Source: Squalus acanthias (taxonomy: Eukaryota). Taken from it: a DNA stretch of 64,000 nucleotides. Below, piece by piece: positions 1 through 64,000 of the stretch. The stretch is from NCBI GenBank assembly GCA_030390025.1, contig CM059431.1, positions 103,604,001-103,668,000 on the forward strand, given 5' to 3'. Position 1 is the stretch's first letter. Every line of letters starts with the position of its first letter. A model generated the notes under the pieces. That model was not told where the DNA came from and ran no database searches. It saw nothing but the letters and a program-made list of their open reading frames with translations. The position numbers and the translations under genes were made by a program.

Positions 1-183
1 ATGACCCCGCCTCCACAGCTCTCTGGGGAAGAGAATTCCAAAGATTCACGACCCTCTGAGAGAAGAAATTCCTCCTAATTTCCGATTTAAAAGGGTGACC
101 CCTTATTCTGAAATTATGCCCCCTAGTTCTAGATTCCCCCACGAAGGGAAACATCCTCTCTGCATCTACCCTGTCAAGCCCCT
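1..183 (-). mobile_element. CR1-clade LINE 3' ORF2 fragment (runs off window start)
   Basis: Nearly identical to the CR1 copy at 24640-24825; the minus strand encodes the DRVDAERMFPFVGESRTRGH...RNFFSQRVVNLWNSLPQRAVEA-type C-terminus. Confidence 0.85.
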
Positions 184-233
184 TCAATTTTAGCTATGAT
201 TTGTATTTAGAACCAATGATTAATTTCCAACCA

Positions 234-568
234 GAACAACTCGTATTTCTATAACGCCTGTAATGTAGTAAAATGTCCCAACGCACTTCACAGGAGTGTT
301 ATCAAACAAAATTTGACACCAAGTCACATACGGAGATATTAGGACTCTTGGTTAAAGAGGTAGGTTTTAAGCAGCGTCTTAAAGGAGGAGAGAGCAGTAG
401 AGAGGCGGAGAGGCTTAGGGAGGGAATTCCAGAGCTTAGGGCCCAGGCAGCCGAAGGCACGGCCGGCAATGGTGGAGCGATGAAAATTGGCGGGGGCGGG
501 GGTGGGGGGTGGGGGGTGGGGCGGTGCACAAGAGACCAGATTTGGAAGAGCGGCAGAGCGCTCGGAGA
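234..568 (-). mobile_element. L2 LINE 3' end
   Basis: Minus strand encodes GRAFGCLGPKLWNSLPKPLRLSTALSSFKTLLKTYLF (L2 ORF2 C-terminus) followed by a 3' UTR with a (ttg)-like tail; many sister copies in the window. Confidence 0.85.
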
Positions 569-1634
569 TAAAGCTACAAACACAATAACTGTAACCAAAT
601 AGCATCAGTAACCTGAATAGATAATGACAGCCCGTTCTGGAATAGAAGATAACACCGTTTTCACCGATTCCACTGACAAAGAACAACAGGCTATATAGCC
701 CTGTGAAATTGGCCATTTTTATTCTCCCCCCCCACACCCCCCCCCCACATTTTCATCTAGAGAATGGGTACAGTTTCGAACACCAATGGTCTTAATCTTG
801 AACTCCACCAAATAAAACCACCCTCTTGTATGAAAGGATAAATGTTCTGAGAATGCAAAAAAAAAAACGTCAATGTCGAGACGTATGTAAATCACTCGGA
901 TCAGGGCAATGCACAAGTTAGCTCTGTAATATAATTCAAAAATTATTCAACCAAAAATAATCCTTTCATTCTGGGAGGTTGAACAATAAATAACTCAATA
1001 AGCTGATCACAGACTTGAATTATTTATGGCCTGCTAATCATCCATCTCTGCTGTGGTATTGGAATATACTCTCAGATTGACAGCACTCTAAATGTTAATT
1101 AATGCCATTTTATAATAGCTTTTGGGTATCATTGGTACCACGCTGGATTAATTTAAAATCACTCATCTTTGGAAACTGTTGTCACCAGGATGCCATAAAT
1201 GTGCAATTTAGGATTTCAATCTCATTAGATACCAGCCGTTCCACGGGCAAAACCTAAACATAAAGGACGTGTTTTTAATGTTTCAATGTGGCTCACCGTT
1301 CGTCCAATAAAATGCCCTTAGCTCACATTTTGAATCGTATTTTATCATCATTTTATGTAAATGCCTAATGTAAAACAATAAATGGGAAGTGATATAACTG
1401 GGAAAGTAATTCTGAAGATTTCCATAATCTCAAACTACCGCGTGAAAGCACGGTTAAACTGGATGGTGCCGGTTGGACCAGCCATATTAAGTCCTCTGCT
1501 TTCTTTTTGCCTTGTCTCACCTCTCCAAAAGATTATATTTTTGGTTCTCTGTGGAATTGTCTGTTTTCAACCTGTCATGTTTCCTTGCATACATATATTT
1601 GTTTAGCAGAAGATCTTCTCTTGTCTGCCTCTTA

Positions 1635-2215
1635 CAAAGAATAGAGAGGTACCACCAACGCTGCCTCCGCAAGATCCTGCAAATCCATTGGCAGGATAGG
1701 CGCACCAATGTCAGTGTTCTCGCTCAGGCCAACATCCCCAGCATCGAAGCTTTGACCACACTCGATCGCTCCGATGGATGGGCCACATCGTCCGCATGCC
1801 CGATACGAGACTCCCAAAACAAGTGCTCTACTCGGAGCTCCAACACGGCAAGAGAACCCCAGGTGGGCAGAGGAAACGCTTCAAGGACACCCTCAAAGCT
1901 TCCTTGAAAAAGTGCAACATCCCCACCGACACCTGGGAATCCCTGGCCCAAGGCCGCACAAAGTGGAGGAGAAGCATCTGGGAAGGCGCCGAACATCTCG
2001 AGTCTCTTCGCCGGGAGCAAGCGGAAGCCAAGTGCAAACAGCGGAAGGAGCGCACGTCAACCCAAGCACCCCACCCACCCGCCCCTTCAACCACCATCTG
2101 CCCCACCTGTGACAGAGACTGTAGGTCCCGCATTGAACTCATCAGTCACCTGAGAACTCATTTTTCGTGTGGAAGCAAGTCATCCTCAGTTCCGAGGGAC
2201 TGCCTAAGAAGAAGA
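1635..2215 (+). mobile_element. RTE-clade LINE 3' fragment (frameshifted)
   Basis: ERYHQRCLRKILQIHWQDRRTNVSVL...GHIVRMPDTRLPKQVLYSEL...GGQRKRFKDTLK and C-terminal CPTC...HLRTH; ends in a taagaagaag tail. Confidence 0.85.
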
Positions 2216-2219
2216 CAAA

Positions 2220-2740
2220 TAATTACATAGCATGGAAACAGGTCATTAAGCCCAACTGGTCCGTGCCGGTGTTTATGCTCCACACGAGCCTCCTCCCACC
2301 CCTACTTCATCTAACCCCAATCAGCATTACCTTCTATTCCTTTCTCCGCATGTGTTTATCTAGCATCCCCTTAAATGCATCTCTGCTATTCACCTCAACC
2401 ACTCCCTGTGGTAGCGAGTTCCACATTCTCACCACTCTCTGGGTAAAGAAGTTTCTTCTGAATTCCCTGTTGGATTTATTGGTGACTATCTTATAATTAT
2501 GGTCAATGTTCCCTCTAAATTGTCTTTGTTGTGCGCGGCCTGTTTAGTTCAAGGCGCGGCCCCTTTAAATTTCTTCGCATGCGCGGTATTTCAAATGGAA
2601 ACGCTGGTGTGCGGCCTGCGCTGGACCGTGCAGATTACTGCCTGGCTGCGCATGCGTGCAGCTTAGAGGGAGCATTGTTTATGACCCCTAGCTTTGGTCT
2701 CTCCCACAAGTGGAAACGTCTTCTCTACATCTACCCTATC
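2220..2740 (-). mobile_element. CR1 LINE 3' end, interrupted by a MITE at 2504-2677
   Basis: Matches other CR1 tails (accactctctgggtaaagaagttt); the sequence resumes after the insertion. Confidence 0.8.
2504..2677. mobile_element. Short non-autonomous DNA transposon (hAT-like MITE)
   Basis: 15-bp TIRs caatgttccctctaa / ttagagggagcattg; degenerate 8-bp TSD attatggt / tttatgac at a CR1 site whose sister copies read tttatggc. Confidence 0.7.
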
Positions 2741-3150
2741 ACAGATGCCTTAGAAGGGGTATCTTCCCTTGACTGCAACTGCTCTGTATCTTGTGCTTGT
2801 CAAAATGGAAATGCAGCGGTATCCACACGGCCAGCAAATGTCACTCTCAACGCTCCGCAGTAGAGTTTCGACAGGACTACCGCAGCTGATGTCGAAACAA
2901 CTCAGCCGGTAATTGCAGCCTTGAGATTTGTCATGCTAAATGTTTCTTTTGTTAGCTGTATAATCAATGCATTTGTCTCAGTTACCTCACTAGGAGGTAT
3001 AGCACATCGGGGAACCCTGACTCAAAGATAATGGGGCTGTGGTGGTGGCGGCAGGGGGGGGGAGGGGGGGTGTCATTGGCACCAACTGCAGGAGGAAAAG
3101 ATTTGATCCTTTCTCTGTGAAAGGCCAAGCGGATCTCTGACCTGGTGCCT

Positions 3151-3631
3151 GAAAGAAAGTCTTGCATTTCTACAGCGCCTTTCACGACCTCAGGACGTCC
3201 CAAAGCGCTTTACAGCCAATGAAGTACATTTTTGAAGTGTAGTCACTGTTGTAATGTAGGAAACGCGGCAGCCAATTTGCGCACAGCAAGCTCCCACAAA
3301 CAGCAATGTGACAATGACCAGACAATCTGTTTTTTTTGTGACGTTGATTGAGGGATAAATATTGGCTCCAGGACACCGGGGATAACTCCCCTGCTCTTAT
3401 TTGAAATAGTGGCCGCGGGATCTTTTACGTCCACCTGAGAGAGCAGACGGGGCCTCGGTTTAGCGTCTCATCCGAAAGACGGCACCTCCGACAGTGCAGC
3501 GCTCCCTCAGCACTGCGCTGGGAGTGTCAGCCTAGATTTTTGTGCTCAAGACTCTGGAGTGGGGACTCGAACCCACAGCCTTCTGACTCAGAGGCCAGAA
3601 GAGAGTGCTACCCACTGAGCCACAGCTGGCA
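3151..3631 (-). mobile_element. tRNA-headed DeuSINE (SacSINE1/AmnSINE1-like Deu domain), full length
   Basis: Minus strand has A-box tggctcagtggg, B-box ggttcgagtccc, the conserved Deu core (attgctgtttgtgggagcttgctgtgcgcaaattggctgccgcgtttcc) and an L2-like tail aggcgctgtagaaatgcaag. Confidence 0.85.
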
Positions 3632-4792
3632 AGCGTTCATTTATAATGCCGTTTGTTACAATGGGAAATAATAACTATGATTGTTGCTGCGAAGATTTGT
3701 CACCCGAAGCCAATACCTTTGAATCACTTAAATAATTGCCATTTGATGAGTGGCACATCAAAGGTTGTTCACCCTCTTGTATCTTTTTAACATCTTTTGT
3801 CGGCTCCCTATTTTCCATGACTCTTGTGACTGACATTAATGATTGCTGCCTGACACGGGACATGACTCATGAGTTCATCCTCATTATAGCACAACCCTCA
3901 AGAGCTTGGCACTTTGCTTGCTTTAATGAGATGCGCACTGTAGCAACAGTCGCCTAACATAGCACATAATATGACGTGAAACAATTGGAATCCAACGCCC
4001 AGTTGTCTTACTACAGATGGCATTGTAACTGAGGGGCTTCTAATGAGGTCGGGATTTACTTGACACTGCATTTCATCCCCCAGTGTGAGCAGAATAACCC
4101 CCCTGTTACATTAAGTGATATTTTCATCCTTCATGCTCTCAAGCTTCTTAAGACGATACTGCCAAATTGAGTGGCTGCATGCTGGGGCTACAGACCGAGA
4201 TCAAAATGCCAGATCTTAATAAATTTTTGAATTTGGTAACCATTAGTGAGAAAGTTCCTTTTATCTTTTTTTTTTAGGTGGTGGCGGGGGAGGTCAGATT
4301 CCACGTTATAAAAGTGTACTGAAACTAGAAACTCCACTAAGTCCCATGTTCCACTTCTTGTCATTGAATCATGGAAATTGCAGCGCTGAAGAAGGCAATT
4401 TGGCCCATTGAGATCCTTGTGCGTTAGTGTGTCAGCCGTGGCTCAGTGTGGTAGAGTCAGAAGGTTGTGGGTTCAAGTCCCACGCGAGTGAATTGAGCGC
4501 AAAAATCTCGGCTGACACTCCTGTGCAATACTGAGGGAGTGCTGCACTGTCAGAGGTGCCGTCTTTCAGGTGAGATGTTAAACCGAGGCCCCCGTCTGCT
4601 CTCTCAGGTGGACATGAAAGATCCCACGGCCACTATTTTGAAGAAGCACAGCGGAGTTACCCAGGTGTCCAGGCCAGTAATTATCCCTCAATCAACATCA
4701 CTAAATACAGATCACCTGGCCATTATCACATTGCTCTTTGTGGGAGCTTGCTGTGTGCAAATTGGCTGCCGCGTTTCCTACATTGCAACAGT

Positions 4793-7246
4793 GGGCTGGA
4801 TTTTGTGAATGGAGACGAGTTGGAGGCGGGACTGCTGCTTGTCGTGTCAATGTCCCGCCTCCATCCTCGCCTGACCAACCAGAGGGATTTTCCCCTGATT
4901 GAGCTTGTTAAGCCCACCCTGCGGGCTCAGCAGGCCAATTAGGGAGGAAGTCACTGACAGAGCACGTCAACGTCAGACATGCTATCTGTCAAGACTTCTT
5001 GAAAGAAGAAATGACAGTGTTTGACAGCTCTGTGAAGCTGTCAAACACTGACATTCTCTATAGTTTGATGAGACCTTGTGTTCAGGACTCATCAAACCTT
5101 TCAGATTTGTTGATTTCACATGGCTGTTGGTTCGAAGGTTCCAACAGCCAGTCTGTGAAATCGACAAGGAGGATGTCGGGTCTCCCGATCCAGCGTGGCT
5201 GAAGGCTGTAGGAAGAAAACAAGATAAGTGAACATTTTTTAAAACTTCTCACTCACCTTGCATACTTACCACTCCACACTTGCACCCATCACTCACCTCT
5301 ACATCTTACTTCCAGGTGCCTCCGACCGCCGCAGACCTCCTCCACGTCTCCTCTGTAGTGGGTGGTGGTTTGTGTCAGCTTCCCCTCTGACTTCTGAGCT
5401 GTTCGAATCGCTCCCACTCCCTTGGTTCTAGACCTTGAACTTATTTGGGGGTTGTGATAAAAAGTGCAGCAGGCAACTGAGTTTGATGCAAGAACTTTGA
5501 TCTTTATTTAAGAAAGTAAAACACAACACAAACACTCTTAACACTCTAAAAGTGGGGAACACTTCGGTACAAGCGAGGGAAATAACATTAGGAGAATACT
5601 TCACCCCTCCCAATCCCACTTCACTAGCTAGGTTGGACTCTAGAGGACCAGGGATGATACTCACCAGAATCCTTGACAGTTGGGTTAGTTCGCGGTTTTG
5701 GGGTTCACTCTATATGTCAGTTGGTGTCTGCCGTACCCCGTACGCGGTAGAGGACTTCAACTGCGTATCTGGTCAGTCTTCGCGAGTCCGCTGATGCGGT
5801 AGGGTACGTATTGGATTTATCAGGTGAGTACCCACTTTTCTTTGGTTTAGAATTAGGGTTTAGAGTTTTTTAAGGAAAAATCTTACCCAGGGGTAAGTCA
5901 GGAGTAGATTGTAGAGTGGAAACTTTGCGGTTCTTCGGGTTTTCTTCGAGTTGGTTTTCTTGGGTCGTGGTGGCCCAATTGTTGATACTTGGTGTTTGGT
6001 TGGTTGTTTCTTGAGGGCCTTGTTGCCGCGAGGTGTCCGATGGTCACTGAGGCGGTCGTTCTGGGTTCTTCTCGTGTCAGCCTACTTTGTTGGATGGTCT
6101 GGCCTTCGAGCTGTCGACCTCCTGGCTGGACACGGAACGCTGAACGGTGTTGGTTTTAGAACTGTGTTGCGGCGAATGCCTCCGTTGATGTCTTCTTGTT
6201 CTTCCTTCCTCTTCTTCTTTTTCAGGTTGAGAATGGGCCTTCAATTATACCCATCGAAGGTTCCTTATCTGCGCGGCAAATCAGGCCCCGGTCTTTGTTA
6301 GTTTTGGCGGGCTCGTTAACGGTAACGATTTTAGTAATGTGTTAACTGGTTTAAAACAGGCCTTCAATCTCACCCATTGAGCATGGCCTTATCTGCGCGT
6401 CCCAAATCTTGTCCTGCTCTTTGTGAGGTTTTGGCGGGCTCGTTACCAGTAACTGTTCTGTAAGTGTCAAATGGCTTTTGGGATGGCTTGCATCCTGTCG
6501 ATCTCCTCGGTTGATTACAGGTGATTGGTTTTGTGTTTGGTTTTCTTGGTTGGGCCTGTAATTTCTATAGGGTAAGCCGAAGTAATTTGTTTTATGCATG
6601 TCTTAATGGGCTCTGTAGCTTGGGGTGGAGACTGGTTCTCCTCGGGTTTATTGTTAGGATGTTAATGTCTGATAGGGGCCGAGTTAAACTCCCAGCGAGA
6701 TCATGTGGTCCCCCAGACAGTTCCCATTAGCTCCAATACCCAAACTGGTTTTACAGAGGTTGAACCCACCTTCCTTCACAGCCTTTTCTCCCTTACAAGT
6801 CCAGACATGTCTTTTAAAATCCCAAATCCTGGTTTTTGCTCAAAAGGTCCTTCGGTTTAGGCCCAATGCACTTCACCACCCTGTAATAGCTAGACAAGAG
6901 TCCAAAGTCTTTTTCCTTAGGGTTTTCTTAGAGTTCGGGGGATCTGTGAATTTTGAGAATCTTACACCTCTAACCCGGCGGGGTTCTCTGAGGTCGGGAA
7001 GCCTTCACCTGTGAAGGTCAAATGGCACTAATCCTTTTTTCTGCCACAGTTAACAGGCAGTTAAAAGGATTAAGTGCCTTTCCCGCCTCCAGGAGACGGG
7101 ACCCGAAGCAGCACATCTTCCCGCCTCCTGGCAAAAGGGCACGGAGGCGGGATGGGGGCGGGTTTGCCATCCGCCCCCACTTTCTCCGAGTTTACCAGCT
7201 GTCCCGCCTCCATGCCCGCCTCCTCGGGGCTTGGAAAATCCAGCCC
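4793..7246. mobile_element. Non-autonomous PIF/Harbinger-type DNA element (contains a solo LTR)
   Basis: TIRs gggctggatttt / aaaatccagccc; 3-bp TSD agt/agt. Confidence 0.75.
5354..6966 (-). mobile_element. Long (1613 bp) solo LTR
   Basis: tgta...taca termini and 4-bp TSD cctc/cctc; on the minus strand a TATA-like gggtataattg (~6250) lies upstream of aataaa (~5505); internal direct repeat gttttggcgggctcgtta at ~6301 and ~6428. Confidence 0.75.
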
Positions 7247-8425
7247 AGTGACTCCACTTCAAAGGTACTTCATTGGCTGCAAAGTGCTTTGCAACGTCCT
7301 GAGGTTGTGAAAGGCGCCGTAGAACTTCAGGTCCTTCTTTCCTTTTATTCTTTTCCTGTGTATTACGCTCAAGAACAATTTTCACCGTGACGTATTTTAA
7401 TGGCCTTTCTTACAACTTAAAAAAAAACTTGTTTTTTTTTAGCTCTACACCTCGGTGCACATTCCAATGCATAATTCACACTCCAACCCTGACCTGTACT
7501 TGGTATAGTTCCAAGACTCTCATTTAAAAGTATTTGCGGTTGCAGTACAGCTTTGATTGAAGCAACACCTTATGGTGAGTTCTTAGTACATCGGCACCAT
7601 GCTCAATTATGAAGTACATAGTGACAAATAACTTTTCATGGGTGACTTCACTTCTCGTTGTTTCCAGTAAATGGCTGATACTTTTTTATGACATGCATTC
7701 AGTAATTAGCCTGGCTGGTACCAGACGTGGGCTAGCGGCAACCAGAACTGACAGACAGAGGTCACTCCTAGGAGGCTCCGCAACAGATGGTGTACAGATT
7801 GGTGTTGGAAGTGAAATTTTATGTGAATAAGACATTAAGGTCTACGTTTCATTTGTTTTGTATTGAGATTGGTGAACTCTTCGAAGGAAACAAATTCAAT
7901 TTTCATGCATCTTTCATGCCTCGATTCCCCCCAAAAATGTGATTTGGTTTTAGAGCTGCTGTATTTATGCCCTTCATTGGATGGGATAAAAAAAAATTGG
8001 CTAGTAAGGGAGCACTTTCTCATATTATCATGCTGCGCGTAGCTCAACATTCCTATTTTAATTTCAGTCAATGAGAACTGTCTTTGTGAACATAAATTTC
8101 AGAAATTGCAATAAATTATAACTGTCATTGACTACTTATAATTTACAAATAATGCATCATAAAGGGCAATATGACATAGAATCTACAGCACAGAAACAGG
8201 CCATTCGGCCCAACTGGTCCGTGCCGGTGTTTATGCTCCACACCAGCCTCCTCCCACCCCTCTTCATCTCACCCTGTCAGCATAACCTTCTATTCCTTTC
8301 TCCCTCATGTGTTTATCTATCTTCCCCTTAAATGTATCTCTGCTATTCGCCTCATCTACTCCCTGTGGTAGCGAGTTACACATTCTCACCACTCTCTGGG
8401 TAAAGAAGTTTCCTTAATTGGATAT

Positions 8426-10167
8426 GATGCCACTACAGACTTCTTGCAGAAACTCAGCACCCATGGACCAGTTGAACCAGGAACACTCCTCGCCACGATG
8501 GACGTATCGGCACTCTACACCAATATCCCCCACAATGACGGCATCGCTGCGACAGCCTCAGTACTCAACACCAACAACAGCCAATCTCCAGACGCCATCC
8601 TACAACTCATCCGCTTCATGCTTGACCACAATGTCTTCACCTTCGACAACCAGTTTTTTACCCATGGGGACCAAATTCGCACCCCAATATGCCAACATCT
8701 TCATGCACAAGTTCGAGCAAGACTTCTTCGCTGCACAGGACCTCCAGCCAACGCTGTACACCAGATACATCGACGACATCTTCTTCCTTTGGACCCACGG
8801 CGAAGGATCACTGAAAGGACTACACGATAACATCAACAGGTTCCATCCCACCATCAAACTCACCATGGACTACTCCTCAGAATCGGTTTCATTCTTGGAC
8901 ACACGAATCTCCATCAAAGATGGACACCTCAGCACTTCACTCTACCGCAAGCCCATGGACAACCTCACGATGCTCCACTTCTCCAGCTTCCACCCTAACC
9001 ACGTTAAAGAAGCCATCGCCTATGGACAAGCCCTGCGAATACACAGGATCTGCTCAGACGAGGAGGAACGTGATGGACACCTACGGACGCTGAAAGACGC
9101 CCTCATAAGAACGGGATATGACGCTCGACTCGTCGATTGACAGTTCCGACGGGCCACAGCGAAAAACCGCATAGACCTCCTCAGAAGGCGAACACGGGAC
9201 ACAACCAACAGAGTACCCTACGTCGTCCAGTACTTCCCCGGAGCGGTGAAACTACGCCATGTTCTTCGCAGCCTTCAACATGTCATCGATGACGACGAAC
9301 ACCTTGCTAAGGCCATCCCCACGCCTCCACTACTCGCCTTCAAGCAGCCACCTAACCTCAAAAGTACCATCGTTCGCAGCAAATTACCCAGCTGTCAGGA
9401 GAACAGCGACCACGACACCACACAACCCTGCCACGGCAAGCTCTGCAAGACATGCCAGATCATCAACACAGATACCATCATCACACGTGAGGACACTACC
9501 CACCAGGTACATGGTACATACTCATGTGACTCGGCCAACGTTGCCTACCTCATACGTTGCAGGAAAGAATGCACTGCGGCATGGTACATTGGCGAGACCA
9601 TGCAGACACTGAGACAACGTATGAACGGACACCGCGCAACAATCGCCAGGCAGGATTGTTACCTCCCAGTCAGGGAACACTTCAGCAGTCAAGGACATTC
9701 AGCCTCGGATCTGCGGGTTAGCGTTCTCCAAGGCGGCCTTCGAGACACACGACAACGCAAAATCATCGAGCAGAAACTGATAGCCAAGTTCCGCACCCAT
9801 GAGGACGGCCTCAATAGGGATCTCGGGTTCATGTCATGCTACAGAACGTGACTCGACAGCTTTGTCTGTCTTTCCAGTTTAAAAAAAAACACAAAAAAAA
9901 AGTTAAAAGCTTAACTGCAGACGGCAGCATTTGACACGTTGGACCCCCTGTGACCCACCTCATTGTCTTAGCTGTACTCTGATGTGTCTTTGATGTAATG
10001 CCTCCCTAACAGATTGTATCTCTGCAGACAAATTGTTCTCTGTGTATATATACTGTGTAATAGATTCCCTCACTGTACCTTTACCTGAAGAAGGAGCGGA
10101 GCTCCGAAAGCTCGTCATTTTAAATAAAACTGTTGGACTATAACCTGGTGTTGTGCGACTTCTCATT
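8426..10167 (+). pseudogene. Penelope-like element (RT + GIY-YIG), 5'-truncated and decayed
   Basis: MDVSALYT, MGTKFAPQYAN, RYIDDIFF, VAYLIRC...WYIGET; a small deletion/frameshift near 8660 and a stop at 9138-9140 relative to the copy at 30016; flanked by ttaattggatat on both sides. Confidence 0.92.
10082..10116 (+). ncRNA. Minimal type-I hammerhead ribozyme motif (slightly degenerate) in the Penelope terminal repeat
   Basis: CTGAAGA-A-GGAGC(gga)GCTCC-GAAA-GCTC; stem I is poorly paired compared with the 32183 copy. Confidence 0.6.
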
Positions 10168-10599
10168 TTAATTGGATATATTAGTGATTATCTTATATTT
10201 ATGGCCCCTAGTTCTGGTCTCCCCCAAAAGTGGAAACATCTTCTTTCTGTGTCTACCCTATCAAAACCTTTCGTAATTTTAAGGACCTCCATTAGGTCAT
10301 CCCTCCTCCTTCTCTTTTCCAGAGAATAGAGCCCGAGCCTGTGCAGCCTTTCCTGATAGGTACAACATCTCAGTTCTGGTATCATCCTTTTAATACTGAC
10401 TCTCTGTAGATGCCAGCCCCCATTGCCTGCTTTTTTTTTTAGAAATTCACAAGTGGCAGAGATCAAGAAGACCGATCTCCACCTGATTTCCCCACGGTGC
10501 CCACAACCCCCCCCCCCACCAGGTTACAGGTTTAGCCGTTCCCTATAATACATTTAGATGCTCTGCTTTTGCCACTGTGAACGCAACAAAGACGTTTAA

Positions 10600-10770
10600 A
10601 GAAAGAAAAAGAAAGAAAGACTTGCATTTCTATCGCGCCATTCACAACCCCAGGATGTCTCAAAGCGCTTTACAGCCAATGAAGTACTTTTTGAAGTGGA
10701 GTCATTGTTGTAATGTAGGAAACGCGGCAGCCAATTTGTGCACAGCAAGCTCCCACAAACAGCAATGTGC
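10600..10770 (-). mobile_element. DeuSINE 3' fragment
   Basis: (aaag)n tail plus the Deu 3' region, same as 3151-3310. Confidence 0.8.
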
Positions 10771-10867
10771 TAACAAGGTTGATGTCGCTTATATTACAAT
10801 TATATCGTCAATTCAATTTAATTTTAGTGAAGATTCATATGTAGAACCAATGATTAATTTCCAACAG

Positions 10868-11378
10868 TCACAACAACTTGTATTTATATAGCGTCTTTAA
10901 CGTAGTTAAACATCCCGCGGCACTTCACAGGAACGATTATGAAACAAAATTTGAGAAGTCGCACAACACCAGGTTATAGTCCAACAGCTTTATTTGAAAT
11001 CACAAGCTTTCGGAGCGCTGCTCCTTCGTCAGGTGAAGCGAGCAGCACTCCGAAAGCTTGTGATTTCAAATAAAGCTGTCGGACTATAACCTGGTGTTGT
11101 GCGACTTCTCACATTTGTCCACCCCAGTCCAACACCGGCATCTCCGCATCAAACAAAATTTGACACCGAGCCACATAAGGAGATATTAGAACAGGTTTTT
11201 AAGGAGCGTCTTAAAGGCGATAAGAGAGGAAAAGAGGCGGAGAGGTTTAGGGAGGGAATTTCAGAGCTTGGGGCACAGGCAGCTGAAGGCACGGCCGCCA
11301 ATGGTGGAGCGATGAAAATCAGGGGGATGTGCAAGAAGCCAGAATTGGAGGAGCGCGGAGATCTGGGAGGGTTGTAGA
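10868..11378 (-). mobile_element. L2 3' end interrupted by a Penelope-derived mini-element
   Basis: The L2 tail resumes at aaacaaaatttgacaccgag (11151). Confidence 0.8.
10952..11150. mobile_element. Non-coding inverted pair of Penelope terminal repeats, with an intact hammerhead motif on the minus strand
   Basis: 10952-~11025 is the reverse complement of ~11040-11111, and both arms match the Penelope 3' ends (ggactataacctggtgttgtgcgacttctca); the minus strand at 11037-11000 reads ttcac CTGACGA a ggagc agc gctcc GAAA gctt gtga. Confidence 0.85.
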
Positions 11379-12029
11379 GCTTCTGCTACACTTGGGCAGG
11401 CTGAGCAAGTGGCAGCAATCCCATTCGCCTACAGCCTGACTCCATTCTCCAAGCAAGCCCAGAGTAAAATGTCAGATACAATAACATAATTATTTGCTAT
11501 GTCAATGCCACTTCGCCAGAGGTCCCAGCTGGGTAAGATAGTTGCCCAGGCAAATATTTAAAAAAAAAAATTCAATATAACCTCATTTAAAGTAAATAAA
11601 TGGAATTGCACTGTTTCTGTAACCCGTTCAAACTAATTCTATTTCGGTTCCTCAAATTTCCTTCAGTATATCTACATTTTTCAGCTGATGGAATATTTTG
11701 CTCTTTCTTAAGATGGTTAAAACTGACACAAATGCTGCCGTAGCCGAAACGAGCCGATTCGTGGCCTCAGTTTAAGGGTAAGATCATTCTGACTTCATTT
11801 TGTATTTTAATTTATGAACAGACAGAGAGCTCAGTAAATGAGCTTCAGCATCTATGAAGAAGTGAATATGAATTTAAAATTCTCAAAGGGATTGACCAAA
11901 AATATCACAAACAATTACATTTCCAATGCCAAAGCTCAAGAGCCGCTGACTGCTTTTGGACTGTAATAGTTGCTTTGCAAATATTTTCTTTGATTTCAAA
12001 GTTGCAATGCCGGATGAATCCTATTACGT

Positions 12030-12476
12030 AGAAACATAGAAACATAGAAGATAGGAGCAGGAGTAGGCCATTCGGCCCCTCGAGCCTGCTCCGCCATTCG
12101 ATGAGATCATGGCTGATCATCCAAACTCAGTACCCTGTCCCTGCCTTCTCCCCATATCTCTTGATACCTTTAGCTTTAAGAAATATATCTAACTCATTCT
12201 TGAATATATTTAATTACTTGGCCTCAACTACCTTCTGTGGTAGAGAATTCCACAGGTTCACCACTCTCTGGGTGAAGAAATTCCTCCTCATCTCAGTCCT
12301 AAATGGCTTACCCCTTATCCTTAGCTTATGACCCCTGTTTCTGGACTCTCCGACCATTGGGAACATTCTTCCTGCGTCTAGTTTGTCCAGACCTGTCAGA
12401 ATTTTATATGTTTCGATGAGATCCCCTCTCATTCTTCTATACTCCAGCGAGTATAAGCCCAATCGACCCAATCTCT
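12030..12476 (-). mobile_element. CR1 LINE 3' end
   Basis: RLGLYSLEYRRMRGDLIETYKIL...RRNFFTQRVVNLWNSLP; (ttctatgt) tail. Confidence 0.9.
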
Positions 12477-12649
12477 TGTTTGAGAATATGGGTTTCAGGG
12501 AAAATGTTCACCTGTACGTATTCTACATATCGTAAATGTGTCCTTTGCATTCAAGTTATGGTTTTGAGCAGCTCAGCTTTTTGATATCCACCAAAAATGT
12601 TTAAGAAGCAGAGGGTCTCCTGTTGCTCCTGTTGATCTCTGTAATAATT

Positions 12650-12910
12650 CACCATGGTAGCTCTCTATCTCTGCAACCTCCTCCCGACCTGCAACCCTCC
12701 CAGATCTCTGCGCTCCTCCAATTCTGGCCTCTTGCGCCTCCCCGGTTTTCATCGCTCCACCGCCTTCCGCTGCCTCGGCCCTAAGCTCTGGCATGCCCTG
12801 CCTAAACCTCTCCGCCTCTCCTCCTTTAAGACGTTCCTTCCAACCTACCTCTTTGACCAAGTTTTTGGGTCACCTGTCTTAACATGTCCTTACGTCGCTC
12901 GGTGTCTTCT
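12650..12910 (+). mobile_element. L2 3' fragment
   Basis: YLCNLLPTCNPPRSLRSSNSGLL...CLGPKLWHALPKPLRLSSFKTFLPTYLFDQVF. Confidence 0.8.
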
Positions 12911-13364
12911 GGATTTCCGCGTTTAACTGCGCATGTGTGGACGTCAGAAGTTTCTGTCAGTTTTACACAATAACGATGGTGAATGTTGACAGCCTTGCCG
13001 TCATTGCAACCCACAAAGTGCTCTTAAGTGCTCTGAATTTTCGATTCTACAGGAAAAATATTATAACATTTCCTTGGAAACACCGTAAGAAATTAATCAT
13101 CATGCCAAGTTAAAAAAAAATGCACCAGTATGGAAGAGCAACCAATCTGATCAGAAACTAGAAGCTTTAAATTGATTGAATGTTTTACATTGGCAGAATG
13201 ATTAACTGCATCCTTATATCTGGGGTTATATGTTTGTTTGTGATTACATATTGGGTATGGCAACTAGACTAGCAACTAGTGGTGATGGTACTAGCACTAG
13301 TCAAATGCCAAGGTTGATGAGTTCAAATCCTGCCATGGTGAGGGTTATTGAAGTTGGATTCAAT

Positions 13365-14117
13365 GGCCCGAAAATTAGACCTAATGTGGGAGAGTACGCA
13401 CTGTGTACTCTCGCGTATTAGGTCCCGAAGTGCCGGTTTCCTGCATGCACTGCGCATGCGCGGGAAACCGGCACTTCGGGTATTGCGAAGGGGGCGGTTC
13501 CTAAGTGAACCGCGTGCGCACTACAGGTTGTGCACACGCAGCGCACTTAGTTTTTTTTTCAGGTTTGAACGCGCAGGTAAGCGTTTAAGATTTTACACAT
13601 AAAGAAAGCAGGCGTAAGACCCCCTTTTAACAAGGTAAGTAGTTAATTAAGTATTATTTTAAATTTTTTTCAACAGGTTTATCTTTTTTAGAGACTTTAA
13701 AGAAAGGTAAGTTTATTTTTATAACTTTTAAAAAGAATTAAAAAAATTTCAAAAATTTAAATTTTTGTTTAAAGTGGTTAATTTATTTAACTATAGTTAT
13801 TTTATTAATGTGATGGCTTTTTTAAATTTAATTGAAGTTTAGCTGTTCTTTTGGGGGCTTGTTGTATTCATAATATTGACAGCTCTTGCTGTCAAAACTA
13901 TGAATGAAAGATGGTGTGCTGCCATTGGCTCTAACTGGCCCACGTGATCCCAGAGGTCGCACGAACTAACTGCGCCTCTGGGACATGCGCGCCGGCATCA
14001 GGGAGAGGCCCAGGAACTGAAGTTCGTGTGGGCCAAAACCATAAAGGCAGGCGCGGAGTGCGATATCGCGGGGGATCCTTACCCCCGTGGCAACCATCGA
14101 ACTCCAATTTCTGGGCC
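13365..14117. mobile_element. ~750-bp MITE (GGCC-ended family, AWT TSD), inside an old tRNA-SINE remnant
   Basis: Ends ggcccgaaaatt / aatttctgggcc; aat/aat TSD; homologous to 28914, 45627 and 61307. Confidence 0.8.
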
Positions 14118-14539
14118 AATAAATCTGGTCATTTATAAGCTATCACCAGCAAAGCCCAGTTGGCTCACTGATGTCCTTCAGGTGGAAGGGAACCTGCCCT
14201 CTGTACCCAGTCCAGCCTAAAGGTGACTGTTAATCCCGCAGAGCAATTCAGGATGGAAAATAACAATTGAAGTATAAGCTCTGGAGTTCTACAGGAATTG
14301 CCTCAATGAATGCCAACGCATTTTACACGGAGATAATTTTCCGATTTAGGTTTATGTCGATAAAGTTCATGGGATTCCCCGCTAGCTTTTCATTAATGTC
14401 AGGAACTCTGTGCAGCAAATGCAACCCAGGAAAAATGTGCAGCTTTACTTATCCAGCAAAAATAGCTACTGACTACCTATCATTGATCGAGGGTTACTTC
14501 AAGCTCAGCAATGTTCTGCAAATATGATTCAATTCTAAC

Positions 14540-15412
14540 ACCAACAAAATTTGCATTTATATAGCACTGTTACCATAGAAAAATGTGCCCATGTGCTTCA
14601 CAGAGGCATAAGGGGAACTGGACGCTGAGCTAAAGAAGAAGCTATTAGGACTGGTGCAAATGCTTGGCCAAGAAAGTGGTCTTTAAGCAGAGTGTTGAAG
14701 GAGAAGAGGGAGGTGGAGAGGGCAGAGGAGTTTACCAAGGGAATTCCAGAGTGTAAATTCCTTGGCAGTTGAAGCTTTGGAGGAATTTAAAGGATGAGAA
14801 TTTTAGATTTGAAGTGTTGGGAGACTGGGAGCCAATGTAGATCAGCAATGATGGAGGTGCTGGGTAAGTGAGACTTGGTGCAGGATGGTATACGAGCAGC
14901 AGGGTTTTAGGTGTGTTGAAGTTTATGGAGATTTGAGGATGGGTGCTTGGCCAGGAAAACATTGGAGTAATTGAGTTTGGAGATGACAAAGCCATGGATG
15001 AGGGTTTCAGCAGCAGATGGATTGAGGTGGCCAATGTTACAGAGGTGGAAGTAGGCAGTCTTTGTGATGGAGAGGATGTGGGGCTGAAAAACTCAGCCCA
15101 TCATCAACAACAAGAACAACATGCATTTATATGGTGCTGTGCAGTAGAAAAATGTCCCAAGGCACTTTAACTGAAGCGCAGTCAAACCAAAATTCTCACC
15201 AAGCCAAAGATGGAGATATGAGGAGGGATGACTAAAAGCTTGGTCAAAGAGGGGGGTTTAAGGAGGGTCTTAAATGAGGAGAGAGCGAGGTGGCGAGGCG
15301 GAGAGGTATAGAGAGGAAATTTCAGAATTTGGGGCCTATAAAGCTGAAGGCACGGTCGCCAATGGTGAGGATTTTGGGATGCACAAGAGGCCAGCGATGG
15401 AGGAATGCAGAG
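14540..15412 (-). mobile_element. Two old L2 3' fragments
   Basis: Minus-strand peptide LLLKPSSMALSSPNSITPMFSW... corresponds to frameshifted L2 ORF2; L2-type tails at ~14545 and ~15105. Confidence 0.7.
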
Positions 15413-15796
15413 TTAAAACTAACTGTTGCAATATCGTTAATTTTATGCTTGTGTTTCAGCCTCATGTAGGTACAGCACTTTAGGTCTCTGCTGTCACATC
15501 ATGTCCCTCTTGCCTACCATCCTCGTTCTCCCCAATCTCCATTGGGTCCCTATCTCCCAATACATTGAATTCAGAATCTTCATCCTTATTCACAAATGTC
15601 TCCTTGACATTACCCCACTATAACTCTGCAAACTCCCTCAGCCCTATGCCCCAGCCTGTGCCTTTGGTCGTCTGACTTTAAGCTCCTGTGTATACTTACC
15701 CCCCCCCTCCCCCCCCACTCCTCTATCCAAGGCAGAGCCTTCAAACATCGCACTCTCTACCATCTGCTACTTTCTCCCTCAATCATTCTAAGTCAT

Positions 15797-16112
15797 TCGG
15801 ATGAGGCGTTAAACCAAGGCTCCATCTGCCCTCTCAGGTGGATGTAAAAGATCCCATGGCACTATTTTGAAGAAGAGCAGGGGAGTTATCCCCGGTGTCC
15901 TGGCCAATATTTATCCCTCAACCCACATAATAACAACAGATGATCTGGTCATTATCACATTGCTGTCTGTGGGAGCTTGCTGTGCGCAAATTGGCTGCCG
16001 CATTTCCCACATTACAACAGTGACTACACTTGAAAAAGTACTTCATTGGCTGTAAAGCGCTTTGGGACGTCTGATGGTCGTGAAAGGCGCTATATAAATG
16101 CAGGTCTTTCTT
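15797..16112 (+). mobile_element. DeuSINE, 5'-truncated
   Basis: Deu core and tail gaaaggcgctatataaatgcaggtctttc. Confidence 0.85.
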
Positions 16113-17194
16113 TTAAATCCCTTTACTTTACTACTTCATTCCTCTCCTTCAAAAGCTTCCTCAAAACCTATGCCTATATCTTTGCTTTATGTCACCCTTC
16201 CTAACTCTTCTATTACTCTTCAACATCTATTTAAGCTCTGTGAAATGCCTCGAGATGTGTTAAGCACACCAAACAAATGGGAGTTGCTACCATTGATGTG
16301 CTGACTATTACTTATTTGCAAGCCACCCATTTGGCATCTAGACCAATCCTAGTCATCGATCTCCAGATTTCTTTACAAATCGATTTCTTCATGCACTCGA
16401 TGTGAGTCACATGAGCTCAGATAGGCAAGAGGCGACACACAATGGAAAAACTCCGTGAGCAAAAATAAGATGAAAGCCATCTTCTGTTTTATTAGGACAT
16501 TTTTAATTATGCTCTCAGTTATGTAGATGGGGTTACTTTGCATTCAATATATTTCCCCAACAATAGCATTGTCCTTTAAATGTAATCTGTTTACATGCAG
16601 CATGTAAATAAAGTATGGTTGAAACTCAATTTTTAAAATCCTAATCAAAGCTCGCGCTTTAGTAGCCTGCACCGCAGTCAAGAATTACAGAAGAATCAAT
16701 CTGTCTCCTGCAATTATGCAGAGCCATTTACTCCACATTAACTTTATAGAGATAATTTGATTCTATTTCTATGTGCCATCAAACTAGGGTCATTTACCTT
16801 TACCTTAACATTGAGGAATAAGTTTTAGGAAATTTCAAATAAATACTTCATAAAACTTGCAGAGGAGTGACATATTACATCTGTCATATGATTCACTTAA
16901 TAGCTATAGTTGATAAATCTTCCCATAATTACTTTGAATATTAGTGAAAGAAATATACGCAATATAATTCTGACCAGAGGCACATTATGATTTCCCCAGT
17001 GATTATTAATCAACATGACTTGACAGGTTTAAATTGAATATTGCACACTTTAGATGCTGCATTGTAAAGCTTCCACTAGGGAACTTTTTTCGGTAGTCTC
17101 GATTGTCGATATTATAAAACCAGAATTCAAAATTGGTCTGCTTTTATCAGAGTGTACTGATCGCAGTCCAAAGTGCATTGGACCTGGATAGTTC

Positions 17195-17785
17195 ATCTAC
17201 TGAAGGTATGATTGCTAAATTTGCTGATGACACAAAGATAGGTAGGAAAGTAAATTGTGAAGAGGACATAAGGAGGCTACAAAGGGATATGGATAGGTTA
17301 AGTGAGTGGGCAAAGATCTGGCAAATGGAGTATAATGTGGGAAAATGTGAAATTGTCCATTTTGGCAGGAAGAATAAAAAAGAAGCATATTATCTAAATG
17401 GTGAGAGATTGCAGAGCTCTGAGATGCAGAGGGATCTGGCTGTCCTAGTGCATGAATCGCAAAAGGTGAGTATGCAGGTACATCAAGTAATTAGGAAAGC
17501 TAATAGAATGTTATCGTTTATTGCGAGGGGTATTGAATACAAAAGTAGGGAGATTATGCTTCAATTATACAGGGCATTGGTGAGACCACATCTGCAGGGT
17601 CTTTGAATATTTTTAAGGCAGAGGTAGTTGGATTCTTGATAAGCAAGGGGGTGAAAGGTTATCGGGGGTAGGCGGGAATGTGGAGTAATCAGATCAGCCA
17701 TGATCTTATTGAATGGCGGAGCAGGCTTGAGGGGCTGAGTGGCCTACTCCTGCTCCTAATTCATATGTTCGTATGTATGTTCGGA
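17195..17785 (+). mobile_element. CR1 LINE fragment with internal deletion
   Basis: IAKFADDTKIG (RT F-ADD motif)...ALVRPHL joined directly to the 3' UTR at ~17596. Confidence 0.85.
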
Positions 17786-17919
17786 ATACATGATGTTTCA
17801 AGAAAATGCTTGATGGAGACGGTAACAAACCTATCAGACCATCTGCCTATTTCAGGAAAGAAACTCACTGAGCCTGCATTAAGACCTACTTTTACAGTTT
17901 GCCACTTCATTATTACATT

Positions 17920-18385
17920 GAATTACATAGAATTTACAGCACAGAAACAGGCCATTCGGCCCCACTGGTCTGTGCCGATGTTTATGCTCCACACGAGCCT
18001 CCTCCCACCCCTCTTCATCTCACCCCATCAACATATCCTTCTCTTTCTTTCTCCCTCATGTGTTCACCTAGTTGCCCTTTAAATACATCTGTGCTATTCG
18101 CCTCAACCACTCCCTGTTCTAGCGAGTTCCACATTCTCACCACTCTCTGGGTAAAGAAGTTTCTTCTGAATTCCCTTTTGGATTTATTAGTGACTATCTT
18201 ATATTTATGGCCCCCTAGTTTGGGTCTTGCCCGCAAGTGGAAATATCTTCTCTACGTCTACCCTTTCATAATCTTAAAGACCTCTATCAGGTCACCACTC
18301 AGCCTTCTTGTTTCTAGAGAAAAGAGCCCCAGCCTGTTCAATCTTTTCTGATAGGTGTAACCTCTCAGTTCTGGTATCATCCTTG
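17920..18385 (-). mobile_element. CR1 LINE 3' end
   Basis: MIPELRGYTYQKRLNRLGLFSLE...RRNFFTQRVVRMWNSL. Confidence 0.85.
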
Positions 18386-18809
18386 TTTTGCCTATGCAAG
18401 TAAGTGATTCCAGAAGGACTAAATAATCTTTGGGATTCTTCATCATTAACTACTTGCATTGTTTGGAGCCATACACCTCTTCACATGAAATGAAAGCAGG
18501 ACAGATGACTCTCAGGATCACTGATATTACTGAATCTTCTGACAGCCTTTTAAAGATGCTTGAAGAACAAGGGGAACTCAGGTTTTAAAGCTATCAGACT
18601 ATTAGATTACAAGGTTAAATCAAAGAATGAAAGTATTTTTTTAATGATTCTTTTTTGTGAATTTCGCCTTCTCAATATGATGGATGTTAGTGCTGGGAAA
18701 TGGAATCCATTTCATTTCGAGTACCAAATATCAGTTCAAGCACTTCCAGGCCACATATTACATTTTAACTGCAAAAGTCACCTTGCACCCTCCATAAAGT
18801 TGAGCTGAT

Positions 18810-19275
18810 CAAAACTCGGCTGCCCGTATCCCAACTCGCACCAAGTCCCGTTGGCTCCCAGTCCGGCAACGGTTCGATTTTAAAATTCTCATCCTTGTTT
18901 TCAAATCCCTCCATGGCCTTGCCCCCTCCCTATCTCTGTAACCTCCTCCAGCCCTACAACCCTCCGAGATCTCTGCACTCCTCCAATTCTGGCCTCTTGC
19001 GCATCCCTGATTTCTAGCGTTCCACCATTGGCGGCCGTGCCTTCAGCTGCCAAGGCCCTAGGCTCTGGAATTACCTCCCTAAAGATCTCTGCCTCTGTCT
19101 CCTGCTGTAAGACGCTCCTTAAAACCTACCTCTTTGACCAAGCTTTTGGTCGCCTGTCCTAATATCTCCTTATGTGGCTCGGTGTCAAACTTTGTCCGAT
19201 AACGCTCCTTTGAAGCGCCGCGGGACGTTTTACTACGTTAAAGGCGCTGTATAAATACAAGATGTTGTAGTTGTA
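18810..19275 (+). mobile_element. L2 LINE 3' end
   Basis: tggctcccagtccggcaacggttcgattttaaaattctc (WLPVRQRFDFKIL) through the tail aaaggcgctgtataaatacaagatgttgtagttgt. Confidence 0.85.
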
Positions 19276-19639
19276 AAGCTTCCTCTAATCTGCCCCAACA
19301 TTGTGCCTCAGCCCCAACCTCAGAAGAACAGCCTAAATACGTCTGTGTAACAATTTGTCCATTTTCCACAGGAGCCAATCTGTGGCCTCTCTAAACGAGA
19401 TTGTCAATTTAGTGGCAAATCAAAGTTTCTGTAAAGGAGCAACTGGATTATTTGCTGGTGCTAAGAGTTCAAGAAAGATAGGTTGATACTCCCAGAGGCA
19501 CCGTGCGATCTAAGGATTACATGGGAGGCTGGAATGGTTTGTCCCCCACTTCTGATTCATCATAAATTCATTACGACTGACGGATGAACGTTATCAAATT
19601 AAACAGCCGCCTGAAAACAGATACAAAAAATAATTTGAA

Positions 19640-20712
19640 AGGCTATTGGAGTGTTGGCCTTTATCTCAACCAGGCTGGAATACAAAGGGGTGGAAGATAT
19701 GTTACATCTGGACAGAGCTCTGGTTCGACCCCACTTAGAGTACCGGGTTCAGCTCTGGGCACCGCACCTCAGGAAGGATATATTAGACTTGAAGGGGGTG
19801 CAACGGGGCTAAAAGGGTTAAATTACGAGGACAGGTTGCATAGACGAGGTTTGTGTTTCCTTGAGTATAGAAGATTAATAAGGGCGATCTAATTGAGGTG
19901 TTTAAGATGAGCAAAGGAGTTGATAGGGTAGAAGAATGAGAGGTGATCTGATTGAAACGTATAAGATTCTGAGGGGGATTGACAGGGTAGATGCAGGGAG
20001 GATGTTTCCCCTCGTGGGGGAATCTAGAACTAGGGGGCATAGTTTCAGAATAAGGGGTCGCCCATTTAAAATGGAGATGAGGAGGAATTTCTTCTCTCAG
20101 AGGGTCGTGAATCTTTGGAATTCTCTATCCCAGAGAGCTGTGGAGGCGGAGTCATTGAATATATTTAAGGTGGAGATAGACAGATTTTTGAACGATAAGG
20201 GAGTCAAGGGTTATGGGGAGCGGGCAGGAAAGTGGAGTTGAGGCCAAGACCAGATCAGCATGATCTTATTGAATGGCGGGGCAGGCTCGAGGGGCCAAAT
20301 GGCCCACTCTTGCTCTTATTTCTTATGTTCTTATGTTCTTATAAGAGAGAAACTATTTCCTCTGGTGGGGGGAGAGTCCAGAACCAGGGGTCATAACCTT
20401 AAAATTAGAGCCAGGCCATTCAGGGGTGATGTCAGGAAGCACTTCTTCACACAAAGGGTGGTGGAAATCTGGAACTCTCTCCCCCCAAAAAGCTGTTGAG
20501 GCTGGGGGTCAATTGAAAATTTCCAAACTGGGATTGATAGATTTTTGTTGGGTAAGGGTATTAGGCGGTGGGTTGGGGGGGGGGGGGGGGGTGTGGGGGT
20601 GGGTGTGGAACCAAGGAGGGTAGATGGAGTTAAGATACAGATCAGCCATGATCTCATTGAATGGCGGAGCAGGCTCGAGGGGCCGAATGGCCTCCTCCTG
20701 TTCCTATGTTCC
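19640..20712 (+). mobile_element. CR1 3' fragment with a younger CR1 3' end (~19921-20342) nested inside
   Basis: MRGDLIETYKILRGIDRVDAGRMFPLVGESRTRGH... with its own (ttcttatg) tail, followed by resumption REKLFPLVG... of the older copy. Confidence 0.8.
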
Positions 20713-21545
20713 TTTGAAAGCCTGTTCTCCATGAAGACATGAAAATCCCTAAGGCATCCAACCTGCAAATTAACCATAATATCACCAGTGGTAATTGGCA
20801 TTGATTTAAATAAGACGATCAATCAGCCATTCGTTCGTTTCCTAACATTTTTGGAATTTGTGTTATGTTTGCCTATTATCAGGCATTGACATGTCTTCCG
20901 ATATTGAGTAAGGAGCGAGCTAGAAATACTGCTATTGTTTATACATCATAGCAGATGACTGGATCTTTCTTGTAACTCTTCATTTGGAGATAGAACTTTC
21001 TTTTGCCTTGTTAAATTACAAATGCGCGCATGTCTCGTTTCCAAGGTGAGAGCCTAATGCAATGCACTCTGAGCATCCTGTCACAAACAATATTTCTTCA
21101 GAAGTAATGAACAGGAGCTGCAGGGTAAAAAGATTGAGGGATTAAAAACGTGCTCTGAAAATGCTTCAGTTTGATTAACTGGGAGTTGGAAAATTGAAGT
21201 CGACATGAACGCAATAACAAACTACCGCAAACATTCCAGACTGGCCAGCAATAGCTAAATGTCACACCTGAGATGCAAAAAGGCAGAGACCTGTGAAACG
21301 CAAAGACGTTTAAATCACTCCAGTCATTTAGTGAAGGGGGAAATCTAGTTTTCTCCAGCTTCAGGGTGGAAATAAATCCTGGCGTGAGAAGAGTTAAAAG
21401 TAAATTAAATTTGTATTCTCTTATATTTCACGTGCACTTTGTAATAAAATGCTCCTTCAATGCCAATGACAAAGAGCGCAAATAGGAAATAACTGAGGGC
21501 TGTAAATTGCCAGTCCTTCAAAGTCACTGCCCTCGTACTTTCCCC

Positions 21546-23980
21546 ATACTGAGGGAGCGCTGCACTGTCGGAGGTGGGGGGGCAGTACTGAGGGAGTGCT
21601 GCACTGTCAGAGGGGCAGTACTGAGGGAGCGCTGCACTGTCGGAGGGGCAATACTGAGGGAGTGCTGCACTGTTGGAGGGGCAGTACTGAGGGAGTGCTG
21701 CACTGTTGGAGGGGCAGTACTGAGGGAGCGCTGCACTGTCGGAGGGGCAATACTGAGGGAGTGCTGCACTGTTGGAGGGGCAGTACTGAGGGAGCGCTGC
21801 ACTGTCGGAGGGGCAGTACTGAGGGAGCGCCGCATGTTGGAGGGGCAGTACTGAGGGAGCGCTGCACTGTCAGAGGGGCAGTACTGAAGGAGCGCTGCAC
21901 TGTTGGAGGGCAGTACTGAGGGAGTGCTGCACTGTTGGAGGGGCAGTACTGAGGGAGCGCTGCACTGTCGGAGGGGCAATACTGAGGGAGTGCTGCACTG
22001 TTGGAGGGGCAGTACTGAGGGAGCGCTGCACTGTCGGAGGGGCAGTACTGAGGGAGCGCCGCATGTTGGAGGGGCAGTACTGAGGGAGCGCTGCACTGTC
22101 AGAGGGGCAGTACTGAAGGAGCGCTGCACTGTTGGAGGGCAGTACTCAGGGAGCGCTGCACTGTTGGAGGGGCAGGACTGAGGGAGTGCTGCACTGTCGG
22201 AGGGGCAGTACTGAGGGAGCGATGCACTGTCGGGGGGCAGTACTGAGGGAGCGCCGCACTGTCGGAGGGGCAGTACTGAGGGAGTGCTGCACTGTTGGAG
22301 GGGCAGTACTGAGGGAGCGCTGTACTGTCGGAGGAGCAGTACTGAGGGAGTGCTGCGCTGATGGAAGGGCAGTACTGAGGCAGCGCCGCACTGTCGGAGG
22401 GGCAGTACTGAGGGAGTGATGCACTGTCGGAGGGGCAGTACTGAGGGAGAGCTGCACTGTCGGAGGGGCAGTACTGAGGGAGTGCTGCACTGTCGGAGGG
22501 GCAGTACTGAGGGAGCGATGCACTGTCGGAGGGGCAGTACTGAGGGAGCGATGCACTGTCGGGGGGCAGTACTGAGGGAGTGATGCACTGTCGGGGGGCA
22601 GTACTTAGGGAGCGATGCACTGTCGGGGGGCAGTACTGAGGGAGCACTGCACTGTCGGAGGGGCAGTACTGAGGGAGTGCTGCACTGTCGGAGGGGCAGT
22701 ACTGAGGGAGCGCTGCGCTGACGGAGGGGCAGTACTGAGGGAGCGCCGCACTGTCGGAGGGGCAGTACTGAGGGAGTGCTGCACTGTCGGAGGGGCAGTA
22801 CTGAGGGAGCGCTGTACTGTCGGAGGGGCAGTACTGAGGGAGTGCTGCACTGATGGAGGGGCAGTACTGAGGGAGCGCCGCACTGTCGGAGGGGCAGTAC
22901 TGAGGGAGTGATGTACTGTCGGAGGGGCAGTACTGAGGGAGAGCTGCACTGTCGGAGGGGCAGTACTGAGGGAGTGCTGCACTGTCGGAGGGGCAGTACT
23001 GAGGGAGCGATGCACTGTCGGAGGGGCAGTACTGAGGGAGCGCTGCACTGTTGGAGGTTCAGTACTGAGGGAGCGCTGTACTGTCGGAGGAGCAGTACTG
23101 AGGGAGTGCTGCGCTGATGGAAGGGCAGTACTGAGGGAGCGCCGCACTGTCGGAGGGGCAGTACTGAGGGAGTGATGCACTGTCGGAGGGGCAGTACTGA
23201 GGGAGAGCTGCACTGTCGGAGGGGCAGTACTGAGGGAGTGCTGCACTGTCGGAGGGGCAGTACTGAGGGAGCGATGCACTGTCGGGGGGCAGTACTGAGG
23301 GAGTGATGCACTGTCGGGGGGCAGTACTTAGGGAGCGATGCACTGTCGGGGGGCAGTACTGAGGGAGCACTGCACTGTCGGAGGGGCAGTACTGAGGGAG
23401 TGCTGCACTGTCGGAGGGGCAGTACTGTGGGAGCGCTGCGCTGACGGAGGGGCAGTACTGAGGGAGCGCCGCACTGTCGGAGGGGCAGTACTGAGGGAGT
23501 GCTGCACTGTCGGAGGGGCAGTACTGAGGGAGCGCTGTACTGTCGGAGGGGCAGTACTGAGGGAGTGCTGCGCTGATGGAGGGGCAGTACTGAGGGAGCG
23601 CCGCACTGTCGGAGGGGCAGTACTGAGGGAGTGATGCACTGTCGGAGGGGCAGTACTGAGGGAGAGCTGCACTGTCGGAGGGGCAGTACTGAGGGAGTGC
23701 TGCACTGTCGGAGGGGCAGTACTGAGGGAGCGATGCACTGTCGGAGGGGCAGTACTGAGGGAGCGCTGCACTGTCGGGGGGCAGTACTAAGGGAGCGCTG
23801 CACTGTCGGAGAGGCAGTACTGAGGGAGCGCCGCACTGTCGGAGGGGCAGTACTGAGGGAGCGCCGCACTGTCGGAGGAGCAATACTGAGGGAGCGCCGC
23901 ACTGTCGGAGACGCAGTACTGAGGGAGCACTGCACTTTTGGAGGGGTAGTACTGAGGGAGTGCTGCATTGTCGGAGGGGC
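21546..23980. repeat. 33-bp minisatellite (about 74 units) derived from a DeuSINE internal segment
   Basis: Unit cagtactgagggagcgctgcactgtcggagggg; the last unit runs directly into the SINE body at 23981. Confidence 0.95.
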
Positions 23981-24310
23981 CATCTTTCAGTTAGATGTTA
24001 AACTGAGGCCCCATCTGCTCTCGCAGGTGGACGTAAAAGATCCCGCGGCCACTATTTCAAATAAGAGCAGGGGAGTTATCCCCGGTGTCCTGGGGCCAAT
24101 ATTTATCCCTCAACCAACATCACTAAAACCAGATTATCAGGTCATTATCACATCGCTGTTTGTGGGACTTTGCTGTGCGCAAATTGGCTGCCGCGTTTCC
24201 TACATTACAACAGCGCCTACACTTCAAAAAGTACTTCATAGGCTGTAAAGCACTTTGGGACGTCCTGAGGTCATGAAAGGCGCTATATAAATGCAAGTTC
24301 TTTCTTCCTT
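23981..24310 (+). mobile_element. DeuSINE body and tail (5' part replaced by the minisatellite)
   Basis: catctttcagttagatgttaaactgaggcccc...aggcgctatataaatgcaagttctttc. Confidence 0.9.
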
Positions 24311-24457
24311 TTTAAGACTCTCCCTCATCTCCATGAACTTCGGCAGGCTTAATGATACAGGATGGGGTGGGTGAATCCTGGCACGATGGCAGAATGCACT
24401 GCCCCATTGGTTTTCAGCCCCTATATATGGAGTTCAGGAATTTTTTCCCCACAAACT

Positions 24458-25095
24458 TACATAAGAACATAAGAAATAGGAACAGGAGTAGGCCATTCGG
24501 CCCCTCGAGCCTGCCCCACCATTCAATAAGATCATGGCTGATCTGATCTTGACCTCAACCCCACTTTCCTGCCCGCTCCCCATAACCCTTGACTCCCCTG
24601 TTTTTCAAATATCTGTCTATCTCCACCTTAAATATATTCACTGACTCCGCCTCCACAGCTCTCTGGGGAAGAGAATTCCAAAGGTTCATGACCCTCTGAG
24701 AGAAGAAATTCCTCCTCATCTCCGTCTTAAATGGGCGACCCCTTATCCTGAAACTATGCCCCCTAGTTCTAGATTCCCCCACGAGGGGAAACATCCTCTC
24801 AGCATCTACCCTGTCAAGCCCCCTCAGAATCTTATATGTTTCAATAAGATCACCTCTCATTCTTCTAAACTCCAATGAGTATAGGCCCAACCTGCTCAAC
24901 CTTTCCTCATAAGACAACTCCTTCAACTCAGGAATCAGCCTAGTGAACCTTCTCTGAACTGCCTCCAATGCAAGTATATCCCTCCTTAAATAAGGAGACC
25001 AAAACTGTATGCAGTACTCCAGGTGTGGTCTCACCAACGCCCTGCAGAGTTGTAGCAAGACTTCCCTACTTTTATACTCCATCCCCTTTGCAACA
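24458..25095 (-). mobile_element. CR1 LINE 3' end
   Basis: 175-aa minus ORF EYKSREVLLQLCRALVRPHLEYCIQFWSP...RRMRGDLIETYKIL. Confidence 0.92.
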
Positions 25096-25336
25096 AAGGT
25101 TGTACATTACCTGTAATGTTTCCTATGAAAGGATCATTCTGACTTTATGGGAGCAATTGTAACCTAACTCGCTGGACGGCAATCCCACGGGATCGGGGGG
25201 AACGCCAGTTTTACCCCCCGCCCAGTATTGCTCTCTGTTGACTTCAATGGAGGGTAAAATTGGGTGAGTGTAAAACCAGCATTGCCCCCGACCCTGTGAG
25301 TATCCCGATGGGCGTATTTGGTGAATCAGTTTCTAC

Positions 25337-27112
25337 GTCCGGAATTTTCCGGGGGGTCAGCGGGCGGGATTGGTGGCAGGTCGGGTGGGAAATTAGAATT
25401 TTTTTGACAACGGATTGGGACCCCGCTGTTGTCCCGCTGCAACGCGTCTTTCCCAATGATGCGAGTGTGATCTCTGTTCCGACCCGACTCGCAGAGGTGG
25501 GCGACCCAATTAAACCAATTATTGGATTGTTGACAGACCCTTCATAATGCTTTTAACCTTTCCTTTTAACTTGAACTGCTCGCCCATGGGGCCCACGCTT
25601 CTTGGGGACCACATCTGTGAACCTGAGGCAGGAGTTGAATGGCCATTGAATCAGTTGATTAGTTGACAGCTTGAAATGTGCTATAAAAGCTCCCACCTCA
25701 CAGCTGTTCACTTTTCAAGCGCAGAAGCTGTTGTTTGCTGCATTTGGAAGACAGATTGAGCTTTATGCAGGCTGCAAGTGTTTGGAGCAAACTCTCCATC
25801 TAGTGTCACCTCATTGGAACAACCTCTCTCACCATTGACAGATCGCTTCTGTCATCTCAACTTCACCTGCCATCTATTCCATCAACATGGGTGCCCTTTA
25901 TACTGTCTCACCTTGGTCCTCAGAATCCCACCACGATCAGCCCCAACACCAGCAGCACCGACAACACCACCAACCTTCTCCACAATCACCTGATGTTGCA
26001 CAGGACAGAAGGCATCAGCACCTGAGTACATTGCTGGCCGGGAGGCCACAGATGGCCTCACTATGGCCAGATTTACTTCACTTGGCGCTGTACACCCTGG
26101 CTGCCACATGATTTAACAGGTTGGCACCACCCCACACCAGCACCATAAAGCATCCCTACAATTTCCAAGCCTTTCCTTTCACACTCATCGCCATTGCAGG
26201 GGTACCGTTATGTCTCACCATTCACTGCAACTCACTAAACCACTTCCAAAGGTGCACACAAACCTGTCCAAGAACAGAAAGTGTTGAAAATAAAGGTTTC
26301 AATGTTTGACACCATATTAACAGAAACTTTACATGAACATTGGATAAAACACCCAAGTGGCTACCCTTGTGTGTTGTTAGTTGGTATGATTGCACTAGGA
26401 TGAGGGTGAGTGTGAGGGGTGGCTAGTGAGATGGGGATGTGATAATGTAGATAGAGAGAGAGAGGGATGGGTGGAGGTGCAAGGTAAGTTGGTGTGAGTA
26501 AGGATGTGCAGGAGTAGGGTAGGGAAGGCAGAGTGATGGGGATGTGATGAGAGGCACAGCAGGATGAGGTTGAGTGTGGCTTTGTACTAACGTTTCGTGA
26601 TCTAATGAGATCATTGAAACGTTTGCAGCACTGCACCCAGGTCCTCCTGACCACATCCCTGCTTGTGACCTCCTCTGCAATGTGCAACCAGACTGTGTTG
26701 ATCTCCTGGGGAGGTGTCTTCCGCCCATGGGAAGGGGAGAGGACCTCCCTGCATGCTGTGACTCCCTGCATAAGCATATGAAGGGAGTCATGGGAGAGCC
26801 TTGGTGCAGACGTGTACCTCTGTGCAGTGCTTGTCAGTGTTTGCAGCACCTCAATGCTGCAGAACACTGACAGCAGAAACTTCAAAAGTAAGGTGCCCAT
26901 GGTCCCTTTAAGGCAATCGGCTGATGACGCGTCATCAAGTGACGTCATCAGACCTGCTTCCTCTAATTGGACCGGGAAATGGGCTGGGCAGGCTTAACAA
27001 ACCCAATCAACGTAAATTCATTTTAGGCAGCGGGATGGAGCCAGCAGCGGGGCCGTGACCCACCACCGACATCGCCCGCCCCGGACCCACCAAGGTAAGG
27101 AAAATCCTGGCC
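25337..27112 (-). mobile_element. Internally deleted Harbinger relic retaining a Myb/SANT-like exon
   Basis: Minus strand ~26810-26592 encodes APRLSHDSLHMLMQGV...VWLHIAEEVTSRDVVRRTWVQCCKRFNDL, homologous to 39286-39050; right end ggaaaatcctggcc; left boundary uncertain. Confidence 0.6.
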
Positions 27113-27356
27113 AATTTTTTTAAACGCCACAATGTCTTATTTTATTTTTTATTGAGCTAAGGTATTCACTGATGAATCGGTGTTATATGGAAGTGCCCTA
27201 CCTATAACATTCCTGGAATAACGATGTTGTCACTGTGTACAAGGTTACCAGCGTGCTGGTTCGGTTACATGGGAAAAAGCAGGAAGATCCCATAACCCAC
27301 TATTGTTGGATGCAAAGGCTCTACTTCAGTAACCAGGGGGTTGAGTCAGACCTGGA

Positions 27357-27790
27357 ATGGGCCTATATTCTCTGGAGTTTAGTAGAATGAGAGGTGATCT
27401 CATTGAAACGTATAAAATGCTTAGAGGGCTTGACAGGGTAGATGCTGAGAGGATGTTTCCCCCGGCTGGAGAGCCTAGAACTAAGGATCATAGTCTCAGG
27501 ATAAGGGGTCGACCATTTAGGACTGAGATGAGGAGAAATGTCTTCACTCAGAGTGTTGTGAATCATTAGAATTCTAAAGTCCAGAGGGATTCAAGACTGA
27601 GATCGATAGATTTTTGGACTCGTTGAGTATATTCAAGGCTGAGATCAATAGATTCATGGGCATTAAGGGAATCAAGGGATATGGAGATCGGGCGGGAAAG
27701 TGGAGTTGAGGTCGATGATCAGCCATGATCTTATTGAATGGTGGAACAGGCTCGAGGGGCCATATTGCCTACTCCTGCTCCTATTTCTTA
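27357..27790 (+). mobile_element. CR1 LINE 3' end
   Basis: GLYSLEFSRMRGDLIETYKML...; CR1 3' UTR. Confidence 0.85.
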
Positions 27791-28146
27791 CCACCGATTC
27801 CTCTGCCTCTTTTTCTCCCATTGATCACCGGTGATAGAAAGAAAGAAAACAAGACTTGCATTTATAGAGATGGAGTTAGTGTGGCAGTGCAGCATAAGGG
27901 CCACAGAGTTTCAGTCTCGAGTTATACATGAACCTTGAACAAAGGGTCAAGGAGGAAGAGTCTGCACTGACCAGTAACTGCAAATGAAGACTTACTTTTA
28001 ATTGGAAACCGTATTAAAATCCAAACATACCATAATCTAACATGTTACCCCCCTCCTCATAGTATTTTGGAATAGTTTCTCACATATTTTTATGCACAAA
28101 GTGAGCAGCATCTACATTCCCTTACACAAAACCAGGGCTTTCCATG

Positions 28147-28567
28147 GGTCAGAAGATTATGGGTTCAAGTCCCACTCCAGAGACTTGAGCTCAAAAATCT
28201 AGGCTGGCACTCCAGTGCAGTGCTGAGGGAGTGCTGCACTGTCGGAGGTGCCGTCTTTCGGATGAGACATTAAACCGAGGCCCCGTCTGCTCTCTCAGGT
28301 GGACGTAAAAGATCCCATATCACTATTTCGAAGAGGAGCAGGGGATTTATTCCCCGGTCTCCTGGCCAATATTTATCCATCAATCAACATAACAAAAAAC
28401 AGATGATCTGGTCATTATCACATTGCTGTTTGTGGGAGCTTGCTGTGCGCAAATTGGCTGCCGCGTTTCCTACATTACAACAGTGACTACACTTCAAAAA
28501 GTACTTCATTGGCTGTAAAGAGCTTTGGGACGTCCGGTGGCCGTGAAGGGCGCTATATAAATGCAAG
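28147..28567 (+). mobile_element. DeuSINE
   Basis: B-box gggttcaagtccc, Deu core, tail ggcgctatataaatgcaagt. Confidence 0.88.
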
Positions 28568-28913
28568 TGTGGATTAATTGAGGAAAACCAGCACAGATTT
28601 GTTAAAGTCAAATCGTGTTTAACCAACTTGATTGAGTTTTTTGATGAGGTAACAGAGAGGGTTGATGAGGGCAATGCGGTTAACGTGGTGGACATGGATT
28701 TTCAAAATTCGTTTGACAAAGTGCCACGTAATAATTGCCAGCAAAGTTGAAGCCCGTAGAATAAAAGAGGCAGTGGCAGCATGGATACGAAATTGGCTAA
28801 GTGACAGGAAACAGAGAGTAGTGGTGAATGGTTGTTTTTCGGACTGGAGGAAGGTACACAGTGGTGTTCCCCAGGGGTCGGTTCTAGGACCACTGCTTTT
28901 CTTGATATATATT

Positions 28914-29667
28914 GGGCCAGAAATTCGGGTCGGAGGCTTCCCGCAGGTGCAAGCCCCCAACCTGCACTTACCTAGCGCGCCTGCCGTTGTGCTCTGGGCC
29001 CGCGTGGAATTCGGCTCCTGGGCCTCCTGCAGCTGCCGGCGCGCAGTGCTTGCGTATCCCAGGGACGCAGTTAGTTCGAAACGTCCCCTGGGATCACGTG
29101 GGCCATGGAGAGCCAATCGGAGCAGGGAATCTCCATTCATAGATTTGACAGGAAGACCGGCCCCATAGAGATCGGCCCCAAACCCTCACTAAAACTTCAA
29201 ATCATTGTTTTTTTAAATCACATTTTTAAAATAACTATAAATTACACAAAATATCTATTTTAAACAATAATATAATTTTTGAAAAAATTAATTACAGTTT
29301 TTAACGGGGCTAAAAATAAACGTACCTTTTTTTAAAGTATTTAAAAATAATAAACCTGTGGAAATTTTTTTTTAATTTTAGTTAATTCACCACTTACCTT
29401 GTTAAAAGCATGCCTTGCGCCTGCTTTTTCCCCGCGCAGCTGCTGGGGACTTACCCTCACACAGAAACCTGAAAAAAAAACGGAAGTCCGATGCGTGTGC
29501 GCTGCCTCTCCGGCGCACACGTTTGACCTCCGAACCCCTTCCTTCAAAGGAACGGAGGTTCCGGTTTCCAGCGCATGTGCAGTGCATGCGCGAAACCGGC
29601 ACTTTCGTTGGGTCTACAGGTGAGTACACAGCGCGTACTCACCCGTGGAGACCCGAATTTCTGGCCC
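28914..29667. mobile_element. ~750-bp MITE (GGCC-ended family)
   Basis: Perfect 16-bp TIR gggccagaaattcggg / cccgaatttctggccc; splits CR1 codons YI|ND; inverted relative to 61307. Confidence 0.9.
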
Positions 29668-30016
29668 AATGACTTGGATGTGGGTGTACAGGGGACAATT
29701 TCAAAATTTGCAGATGACACAAAATTTTGAAGCATAGTGAACAGTGAGGAGGAAAGCGATAGACTTTAAGAGGACATAGACAGGCAGGTGGAATGGGCGG
29801 ACACATGGCAGATGAAATTTAATGCAGAAAAGTGCAATGCGATACATTTTGGTAGAAAGAATGAAGAGAGGAAATATAAACTAAAGGGTACAATCCTGAA
29901 GGGTGTGCATGAACAGAGAGACCTGGGGGTATATGTGCACAAATCGTTGAAGGTGGCAGAGCAGGTTGAGAAAGCAGTTAAAAAAGCTTACGGGATCCTG
30001 GGCTTCATAAATAGAC

Positions 30017-31849
30017 GCTCTCAAGACCAACCGCAACATTGTCATCAAACCAGCGGACAAAGGAGGAGCCATCGTCATACAGAACAGAACGGACTATTGT
30101 AAAGAAGCATACCGACAACTGGACAACCAGGAACACTACAGACAGCTACCCGCAGATCCGACCAAAGAACACACCCGCCAACTCAATAGACTGATCAAGA
30201 CCTTCGATCCAGACCTTCAAAACATCCTACGCGCTCTCATCCCACGTACTCCCCGCTTGGGAGACTTCTACTGCCTCCCAAAGATACACGAAGCCAACAC
30301 ACCCGGACGTCCTATCGTATCAGGCAATGGAACCCTGTGTGAGAACCTCTCTGGATACGTCGAGGGCATTCTGAAACCCATCGTACAGGGAACCCCCAGC
30401 TTCTGTCGCGACACTACAGACTTCTTACAGAAACTCAGCACCCACGGACCAGTTGAACCAGGAACACTCCTTGCCACGATGGACGTATCGGCACTCTACA
30501 CCAGTATCCCCCACGATGACGGCATCGCTGCAACAGCCTCAGTACTCAACATCAACAACAGCCAATCTCCAGACGCCATCCTACAACTCATCCGCTTCAT
30601 CCTTGACCACAATGTCTTCACCTTCGACAACCATTTTTTTACCCAAACACACGGAACAGCCATGGGGACCAAATTCGCACCCCAATACGCCAACATCTTC
30701 ATGCACAAGTTCGAGCAAGACTTCTTCGCTGCACAGGACCTCCAGCCAACGCTGTACACCAGATACATCGACGACATTTTCTTCCTTTGGACCCATGGCG
30801 AAGGATCACTGAAAAGACTACACGATAACATAAACAAGTTCCATCCCACCATCAAACTCACCATGGACTACTCCTCAGAATCGGTCTCATTCCTGGACAC
30901 ACAAATCTCCATCAAAGACGGACACCTCAGCACTTCACTCTACCGCAAGCCCACGGACAACCTCACGATGCTCCACTTCTCCAGCTTCCACCCTAACCAT
31001 GTTAAAGAAGCCATCCCCTATGGACAAGCCCTGCGAATACACAGGATCTGCTCAGACGAGGAGGAACGCGATGGACACCTACGGACGCTGAAAAACGCCC
31101 TCGTAAGAACGGGATATGACGCTCGACTCATCGATCGACAGTTCCGACGGGCCACAGCGAAAAAACGCATAGACCTCCTCAGAAGGCAAACACGGGACAC
31201 AACCAACAGGGTACCCTACGTCGTCCAGTACTTCCCCGGAGCGGAGAAACTACGACATGTTCTTCGCAGCCTTCAACATGTCATCGATGACGACAAACAC
31301 CTCGCTAAGGCCATCCCCACGCCTCCACTACTTGCCTTCAAACAGCCGCCTAACCTCAGAAGTACCATCGTTCGCAGCAAATTACCCAGCTTTCAGGATA
31401 ACAGCGACCACGACACCACACAACCCTGCCATGGCAAACTCTGCAAGACATGCCAGATCATCAACACAGATACCACCATCACACGTGAGGACACTACCCA
31501 CCAGGTACATGGTACATACTCATGTGACTCGGCCAACGTTGTCTACCTCATACGTTGCAGGAAAGAATGCACCGCGGCATGGTACATCGGCGAGACCATG
31601 CAGACACTGAGACAACGTATGAACGAGCACCGCGCAACAATTGCCAGGCAGGATTGTTACCTCCCAGTCGGGGAACACTTCAGCAGTCAAGGACATTCAG
31701 CCTCGGATCTGCGGGTAAGCGTTCTCCAAGGCAACCTTAGAAACACACGACAACGCAAAATCATCGAGCAGAAACTGATAGCCAAGTTCCGCACTCATGA
31801 AGACGGTCTCAATCGGGATCTTGGGTTTATGTCACGATACATGACGTGA
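30017..31849 (+). CDS. Penelope RT / GIY-YIG endonuclease polyprotein (partial, no natural start)
   Basis: Frame open from the insertion junction: IKPADKGGAIV, FYCLPKIH, GRPIVS, MDVSALYT, GTAMG, YIDD, Cys linker PCHGKLCKTC, VVYLIRC...WYIGET...RQRMNEH. Confidence 0.9.
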   Translation, partial: ALKTNRNIVIKPADKGGAIVIQNRTDYCKEAYRQLDNQEHYRQLPADPTKEHTRQLNRLIKTFDPDLQNILRALIPRTPRLGDFYCLPKIHEANTPGRPIVSGNGTLCENLSGYVEGILKPIVQGTPSFCRDTTDFLQKLSTHGPVEPGTLLATMDVSALYTSIPHDDGIAATASVLNINNSQSPDAILQLIRFILDHNVFTFDNHFFTQTHGTAMGTKFAPQYANIFMHKFEQDFFAAQDLQPTLYTRYIDDIFFLWTHGEGSLKRLHDNINKFHPTIKLTMDYSSESVSFLDTQISIKDGHLSTSLYRKPTDNLTMLHFSSFHPNHVKEAIPYGQALRIHRICSDEEERDGHLRTLKNALVRTGYDARLIDRQFRRATAKKRIDLLRRQTRDTTNRVPYVVQYFPGAEKLRHVLRSLQHVIDDDKHLAKAIPTPPLLAFKQPPNLRSTIVRSKLPSFQDNSDHDTTQPCHGKLCKTCQIINTDTTITREDTTHQVHGTYSCDSANVVYLIRCRKECTAAWYIGETMQTLRQRMNEHRATIARQDCYLPVGEHFSSQGHSASDLRVSVLQGNLRNTRQRKIIEQKLIAKFRTHEDGLNRDLGFMSRYMT

Positions 31850-32182
31850 TCCGGACTCGAGTCGTCGTTAGCTTGTTCACAGATGTGATTCCCAGTAAAA
31901 AAGTAAAAATTTTCCCAGTAAAAAAGTAAATTTTTTTTAAAGCTTTTCGTTTTACATACAGACGGCAGCTTTTGACACGTTGGAACCCCTGCGACTACAC
32001 CTCATTGTCTCAGTTGTATCTTGCTATGTCTTTTGATGTGGTACCTTCCTGGCTGACTTAATTAACTTTATCACACCTCGGCAGATAGTCAGGATGATTT
32101 AATTTATTGGTCTGCAATTGTAAAGTACACATGCTTTTTTTTCCATCTATATATGCTCTGGCGATTCTGTATCCAATTTACT

Positions 32183-32220
32183 TCACCTGAGGAAGGAGCG
32201 ATAGCTCCGAAAGCTTGTGA
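32183..32220 (+). ncRNA. Minimal type-I hammerhead ribozyme motif
   Basis: tcac-CTGAGGA-a-ggagc(gata)gctcc-GAAA-gctt-gtga: stem I tcac/gtga, 5-bp stem II, palindromic aagctt in place of stem III. Confidence 0.75.
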
Positions 32221-33309
32221 TTTCAAATAAAACTGTTGGACTATAACCTGGTGTTGTGCGACCTCTCAATTTCATAAATAGAGGCATAGAGTACAAAAGC
32301 GTGGAAATTATGATGAACCTGTATAAAACACTGGTTCGGCCTCAACTGGAGTATTGTGTCCAATTCTGGGCACCGCACTTTAGGAAGGATGTGAAGGCCT
32401 GAGAGAGGGTTCAGAAAAGATTTACGAGACTGATTCCTGGGATGAGGGACTTCAGTTACGTTGATAGACTGGAGAAGCTGGGGTTGTTCTCCTTGGAGCA
32501 GAGAAGATTGAGAGGAGATTTGATAGAGGTGTTCAAAATCACGAGGGGTCTAGACAGAGTAGATAGAGAGAAACTGTTCCCATTGGCGGAAGGGTCGAGA
32601 ACCAGAGGACCCAGATCCAAGGTGATTGGCCGAAGAACCAAAGCAACATGTGGAAAAACTTTTTTACTCAGCGAGTGGTGGTGATCTGGAATGCACTGCC
32701 TGAAAGGGTGGTGGAGGCAGACTCAATCGTGGCTTTCAAGGAAAAAGATTTGCAGGGCTACGGGGAAAGGGCGGGGCAGTGCGACTAGCTGAAGTGCTCT
32801 TGCAGAGAGCCAGCACGGGCTCGACGGACCGAATGGCCTGCTTCTGTGCTGTAACCATTCTATGATTCTTTGATTCTAAGTCTTTCTTTCTTTCTATTGA
32901 TAAAATGCCATTGCTTAATCCAATACCGACTAAAATCTGGAGTACGCCGTGACATATTTCACTATAATTTTAGCCTGCACTTCCACTGAATTACACTTCA
33001 AACCTTACCCCCTCAGTGGAAATAAGAACCTACAAGATTGTTGCTTAAAAACTAATTTATCTTGTAGCCAAAGGAAGGAAAGTAGTTCCAAATACATAAG
33101 ATAAGATCGAGTGTGCCATTTAATAAAAATAAATGACAACATCCTTCATTTTAAAAGGCTGAGTGTAAGTACTGCTATATTCTGAATGCATTATAAAAAA
33201 TGATTAGCTTTGCATTTGAGAAACATAAACACTACAATGTTACTGTTCAACAAACACTGTGGCAGAAAGTTTTATACACCCATATTAATCTGCTGAATGA
33301 GGAAACTAT

Positions 33310-33950
33310 GGCCCAGAATTTGCTGAAAATATAAAGATGTGTGAACGACGCACGCCGTTCTTAACGCGCAAATTGTGTTGCGGCGAGGTGGAGATTCCCC
33401 ATCAGTTGCGAATCGCCACAGGTTTCTTGCCAATTTGCGCTGCTCTGCAAAAACAACAGCTCGCCCTCAACCTCCCCGCGAGTTTCATGAAGTTGCTGCA
33501 TTTGCGCGTTAATTACTCATTAAACTCACCGCAGAAAGTTAAGTCTGGTAAATAACAGCCTTTTAACGATGTGACGGTAGTTAATGACTATCAATCAACC
33601 TTTTTTTGCCCAGAAAGTGAACAATTAAAAGTGTGGAATCTCATTTCTTTAGGGTGTGAATTGTTGTTGGAGATTTTTAAAAAGTCAAATTTTAAAATTT
33701 TTATTTTTTTTTCTTACTTTTTCTCATTGTTTCTTTTTTTTCTCTCTCTTAATCCAATCTTTCTTTCCCTCTGTTTATTTATTTCTCTTTCGGTGCCTGA
33801 TTTGACATTGAATTCATTCTATTTCCTTTTGAGTCCTTCCTCTGTTTCTTTCTCAGTCCTTTAATCTCATGGGTTAAGGAGATAGACTGTTGGTCCCATC
33901 GTTCACCGAGGTCCCAGATGCCCTCGTCGCACACTTCCAGCAATGTACCG
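33310..33950. mobile_element. Decayed MITE-like element
   Basis: Starts ggcccagaattt like other GGCC-ended MITEs; GC-rich arm and T-rich core; partner end not identified. Confidence 0.4.
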
Positions 33951-34395
33951 AACTTTCCTGTTTCTATTTCTTTCAATGGGATTATTGATTTCCGCTCCCT
34001 CTCAGTGTGATATTCCGCCGGTCAGTAATTATTACACTGATTCACCACATCTCAATACCGGCTGTCAAGGTGTAAAATTGCATTTGGTCGTTTTCAACAA
34101 CAGTTTTACAATTAAAATTCCACCAGTATTTTCACACGCTGGTAAACCTTTCACGCCGTTTTCCTAAAAATCAATGACCTACAATTTCCTGAACACTTGC
34201 ACCGAAACAACGGGGTAATTATGGCGCGATGTCGATTTTTTTGGTGCGAAGGATCGAGGAAATTCAGGCGTAAGTGTCTCATACTCGTTTTTTACCTGCA
34301 ACCCGAATTTCCTCAATCTTTTACAACAAGTCCCCAAAACCACCAGCAAAACCCTCTGCCGCTCATTAACGTAGCACCTAGGCCCCCATGCTAAG

Positions 34396-34800
34396 TTTTT
34401 TTTTTATTCGCTTATGGGATGTGGGCGTCGCTGGCAAGGCCCAGCATTTATTGCCCATCCCTAATTGCCCCTTGAGAAGGTGGTGGTGAGCCGCCTTCTT
34501 GAACCGCTGCAGTCCGTGTGGTGATGATACTCCCACAACGCTGTTAGGGAGGAAGTTCCAGGATTTTGACCCAGCGACGATGAAGGATCGGCGATATATT
34601 TCCAAGTCAGGATGGTGTGTGACTTGGAGGGGAACTTGGAGGTGGTGGTGTTCCCATGCGCCTGCTGCCCTTGTCCTTCTAGGTGGAAGAGGTCGCGGGT
34701 TTGGGAGGTGCTGTTGAAGAAGCCTTGGCGAGTTGTTGCGGTGCATCTTGTAGATGGTACACACTGCAGCCACGGTACGCCGGTGGTGGAGGGAGTGAAA
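34396..34800 (-). mobile_element. CR1/L2-group LINE 3' end (family distinct from the main CR1 and L2 copies)
   Basis: HSLHHRRTVAAVCTIYKMH...RRSFIVAGSKSWNFLPNSVV; sister copies at 52078 and 53998. Confidence 0.8.
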
Positions 34801-35981
34801 CTCACGTGAACTTCTTGAATTTACGCCAGTTCTGAACTAGCTCTAAAATTTACAACTGAGGTTTTAGGTGCAGCAGAACTCCAAGTCATATTCCTGCTGT
34901 TATTTTTCAGCATTTATTTTATGTTGCTTATTTCTCCTCACTGAAACCTAAACAAGACTCAGGGGCGAGCGTGACACCCACTGTGGATGGGCTGGAGGAT
35001 GCATTTAAAAAATAAAATTTGTTCACAGGAGGTACGCTTCCGACCGCAAATTCCCAGTCAATACATTGAGCTGGAGCAGCTGTGGAATACTGTGCACGCG
35101 AATTGATGCCTTGGATTTTAAAGTTTTATAGATTGATATCTCCATGTTCTATAAATCACTGTTGATGCACAAAACCTTCGAGTTACTTTCGCTTGACTGG
35201 GAGGCTGCTCAAGAAGCCAACATTTGCACATTGCATTGATCAAACATCGACACCATGGGCTCAGGTTCCACTGCCTAAGTTTAATTGGAAAATCCTTTGC
35301 TGCAACCTGCTGCAGCTGCACGAGGATCAAATCTCCATTCAGCTTCTGAGAAAGGCCTTCACCATCAGCGGCGCATCACCGCATGTTTATTTGCATGTGT
35401 TTGCATATATTAGCATATGTAAATGGCTTGCTGAGGCAGGCGATTTGAATAATGCAAAACATAACTTCCAATTCGGTCCCTTAATTTGATGCTGGCGGTA
35501 TGCTCAGATGCCATTTGTAGAATAAATTGGCAGTTTTCCCCATTGAGTGAGGGCATTTCATGCCACATAATAGTCTAAGGGTTTTTAAAGTCCACAAGGT
35601 GCAATATTAACACTTAGGGGGAAAAATTCAGTTGATTAGCGCCTCCCGTTAGCGCCCTAAGAGGGCGCTAATGGGGCACAAAGCAACTAGCACCCGGGCG
35701 CGGCGATGTTTGCGCTACACTACCGCCACGATCTCCTGCGCCCACAGATCGTGACGTCAGTTGAGCGTGCAATACCCCGGTAGCGCCCCGGACCGGATAT
35801 TGAGTGGCGCCCCCTGCCTTTCCGCCTGCCGATAGCAACGACAGGTAGAGGGGAACGTTTTGCAGTTGGGAAGGGACTGGGGGAGTGCTACTTAAAAGTG
35901 GCCGCTTCCTGCCTTTTTTTGTCGGCGACATTTTTGCACCACGCAGTCTGAGAGAGAGAGAGAGACTTCTGGAGAGATTCA

Positions 35982-37109
35982 ATGCTGTGTGAAGGAGTTT
36001 TGGGTACTGAGCATCACTTTGCAGTTTCATTTTTATTTGACCTTCATTGCAACGATTTAGAAGAGACTGTGGGGGCTGCACTGATTCGGGGCGTCGTCCT
36101 GCACCTGCAGAATCGGAGGCAGCAGAGACGCAGAGAGAGAGTGGCAAACATGGCTAGAGGGAGGGAGGCCAACAGGCCTCTGCACAGGAGACCTTACCCT
36201 CCCAGGGTATTCCGGGAACAATTCTCCTACATTCATTTGTCTGAGGAGCAGTGTTTGCGCAGGCTGCGCTTCAGCAAGGAGGTGGTCACTGAGCTCTGCC
36301 ACCTGCTGCAACCAGATCTGCAGCCTCAACTGAGGACCAGGACGTCTCTGTCGGTGGCAGTGAAGGTGACAGTGGCTCTGAATTTTTATGCCAGTGGCTC
36401 CTTTCAAGCATCTACTGGGGACATCGCCAATATCTCCCAGTTCGCTGTCCATTGTTGTATCTGGGAGGTGACAAATGTCATGTATAAAAGGAGACGCCAG
36501 TACATCTCTTTCCCCATGACCTGGGCCAAACAGCATGAACGCACATGTGGCTTTGCTAGGATAGCGGGCTTCCCCATGGTGCAGGGCGCCATTGACTACA
36601 TGCATGTGACATTGCAGGCACCGCATGAAAATACAGAGGTATTCCGAAACCACAAGGGCTACCACTCCTTAAATGTGCAGTTGGTCTGTGACCAGACACG
36701 TCTCATACTCGCCGTCAATGCCCGCTATCCTGGCAGCAGCCACGATGCTTTCATCCTGCGCCAGACTGGTGTGCTAGACCTTTTCCAGGCAGTGCACCAG
36801 CCAAGTGGATGGCTCCTCGGGGACAAGGGTTATCCACTCTGCACCTGGCTGATGACACCGCTCCGTGACCCCAACACCCCTGCTGAGCTGTGGTATAATG
36901 AGAGCCATATCACCACCAGGAACATAATTGAGCAGACGATCGGCATGCTCAAGCAACGGTTCCGCTGTCTGGACCACTCAGGAGGAGCCCTGCAGTACTC
37001 TCCTGAGCTAGTCTCCCTCTTCATAGTTGTGTGCTGCATGCTTCACAACCTGGCAATCCTGAGGACCCAGCCAATGCCACCAGGGATTGGTGCACCACCT
37101 GAGGAGGAG

Positions 37110-37141
<32 letters not shown>

Positions 37142-37232
37142 TGATCAGCAGCAGCACCAACGTGGGAGGGAGGCCCACAATGTTCCCAGTGCAAGGGCCG
37201 TACGTCAATGGCTGATAACAAGCCGCTTCTAG
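35982..37232 (+). CDS. Harbinger (HARBI1-like) DDE transposase
   Basis: RRLRFSKE, VALNFYASGSFQ, GFPMVQGAID, SLNVQLVCD, YPGSSHDAFIL, GWLLGDKGYP, RNIIEQTIGMLKQRFRCL, CCMLHN, acidic tail; start uncertain (first ATG at 36150). Confidence 0.9.
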
Positions 37233-37542
37233 GCCCCTACTCAGAAGATGGCTTCTGGCATGGAGAATAACATCATGGAAAGCAACCCGCACCCCCTATT
37301 GCCAGCCAAAGCTGGAATGATTCAAAGGCCAAAAATGTAAATTTTGATTACAACAACTTTTTGCTTTAGCAAACTCTGTGTGTGTCATTTATTCAGGACA
37401 AACAATTAGAAAGAAACACAACAAATCATGAACTAACAGAACTGGTTCTCACAAGATGGAGATAAACGGCAAAACAGTAAACAAATGTATCACACAAACC
37501 TCAACCTTTACCACAAACATTCCCACCATTTCTTTAGACCTC

Positions 37543-39286
37543 CTACTGTTTGCCCTTCGAGGCTGATCTCCATCCCCTGCGCACTTGCCCCCTTCCCACC
37601 CTACTGCTCCTCCGTAATGGGGCCCTAGTGGCTGCAGCAAGGCTGGTGGAAGGCTGCTGATTGTCAGAACCTGAGACTACAGATGCCCTTGAAGGACAAC
37701 CTGGACCAGCTCTGGGCCTGGAGGGCCCGGCTGCAGACTGCACCAACTCTGCATGGGCGGCAGCAGTCTGGGCTGGCTGTGTTGCAGGTGGTGGCAAGTG
37801 CAATGGGGGAAGTGCCAGTGGTGGGAGCAGGAATGCTGTCATCCTGAGAGAGGACAGCACCTTCCTGCTTGAACCACACACTGGCACTCCCATGGGGCAG
37901 TACCTCAGCATCCGGAGCAATCTGCTCGAGCACAGATTGCTGGCCTGCTGCGGCGCGATGAGAGCCCCGGGGCAATGTGGCTGACCCAGCGAGGGTGGCA
38001 GCAGTCAGTGCTTGCGTGACATCAATCTGAGACTGCATGAGAGCAGTCTGAGACTGGATGGCACCAGCCAATGACTGAATTGCAGCACTAAGCCGTTGCG
38101 TTGCATCGGCCTGTGCTGCAGCAGAGTGCTCCACACTCCTAGCCAGTCCATCAATGCTTTCGTGCACCCTTGCTATTGCACCCATGAGCTCAGTGTGCAA
38201 GCTCAAGGCCTGGCTATTCATGGCAGCGATGACGCGGTTCTCCTCTGAGTCCAGTGCAGCAGGACTCGCTTGCCTACTCGCCCTCTGGGGAGATGGCCCC
38301 CGAGCTTCCCTACCCCTATGGCGTTGCTGCAGCCCACTGGGTCCCGGAGCTTGGCCCTCATCAGACCCTACCCCCCTGCTCCCCTCCAGGGAAGGCGTGG
38401 TCCCAGTGTCGGTATGGGCTCCCTTGGGAGACGCAGGCGGTGAGGCTCCGGCTTCCTCTTCCTCCTCGCCTGGGGCGTCGCTGACACTGGTAGGTTAAGG
38501 ACAGGCTGGTCAGCTGGTGGTTCACTATCTGAAAGCAGGGAGGTACAAGAGTGGCTTTAGCGTCAGGACAGGGGGGCAGTAAGGGAGCAAGGACTGGAGA
38601 GAGTTAGTAAGTTGGATTGAAAGTGTAAAAGGCTGGTCTTGTGAGGGGCAAGTGGAATGAGAGAGGAGAGAAAGCTGATGAACATACCATAGCTGTCCCC
38701 AAGGTGGTCGACCTCTCCAGCGGCCACGGCACCTATGACCTGGCTGGCAACGATCCTGTGCACGCACACCTCCAAATCGCTGAGGGTGTGTAGGTCAGCC
38801 GGTCCTCCTCCCGTCCGCCTGTTATGAGAGAGCTTGGCCTGCAAGAAAAAGGACGGCGTCTGAGTGAATGTGCAGCCATGTGCTTGCCTGATGTGCCTCC
38901 CATAGTTGAATAACCCTTGTGTGCGTGTGTGTTTTATGAGATGGCCATAGGTCTTGGATGAGTGTTGGGCATTTGGGGTTTTTAAACCCTCTGGGACAGA
39001 GTGAAGTTGAGATGGAGGGATGTAGAGGTATTGAAAAGCAGCCACTCACCCTGACCACCCGAGTGAGGTCGTTGAACTTCTTCCGACATTGGGTGTGGGT
39101 CCTCGGCACCAGGCTTCTCGAGGAGACGTGCTGAGCCCCCTCCCTCCAGACTCTTCTGTATTCGTGGGGCAATGGCCTCCTACCACTCTGTGGGTAGAGC
39201 AGTGCTCGTCGCCGCTCCACTGCACCAACCAGAGCCACCAAGGCCCGGTCGCTGAAGCACTGAGCTCTTTCCCTGGGCCTATCCAT
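37543..39286 (-). pseudogene. Harbinger Myb/SANT-like DNA-binding gene, 3 predicted exons (39286-39050, 38838-38688, 38528-37543), frameshifted in exon 3
   Basis: MDRPRERAQCFSDRALVALV...RRVWREGAQHVSSRSLVPRTHTQCRKKFNDL; donors gtgagt and gtatgt, acceptors tttttcttgcag and ctgctttcag; exon 3 needs frameshifts near ~38495 and ~37810. Confidence 0.75.
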
Positions 39287-39645
39287 TGGTGGTTCCAGCA
39301 CAATTGATGTACAGGTCTCTCCAGGCCGAGATTCAAGGCTACAATGAGCAGGATGTGGATGGAGAGCAAGATGGCCCCTCCCCTTTAAGAACTGGCCGGG
39401 GCCAGTGTGTCTGTGTTCCATTGCTAACTGACATCACCTGAGCTTCGCCAGCGCTCTGAGTTAGCGCCTCGCTCCTCGACGTTAGCGCCTTAAGACAGAT
39501 GTGTAGCGCCTGATTTAGCGCTCCAATCACCTCCAGGGGCGATAGAGGCCAAGTCTGCAGTCGGAGGCGATAAATAGCGCCGGCGCTAAACTTGGCGCCC
39601 GGCCGATAATAGCACCCCAAACGGGGTGATACCGAATTTCCCCCC

Positions 39646-39860
39646 TGTCATAAATCGCAAGTAACAACTCAGGAAGTACTACTGGGCGGCCAGCTGGGGC
39701 GCCGTCCAGGGAGTATAAATACTCAGGCATGGGCCCACCTTGGGCAGAGACAATCTGGAAACAGGAAGCTAGTGACTGCTAACTAGACCTCCATGTTTTG
39801 TTACAAGTTGATTAAAGCCTTGTTTTATGTTCAAGTGCGTAGTGAGTCTTTATTACGTCA
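39646..39860 (+). repeat. 5' LTR
   Basis: tgtca...cgtca (TG..CA); tataaat at ~39714; attaaa at 39811-39816. Confidence 0.95.
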
Positions 39861-39960
39861 ATTTAATCAACTTGATATCGTCTCCACGCTTTGGGTGATT
39901 CGGAACAACCAGCTGCAACTCGAACCACAGAAGGGAACTAGGGCAAGAAACTGATCCATC

Positions 39961-40761
39961 ATGGAAAAACTCCTTAGACCCACTCGTCTCGACCTGGACC
40001 CGAATGCACCTGCGGCAGCGAAGGTATGGAAGCATTGGTTTCGTACCTTTAGCAACTTTCTTGAAGAATGTGGGGCGGATGTCCCTAATAAGTTAGGAAT
40101 GCTTATCAACTACGTGTCTCCTCATGTGTATGATTATATTGAGGACTGTATAGTCTATGACACTGCTATCGAAATCTTACAGCAGCTATATGTCAAGTCC
40201 CCAAATGAAATATTTGCTCGACACCTACTGGCCATAACTCGGCAGCAGCCTGGGGAATCACTCGATGAATTTCTCCAGAAACTTCGCAGGCTCAGCAAGG
40301 ATTGTAACCTTAAAGCAGTTACAGCTGAACAGTATCAAGAGGAACTAATCCGCGATTCCTTTATCAATGGAATCGCGTCCCGTTTTATACGTCAGCGCCT
40401 GCTGGAAAATAAAACCCTCAATTTACGGGCTGCTTATGACCAGGCGTGTTCCTTGGACTTGGCCAAGAAAAATGCAGACACTTATCTCCCACCACGTGCA
40501 CGGGCGGCGGCTATCTCCTTTAATGAGTCTTTCGGTAGGTCTCGGGCGGATGCCCCCACTGATGTTGACTCTACTCTAACGGACGACGACCCTACCCTAG
40601 AGGCCTTCGCTGATGACGACCCCGCCCTAGCAGCATCCTGGCAATCAGGAAGAAAGTGTTTCTTTTGTGGAGGGGCGTGCCATCACAGAAAATTTTGCCC
40701 GGCTCGTAATGTGACCTGCAATCATTGCAGCAAGAAAGGACACTTTTCCAAGGTATGCTAG
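39961..40761 (+). CDS. Gag with two Cys/His knuckles
   Basis: LRPTRLDLDPN...WKHW, RQQPGESLDEFLQKL, LIRDSFINGI, CFFCGGACHHRKFC, CNHCSKKGHFSKVC; ends at a TAG in frame with pol. Confidence 0.9.
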   Translation: MEKLLRPTRLDLDPNAPAAAKVWKHWFRTFSNFLEECGADVPNKLGMLINYVSPHVYDYIEDCIVYDTAIEILQQLYVKSPNEIFARHLLAITRQQPGESLDEFLQKLRRLSKDCNLKAVTAEQYQEELIRDSFINGIASRFIRQRLLENKTLNLRAAYDQACSLDLAKKNADTYLPPRARAAAISFNESFGRSRADAPTDVDSTLTDDDPTLEAFADDDPALAASWQSGRKCFFCGGACHHRKFCPARNVTCNHCSKKGHFSKVC

Positions 40762-43700
40762 TCACGGGCCTTTGCTAACAAGAAAGGCCGCTCCTCTAAA
40801 GTATACCGGTCGAGAGCTCCTGTTAGCTTCACAGCTGCTATCTATGGAGCTGCTCCTCCCCCAAGAACTACTGTTAAGGCTACAGTTGCCGAAGTGAAAA
40901 TTGCCCCTCCTCCCATCACGGCTGTTTTTCCCCAAAGTTTGTCCCATGCAGCCACGAAGGTTTCAGTAAATGGGCACACTCTAAGCGCGCTAATCGACTC
41001 CTGCAGCTCTGACAGCTTCATTAGTAAGCGGGCTGTCAACAGGTTAAAACTGCACATTTATCCCTCGGACAGGGAGATTGCAATGGCTCTGACGACTCTG
41101 ACCACCAATTCTTCTGGCTTCTGTCTGGTCAACCTCATCCTCAACGGCCGCACGTATCTCTCCACCCGGCTCGGAGTACTCGCAAACTTATGCAGCGATG
41201 TGCTTCTGGGACAGGACTTCCAGAAGCAGCACAAGAAGATCACTTTTGAGTTTGGAGGGTCAAGGCCGGAGCTTACCATTTCTAAGGTGCCGTTTTGTGC
41301 ACTCTCGGCGGCCTTACTCGGTGAACCCTCCCTGTTTGCCAATCTTCCCCCCCGCTGTAAACCCATAGCCACCAAATCGCGGCGCTTTAGCCAAGACGAT
41401 CGAGCGTTTATTGAGGCGGAAATCTCTCGCCTTTTAGTCGACGGTATTATCGAGCCATGTTCATCTCCCTGGCGGGCTCAGGTCGTCATCGTGAGGAATC
41501 CCTTAAAACAACATAAAAAACGTCTGTGTATCGATTATTCGCAGACTATTAATCTATATACCGATCTGGATGCCTACCCGCTGCCACGCATAGATGACAT
41601 GGTCAACAACCTTGCCAAATACAAGGTATTCTCGACCTTCGATTTAAAAAGCGCGTACCATCAGGTGCCACTGCAAGACTCCGACAAGAAGTATACGGCC
41701 TTTGAGGCCAATGGTCGGCTTTTCCAGTTTCGCCGCCTTCTATTCGGGGTCACCAATGGGGTGGCCGTCTTCCAACGGGCCATGGATGGCCTAGTCCGGC
41801 AAGAGAACTTGACGGATACCTTTCCGTATTTAGACAATATCACTATTGCCGGCCATGATCAAAAGGAGCATGACGCCAATCTTCAGAGATTTTTTGACGT
41901 ACTCCGCCGTCGCCACTTAACGTTAAACGAATCCAAATCAGTGAAGTCGGTGCCATCGGTGAACATTCTTGTCTACTGGGTGGGCAACGGTGTTATTAAA
42001 CCGGACCCAGAGCGACTTCGTCCACTTCAGGAGCTCCCTCCCCCGACGAACCTCGGCTCTCTTCGTCGGGCACTTGGCATGTTTGCTTATTACGCAAAAT
42101 GGATACCACACTTCTCCGATAAAATACAGCCCCTGCTCCATGCGAAGTCTTTTCCATTGGAAGCTACGGCTATTTCTGCCTTCAACCTCCTCAAACGACA
42201 GCTGGAGAAAGCCACGCTTCGCTCCATTGACGAAAATCTTCCTTTTGTGGTCGAATGCGATGCATCGGAGGTGGCGATCTCCGCTACCTTGAATCAAGGT
42301 GGCCGACCCGTGGCATTCCTATCCAGAACCTTGCAGGGTAGTGAGCTCCATTACCCCCCCGTCGAGAAGGAGGCTACGGCCATCATCGAGGCTGTACACC
42401 AATGGGGTCATTTTCTTGCTCGGCGTCATTTTACGCTTATAACTGACCAGCGCTCTGTGGCCTTCATGTTGGATAACCGGAGGCGCACGAAAATCAAAAA
42501 TAATAAAATTCAACTCTGGAGGATGGAGCTGGCTGCCTTTGGATATACTATCTGTTACCGACCCGGCAAACAGAACGTGGCCCCAGATACCTTCACACGG
42601 GCATTTTGCTCCTCAATGTCAACGTCGACTCTGGCGGATTTGCATATGGACTTATGCCATCCTGGTGTGACCCGCATGTTGCACTTTGTGCGCTCCAAAA
42701 ATCTACCATTTTCAACCGAGGACGTAAAGAAAACATGCTCCTCCTGTAGGATTTGTGCAGAATTGAAACCACAATTCTTTCGCCCATCAGATGGCTTACT
42801 CATACATGCAATGCAGCCTATGCAGAGGCTCAGCATAGACTTTAAAGGGCCATTGCCTTCGTCGACAAGGAACACCTACCTACTTACGATGGTGGACGAG
42901 TATTCGCGCTTTCCCTTCGCCTTCCCCTGCCCTAATATGCTTACCTCTACGGTAATTAAATGCCTCGATCAGGTCTTTTCCCTTTGCGGGACGGCCAATT
43001 TTATCCACACTGATCGGGGTCCCTCCTTTATGTCGAGTGAACTTAAAAGTTATCTCTCCCAACGGGGAATCGCCTCAAGTAGGACGACACCATATCACCC
43101 AATCGGTAACGGACAGGTTGAACGATACAATGCCATCATCTGGAACGCTGTCCGTCTGGCACTAAGGTCACGCAACCTGCCGGACCAGCAGTGGGAAACG
43201 GTGCTCCCCGACGCGTTACACTCTATCAGGTCTCTTCTCTCCACATCTACTAATGTCACGCCTCATGAGCGATTCTTCAAATTCCGGCGTCGCTCTACAC
43301 ATGGGACGTCTCTACCGTCATGGTTGGTGGCTCCAGGCCCGGTACTACTCCGGAGGTTCGTCCGGTCTGCCAAAAACGACCCTCTCATTGACGAGGTGGA
43401 GTTAACGGAGGTAAACCCCACGTATGCGCACGTACGGTACCCTGATGGCCGGGAGACCACCGTCTCGCTCCGAGATCTGGCTCCCTGCCCAACCGGTCAC
43501 ACGGGCCCGAATGATGAAGGATCCCCCGACAATGATATCAACACTCCGCACCCCTATGAAAATGACGCCCCGCCTGGGACATCGGGGGATCTGCTGGCAA
43601 CGCTACCGGATCAACTCAGGGAGCTGGACGCTCCCCGTAGGATGGCCACCCGAAACCAGGACGCCGGACAATCTCCAGTCACGACCCGGGATGAGGCCAG

Positions 43701-43806
43701 CTCAGCACCTGTGGGGACCCGCACCCGGAGTCATGATATTCCCAGTCCTCCACAGGATGATCAAGATGACGTGGACTCTACTGACTTACCGGTACGGGCC
43801 AAGTGA
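40762..43806 (+). CDS. Pol (protease, RT, RNase H, integrase), same frame as gag
   Basis: LIDSCS (protease), DAYPLPRIDD, FDLKSAYHQV, YLDN, ECDAS, EKEA, TDQ, HHCC, IDFKGP, TDRG, GQVER; no stop between 40762 and 43803. Confidence 0.92.
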   Translation, partial: SRAFANKKGRSSKVYRSRAPVSFTAAIYGAAPPPRTTVKATVAEVKIAPPPITAVFPQSLSHAATKVSVNGHTLSALIDSCSSDSFISKRAVNRLKLHIYPSDREIAMALTTLTTNSSGFCLVNLILNGRTYLSTRLGVLANLCSDVLLGQDFQKQHKKITFEFGGSRPELTISKVPFCALSAALLGEPSLFANLPPRCKPIATKSRRFSQDDRAFIEAEISRLLVDGIIEPCSSPWRAQVVIVRNPLKQHKKRLCIDYSQTINLYTDLDAYPLPRIDDMVNNLAKYKVFSTFDLKSAYHQVPLQDSDKKYTAFEANGRLFQFRRLLFGVTNGVAVFQRAMDGLVRQENLTDTFPYLDNITIAGHDQKEHDANLQRFFDVLRRRHLTLNESKSVKSVPSVNILVYWVGNGVIKPDPERLRPLQELPPPTNLGSLRRALGMFAYYAKWIPHFSDKIQPLLHAKSFPLEATAISAFNLLKRQLEKATLRSIDENLPFVVECDASEVAISATLNQGGRPVAFLSRTLQGSELHYPPVEKEATAIIEAVHQWGHFLARRHFTLITDQRSVAFMLDNRRRTKIKNNKIQLWRMELAAFGYTICYRPGKQNVAPDTFTRAFCSSMSTSTLADLHMDLCHPGVTRMLHFVRSKNLPFSTEDVKKTCSSCRICAELKPQFFRPSDGLLIHAMQPMQRLSIDFKGPLPSSTRNTYLLTMVDEYSRFPFAFPCPNMLTSTVIKCLDQVFSLCGTANFIHTDRGPSFMSSELKSYLSQRGIASSRTTPYHPIGNGQVERYNAIIWNAVRLALRSRNLPDQQWETVLPDALHSIRSLLSTSTNVTPHERFFKFRRRSTHGTSLPSWLVAPGPVLLRRFVRSAKNDPLIDEVELTEVNPTYAHVRYPDGRETTVSLRDLAPCPTGHTGPNDEGSPDNDINTPHPYENDAPPGTSGDLLATLPDQLRELDAPRRMATRNQDAGQSPVTTRDEASSAPVGTRTRSHDIPSPPQDDQDDVDSTDLPVRAK

Positions 43807-43940
43807 CCCAGGGACCAGGACACGGTCCGGGGAGACGTGCCTTCCAGTCACAAGCAGAGAGCTAAACGTCTGCGGCTATTTCTGGTCCGCCTAGTCCGTT
43901 AAAGGAAGACTGGACTTCCAAACCTTTTAGGGAGGAAGAA

Positions 43941-44155
43941 TGTCATAAATCGCAAGTAACAACTCAGGAAGTACTACTGGGCGGCCAGCTGGGGCGCCGT
44001 CCAGGGAGTATAAATACTCAGGCATGGGCCCACCTTGGGCAGAGACAATCTGGAAACAGGAAGCTAGTGACTGCTAACTAGACCTCCATGTTTTGTTACA
44101 AGTTGATTAAAGCCTTGCTTTATGTTCAAGTGCGTAGTGAGTCTTTATTACGTCA
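43941..44155 (+). repeat. 3' LTR
   Basis: Matches the 5' LTR except one visible substitution (ccttgttttat vs ccttgctttat). Confidence 0.95.
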
Positions 44156-44687
44156 CCCCCCTTTAATGTCTTCACTTGTCACTTGGAAATCGCAATACAA
44201 TTCACGAAGTAGCTGCTGCAATAACACGGGCATGGGCTCGACGGGGCGAATGGACTTCTTCCGTGCTGTAACCATTCTATGGGCGCCATGCAAAGACGAG
44301 TATTCATACCAAACAGTTCATTTTTTTGCCCATTTATATAACGGGAAACAAGTTTTCCTTTTCATCTGCGTTAAACCCAAAATTCGATGGTTGCATTATT
44401 CTTATTTTGCCTCAGTGCCCAAGGGTGGAGAGAACCTGTAGAAGACGGCCAAGTAATAGACAATAAGGTGGGGCCACATGAGGACGATTAGTGACCCTGA
44501 CATACTCCAGCATCCTGGGTCTTGGTGGAGTGCCGGTCACTTGCACATGAGCTTGGCATCAAGAACAATGTGATTGCAGAGTTTTTCTTTATTCATTCAC
44601 GGGATGTGGGCATCGCTGGTGAGGCCAGCATTCATTGCCCATCCCTAAAAAAGAAAGAAAGACTTGCATTTATATAGCGCCTTTACA

Positions 44688-44907
44688 GGGGAATGGTAGC
44701 ATAGGGGTTATGTTATTGGATTAGTAATCTAGTTAGGCCTGAATTAATAATCAAGAGTATATGAGTTCAAATCCCATCACAGCAGCTGGGGAATTTAAAT
44801 TCACTTATAAATAAAAATCTGGAATTTAAAAAAAAGCTAGTATCATTAATGGTGATCATAAAACTACCAGATTTTGTTGTAAAAACCCATCTGGTTCACT
44901 AATGTCT
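44688..44907 (+). mobile_element. tRNA-derived SINE fragment (second family)
   Basis: A-box-like tggtagcatagggg, B-box gagttcaaatccc; truncated at the HE1-like SINE. Confidence 0.55.
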
Positions 44908-45205
44908 GGGCAACACGGTGGCATAGTGGTTAGCACTGTTGCCTCACAGCGCCAGGGACCCGGGTTCGAATCCGGCCCCGGGTGACTGTCTGTGTGGAGT
45001 TTGCACATTCTCCCCGTGTCTGCGTGGGTTTCCTCCGGGTGCTCCGGTTTCCTCCCACAGTCCAAAGATGTGCTGGTTAGGTTGATTTGGCTATGATAAA
45101 TTGACCCTTAGTGTTAGGGGGGATTAAATACGGGGATAGGGTGGGATATGTGTCGGTGGGCCGAAATGGCCTCTATCTGCACTGTGGGGATTCTGTGATT
45201 CTGTG
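44908..45205 (+). mobile_element. HE1-like V-SINE
   Basis: ggtggcatagtggttagc...gggttcgaatcc head, V-domain tgtgtggagtttgcacattctccccgtgtctgcgtgggtttcctccgggtgctccggtttcctcccac, CR1-type tail. Confidence 0.88.
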
Positions 45206-45626
45206 AAAATCTGGCGGGGTGTAATACCAGCGTTGCACCCGATCCCGTCAGTCTCCCCTCCGGCAAGCTTCGGTTAAAATTGCCCTCAAGGGGGTGGATT
45301 TTCAACTCGCTGCTCGGGTGTAGAACTGATGTTGCGGAATGGCCGTGAGGTAGAGAAACCGTCCGATTTTCATTGTCGAAAGGTTGGGATTTGGTTTTTT
45401 GTAAGTAAATTACATTGTCGTAAGAATATTTGCAGCACAGGTGAGCGAGCCGCCAACACCCATCAGTGCGGCAATACTGCCCTGAACAAGTCTACCTCAC
45501 GTCTTTAGATCTGTTGCGTCAACAAGGCGCTCTCTCGATATCTGTCCACATGCACACACTGGGTGGGAATTGGGAGCACTTCTGATATAGCCGCTGTAAA
45601 ACCAACAGTAATTCTCATACAATAAT

Positions 45627-46377
45627 GGGCCGGATATTCTGATGCGTACGAGGTGTGTGCGCGCCTGTTGGGGCCGCGCAAGTGCCGGTTTAAGGCCATG
45701 CGAAGCGCATGCACTAAAACCCGGCACTTGCGATCTGTGAAGAATCCTCTTGACAGATCCTCCGCCTGCCCGGGAGAAGGTCCTCCGTGGGCAGAGAGTT
45801 CCGCTTTCTTCACAACCTCCGCCCGCTGAAAACCTTTAAAAATCTTACGCCTGGTAAAAGCCTGCGTAAGGTCTGCTTTTACCAGCTTAAGAGTTTAAAA
45901 AAATTAAAAACAATTTTTTTTTCACTCATTTATAATTTTAAAATACTTTTAAAAAAGGTAAGTTTATTTTTAGCCCCGTAAAAAACTTTAATTATTTTTT
46001 TCAAAAAATTAAATTTTTGTTTAAAATATTTAATTTAATGTAATTTTAACTAATTTTAAATACGTGATTTAAAAAAAAAATTATTTAATGTTTAACTGTT
46101 TTTTAAGTGATCCCCATTCATACTTTTGACAGATCTGTGCGTATGGACCTGTCAAAAGTGTGAAGGGGGATTCCCTTCTTTGATTGCTTCCCCATGGCCC
46201 ACGTGATCCCAGGGGCGTTAGCGAACCGCCTGCGCCCCTGGGATACCTGGGCCTCTGCGCATTTCGTAGACCAGGATCGCTAGCCTCGGGACCCACGGAG
46301 CCAGCAGGTAAGTGCGTAGATTTTCTATGATCGGAGGCATCCGCCCGCAGGAAGCCTCCGATCGAAAAATCCGGCCC
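45627..46377. mobile_element. ~750-bp MITE (GGCC-ended family, second subfamily)
   Basis: gggccggatattc / gaaaaatccggccc; aat/aat TSD. Confidence 0.85.
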
Positions 46378-47074
46378 AATATTTGTGTTAAGCAATGCAT
46401 TCGCACCAAATGAAATAACCTTCTTTTACGACTGCCATGTATTATTTAATGACTTTGTAGGTCACACATGTGAATCACGTCTTATTTTCATGTACTCCCT
46501 TCTACTTAACACTGAAGTATCTGCCCATACACTGTGGGTCAAAACTTCTTTTTTTATTCATTTTCCCCCCCACTTTTTCTTCCTCTTCAGTTACTTTTGC
46601 ACTTTGTTAACTTGCTCCCAATCCTCTGCCATGGCCACTATATTACTATCTTCTGGCTATGGAAGGGGCAGCATGGGTTGGCATTCTATCCAGTTTTCCT
46701 TCTGGTCTACAGAGAGAAGTGCATATTGTATACACTTGTATGGGGCTGAGTTTCCGCTTGTTTCCGCTTGTTACGTCAGCACAATCCGGGCAGAATCAGT
46801 CGAACCAGCGCAAAAGATCAGGGAATTTTAAACGTAGGTGAGTTACGCCCAAATCCACTTGTGTTCCTGTTTACCCGCGATCTTTCCCGTTGGATCAAGA
46901 TTCAATTGGACCGAATCACAAAACTGGTCACGGCCCCCCACCCCCAGGTCGACATTGCGAGATTCCACCAATTGCACTGGTTCGGGAAGGCTGTTCAAAT
47001 CATGTTCATTTTCTTCGAGGTGCAGGCACCAGTCGGCACATTGTTAACGGTTTTATCATAGCAAAAAAGATTTA

Positions 47075-47656
47075 GGGGGGGAAAATTGGCTTGAGCCCCC
47101 TTTGGGGCAATAACTTCGCCTGGGTGCTAAAAGTTAGCACCCCCGCGCCCGAAATTCAATGGTAGCGCCCCAAGCAGGAGGCGGGACGCTACTAGAAGCG
47201 CTCCCCCTCCCTCTTGGGGCGCTCCCATTCAATATCGCGGCGCTACGTGCAACAGCGCCACGCATGTCGGCAGGTAACGCCACGGTACTGCAGGCCTCAC
47301 TCCCCTGATTAAAGGGGAGGGGCCCAGCGCAGCGCGCACTGGGGCCCTGCTGGACCACCAGGGAGCAGGGTGCCGGCAAAAGAGCCCGGCATTCAGGAGG
47401 AGTGCCGAGCTGCCCGATCGCGGCCGGCATCCCACAGGAGGATGCTGGCTGTCATAGCGTCTGGCGGTCGGTCAGGAGGCGCGAGACAAGTTTGCAGCCA
47501 GGCGCGAGCGGGGTGCTGAGCACGGCGATGACGTCATCGCCGGAGGCACAGCGCCATGGGCGCTACCAGCTACCGCCGCCGCTAACCTCCCGCTAAATTT
47601 CTAGGGAGGCGTTAAAGGCGCCGCGCCCGGGCGCAAAGCAAACAAATTTTTCCCCC
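47075..47656. mobile_element. Harbinger MITE related to the 35617 element
   Basis: tta|gggggggaaaatt ... aatttttccccc|tta; shares tagcgcc/ggcgcta motifs and cccgggcgcggcg. Confidence 0.8.
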
Positions 47657-48189
47657 TTAATTTACTAAGAAACTGACTAGAGTACACCAATTAACTTATT
47701 AAATGTTTCAGTATGGATTCCTTTGTCATTTTCAGTGATTTTAAATCAGGTCACTCACAGGTGGCGGACTGGCCACTCTGATTAAAAATGCATATTTTTG
47801 GTGATAAACCAATTTTCAGCCGAATTAATCAAACTGCATCAGGTTACCACTCTTCAAAACATCGAGGAATACTTCTTAAGGAAAAGGAATGATTACATTC
47901 TATTATGCTGCCCGATCATGCTGGTTCATGGAGCGTTTTTACGTTTGTGATTATGCCAATTAACATTAGTGTAAACTGGAAGCCTATCCTAACCGGCATA
48001 ATTTCAAGTCCATTTTGGCCGCAATTTCCTAATTCCGCCCAGAGTGGAAACTCCACCCCGTAATATTTGCTGAAGTTATTTTCTGACTATTCTCCAATTG
48101 CTTGGGCATGATGTGAAGCATAATTAGCGCAAAGTATGTAAAGGACTAGAGGGTCTGAAACTTCACCTCACTGATTCTTATGAAGATGG

Positions 48190-48284
48190 GAAAGAAAGAC
48201 AGACTTGCAATTATACAGCGCCTTTCACGACCTCAGGACATCCCAAAGCACTTTACAGCCAATGAAGTACTTTTTGAAATGTAG
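48190..48284 (-). mobile_element. DeuSINE tail fragment
   Basis: gacttgcaattatacagcgcctttcacgacctcaggac... Confidence 0.75.
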
Positions 48285-49089
48285 TGTAAGACTCTAAAAA
48301 CTATAATAAAACCGCTGCTACCGTGTGGAGATCGAAGTTCAGAACGAATTATGAAATGGTTACAGACGGACTCAAAATGTAGGAGGTCAGCATGTGTTCT
48401 TTGTTTGTGAAGACACAAAAATGGCAGAAGTCAGCAAGGGGTCCTTTGCCTGGTGGTCAGTATGGTCCTTTGTTTGTAAGAGCACATGGACAGGAAGAAG
48501 ACACTGAGTGAAGAGGAAGTCCCGCCCCCACACACCTCACAGGAACTTGAACGTGTCATGCGGAAGGAACTCCAATCAGGGAAGGTTTGGAGTAAAACTG
48601 ACCTATCAGAGGGAGGCAGATGGTGATATACGAGTGGGGCCGGCAGAAAGACCCTGTAACAAAATGACCCAGAGGCGGGGAATTCAGAAAGAAGGAAGAA
48701 GAAGGAAGAACAAATGAACAAAGAAAGCTGGCCAGTCTATGTTTGTGACCTATGACTTTTCTGGATCGATCACCCAGAGATAAAGAAGTATGTATGAAAG
48801 TCGGGCATAGAGCTTAGATATTGTTAAAGGGTACCTTTATGTACGGTTGACTTGGGATATAAATCGCCAGGAGGTAGCGTATAAGTTGCTGGGGAGTACG
48901 TTTATGTACGGGTAAATTGGGACCATATTGATTGCGATGTACACTTGAATTTTGAACTGTAGTGTGAATAAAGACCAATTTTATTGATCACATACTTATC
49001 TGTCATTGTTGCGCACTATTCGTAATTCTTGAGGTTCAAACAGTAGTAAGAGAAAGGCTTACCTCTGTACTTGCTTAGAACCTGTTACA
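48285..49089 (+). mobile_element. Probable solo LTR (~805 bp)
   Basis: tgtaa...ttaca inverted termini, aataaa at ~48967; no clean TSD (gtag/gctg). Confidence 0.5.
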
Positions 49090-49327
49090 GCTGTAACATT
49101 TTCTAGTGCGCTGATCTGAAACGTTAACTCTGTTTCTCTTTCCACAGATGCTGCCTGATCAGCTGAGTGTTTCCAGCATTTTCTGTTGATATTCCTGAGT
49201 GATGATCACCTCCCTGGACCAAGGGCTGCCAATACCAACTCTAACACTCCTTCTGTCACACAGAGCTCAGGAATCCAAAGCTGGGGCCTTTTGGCCTCTA
49301 TGGCTCAGTTACACGCAACCCTTAACA

Positions 49328-49920
49328 CTTATGTTAAACTTGTATAGAACCTTGGAGAACCTTGGTTAGACCACACTTGGAGTACTTTGAACAGTTCTGG
49401 TCTCCATACTATAAAAAAGGATATAGAGGCATTGGAGAAGGTGCAAAAATGATTTACTAGAATGATCCCAAAACTGAGAGGTTATACCTAGGAGGAAAGA
49501 TTGAACAGGCTGGGGCTCTTATCTCGAGAAAAGAGAAGGCTGAGGGGTGACCCGATAGAGGTCTTTAAGATTATGAAATGGTTTAATAGGGTAGATGTAG
49601 AGAAGATGTTTCCACTTGCCGGCGGTGCCAGAATTAGGGGCCATAAATGTAAGATATTCACTAATAAATCCAATAAGGAATTCAGGAGAAACTTCTTTAC
49701 CCAGAGAGTGGTGAGAATGTGGAACTCGCTACCACAGGGAGTGGTTGATGCGAATAGCACAGTTCCATTCAAGGGGACGCTTGATAAACACATGAGGGAG
49801 AAAGGAATAGAAGGATATGTAGCTGGGTGAGATGAAGTAGGGTGGGAGGAGACTCATGTGGAGCATAAACACCGGCACGGACCAGTTGGGCCGAATGGCC
49901 TGTTTCTGTGCTGTAAGTAC
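49328..49920 (+). mobile_element. CR1 LINE 3' end
   Basis: RLGLLSREKRRLRGDPIEVFKIMK...RRNFFTQRVVRMWNSLP. Confidence 0.88.
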
Positions 49921-50561
49921 TTTGTAAGTGAGCTTTTGAAATGATTAATGTAGAGCCCAAAGCTAGATCTTGCCCTGGAAAAATTGCTTCAATCTGGGTA
50001 TCTGGTAGTTCATTTACAGTTATCCCATTTATTGCCACCTAGAATTATTAATTTTGGTAGACAATTAAATTTTACTTATTAAAGCTGGTAATTACTCCAA
50101 TAGTTTTTGTACTGTCTTGTTTAGCTCTGGAAAATTAAGCAAATTAATTGCAGTAATTAGAGATTTCAGAGCAATGAAATCAGCCTGGTATATCATTGAC
50201 AACATTTAGGCTTCAGGCTAACTGAAAATTATAACTAAACTCCAATTTTAGAGGGACTTTTCCACTTGTTGCACTTTATATCCAGCCCAATATAATCAAA
50301 CAGTGAAGGTAAAAGGAAAACTCGAAATGCTGGAAACTGGTTTTCCCTAAAACACTACTCGATATTTTTCTTGCAAGTGCTGATTGACCTACAGTACAAT
50401 TCTAACAACATCTGCATGCACTTCGACGCCTTGAAAAGAGGAGGTGGGATTTCAATGTCACAACTTGATTAATACAAATTCTTCTCAACCCCAAGGTAGC
50501 TTGAAATGAGAAGATGTCAGTTATGAACTCAACTGTTAAACGTGCTCTCCGATGTAAAATG

Positions 50562-51255
50562 AACCTGAAGGTGGCAGGACATATTGAGAGAGTGGTTAGC
50601 AAAGCATATGGGATCTTAGGCTTCATAAATAGAGGTATTGAGTACAAAAGTACAGAAGTTATGCTGAACCTTTATAAAGTGCTGGCTAGGCCACATCTGG
50701 AGTATTGCATCCAGTTCTGGTCACCACACTTTAGGAAGGATGTGAAGGCCCTTGAGAGGGTGCAGAGGAGATTTCCCAGAATGGTTCCGGGGATGGGGGA
50801 TCTTAGCTACAAGGACAGGTTGGAGAAGCTGGATTTGTTTTCATGAGAGCAAAGGAGGTTGAGGGGTGATTTGATAGAGGTGTACCAGATTATGACGGGT
50901 TTGGATAGGCTAGACGGGGAAAGGCTGTTCCCACTAGTTGATGGTACAAGGACTAGGGGACACAGATTTAAGGTTTTGGGCAAGAAATACAGGGGGGATG
51001 TGAGGAAAAACCTTTTTACGCAGCGAGTGGTGAGGACCTGGAATTCGCTGCCGACGGAAGTGGTGGAAGCGGAGACACTCAATGTTTTCAAGGGGAGACT
51101 GAATAGACACTTGAGGGAAATAAACTTGCAGGGCTACGGGGATAGAGCGGGGGAATGGAACTGACTGGATTGCTCTACAGAGAGCCGGCATGGACTCGAT
51201 GGGCCGAATGGCCTCCTTCTGTACTGTTCTGACCCCATGACCCTATGACTCTGAC
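50562..51255 (+). mobile_element. CR1 LINE 3' end
   Basis: KAYGILGFINRGIEYKS...RPHLEYCIQFWSP...RGDLIEVYQIM. Confidence 0.9.
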
Positions 51256-51261
51256 TGTAGG

Positions 51262-51506
51262 GCATCATTTGCCTCGGCCTGAAGCTCTGGATCTCCCTCC
51301 CTAAACCTCTCCACCTCTCCACCTCTCTCCCTTCCTTTAAGACGCTCCTTAAAACTTACCTCTTTGACCAAGCATTTGGTCACCTGTCCTAATAGCTCCT
51401 TGTGTGGCTCGGTGTCAAATTTTTGTCTGATAATCGCTCCTGTGAAGCGCCTTAGGACGTTGTACTACGTTGGAGGCGCTATATAAATGCAAGACGTTGC
51501 TGTTGT
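51262..51506 (+). mobile_element. L2 3' end
   Basis: tcctttaagacgctccttaaaacttacctctttgacc...aggcgctatataaatgcaagacgttgctgttg. Confidence 0.85.
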
Positions 51507-52077
51507 ATCCTGAAGGAGGTCACAACCGCTGAGGATAGGGCCTAGTCTGGTTTTCAGGGAGTTCTGAGAGCGAGCTGGAGCTCAAGAGATGGTGAAACCA
51601 CCACTGATTCTGGTAAATTATTTGTGGTATGTTTCGCTACAAACTGTGTAAAATATAATACGCTACGCAGTCTTTATATTTAATATTGTAACTATGTTTG
51701 AACATCTTTGATGCCATACACTTACGACACAGCATGCAGAACCGTACAGCACTTGAGCTGGCTTTGTTTCTACCCCTTTCAGTTTCCAATCCTGTGCATG
51801 CTACTACTTTGCTGATGATAACACCTTCTTCTCTATCAGGTGAATCCAATGCCAGACATGACGTTAGAGTGAATTAGAATGAGAATCCTTGGAGGGGGTG
51901 AGCTTCGCCTAGCTGGAGAACTGAAACCGCCTCTCATCAGCGCTAAGCTTGTAACGTAAATGCACTCAGAGGGCCCGAAATCCCAGTCGGATCCTGGGCA
52001 GTCGTGTGGCCATTGAGGGACTGGAAATTGACCCAGAATCTGACTGCTCGAGGATTTCTGTCCGATTTATTATTGTT

Positions 52078-52305
52078 ATGTATTCAATCCCGGGATGTGG
52101 GTGTCGCTGGCGTTTATTGCCCATCCCTAGTTGCTCTTGAGAAGGCGGTGTTGAGCTGCTGCCTTCTTGAACCGCTGCAGTCCCGTGTGGTGAAGGTGCT
52201 CCCACCGTGCTGTTAGGGAGGGAGTTCCAGGATTTTGACCCAGCGACGATGAAGGAACAGCCCGATATATTTCCAATTCAGGATGGAGTGGGACTTGGAG
52301 GGGAA
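52078..52305 (-). mobile_element. LINE 3' fragment (same family as 34396)
   Basis: gggatgtgggtgtcgctggc...gagttccaggattttgacccagcgacgatgaagga. Confidence 0.75.
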
Positions 52306-52370
52306 TTGTACACCTAAACGATTTTCTGGTGGAGGGCAGAGCACAATTCTTCCACCCACACCCCTACATT

Positions 52371-52666
52371 ACGGTGGCATAGTGGTTAGCACTGTTGCCT
52401 CACAGCACCAGGGACCCGGGTTCGAATCCGGCCTCGGGTGACTGTCTGTGTGGAGTTTGCACATTCTCCCCGTGTCTGCGTGGGTTTTCTCCGGGTGCTC
52501 CGGTTTCCTCCCACAGTCCAAAGATGTGCGGGTTAGGTTGATTTGGCTATGATAAATTGACCCTTAGTGTTAGGGGGATTGGTTACGGGGATAAGGTGGG
52601 ATAAGTGTCGGTGCAGGCTCGATGGGCTGAAATGGCCTCTATCTGCACTGTGGGGATTCTGTGATT
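52371..52666 (+). mobile_element. HE1-like V-SINE
   Basis: Near-identical to 44908-45205. Confidence 0.88.
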
Positions 52667-53039
52667 AAAGAGGTATGTCTGGGGAAGTTTAAGGGGCTAT
52701 CCTCGGGATTCGGTCTAGTATGCACTTGGAAGGCCTAGGGGGGAACTCATAACAGCTAAGAGCTGGCCTGAGTCCAACTGAGGCCCCAGCCAAGGCTCTT
52801 GAACCCAGGCCAATCCACAGTTAAGCAATCCCAGGCAGAGGCAGCAGTGCTAAAGCCCAAGCAAGTGGCCAGTGTGAGGGAGCAGCATCAATGGCTGCAG
52901 GGTCCAGGGTATGATGAGAAGGAACCACTGTATGCTTGTGAGGCCATTTCAGAATCTCTTCTGTGAGGAGTGCAGTCTTTGGACAGGTAAGCTCAAACCT
53001 ATGTGAGCCTTTTTAAGGTAGTTTTAGGTTGCTCCAAGG

Positions 53040-53330
53040 TTGTGTGGCCAACTCTGGTTGGAAGTATTCCTGGAGATTTCATCACATGACCAACTGCCCC
53101 GCCCCAGTCAAACATCTCTTTTTTTCCCCCCATCTCCAATATTTTTACAACAAAAAAATTAAAATGTTCAAAGAAAATTGAATAAAGCACATATTTATTT
53201 TCAATGAAGAGCAGTAGGTTGCACAAGATTTAATGTTTCTTCTCCTGGGTGTTGCTTACAGCGGTGCCCAGGAGATTAACCTTTAATTCCTGGAGACTCC
53301 AGGACTGACTTGCAGGGTTAGCAACCCTAT
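53040..53330. mobile_element. Decayed hAT-like MITE
   Basis: ggccaactctgg ... gggttagcaacccta; related to cagggttgccaactctgg at ~54634. Confidence 0.4.
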
Positions 53331-53376
53331 CTGCCCAAGCCTTCACAGCAACCCTTCCTTGCTACTCCCAGTGCAG

Positions 53377-53830
53377 TGTCAGCTGTGGCTCAGTGGGTAG
53401 CACACTCGCCCTCTGAGTCATGAAGGTTGTGGGTTCATAGTCCCACTCCAGGGACTCTGAAGCCCATAAAGCTAGGCTGACACTCCTAGTGCAGTGCTGA
53501 GGGAGTGCTGCACTGTTGGAGGTGCCGTCTTTCAGATGAGATGTTAAACCGAGGCTCAGTCTGCCCTCTCAGGTGGACTTAAAAGATCCCATGGCACTAT
53601 TTCGAAGAAGAGCAGGGGAGTTATCCCTGGTGTTCTGTCCAATATTTCTCCCTTCAAACACCATAACAAAAACAGATTGTCTGGTCATTATCACATTGCT
53701 GTTTGAGGGAGCTTGTTGTGTGCAAATTGGCTGCCGCCATTGCAGCAGTGACTGTACTTCATTGGCTGTAAAGCGCTTTGAGACGTCCGATGGCTGTGAA
53801 AGGTGCTATACAAATGCAAGTTTTTCTTTT
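53377..53830 (+). mobile_element. DeuSINE, near full length
   Basis: tgtcagctgtggctcagtgggtagc head, Deu core, tail. Confidence 0.88.
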
Positions 53831-53997
53831 CTATATACGAACGCTGTGACTTGAAAAACACCGTCTTCACGCGAACCTCGCCCCTGAGCGTAAACATCCG
53901 TGAACCTTCCAGCAGAGTAACTGGATTGAAATCAGGAGCAGGAACTGTGGCATATTTTCAGCCCTGGACAGCTGAGGCTAATTATAATACCCCGATC

Positions 53998-54405
53998 AAA
54001 CATTCACTACCTCCACCACCGGCGCACCATGGCTGCAGTGTGTACCATCTACAAGATGCACTGCAGCAACTCGCCAAGGCTTCTTCGGCAGCACCTCCCA
54101 AACCCGCGACCTCTTCCACCTAGAAGGACAAGGGCAGCAGGCGCATGGGAACACCACCACCTCCAAGTTCCCCTCCAAGTCACACACCATCCTGACTTGG
54201 AAATATGTTGCCGATCCTTCATCGTCGCTGGGTCAAAATCCTGGAACTCCCTCCCTAACAGCAGATGTGGGAGTACCTTCACCACACGGACTGCAGCGGT
54301 TCAGGAAGGCGGTTCACCACCACCTTCTCAAGGGCAACTAGGAATGGGCAATAAATGCTGGCTTTGCCAGCGACGCCCACATCCCATGTATGAATTAAAA
54401 AAAAA
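53998..54405 (+). mobile_element. LINE 3' end (same family as 34396)
   Basis: AAVCTIYKMHCSNSPRLLRQHLPNPRPLPPRRTRAA...AGSKSWNSLP; A-rich tail. Confidence 0.8.
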
Positions 54406-54804
54406 TCTTTGTAACTCTGTTAATACCGTACAACATTACAACAGTGACTGTACTTCAGAGTGTGTGCAACCAGGGATAGCTCCCCTGCTCTTTGTAACTC
54501 CTGGCTCAAGGCAAATCTTAAAAAGGCTGCCACTCCTGCCCAGGGAGCCAGCAGATCTGCCTGTTGCTTTTATTCCCCATTCCCGGCTGTTTTTGCCGGT
54601 GGGATTTCTGTCAACTGGGAGCTGCTTGTCAGGCAGGGTTGCCAACTCTGGGTTGGAGTCTCCAGGAATTGAAGATTCATCTCCTGTTGCCAGCAAAACC
54701 CCGGGAGAATAAATCATAGAGACAATTAAAAAAACAAGATGGTTCTGATATTTATTGCGGGCTGGGCAGAGAGCGGGGTATGGGGGGGTGCGGGGGGGGG
54801 GCTT

Positions 54805-55548
54805 GGGGGGAATTTTCGGACGGGAAAGCCGGAAGCATGGGTTTCCCGCCATGTCCTGCAGAAATTAACCGCAGGACGTCTTATGAGTTTTTTCAACAGG
54901 TTTCCCGCCCGACAGCCAGATTGACAGTGGCTACCTGTGGGGCAGAAAAGTAGCCGGTGAGTGGATGTCAGGTAACTCAGACAATGTGTGGGGGGGGGGG
55001 TTCGGACATCGCGGGGGGCTGGGGGGCGCTGGACACCACTGGAGGGGTCGGATATCGTGGGGGAGTTGGACATCACGGGGGTGGGGGGTGGTCGAACATC
55101 ACGGGAGGTTGGACTTTGGGGTGGTCGGACATTGTCAGTGGGGGGAGGGGGGAGGTCAGATTCGAACGATGGAAGGAGTCAGATTGTTGGGCCTAGAAGA
55201 AACACTCCCGCTCCTCCTGGCCCACGAGCGGTGCTGTAAAGGCACTTACCTCGTGGCTCCGCCCCTTCTCATCTCCTTTTACCTGCCGGATTTCCCAAGG
55301 CCCGGGAATCCCAGCCTCCATGCCTTAAAAATAAAAATTCAGTTAAAATAGAGGCACGCAGCCTCCTTAAAAGATTTCTGTGACCGATCCGCCTCCTGAG
55401 ACTGGACTGGTCGCCTGCCCGCCCTCCCCTGACCTGCCTCGGTTAAAACCGGAAGAGGGCAGCTTGGTTACGGATTTGAGAATTTTACAATTTTTTGTCT
55501 TCCTGCCCTCCTCCAACCAACCTGTAATTGGTTACTGAAATTCCCCCC
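54805..55548. mobile_element. Harbinger-type MITE
   Basis: ggggggaattttc ... gaaattcccccc termini; internal G-rich short repeats (ggacatcrcggggg). Confidence 0.55.
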
Positions 55549-55609
55549 TCGGCGTTTTTATCATTTTCTTTGGACTCTTTCATTTATTAGTTATAAAAAT
55601 ATTGGAAAT

Positions 55610-56081
55610 AAAAGAAAGACTTGCATTTATATAGCGCCTTTCACAATCACCGGACGTCTCAAAGCGCTTTACAGCCAATGAAGTACTTTTGAAGTGTAGT
55701 CACTGTTGTAATGTAGGAAATGTGGCAGCCAAATTGCGTACAGCAAGCTCCCACAAACAGCAATGTGATAATGACCAGATAATCTGTTTTTTAGTGATGT
55801 TGATTGAGGGATAAATATTGGCCCCAGGACACCTGGGAGAACTCCCCTGTTCTTCTTCGAAATAGTGGCCATGGGATCTTTTACGTCCACCTGAGAGAGC
55901 AGACGGGGCCTCGGTTTAATGCCTTATTCGAAAGACGGCACCTCCGACAGTGCAGCACTCCCTCAGCACTGCACTGGAGTATCAGCCTAGATTGAAATGC
56001 TCAAGTCTCTGGAGTGGGACTTAGAACGCACAACCTTCTGACTCAGAGGTGAGGGTGCTACTCACTGAGCCACAGCTGACA
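55610..56081 (-). mobile_element. DeuSINE, full length
   Basis: Same as 3151-3631. Confidence 0.9.
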
Positions 56082-56304
56082 TGGGGAGAAAAAGGCTGTT
56101 TGACTGGGGCAGGGTCACTGGAGGTGGGATGAAACCTTCCAGGAGGAGGTCCCACCAGAGTTGGCAGCCCTATTGGTGTGTCATTTAAAAAAAGGACGTT
56201 GTGCACCCGCCTCCCCATTCTCCCCCACTCCCCCAGCCTACTGAATCGTATTTACTCTTCATCACAATGGCACCAGGACTGTCTCTCCTGGTAGAAAAGG
56301 GGAA

Positions 56305-56640
56305 CTGATAGGGTAGATAGAGAGAAACTATTGCTTCTGGTTGGGGAGTCTAGGACTAGGGGGCAGAGTCTAAAAATTAGAGCCAGGTGTTCCAGGAGTG
56401 GAGTTAGGAAACACTTCTACATGCAAAGGGTGGTAGAAGTTTGGAACTCTCTTCTGCAAATGACAATTGATGCTGGGTCAATTGTTAATTTTAAATCTGA
56501 GATTGATAGATTTTTGTTAACCAAAGGTATTAAGGGATACGGGCCAAAGGCGGGTAGATGGAGTTAAGGTACAGATCAACCATGATCTCATTGAATGGCG
56601 GAACAGGCTCGAGGGGCTGAATGGCCTACTCCTGTTCCCT
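56305..56640 (+). mobile_element. CR1 3' end
   Basis: LVGESRTRGQSLKIR...RKHFYMQRVVEVWNSL; CR1 3' UTR. Confidence 0.8.
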
Positions 56641-57948
56641 TATTGAATTTTTTGAAGAGGTAACAGAGAGAGTAGACAATGGTAATGCAGTAGATGTAAT
56701 TTATCTGGATTTTCAAAAGGCCTATGATAAGGTGCCCCATAATAGACTGATGAACAAGGTCAGAGAATGCGGAGTCAGGGGACAAGTAGCAGAATGGACA
56801 GCTGGCTGGTTTAGGACAGAAAGCAGAGAGTGGGAGTAAAGAGTAGCTATTCACAGTGGCAGAAAGTGGGTAGTGGTGTTCCACAAGGATCAGTGCTGGG
56901 ACCACTGCTGTTCACAATCTACATTAACGATTTAGACTTTGGAATCAAAAACACAATTTCTAAATTTGCGGATGACACCAAATTGGGGGGATAGTCAATA
57001 CTGAAGAGGACTGCAACAAGTTACAGGAGGAGATTAATAAACTTGCAGAATGGGCATATAATTGGCAAATGAAGTTCAACACAGATAAATGTGAGGTATT
57101 ACATTTTGGTAGGAAGAATAGGGAGGTCACTTATTACTTGGAGGGTGCGAGTCTAGGTGGGGTAGAGGGACAAGGGGATCTAGGAGTACAAATACACAAA
57201 TCACTAAAAGTTGTGACACAGGTTAGCAAGGCCATAAAAAAAGCAAACCAAGCACTCGGGTTTATTTCTAGAGGGATAGAATTGAAAAGTAGAGAAGTTA
57301 TGCTAAACCTGTATCGAACCTTGGTTAGACCACACTTGGAGTACTGCATACAGTTCTGGTTGCCATATTATAAAAAGGATATAGAGGCACTGGAGAGGGT
57401 GCAGAGAAGATTTACAAGGATGATACCAGAAATGCGAGGGTATGCATGTCAGGAAAGGATGAACAGGCTGGGTCTCTTTTCTCCTGAAAAAAGAATGCTG
57501 AGGGGTGACCTAATAGAGGTCTGTAAAATTATGAAAAATTTTGATAGAGTGGATACAGGGAGAATGTTTCCACTTGTGGGGAAGAGCATAACTAGAGGCC
57601 ATTAATATAAGATAGTCACCAAGAAATCCAATCAGGAATTCAGAAGAAACGTCTTTACCCAGAGAGTGGTGAGAATGTGGAACTCACTACCACAGGGAGT
57701 GGTTGAAGTGAATCGTATGGATGCATTTAAGGGGAGGCTAGACAAGCATATGAGGGAGAAGGGAATAGAGGGTTATGCTGATAGAGTTAGATGAGGAAAG
57801 ACGGGAGGAGGCTCGAGTGGAGCATAAACGCCGGCATGGACTGGTTGGGCCGAATGGCCTGTTTCTGTGCCGTATATCCGATGGAATCCTATGTAATCCT
57901 ATGTAATCCTATGTAATCCTATGTAATCCTGTGTTCCTATGTTCCTAT
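56641..57948 (+). mobile_element. CR1 LINE RT region to 3' end, with (aatcctatgt)n tail
   Basis: [44 protein letters not shown]; 10-bp tail repeats at ~57885-57930. Confidence 0.92.
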
Positions 57949-58523
57949 GCAGAGCTGCCTCCAGCTTGAGAGAATTCTTGCAAAGTTCACAACACTGCTG
58001 TCCTGCAGCCCCTTCATTGGAGGCGCAGAACAGAAGAAATATTGCAGGGGCTTCAAATAAAGAGGACCGAGAAAACTGAAAATAAAGGCCTCGCTTTATT
58101 TCCTTTGAAAGGCTAGCAAGAGATTGAGAAATTCAGTAAATAGTTGGAGATTGGACGAGCCTGAATGTTGCCAGTGAATTCAAATCCTGTAAATCTATCG
58201 GCTGCAGTTTTCAAGGGGTTTGTAAATGGACCAAAGTTCACCCATGTTCCACCATAATAAAGTCCCAGGGGGGTTCAGCTTTCAGAAGTTACTGAACTAA
58301 TGATATCCAGCATATTAATACATCTCCTGTTGGCCCACATCAGACATTTTGCTGTACTTCAGCTTAACGGCCCATGTAACTGAATCGGTGAGTAAATTCA
58401 TACAACTCATTTGTATCTTTGTTTTAATATGTTGAGGTTGCAGTGTATACCGTCCATAATGTCCACTCTTGGGATTGCTATTGGATCTTAATTACAGATG
58501 GTCCTTAGGCTTTCTGCTCTTCT

Positions 58524-58742
58524 TTACCCAGAGAGTGGTGAGAATGTGGAACTCGTGAGCGGTTGAGGCGAATAGCAAAGATGCATTGAAGCGGCAGCTA
58601 GATAAACACATGAGGGATAAAGGAATAGAAGGTTATGTTGATAGGGTAATGTGAAGAGGGGTGGGCGGAGGCTCGTGTGGAGCAGAAACACTGGCGTGGA
58701 CCATTTGGGTGGAATGCCCTGTTTCTGTGCTGTACATTCTAT
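58524..58742 (+). mobile_element. CR1 tail fragment
   Basis: ttacccagagagtggtgagaatgtggaactc...ctgtttctgtgctgta. Confidence 0.75.
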
Positions 58743-59065
58743 TTTCTTATTCAACTTCATATTAATTATACACTCAGCGAGATATCTGAATTCTTTAAAA
58801 TATTTTAGGTTAATGCAAGCCACAATTCATTATTAGAATGAACAAAATGGATTAAAATATATATATATTCCAAGCTGTGCCTAGTCTATTAATTTCAGAA
58901 ATGAGATGTAATAGTCTTACTTGAGGACAGTTCCAATTTTAACTCCTGATCTCTCTTTGTCTTAATCAAGGGCGTCCTGAAACTCTTTGATTGTCAACAT
59001 TTACTTTCAGTTCTCAAAGTTTTTGGTCACTTTTCAAAGGTCTATGAATATTCTGAAGGTCCTTG

Positions 59066-59775
59066 CCCTGGGTGTCCTTGTACACGAATCACTGAAAATT
59101 AACACGCAGGTATGGCAAGCAATTAGGAAAACAAATGGTATGTTAGCCTTTATTACAAGAGGATTGGAGTATAAGAGTAAAGAAGTCTTACTGCAATTAT
59201 ATAAGGCCTTGGTGAGACCACCCCTGGAGTATTGTGTACAATTTTGGTCTCCTTACCTAAGGAAGGATATACTTGCCAGTGAGGGAGTGCAACGAAGGTT
59301 CACCAGACTGGTTCCTGGGATGAGGGGATTGTCCTTTGAGGAGAGATTGAGTAGACTAGGCCTATATTTCCCAGAGTTTAGAAGAATGAGAGGTGATCTA
59401 ATTGAAACATACAAAATTCTTAAGGGGCTTGATAGGGTAGATGCTGAGAAGTTGTTTCCCCTGGCTGGGGTGTCTAGCGGGCATAGTCTCAGGATAAGGG
59501 GTCGGCCATTTAGGACTGAGATGAGGAGGAATTTCTTCACTCAGAGGGTTGTGAATCTTTGGAATTCTCTACCCCAGAGGGCTGTGGAGGCTCAGTCATT
59601 GAGTATATTCAAGACTGAGATCGATAGATTTTTGGATATTAAGTGAGCCAAGGAATATGGAGATCGGGCGGGAAAGTGGAGATGAGGGCAAAGATCAGCC
59701 ATGATCTCATTGAATGGTGGAGCAGGCTTGAGGGGCCGAATGGCCGACTCCTGCTCCTATTTTGTATGTTCTTCT
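59066..59775 (+). mobile_element. CR1 LINE 3' end
   Basis: LGVLVHESLK...ALVRPPLEYCVQFWSPYLRKD...RRMRGDLIETYKIL. Confidence 0.9.
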
Positions 59776-60039
59776 GTTCACTCATTCTCTCTTGCCACTG
59801 AGGAACTTCATACTGCATAGAATTTACTGAGCTAGTTCTCTGAATCATTATGAACCCAATTAAGAGAAAATTTTTTATTCAAATATTAATGGCCTGTTTT
59901 ACATTTAAATTACCACTGCGATACACTCGCTGCTCACACAGCATCTCAGATCATCGTTTTCTTGTTTCTAACAATCTAACTCAGTGTAATCAACGTGGGG
60001 GATATTGAACGCTCTTGGTTTCCTAATAATATCGTTACC

Positions 60040-60190
60040 GCATCGTTACCTCTGGTGTCCCCAAGGATCTATCCTTGGCCCCCCGCTCTTTCTCATCTAC
60101 ATCCTGTCCCTCGGCGACATCATCCAAAAACACAGCGTCAGTTTCCACATGTACACTGATGACACCCAGCTCTGCCTCTCCGCCACTTCT
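60040..60190 (+). mobile_element. L2 RT-core fragment
   Basis: [38 protein letters not shown]. Confidence 0.75.
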
Positions 60191-60485
60191 TGTGAAGGAA
60201 TAGCCAGGATTCAGAAAAATACACAATACTGAAAACAGATTTCTGAAATTATTAATAAATGACATACTGGGTTTAAAAGTCTGAAAGCCTCAGTGACACA
60301 GGCTGCCGATACAATACAGGCTTCTGAGATAAAGATCAGTTATTCACAGGCTTTGAAATGGGAATGGGATATTGACCAAGAAACAAGCCCTATTGATAAA
60401 GCAAAGGTTTGCTTCCAGAGCGTCTGGACATTGGAATCAAAACAATGGAATGACCCAAGTAAAGTGTTATAATCTAATACGTCGA

Positions 60486-60905
60486 ACACGGTGGCATAGT
60501 GGTTAGCACTGGTGCCTCACAGCGCCAGAGACCCGGGTTCGAATCTGACCTCGGGTGACTGTCTGTGTGGAGTTTGCACATTCTCCCCGTGTCTGCGTGG
60601 GTTTCCTCCGGGTGCTCCGGTTTCCTCCCACAGTCCAAAAATGTGCGGGTTAGGTTGATTTGGCTATGATAAATTGACCCTTAGTGTTAGGGGGGGGGGG
60701 ATTAAATATATGGGGATAGGATGGGATATGTTAGGGGGAATTAAATACGTGGGGTTACAGGGGTAGGGTGGGATATGTGTACTGTGGGGATTAAAGCAGG
60801 GACAGGGTACTGGATTTGGATGATCAGCCATGATCGTATTGAATGGCGGAGCAGGCTCGACGGGCCGAATGGCCTACTCCTGCTCCTAGATTCTATGTTT
60901 CTATG
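60486..60905 (+). mobile_element. HE1-like V-SINE followed by a CR1 tail
   Basis: V-SINE head and core, then gatcagccatgatcgtattgaatggcggagcaggctcga...ttctatgtttctatg. Confidence 0.85.
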
Positions 60906-61306
60906 AACAGGTGCACAGAACATTAAAAAAAAAACAAGTGCCTTTGAAAAAATGACATCAAGTAAGAAATACCTGTCGTAAAATAGTTTTATGTTAAACT
61001 TAGAAACAGGAAACACGATTAAATATGCAACCAATTGAGATAGCTAGAAAACAAGTAAACACTGAGTTAAAGTGTTTTCAATTTACATATTGTAAATATG
61101 ATACCTACAGAAAGCTTTGAAGAAATGACATCAAGTGAAAGAGACGCCTGCTGAACAAATAGTTTTAATGTTAAGCTTGAAAGATGGAGTCCCAAGGTCT
61201 GATAAAAAACAATTGAAGTAAATTAGAAATGCATGAAGATACTAGAGAAGTGTTTTGAATTTACAAGTTGTAAAAAATACACAAGCAAGACGACTTTGAA
61301 AATATT

Positions 61307-62072
61307 GGGCCAGAAATTCGGCTGTTGTCGGGTGAGTACGCGCTGTGTACTCACCCGTAAGGCCACCTGAAGTGCCGGTTTCCTGCATGCACTGCGCATG
61401 CGCGGGAAACCGGAACTTCCGTTCCCCTGAAGGAAGGGGTTCAGAAGTCGAACGCGTGCGCGGGAGAGGTTGCGCGCAAGCAGCGAACTTCGTTTTCTTT
61501 TTCAGGTTTCTCCGGGAGGGTAAGTATGGAGAAGCTGCACTTTTAAAAAGGAGGCGCAAGGCCTGTTTTTAACAAGGTAAGTGGTTAATTAATTACAATT
61601 TAAACATTTTTTTAACAGGTTTATCTTTTTTAGATACTTTAAAGAAAGGTAAGTTTATTTTTAGCACCGTTAAAAAGTATAATTCACTTTTTCAAAAATG
61701 TTAATTTTTGTTTAAAGTAGTTAAATTTATGTAACTTATAGTTATTTTAAAAATGTGATGTTTTAAAAAAAAATTATTTAAAGTTTAAGTGTGGTTTTGG
61801 GGCCGATCTCTATTCATAGATTTGACAGGTCTTCCTGTCAAATCTATGAATGAAAATGCCTTGTTAGGATTCGCTCTCCATGGCCCACGTGATCCCAGGG
61901 GACGCTTCGAACTAACTGCGCCCCTGGGATACACAAGCACTGCGCGCCGGCAGCTGGAGGAGGCCCAGGAGCCGAAGTCCTCATGGGCCCAAAGCACAGC
62001 AGCAGGCGCGGTGAGCAAGTACGCTCGCGATGCTTACACCCGCAGGAAGCCGAAAAGCCAAATTTCTGGCCC
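61307..62072. mobile_element. ~760-bp MITE (GGCC-ended family)
   Basis: gggccagaaatt / aatttctggccc; att/att TSD; reverse-complement homolog of 28914-29667. Confidence 0.9.
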
Positions 62073-62414
62073 ATTACTTCAATGGATACACCAAGAAATT
62101 ACATTGTTCTTGTATTGAACTTGGAATACCACGGAGTCACAACGACTGATAAAAACTAGTTAAAGTAGTATTAGAAATTCAATAGAAAGACTTCGATAAG
62201 AATTGCATCAAACAGAAACCATTGCTGTCATTGTGTTTATGATGGTTTTGGAAACACCTAAACAGGACACAAGTCTAAAAGCTGACAGCTGAAATGACAG
62301 TAAAGAATAGAACAAAGTCAGCAAAGAATGACTTGATACAATTAGCTTACACAAGCATGAAAACTTCAAAGGATAAGCCACCCAAAAGAGATATAAAAAT
62401 ATACCTTTTCAAAC

Positions 62415-62870
62415 AGAAAATCACATTTTTAAAATGACTTGAAATTACAATAAATTAACTATTTTAAACAAAACTTTAAATTTTTGAAAAAAGTAATTAA
62501 AGTTTTTTACTGGGCTAAAAATAAACTTACCTTTTTTAAAGTTTTTTTAAATGATAAATCAGTGCGAATTTTTTTTTTTTTTACTTTTTTTCAACTCTTA
62601 TCCTGGTAAAAGCAGGCCTTACCCCTGCTTTTACCAGGCGCAAGAATTGTCAGGGTTTTCTGCGGGCGGAGGGTCTCCAAAAAGCGGAACTATCCGCCCG
62701 CAGAGGCCCTTCTCCCGGGCAGGCGGAGAATCTGCCAAGAGCTTTCTTGACAGGTCAGAAATGCCGGTTTCCAGCGCATGCGCAGTGCATGCCTAAAACC
62801 GGCATTTCCGATGTCCCTACGGGTGGGTACACAGCGCGTACACACCCGTAGGGATCGGAATATCCGGCCC
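62415..62870. mobile_element. Truncated MITE of the same family (45627-type end)
   Basis: Ends gaatatccggccc; AT-rich core and ccggtttccagcgcatgcgcagtgcatgc arm; other end missing. Confidence 0.75.
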
Positions 62871-63474
62871 CGTGTCTCTCGGGGACGTCTCAAAGTGCCT
62901 CATTTTCAATGGATTGCTGTGAAGTGCAGTGCCGTGTTATGTAGATAATGCACACGCACCAAGGCCCCGCACAAGGTGAATCACCAGTTGACCTGCAACA
63001 ATGTTCATTCACTCAGTAATATGCTCGCACATCACCTTAGATTATACACTCAAATCTGGAGCGGGGTGCGAACCTATCGGGAAAGAATATCAACCAAGCC
63101 AGGCTGACAATTAACGCGGCTGAATTGTCGTATCAATTATGGCGCTGATTCATTTATTGAAATATATTATAATAGACTGAACAGCAGACACTCCATTGAA
63201 CAGCAAACTCAACAAGGAAATGAAATGCCCCTTTTAATCTAATGCAACCAAAAAATTTCAATCATAGCTCTTTATTAATGCGTTGAAATTGATTAATAGT
63301 GGACAACTGCATGGAATGGTGGATTAACTTGATACAAAACGCTTTATTTAATCTCCTTAACTGTTTAACTCCAATAACTTTATGGTGAAAAGGATGACAA
63401 TACAGCCACGCAGTCATTTTGGAACCATCGCGATGCTGTACGTTGGATCTGTTCTATGAGCAATGAAAGAGGTC

Positions 63475-64000
63475 AACAACAACTTGTATTTATACTGGGC
63501 CTTTAACGTAGTAAAACGTCCCGCGGCATCTCACACGAGCATCATCGGACAAAATTTGACCACCGAGCCACATAAAGAGATATTAGGACAGGGCTTGGTC
63601 ACGGAGGTGGGTTTTAAGGAGCGACTTACAGGAGGAGAGAGAGAGGTTAGAGAGAGGCGGAGAGGGTTAGGGAGGGAATTCCAGAGCTTAGGGCCCAGGC
63701 AGCTGAAGGTACGGCCGCCAATGGTAGAGGGATGAAAATCGGGGGATGCGCAAGAGGCCAGAATTGGAGGAGCAACAACAACAACAACAGCTTGCATTTA
63801 TATAGCTCCTTTAACGTATTATAACGTCCCGCGGCATCTCACAGGAGCGTTACCGGAGAAAGTCTGACACCGAGCCACATAAGGAGATATTGGGACAGGT
63901 GACCCAAGGCTTGGTCAAAGAGGTAGGTTTTAAGGAGCGTCTTAAAGTTGGAGAGAGAGGTGGAGAGGCGGAGAGGTTTAGGGAGGGAATTCCAGAGCTT
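63475..64000 (-). mobile_element. Two adjacent L2 3' ends (63475-63772; 63773-end)
   Basis: Each begins with an (aac)n tail and encodes the ...GPKLWNSLP..LRLS..F C-terminus on the minus strand. Confidence 0.88.

Follow-up and report, generated by a model that had tools for sequence, protein, structure and literature searches.

A palindromic stub in the Squalus acanthias genome, probably left by head-to-head insertion of a Neptune-type Penelope-like element

Results

Organization of the locus

The window analysed here is a 64,000-nt stretch of Squalus acanthias contig CM059431.1 (assembly GCA_030390025.1, positions 103,604,001 to 103,668,000 of the forward strand). A LINE lies on its minus strand, and the 3' end of this LINE (10870-11381) is split by an insertion of about 200 bp, hereafter the stub. 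The preliminary description placed this insertion in an L2 tail with a duplicated target. The host repeat does read as the end of a LINE ORF on the minus strand, and the sequence AAACAAAATTTGA is present twice, once per flank, as left (10942-10954) and right (11151-11163) target-site duplication on the plus strand, the last 3 of the 13 visible nucleotides on the left being also the first 3 bases of the left arm. The name L2, by contrast, is a tentative label suggested by the C-terminal motif of this ORF and not by a library match. Elsewhere in the window lie what we take, from their motifs, to be a Ty3/Gypsy LTR retrotransposon with long gag-pol-like ORFs (39955-43806, plus strand) and a Harbinger/PIF-like transposase ORF (35952-37232, plus strand) that faces Myb/SANT-like partner ORFs (37664-39433, minus strand), as well as a 2.4-kb minisatellite (21546-23983) in which a unit of about 33 bp is repeated and one strand has long open frames.

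The stub is made of two pLTR copies of a Penelope-like element (PLE), arranged head to head. The tail-less arm (A arm; 10952-11038, minus strand) starts 6 nt above the hammerhead core and reaches the proximal end site (...CTTCTCA), and the tailed arm (B arm; 11040-11150, plus strand) leads from inside stem II of the hammerhead to the distal end site. Between them, at 11039, stands a single base that is absent from either arm's template. The tailed arm terminates in a 39-nt PLE tail (11112-11150, plus strand) which spans the interval between the two end sites and, at the intact junctions of loci L054 and L211, is followed immediately by the ATG of an ORF of more than 820 codons. As had been described, the left arm is the reverse complement of the right one: the inverted-repeat arms, 10947-11023 and 11040-11116, are 77 nt each and 96% complementary, and over their shared part the tailed and tail-less arms differ by 2 substitutions. 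The extension of about 40 nt that had been said to continue beyond both coding Penelopes is likewise real, since the two coding elements of the window end (at 10165 and about 32270) before these 39 nt. The expectation that a transcript would form a hairpin agrees with the predicted folding of both strands, at -137.4 (plus) and -151.4 (minus) kcal/mol with z about -23 for each, and 0 of 200 shuffled sequences were as stable. An AATAAA (11069-11074, in the tailed arm), with a GT-rich stretch after it, lies between the hammerhead and the proximal start site in all pLTR copies; if this AATAAA were used, the mRNA would stop without reaching a further pair of start sites.

A minimal hammerhead on the minus strand

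The minus strand from 11037 to 11000 reads, in order, stem I, CUGACGA, A, stem II, GAAA GCUU and stem I, a type I hammerhead motif with a predicted cut between 11004 and 11003. All core parts of the motif that the preliminary description called complete can thus be read, but the hammerhead is minimal, its stem III being a 4-nt palindrome only and not a real stem. It sits on the minus strand alone, as the plus arm begins at 11040 within stem II and lacks the CUGA core, again as described. Set against the list in the accessible part of PMC4209133, the hammerhead traits of the pLTR are the core, the extra base before stem II, the G-C closing pair and the palindromic 15.2-16.2. An Rfam scan of the stub gave no hammerhead match; a match to MIR7807 (57 bits; gathering score 90) was discarded, as it mirrors the long hairpin.

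The ribozyme fold on the minus strand would cost 45 kcal/mol relative to the hairpin (-106.0 vs -151.4), and the hammerhead is predicted to be buried inside the hairpin and to be a passenger of the pLTR, inactive within the stub. In the available text of PMC4209133, hammerheads with a 4-nt palindromic stem III are of a type predicted to require a tandem partner, and activity was not found for a single minimal motif. As far as DNA can tell, the stub bears no apparent sign of an RNA parasite with a life cycle of its own.

Related coding insertions and the clade of the source element

Two long insertions in the window are related to the stub. At 8426-10167 (plus strand), a 1.7-kb tail-less arm of a coding Penelope subfamily lies within a 12-nt duplication (8414-8425 and 10168-10179), the 5 nt at its left end (8426-8430) matching the tail end in reverse. 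At 30016-32270 (plus strand), a 2.25-kb tail-less arm with an RT and GIY-YIG-type ORF, and without a tailed arm, lies within a 12-nt duplication (30004-30015 and 32271-32282). The stub arms are 88-94% identical to the 3' ends of these two coding elements; the closest coding partner of the stub is a third subfamily (e.g. L073, L095), neither of the coding copies in the window.

The coding ORFs match RVT_1 with E values of 2e-9 and 1e-8, and the motifs DKG, CCHH and YLI..C...WYIGET can be read in the ORF; Pfam did not match a GIY-YIG domain in the ORF. Upstream of the nuclease motif is located CHGKLCKTC, a CX4CxxC linker. A CX2-5CxxC motif in the RT-EN linker marks Neptune and Nematis and is missing from Penelope/Poseidon, according to the accessible text of PMC8557442, and this motif points to a Neptune-type (or Nematis) PLE as the source element.

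Locus L211 (178-6354; C1:2360000-2369900) holds a 6.2-kb head-to-head insertion with a 2.9-kb tail-less and a 3.27-kb tailed arm, 99.3% alike. It carries two identical pLTRs, and its ORF begins at the distal end site and is frameshifted near its end. The tailed arm exceeds one unit and, in this single case, stops 10 nt above the putative start, which fits either tandem read-through or a circle template. Contigs from runs X1, X2 and X22 of three organisms, of DNA or RNA origin, contain the same element family; on L211:5600-6400 their summed depth in the pLTR and tail far exceeds that in the 3' UTR, as expected of a family rich in stubs.

Short palindromes form a continuum rather than a discrete family

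The preliminary description left two options for the stub, a truncation product or a non-autonomous, retrozyme- or SINE-like family. It held that many copies sharing junction and extension would speak for the family, and a different breakpoint in every copy against it. In such a family, one or a few master palindromes would be transcribed, and the Penelope enzyme would re-insert them in full. Hits to the 199-mer seem to favour it, because all 40 scored hits (the best 40 of 1,700 candidates) are full length and 95-100% identical. However, hits ranked by the query favour likeness to the query, and unranked samples were drawn instead, namely 100 extension loci and 50 short palindromes, all taken in order from the start of contig C1. 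An asymmetry between left and right alleles that had looked like the signature of a master gene proved to be an artefact of the query-ranked hits, as it occurs in 2 of 50 unselected copies.

The genome contains 33,174 exact matches to a 30-mer of the extension, 92,044 to a 28-mer of the shared arm, and 2,375 to the short palindromic centre of the stub's subfamily group, so that short palindromes of this group number at least 2,375. Extrapolating from 47 of 100 tail loci at the start of C1 to 33,174 tails gives a rough total of 15,000 short palindromes. Many copies thus share the extension; it does not mark a family, because it is found in long and short insertions alike, and the junction of the window stub has a single match in the 3.7-Gb genome. 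Among the 100 consecutive tail loci, 7 were dropped as duplicates (L056, L077) or compound loci (L032, L045, L090, L205, L206) and in another 23 a second arm was not found within 1.5 kb, leaving 70 clean two-armed insertions whose sizes run continuously from 149 to 1,482 nt. Of these, 47 are no longer than 260 nt, and longer insertions extend further into the 3' UTR and ORF. The two duplicates belong to insertion pairs with identical flanks (L048/L056 and L076/L077), i.e. local segmental or assembly duplicates.

Short insertions have 42 distinct junctions in 44, and 38 distinct centres, some of them separated by point changes alone, occur among the 50 short palindromes. The breakpoint therefore differs in nearly every copy, as expected of truncation products, and the fixed internal structure that a SINE takes from its master was not found. 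Two junction classes do recur, each about 6 times in 50 in one orientation, as a family would predict. Yet among the 50 palindromes recurrent junctions lie at microhomologies of 3-4 nt, come in mirror forms and stand on differing subfamily backgrounds, stubs being produced by several subfamilies of the Neptune-type element. The commonest class has 6 junctions against 5 mirror ones; the class of the window stub is lopsided, with 6 in which the tail-less arm is long against 1 mirror. The arms of one insertion usually share their subfamily alleles, for instance in 49/50 (null mean 27.9) and 56/56 (null 43.3) comparisons, and this agreement, far above that of shuffles, also speaks against a discrete family. 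Two loci with distinct flanks, L109 (C1:8770410) and L111 (C1:9678680), have one unusual junction in common and an allele that differs between arms, a difference also seen in L112. This sharing could be taken as a trace of a family; it may reflect secondary copying or a mixed source.

Other features bear on the same question. As to a SINE-type promoter of its own, short arms end about 30 nt below the TATA box and so leave it out, which speaks neither for nor against Pol III boxes. A stub stops at the distal start site, whereas the PLE tested in vitro needs RNA past its start sites, according to the accessible part of PMC11167929. Non-autonomous PLE derivatives have been published (the available portions of PMC8557442 and 10.64898/2026.07.22.740005), and some re-mobilised stubs might form a minority of the copies. 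Still, a discrete family is improbable: the stubs are a continuum of insertion products and not one discrete retrozyme or SINE family. What the preliminary description saw as a possible retrozyme-like unit is head to head instead of tandem, its hammerhead is predicted to be buried, and its extension is the known PLE tail.

Arm lengths, junctions and target duplications

All 50 short palindromes consist of one tail-less and one tailed arm (49 by script; L105, with a damaged tail on the left, by eye). Among 100 core matches there are 34 close neighbour pairs, 29 of them head-to-head and 3 on the same strand. Of 100 copies scored for target duplications, 19 lack an adjacent duplication of at least 8 nt; in the 81 usable copies the visible duplication measures 12 nt in 40 and 13 nt in 20, and the longer values fit chance extension of 12 nt. 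The duplications are 70% AT. In the 70 two-armed insertions, the junctions comprise 34 microhomologies, 30 with added bases and 6 blunt joins. For a putative primer at the proximal site, the match between target and template in 30 selected copies amounts to 1.9 nt, compared with a null of 0.5 and a maximum of 1.2 among 5,000 shuffles; for the distal site the corresponding values are 0.9 nt, 0.4 and 0.93.

It has been proposed for rotifer PLEs that a cDNA or antisense template folds at a short palindrome and copies itself (PMC3846280, in its accessible part). Such fold-back self-priming would account for matching arm alleles and for palindromic centres such as those of L057, L184 and L202. However, the copy made by a folded cDNA cannot outreach that cDNA, and of the two arms the tailed one alone qualifies as first strand, and therefore the arm lengths disfavour it: in 33 of the 70 insertions it is the tail-less arm that extends further upstream, in 24 it is the tailed arm, and the two lie within 2 nt in 13, with the tail-less arm longer by 20-380 nt in 16. 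Moreover, the window insertions at 8426-10167 and 30016-32270 consist almost or wholly of a tail-less arm, and some arms differ at several subfamily sites. Fold-back is accordingly disfavoured, and we consider it an improbable source of the stubs, unless hairpin centres often undergo later asymmetric deletion.

Short arms are paired with short ones and long with long ones in 61 of 70 insertions (44:5:4:17, p=1e-8), within both subfamily strata. Two or more subfamily-type sites distinguish the arms in 5 of the 70, which suggests two RNA molecules in some events; in L078, L194, L199, L201 and L210, all short insertions, two or three such sites do so.

Arm ends accumulate below a TATA box

Stubs are not random truncations, as their ends concentrate at one position. 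Between 0 and -12 from the hammerhead core, 58 ends fall among 115 arms at risk, compared with 4 of 57 in the next 13 nt, a rate of 0.039 per nt against about 0.005 just beyond. Genome-wide, arm starts of the stub's subfamily number 375 at -8, 2,411 at -7 (a count that includes subfamily variants which are not arm ends, about 5 of 30 inspected) and 1,531 at -6 (inflated by a GAAG microhomology). Position -7 is occupied by the A of an initiator-like motif, YYACTT, that follows at a distance of about 30 nt a TATATAT invariant across 11 aligned copies from diverged subfamilies; a similar TATA/initiator-like pair is described in rotifer PLEs (PMC3846280, accessible text). From DNA ends and motifs, we infer that transcription starts at the -7 A. 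A G precedes the -7 A in 68 of the first 100 cases, and a -8 start in 40 of 100. This G could be what a copied cap would give, and could equally stem from the partner arm, whose next base explains 13 of 17 inspected G's as well.

It is very improbable that hammerhead cutting of the RNA, or an enzyme stalled by the fold, sets the stub ends in place of the RNA start: end rates climb through the ribozyme region and 347 arms genome-wide begin exactly at the predicted cut site, but the main wall lies about 34 nt 5' of that site, past the whole fold, and AA or AG stands before most cut-site starts, in many cases as the partner arm's stem I complement, a 4-nt microhomology. Cleavage as a source of arm ends was set aside on this account, as stem I microhomology largely explains the cut-site starts, with a small contribution possible.

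Discussion

Why insertions of PLEs so often carry an inverted partial copy has been described as undefined (PMC8557442, in the part available). We hold with good confidence that the stub is a short head-to-head insertion of an abundant Neptune-type PLE, in which both cut ends prime reverse transcription at two internal start sites, the copies run off the template and microhomology joins them. The stub was likely made in one event by such twin priming and is likely unable to move again. In this scheme, the protein of the element would cut both DNA strands with a 12-nt stagger, and reverse transcription would be primed by each 3' end, in one case at the proximal end of the tail and in the other at its distal end, next to the start codon of the ORF. 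With the 5' end of a capped mRNA as template, both copies would run off within about 90 and 130 nt, and joining of the cDNA ends through 1-6 nt of microhomology or a few added bases would give a palindrome of about 200 bp with a private centre. The short/long concordance of the arms, together with the pile-up of their ends, leads us to infer two template classes: the capped mRNA 5' end would yield stubs, and a longer continuous template, either a tandem read-through or a circle, would yield long copies.

The activities that twin priming calls for have a parallel in vitro, where a PLE protein cuts and extends both strands and reverse transcription starts at two internal sites that bracket the tail (PMC11167929, accessible part). 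Primer homology counts against this parallel, as it is about 1.9 nt at the proximal site here (null 0.5) and the available text of PMC11167929 reports none for the Penelope/Poseidon element in vitro. The 5 insertions of 70 with mismatched arms set a further limit on the mechanism, in that a single RNA molecule is not always the source of both arms.

A more specific and clearly more tentative scenario, which we think possible though rather unlikely, is that an asymmetric enzyme pair cuts with a 12-nt stagger and makes one cDNA per tail end. With start sites about 90-130 nt from the cap, a linear mRNA would give stubs only, and long copies would need an RNA circle made by the hammerhead or a read-through tandem. 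If true, this would explain together the inverted repeat of PLEs, their one-sided tail and the purpose of their ribozyme.

As an object, the window stub is an ordinary dead member of a published insertion shape and of modest mechanistic value. The head-to-head shape is already in print; a twin-priming or run-off account for PLEs was not found in the literature searched, mostly open-access main texts. The population of stubs is useful as data and sharply predicts a proximal and a distal start in every insertion, a stagger of 12 nt, transcription from a mapped start and two classes of template. These predictions can be tested in the existing in vitro PLE system. The stubs also add thousands of near-perfect hairpins of about 75 bp to the genome, a candidate source of dsRNA.

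The closest known systems are the EN+ PLEs, whose insertions show an inverted 5'-truncated copy and a tail of 30-40 bp at one end (PMC8557442, Fig. 2 legend; Adineta Pen2a, PMC3846280; both in their accessible parts). The stubs have a 5'-truncated copy head to head with the main copy and a tail of 39 nt, single in all 50 short palindromes, and the insertions of the source element are of the EN+ PLE kind. Head-to-head pLTRs, the tail at one end, the target duplication, the TATA box with a TCACT initiator-like motif and microhomology junctions are common to both. Unlike in the insertions published for EN+ PLEs, both halves here are cut to about 100 nt, the ORF is gone and the copies run into thousands. 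Relative to the rotifer elements, the duplications peak sharply at 12 bp instead of 8-10 bp, and the arm lengths argue against the fold-back proposed there.

In Schistosoma, paired minimal hammerheads on opposite strands lie 100-700 bp apart and are mentioned in one sentence beside motifs related to truncated PLEs, without junction analysis in the accessible text of PMC4209133. The stub resembles these pairs in the opposite orientation of minimal PLE hammerheads at short spacing, the extra base before stem II and the palindromic remnant of stem III, but it has one intact core only. With PAc, a Poseidon of Anolis (PMC11167929, in its available part), the source element shares an internal RT start site on either side of the tail, AT-rich targets, and cutting and extension of both strands. 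In PAc, however, the ORF begins inside the hammerhead and the start sites lie more than 100 nt into it, whereas here the ORF begins at the distal site and has the CX4CxxC linker of Neptune/Nematis, unlike the Penelope/Poseidon clade of PAc. The accessible text on PAc does not discuss inverted insertions, target duplication or microhomology.

Animal non-LTR retrozymes are, like the stub, non-coding, related to PLEs and equipped with a type I hammerhead (10.64898/2026.07.22.740005, accessible part; see also PMC7229834). Retrozymes are head-to-tail tandems with a hammerhead per unit, whereas in the stub the arms are head-to-head, the centre is variable and one core is broken. No head-to-tail tandem was found in the stub.

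Twin priming itself is familiar from L1, in which each target strand primes a cDNA and microhomologies join the two cDNAs head to head, the second primer annealing at a variable internal site. The stubs differ from L1 in that their start sites are fixed within a few bases and, in the 50 examined, always comprise one of each kind.

Follow-up and report, generated by a model that had tools for sequence, protein, structure and literature searches.

The window, a 64,000-nucleotide stretch of the Squalus acanthias genome, carries a minimal type I hammerhead motif close to the 3' end of a Penelope-like element (PLE), designated copy A. We propose that this motif is the minimal hammerhead ribozyme (min-HHR) of the pseudo-LTR (pLTR) of a shark PLE with a Neptune/Nematis-type zinc linker, and that it would cleave as a dimer in tandem copies of the family. 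In a full tandem copy, two motifs on one precursor RNA would pair their AGCU palindromes and thereby form the missing stem III, which would allow a cut after CUU or CUC that is slow and probably aided by the element's own protein. At the copy A locus itself, the motif is most likely an inert passenger of a recent insertion. We estimate the probability of this explanation as a whole at about 85%. The features on which it is based are listed in Table 1.

Table 1 Features of the three PLE copies and their hammerhead motifs, in positions of the window
Feature	Position	Strand	Basis or detail
PLE copy A	30016..32270	+	5'-truncated, single 3' pLTR; target duplication, self-BLAST
Left target-site duplication, copy A	30004..30015	+	12 bp
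Right target-site duplication, copy A	32271..32282	+	12 bp
Open frame, copy A	30011..31849	+	612 codons stop to stop; DKG, RT, C-x4-C-x2-C linker, GIY-YIG
Minimal type I hammerhead, copy A	32183-32220	+	Read from sequence; structural descriptor
Stem I, copy A	32183-32186 with 32217-32220	+	TCAC with GTGA, 4 bp
Core, copy A	32187-32193	+	CUGAGGA (CTGAGGA)
Bulged A before stem II, copy A	32194	+	
Stem II, copy A	32195-32208	+	5 bp, GGAGC/gata/GCTCC; first pair G32195-C32208
GAAA box, copy A	32209-32212	+	
GC-TT, copy A	32213-32216	+	
Self-complementary AGCU, copy A	32212..32215	+	Positions 15.1, 15.2, 16.2, 16.1
CUU triplet, copy A	32214..32217	+	Hammerhead numbering, PMC4209133 consensus
Conserved 50-nt element terminus	32221..32270	+	47/50 identical to copy B
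PLE copy B	8426..10167	+	5'-truncated, frameshifted, in-frame stop 9138-9140
Duplication of copy B	8414-8425 and 10168-10179		12 bp
Hammerhead, copy B	10081..10117	+	Intact core CUGAAGA, loop GGA, CUC triplet
Copy C	10955..11150		196-bp head-to-head inverted pair of element termini
Tail on one arm of copy C	11112-11150		~39 nt
Duplication of copy C	10942-10954 and 11151-11163		13 bp
Hammerhead, copy C	11000..11036	-	Complete, core CUGACGA, loop AGC

A sequence-only reading of this DNA had placed a minimal type I hammerhead of a Penelope element about 50 nt from the element end, and both the place and the class were confirmed. The motif lies 334 nt past the stop codon and 50 nt ahead of the element end defined by the target duplication, and it matches the published consensus of the class (PMC4209133). 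A full structural descriptor identified two motifs in the 64-kb window (32187 on the plus strand and 11032 on the minus strand); it required a stem I of 3 bp or longer in addition to the core, stem II, the palindrome and UH. A third motif, at 10085 on the plus strand, was recovered once a stem I of 2 bp was accepted. The CUGANGA core and the GAAA...UH boxes were present in type I order in all three window copies. At the 3-bp setting, none of 300 dinucleotide shuffles of the window contained any descriptor match, and a plain pattern had two matches in the window compared with 0.02 expected.

The search with hammerhead models that the earlier reading had called for gave a divided result. The Rfam hammerhead families returned no match at E values up to 10, either across the full window or within 32100-32300, while the motif was recovered by the descriptor and by a covariance model trained only on 22 foreign motifs from distant relatives. 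Under this model, copies A, C and B scored 29.1, 26.6 and 18.2 bits, respectively, and the next-best match in the window scored 12.4 bits; the E value of copy A was 6e-5, although E values from this model are rough.

The copy A insertion interrupts a host repeat whose unbroken copy lies at 50566-50933, and the duplicated stretch is present once in that copy (50622-50633). From its translated motifs, we take this host repeat to be CR1-like. Self-BLAST detected no second repeat within or beside copy A, indicating that there is no upstream pLTR. The RT-GIY-YIG frame had been described as open, and its 612 codons are indeed open, but they comprise only the C-terminal part of the protein of a 5'-truncated element. 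Relative to the 881-aa protein P0004, the frame begins just ahead of the DKG motif, and about 270 N-terminal residues are absent. The full-length open reading frame and upstream pLTR of a tandem-active PLE are thus both missing from copy A, which leaves its motif without a tandem partner. The open frame was considered as a mark of an active element and was rejected as such because copy A is 5'-truncated and solitary. The absence of an upstream repeat, together with a distance of 22 kb to the nearest copy on the same strand, is the basis for regarding the copy A motif as an inert passenger.

The copy A frame matched Pfam RVT_1 (E 1e-8) and GIY-YIG, the latter at 22.8 bits and so barely above the Pfam cut-off of 22.6. 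A protein search yielded 2168 matches among 7999 scored proteins. Within the best 120 of these 2168 matches, the closest proteins were from sharks (Heptranchias perlo, 91%; Scyliorhinus torazame, 86%), and 15 of the best 120 were taken for alignment. The linker cysteines C473, C478 and C481 were invariant in 16/16 aligned proteins, and DKG was also present. By published criteria (PMC8557442), the element would belong to the Neptune or Nematis clade, an assignment based on motifs. The last bases of the duplication, at 30011-30016, translate in frame to I-D, as in the closest shark protein, a hint of 5'-junction microhomology in copy A. Copy A encodes E at 30288-30290 and at 31625-31627, whereas the residues shared by almost all aligned relatives are K (PKIHK) and G (MNGHR), respectively; these two changes may mark the onset of decay in a frame that is still open.

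Over 1639 aligned columns, copies A and B share 90% identity. The hammerhead of copy B had been described as a degenerate copy at 10082-10116. It does occupy the same position in this second Penelope, but its core is intact and only stem I is damaged, with 2 bp, a mismatch and 1 bp compared with the 4 bp of copies A and C. The third hammerhead, for which the earlier reading gave no location, was found on the minus strand of the 196-bp insertion that constitutes copy C. One arm of copy C carries the complete motif, and the other begins inside stem II and bears the tail. Folding of either strand of copy C produced a single long hairpin (-132 and -145 kcal/mol), and the hammerhead would be buried in this near-perfect hairpin if copy C were transcribed. 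An Rfam match to MIR7807 at 10979-11084 (57 bits, below the 90-bit cut-off) was rejected as merely the hairpin of the inverted copy. Inverted repeats, optional tails of 30-40 nt and duplications of 8-10 bp are known for the PLE class (PMC8557442, PMC3846280). As had been stated, the stem II loops of copies A, B and C differ (gata, gga and agc) and pairing is kept. The stem II sequence is identical in all three, and the window alone therefore gives no covariation. The suggestion that the loop variation reflects structural selection was not upheld, since a constant stem among copies about 90% alike is weak evidence for it.

Evidence beyond the window came from relatives that were found by protein alignment, blind to the RNA motif. 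These were 77 metagenome loci with 30-42% protein identity, drawn from the best 80 of 419 confirmed; they are not independent, and a single assembly series supplies many of them. In 34/77 loci, a total of 50 motifs matched the descriptor, all on the sense strand and none antisense, and motifs were present in 0/30 shuffled sets of these loci. A downstream motif was located in 29 of the 59 loci whose sequence extends 300 nt or more beyond the protein match. In a fairer test, anchors were defined by the core and stem II alone, which gave 38 distinct sense anchors. Thirty of the 38 continued into a Watson-Crick palindrome and UH, and 28 of the 38 had a stem I of 3 bp or longer. When the stem I partner was slid by +1, -1, +2 and +3, only 0, 0, 1 and 2 anchors passed, and antisense anchors passed in 0/4 cases.

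Base pairing was compared across 30 distinct motifs, two of which were from the window. The 15.2-16.2 pair was CG in 17, TA in 8, GC in 4 and AT in 1, and the G10.1-C11.1 pair was GC in 27/30. Position 17 in the same set was U in 18, A in 7 and C in 5, which makes U a frequent base at the predicted cut site of these relatives. Among the 22 loopless foreign motifs, 8/9 pairs change on both sides with 98.5% pairing, a value that is partly by construction because these motifs were picked by a descriptor that requires pairing. The C3-G8 pair becomes U3-A8 in relatives. The stem covariation sought in the earlier reading is thus absent for stem II in the window copies, but it is provided by the distant relatives. 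The anatomy of the motif, its position and its conservation with covariation across relatives are established here.

These comparisons also decide whether the motif could be a chance resemblance to a hammerhead. The lack of an Rfam hammerhead match and the invariance of stem II in the window copies, which on their own show no covariation, would be expected of such a resemblance. The empty shuffles, the recovery of the window copies by a model built on foreign motifs, and the presence of the motif in distant relatives at the same position and on the same strand, with stems that are altered yet paired, refute it, and we assign it a negligible probability.

Several features of the related loci were recorded in addition. 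The U3-A8 core variant occurs in many related elements (L005, L023, L035, L040, L044 and L056-L074; for example, L044:5244-5287). L056, L058 and L074 each contain at least two different motifs, some with the C3-G8 core. Several loci have the motif on both sides of the ORF, as tandem repeats would give. Five loci keep the core and stem II and have a non-palindromic segment after GAAA (L017:3369, L029:2834, L048:2627, L054:2338 and L060:3117); the minimal descriptor may here be missing hammerheads that are canonical or that vary in some other way. A search of viral contigs gave 200 pattern matches and no relatives.

Because AGCU has no loop, two copies are needed to build stem III. The earlier reading had assigned intermolecular stem III to the palindrome aagctt. 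That idea matches the published model, in which stem III is intermolecular and cleavage takes place in a dimer (PMC4209133), and the palindrome covaries in relatives; however, only AGCU fits, since positions 14 and 17 of the core are taken by the outer A and U. The cut is predicted to fall after 32216, between 32216 and 32217, and the cleavage after CUU that had been inferred agrees with the model published for the class (PMC4209133). For motifs of the kind treated by Lunse et al. (PMC5785218), a review likewise describes cleavage in the form of dimers. For the shark family, dimer cleavage and help from a protein are proposed by analogy to these and other published members.

Nearest-neighbor calculations gave -24.9 kcal/mol for the double hammerhead of copy A, compared with -27.4 kcal/mol for two folded monomers and -29.6 kcal/mol for a loop-to-loop stem II duplex. 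With 200 nt of native sequence included in the fold, the probability of stem I was about 0.001 and that of stem II about 1.0. The dimer is thus not predicted to be favored, in models that ignore tertiary contacts, and A14-U17 pairing could even hinder cleavage. These weak calculated energetics fit published behavior, in which a hammerhead of this class was inactive as a monomer and weakly active as dimers (PMC4209133). The motif of the Anolis carolinensis element was cleaved only with the element's protein, and no RNA-seq read of that element had its end at the cut site (PMC11167929).

The same calculations could suggest that the motif is a family feature kept for its structure, as a protein-binding or priming signal at the junction of repeat and ORF, that does not cleave at a useful rate in this shark lineage. 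The unfavored dimer and the unstable stem I would be expected in that case, and U17-A14 pairing across a 6-nt palindrome could hide the cut site. The anole ribozyme is also dispensable for insertion in vitro (PMC11167929), and Naiad elements spread without canonical motifs (PMC8557442). Set against this are the catalytic core positions, all intact in 3/3 window copies, and the switch from C3-G8 to U3-A8 in relatives, which preserves a pair that is required for catalysis (PMC11167929). Published members also do cleave, albeit slowly (PMC4209133, PMC11167929). We consider a purely structural role unlikely and favor a min-HHR that would cleave in tandem copies.

Variation among close copies was assessed in contigs from 4 of 24 listed sequencing runs over 31700-32290, using a difference table that is not exhaustive. 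T>C at 32216, which converts CUU to CUC, was found in contigs of 3/4 runs, and G>A at 32219 was found in 4/4 runs. The differences listed for the motif also included insertions of 4-5 nt within the hairpin of stem II. Loose contig ends in three runs had T at 32184, as in copy B. Together, T at 32184 and A at 32219 would convert a C-G pair of stem I to U-A in the copy B subfamily, if these unphased changes occur on the same molecules. The table contained no rows for core positions, which is not evidence of core conservation because it also omits the position-7 differences of copies B and C. Loose ends past 32272 contained the copy C tail again in 4/4 runs. Contig depth climbed over 32200-32259, a rise that was not read as cleavage because contigs cannot reveal RNA ends or levels.

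The element terminus was abundant in contigs of run X7, which is only guessed to be RNA, and this abundance could point to function of copy A in situ, with a host or read-through transcript cut when the motif pairs in trans with another copy, or with copy B, which lies 22 kb upstream on the same strand. The intactness of copy A, and the AGCU palindrome and strand that copies A and B have in common, would suit such a reaction. Against it, the insertion is young and lies inside another repeat, so its intactness requires no selection, the contigs carry no strand or end information, and the partners would be joined by only four base pairs. We regard function in situ as very improbable. Equally improbable, in our estimate, is the broader proposal that dispersed 3' fragments of the shark family act as half-ribozymes in host transcripts, cut in trans via the four-base palindrome. 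If it were true, the shark would possess a conditional RNA-cleavage switch acting genome-wide, perhaps active only in cells that express the element protein, and the CUU/CUC subfamily difference would tune the cleavage rate.

The min-HHR class was described in the pLTRs of metazoan PLEs by Cervera and de la Pena (2014, PMC4209133), and the copy A motif agrees with that description in its CUGANGA core, the bulged base before stem II and the G10.1-C11.1 pair. It also shares the type I layout, the 4-bp stem I, the loopless palindromic 15.2-16.2 pair, the U-rich 5' and AU-rich 3' flanks and the position in the terminal repeat. In Fig. S3 of that paper, the Chrysemys picta motif has G C U U at the same positions as copy A, and the Petromyzon motif has the same UCAC/GUGA stem I. 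At 5 bp, stem II of copy A is among the shortest of the lengths listed there. In supplement file 2 of that paper, taken alone, the terms 'shark' and 'Callorhinchus' had no matches. As judged from sequence, copy A has every defining feature of the published min-HHR as set out there, with no difference of kind found.

Likeness to other known elements was also evident. The Poseidon element PAc of Anolis carolinensis (Frangieh et al. 2024, PMC11167929) has a pLTR hammerhead, as copy A does, an optional end tail of 30-40 nt comparable to that of copy C, and AT-rich targets in common with the shark copies. PAc differs in belonging to the Poseidon clade and having no zinc linker, whereas the copy A protein has one; protein-assisted cleavage, proposed for the shark family, was demonstrated for PAc. 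Neptune and Nematis elements (Craig et al. 2021, PMC8557442) encode an RT followed by a C-terminal GIY-YIG, together with DKG and CX2-5CxxC, as copy A does, and they form 5'-truncated and inverted insertions like those of the window copies. Non-LTR retrozymes carry a type I hammerhead related to that of Penelope pLTRs, and retrozymes with a hammerhead were reported in the sole chondrichthyan genome sampled (bioRxiv 10.64898/2026.07.22.740005). Retrozymes are tandem non-coding repeats, whereas the window motif occurs singly, on a coding element or an inverted fragment.

A search of the literature by title or abstract found no paper on the shark PLE family of copy A. Copy A is a correct but ordinary shark example of a class known since 2014, and our analysis corrects the picture of the locus, which is not an intact element. 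The young, abundant CUU/CUC family provides material for the in vivo role of Penelope hammerheads, a question described as open (PMC8557442, PMC11167929). The proper substrate for that question would be a full tandem copy elsewhere, and not the truncated copy A.

Other elements were identified in the window. A plus-strand frame of 426 codons at 35952-37232 resembles a DDE_Tnp_4 transposase (E 1e-35). Opposite-strand frames at 37664-38494 and 38822-39433, both on the minus strand, are presumably Myb/SANT-like partners of this frame, and the 35952-39433 region looks like a PIF/Harbinger DNA transposon. On the plus strand at 39955-43806, a 268-codon frame precedes one of 1014 codons, whose protease, RT, RNase H and integrase domains are in Ty3/gypsy order; the two frames probably belong to a young LTR retrotransposon. 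At 21405-24000, 33-bp tandem repeats form a long array that gives rise to several spurious minus-strand open frames. Three related repeat copies in mixed orientation, 75-82% alike, are located at 29258-29670, 61304-61716 and 13605-13790, and the LINE fragment in which copy A lies is also broken by the repeat copy at about 28912-29670.

Follow-up and report, generated by a model that had tools for sequence, protein, structure and literature searches.

The element and its family

How does a Ty3/gypsy element initiate reverse transcription when the bases behind its 5′ LTR do not offer a tRNA primer site? The question is raised by a young element of 4,510 bp (approximately 4.5 kb) that occupies positions 39646-44155 of the window, the term used here for the whole stretch of 64,000 nucleotides of Squalus acanthias DNA that was analysed (Table 1). 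Its TG...CA LTRs, target duplication, polypurine tract and gag-protease-RT-RNase H-integrase order are those of Ty3/gypsy, and its best solved relative is the Ty3 RT. The two LTRs show one difference, and a leader of 100 nt precedes gag at 39961. The in-frame stop at 40759-40761 is private to this copy, as all 61 of the other copies covering the site differ, and in other copies of the family gag and pol form one frame.

Using one anchored pattern, 498 5′ junctions of the same family were found in the genome. The median difference between the members of an LTR pair is a single site, and a matching 5-bp target duplication flanks 52 of 57 other two-ended copies; the family is young and abundant. 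The window copy itself adjoins a PIF/Harbinger-type DNA transposon (35617-39645), which carries a DDE_Tnp_4 frame at 35952-37232 on the forward strand and a Myb/SANT frame at 38822-39433 on the reverse strand, and as judged by eye it lies in the C run of that transposon's right terminal inverted repeat.

Table 1. Features of the element and its flanks in window coordinates.
Feature	Position	Strand	Remarks
Left target-site duplication	39641-39645		CCCCC, inside a longer C run
5′ LTR	39646-39860	+	215 bp, TG...CA
TATA-like box TATAAAT	39714-39720	+	90 nt 5′ of the arm; putative start near 39744
LTR arm, candidate self-primer	39804-39816	+	3′ end is the ATTAAA hexamer, 39811-39816
Predicted nick	39816/39817, ± one base	+	at the end of the LTR arm
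Second, weaker predicted hairpin	39817-39838	+	begins directly after the arm; modest support in the window copy
Predicted U5 stem-loop	39837-39858	+	adjoins the LTR end; folding prediction
One-base spacer, single A	39861	+	between the LTR CA and the primer site
Primer-binding position	39862-39874	+	complement of the LTR arm; without TGG
gag, twin CCHC knuckles	39961-40761	+	terminated by the in-frame stop 40759-40761
pol: protease, RT, RNase H, integrase	40762-43806	+	without chromodomain
Polypurine tract	43929-43940	+	directly adjoins the 3′ LTR
3′ LTR	43941-44155	+	copy of arm and poly(A) hexamer at 44099-44111, without local partner
Right target-site duplication	44156-44160		5 bp

The primer-site position is complementary to the element's own LTR

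The bases that follow the 5′ LTR (39862-39874) are an exact reverse complement of 13 nt within that LTR (39804-39816). This pairing had been pointed out in an earlier note on the same DNA, and the sequence and a script agree on it. When the bases of the LTR were shuffled, a complement of at least 13 nt at the junction arose once in 20,000 trials. The earlier note was also correct in that the LTR arm contains ATTAAA (39811-39816), a variant of the poly(A) signal, and in that no TGG primer site stands behind the 5′ LTR, the first TGG of the leader being at 39892. This triplet was considered as a primer site and rejected, since at 31 nt from the LTR it is not in the primer position.

The 13-bp stem has a duplex energy of −13.3 kcal/mol, encloses a loop of 45 nt in the window copy, and is present in both the minimum-energy and the centroid folds; over its full 226 nt, the region is no more strongly structured than shuffled sequences (z 0.11). 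All 13 pairs are kept in 94 of the 100 junctions that were read, these being the first 100 of the 498. The hairpin had been described as one that can form only at the 5′ LTR, and this stands for a local hairpin, but the arm copy in the 3′ LTR (44099-44111) could pair with the primer site over a long range.

Conservation of the stem among relatives

A protein search with a cutoff of E 1e-30 gave 1,752 relatives, with identities of 54-84% among the best 120; the named relatives come from crustaceans, cnidarians, a mollusc, a tunicate, a nematode and cartilaginous fishes. From a metagenome scan, the best 80 of 427 loci were taken; 30 of these 80 match the window Gag, and 28 have at least 120 nt of upstream sequence. 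A perfect junction stem of 10-18 bp is present in 20 of these 28 loci from the best 80 of 427, while 12 of 13 stem pairs are found in L039, L040 and L059, and 11 of 13 in L069. One further locus of the 28, L092, carries a bulged variant, and no stem was found in the other three (L050, L051 and L055), which have no recognisable LTR junction and two of which match Gag only from residue 132. The bulged stem of L092, located 5′ of the gag start at 1525, is anchored one base past the CA as judged by eye in this one sequence, and this divergent relative has neither the TAAA end nor a poly(A) hexamer.

The earlier note had singled out sister families as the place where complementarity might be lost. 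The sister families L195 and L196, from the same genome and with 81-82% RT identity, keep stems of 11 and 12 bp, respectively. A protein search of the genome for sister families gave matches dominated by the window's own family, and none of 41 pattern matches in viral contigs was a relative. The stem spans the clade down to approximately 52% RT-RNase H identity, and in an RT-RNase H tree (made by a quick method, unrooted and without named references, with nine rows dropped for short matches and row L066 a frameshift artefact) the stem-bearing rows are scattered over many separate branches of the clade. The RT-RNase H of the window element (41350-42600), compared with P0048, P0052, P0081 and P0092, shares more identity with cnidarian proteins (71-72%) than with the Scyliorhinus and Hypanus ones (61%), a difference for which horizontal transfer or old paralogy is a possible explanation.

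Covariation was assessed in 20 representatives, namely the window element, L195, L196 and 17 of the 20 perfect-stem loci, with L066, L086 and L098 left out as near-duplicates. Over the 11 junction-side positions, 219 of 220 cells are paired. At positions −5 to −9 all 100 cells are paired across 14 distinct five-base core words, and these are the compensatory changes in related families for which a search had been proposed. When the primer sites were permuted among families, 59 cells on average and at most 82 were paired, and the observed 100 was reached in none of 10,000 permutations, a figure which is not a strict probability because the stem was a condition for entry into the set and the set includes close relatives (L033/L034/L036, L038/L041 and L195/L196), whose relatedness the permutation ignores. 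Between the near-identical families L038 and L041, the one differing arm base is mirrored in the primer site.

The register of the pairing is similarly constant: a single base separates the LTR CA from the primer site in 19 of 20 representatives, and the arm ends in AA in all 20, followed by purine-C in 19. Six copies from two other Gypsy families of this genome served as a control; in all six, TGG stands 3-4 nt past the LTR and the self-stem measures only 3 nt. The tRNA-type Gypsy families sampled from the genome share only 28-30% RT-RNase H identity with the window's family. Two older Gypsy families of the genome (L200, L203, L207, L211, L212 and L213) have LTRs of approximately 120-140 bp and a TGGCG-type primer site, presumably one for tRNA-Ser.

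The arm and the poly(A) signal

Among the 20 representatives, the hexamer within the stem is ATTAAA in 11, AATAAA in 2, GTTAAA in 4, and TTTAAA, TTAAAA or AATTAA in one each; a GT-rich stretch comes after it, close to the end of the LTR. In animal Metaviridae, the LTRs are described as keeping the poly(A) signal at the corresponding place (PMC3601003). In contrast to Tf1, the arm of the window lineage appears to be part of R and to cover the poly(A) hexamer.

In HIV-1, a poly(A) hairpin hides the 5′ poly(A) signal. The stem described here would likewise hide the 5′ signal, with the difference that the same stem would double as the primer duplex; furthermore, because the LTR arm pairs with a sequence beyond the LTR, only the 5′ signal would be occluded, unlike with the HIV-1 hairpin. 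Such occlusion, raised in the earlier note as a second role of the stem, is plausible for most families, yet it is not general, as a canonical hexamer (AATAAA or ATTAAA) is paired in only 13 of 20 representatives and L034 has a separate AATAAA in its loop. Occlusion therefore cannot be the stem's only function. In L037, L038, L041, L047, L106 and L107, the stem ends no more than 6 nt from the gag start, and at this distance it could also affect translation.

Position of the arm in the RNA and a second hairpin

In the window's family, TATAAAT (beginning at 39714) lies 90 nt 5′ of the arm, in agreement with the distance of about 90 nt noted earlier, and in L195 and L196 a GATAAATA box lies approximately 84 nt before the arm's end (counted by eye). 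Transcripts started from the upstream boxes of these three families would carry 40-60 nt of RNA ahead of the arm. Of 13 LTRs that were parsed correctly, 11 gave no TATA-type box 5′ of the arm; the two that have one are the window element and L032, whose box reads CATAAA. A short palindrome carries the TATA-like box in its loop in the window (39709-39722) and likewise in L195 and L196. The (A/T)G at −11/−10 is nearly invariant, with TG in 3 of 20 representatives, and to judge from its sequence it could be an initiator, which would place the arm at the 5′ end of the RNA.

A splice-acceptor reading of the conserved AG was judged weak by eye, because of the three representatives with TG and because several others have upstream AGs. 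No splice joint at this AG was found in contigs of runs presumed to be RNA, and the one pattern tried for polyadenylated retrocopies gave no matches. A single RNA run searched as raw reads likewise gave no matching reads. The LTRs of L106 and L107 have donor-like GTAA words and pyrimidine-rich acceptors 5′ of the arm, as if an intron lay inside the LTR, and L195 and L196 have a GTAAGA word approximately 33 nt before the arm's AG.

Folding also predicts a second hairpin directly after the arm. In 13 of the 20 loops, the second and third bases past the arm have a pairing probability above 0.7, and the mean probability is 0.72 versus 0.37 in shuffles. Support for this hairpin is clear in L031, L033, L034, L041 and L047 and absent in five representatives; in the window copy it is weak, its value being reached by 33 of 100 shuffles. 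In the modelled folds, the second hairpin would place the predicted nick at a helix junction.

A test for templating among copies of the family

An arm that acts as primer should also serve as template for the primer site in daughter elements. Four arm positions were tested, and of the 11 copies that are changed there, one has a matching change in the primer site (L144, at G000:C3218). In this copy the changes of the 5′ arm and the primer site match each other and the arm of the 3′ LTR is unchanged; there are 10 LTR mismatches, and the target duplication is mismatched at two of its five bases. Because of these features, L144 may be a recombinant or the product of hairpin-templated correction in genomic DNA. 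In each of the ten arm mutants for which both LTRs are visible, the altered base is confined to the 5′ LTR, a pattern that mutation following insertion would be expected to give. A parent-daughter test on 63 copies was negative, as none of five candidate pairs had rare non-CpG variants in common; with just four primer-site mutants available, this result neither supports nor excludes templating.

Proposed priming mechanism

The pairing, its one-base register after the CA at the LTR end, its compensatory conservation and the absent TGG in this lineage together uphold the tRNA-independent self-priming proposed in the earlier note, and from the sequences compared here self-priming by the LTR arm would, on the whole, be highly probable. 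In its specific form, in which the primer-site position pairs in fixed register with an LTR arm of 10-18 nt, it is likely that this arm primes in place of a tRNA. For the version with a 5′-internal nick, which leans on analogy, the chances would be about even.

By analogy with Tf1, the 5′ end of the RNA would fold the arm onto the primer site over the 45-nt loop. The element's own RNase H would then nick between AAA and RCC, within one base, where the long stem meets the second hairpin. The upstream piece, probably a capped fragment of approximately 70 nt rather than an 11-mer, would remain annealed and give the 3′-OH, and a strong-stop DNA of approximately 45 nt would jump to the 3′ end of the RNA by way of the short segment that separates the nick from the poly(A) site. 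An R of 11-21 nt is reported to suffice in MMTV and RSV (PMC3601003). In arms that contain AATAAA or ATTAAA, the poly(A) signal would be masked by the stem at the 5′ end but accessible in the 3′ copy. The folding, nick, primer, strong-stop and transfer steps are all modelled on Tf1, in which the primer site is described as pairing with bases 1-11 of the RNA, with the RNase H cut falling between bases 11 and 12 (PMC7175516).

A fuller proposal is put forward tentatively, at somewhat less than even chances: a widespread animal Gypsy clade separate from Tf1/sushi may cut its primer from inside R, exactly where the poly(A) signal ends on its 3′ side, so that one stem would silence 5′ polyadenylation, set the nick at a helix junction and supply the primer, and the effective R would be the gap between the signal and the poly(A) site.

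Alternative explanations

Mature tRNAs end in CCA. None of the 20 representatives has TGG within 12 nt of the LTR, and the site tracks each element's own LTR, so priming by a tRNA 3′ end is disfavoured. The comparison with host tRNAs that had been suggested as a means of refutation gave a best complement of 6 nt between the first 20 leader bases and 71 host genes, which were collected by an Rfam search of the genome and ARAGORN and, being nearly all Lys, Cys, Gly and Thr, only sample the host set. The region 39600-40050 has no Rfam match at E up to 5, and thus no known ribozyme. A tRNA half or another host RNA might still prime here, the LTR match being secondary, given that tRNA halves are described as priming some copia lineages (PMC6317226) and that the tRNA sample is small; yet each of the 14 core words follows its own LTR, and with the 6-nt match and the empty Rfam search such a primer appears extremely improbable. 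It is very unlikely, too, that the stem is purely regulatory, hiding the 5′ poly(A) signal or acting on gag translation while priming proceeds by another, unrecognised means. The 13 canonical hexamers and the stems that end close to gag in several families would suit such a role, but occlusion needs no one-base register to the CA, which is nonetheless seen in 19 of 20 representatives; moreover, the stem is kept with GTTAAA, TTTAAA and TTAAAA hexamers, the AATAAA of L034 lies apart from it, and no other primer site is evident.

Two further possibilities retain self-priming and differ in where the primer would come from. With the exact geometry of Tf1, the RNA would start at the conserved A/G 10-12 nt before the arm end, and RNase H would release roughly its first 11 bases as the primer. 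This would agree with the G at −10 in 19 of 20 representatives and the A at −11 in 17 of 20, with TTAGTT-like words that resemble the initiator TCAKTY as given in PMC3601003, with shortest stems of 10-12 bp beside a Tf1 primer reported as 11 nt (PMC7175516), and with the lack of an upstream TATA box in most relatives. Conversely, TATA-like boxes stand far 5′ of the arm in three families of this genome, 18 of 20 representatives pair over at least 12 nt (12-18 bp), and many stems begin with a pyrimidine, for which reasons this geometry is considered unlikely. Covariation fits a primer from the 3′ LTR equally well, as both LTR copies carry the identical arm: the RNA 3′ end, of the same or a co-packaged molecule, would pair back and be trimmed after AAA. 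If the hexamer is a working poly(A) signal, that arm would indeed lie near the 3′ end of the RNA. However, the 5′ arm is just 45 nt from its partner and folds locally, and cutting the 3′ copy would presumably remove the strand-transfer acceptor on that RNA, leaving the 3′ arm a distinctly unlikely source of the primer.

Relation to known self-primed elements

Self-priming is treated as a mark of the Tf1/sushi chromoviruses and, to our knowledge, has been proven only in the Tf1 element of fission yeast. The 5′ arm preferred here as primer shares several features with that group. As described for Tf1 and Tf2 of Schizosaccharomyces pombe, Tj1 of S. japonicus and Tf1/sushi elements, the primer site is complementary to the element's own LTR, the core duplex is of approximately 11 bp, and the domain order is that of Ty3/gypsy (PMC7175516, PMC4600332, PMC10085805). 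Unlike in Tf1/sushi, however, a chromodomain is absent both from the window Pol, which gives no Chromo match, and from all six relatives, and the element would therefore work like Tf1 without being a member of Tf1/sushi. A further difference from Tf1 is the loop, of merely 24-68 nt across the families of the lineage. The Tf1/sushi pretzel consists of three duplexes. For the window copy a 5-bp outer helix is predicted, and in the window lineage a second hairpin, predicted to start at the nick, may take the place of a conserved pretzel. Neighbouring duplexes are reported to be needed by Tf1 (PMC10085805).

Outside Tf1/sushi, predicted self-primers are described for the plant Tcn1 chromoviruses and the TAR copia lineage, under a criterion of a complement of at least 10 bp that begins 0-5 bp after the LTR (PMC6317226). 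The window element falls within the same limits, but Tcn1 and TAR are other, plant lineages, whereas the window element belongs to an animal non-chromovirus Gypsy clade. The Gag of this element had been called Mag-like. Twin CCHC knuckles are indeed present, and together with the short LTRs and the compact single frame they presumably resemble Mag/SURL and Ciona Cigr-1, a resemblance that does not establish Mag membership. Cigr-1 stands beside the label Mag in a supplement of PMC6238403. No account of self-priming in an animal non-chromovirus Gypsy clade was found in the literature searched, the scope of which left out most subscription papers and Repbase Reports. Some non-chromoviral Gypsy families are reportedly called self-primed in Repbase entries, so that the pairing may have been noted before.

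Implications

The approximately 500 near-identical young copies in one genome make the predicted RNA ends testable from natural RNA alone. Self-primed elements of this kind would be missed by annotation that demands a tRNA site, and they would, we infer, escape control by tRNA fragments. If true, a second, chromodomain-less self-priming clade would mean either an independent origin or a wider ancestry of tRNA-free priming, and it would bear on the proposal, put forward in PMC3601003, that hairpin priming preceded tRNA priming.
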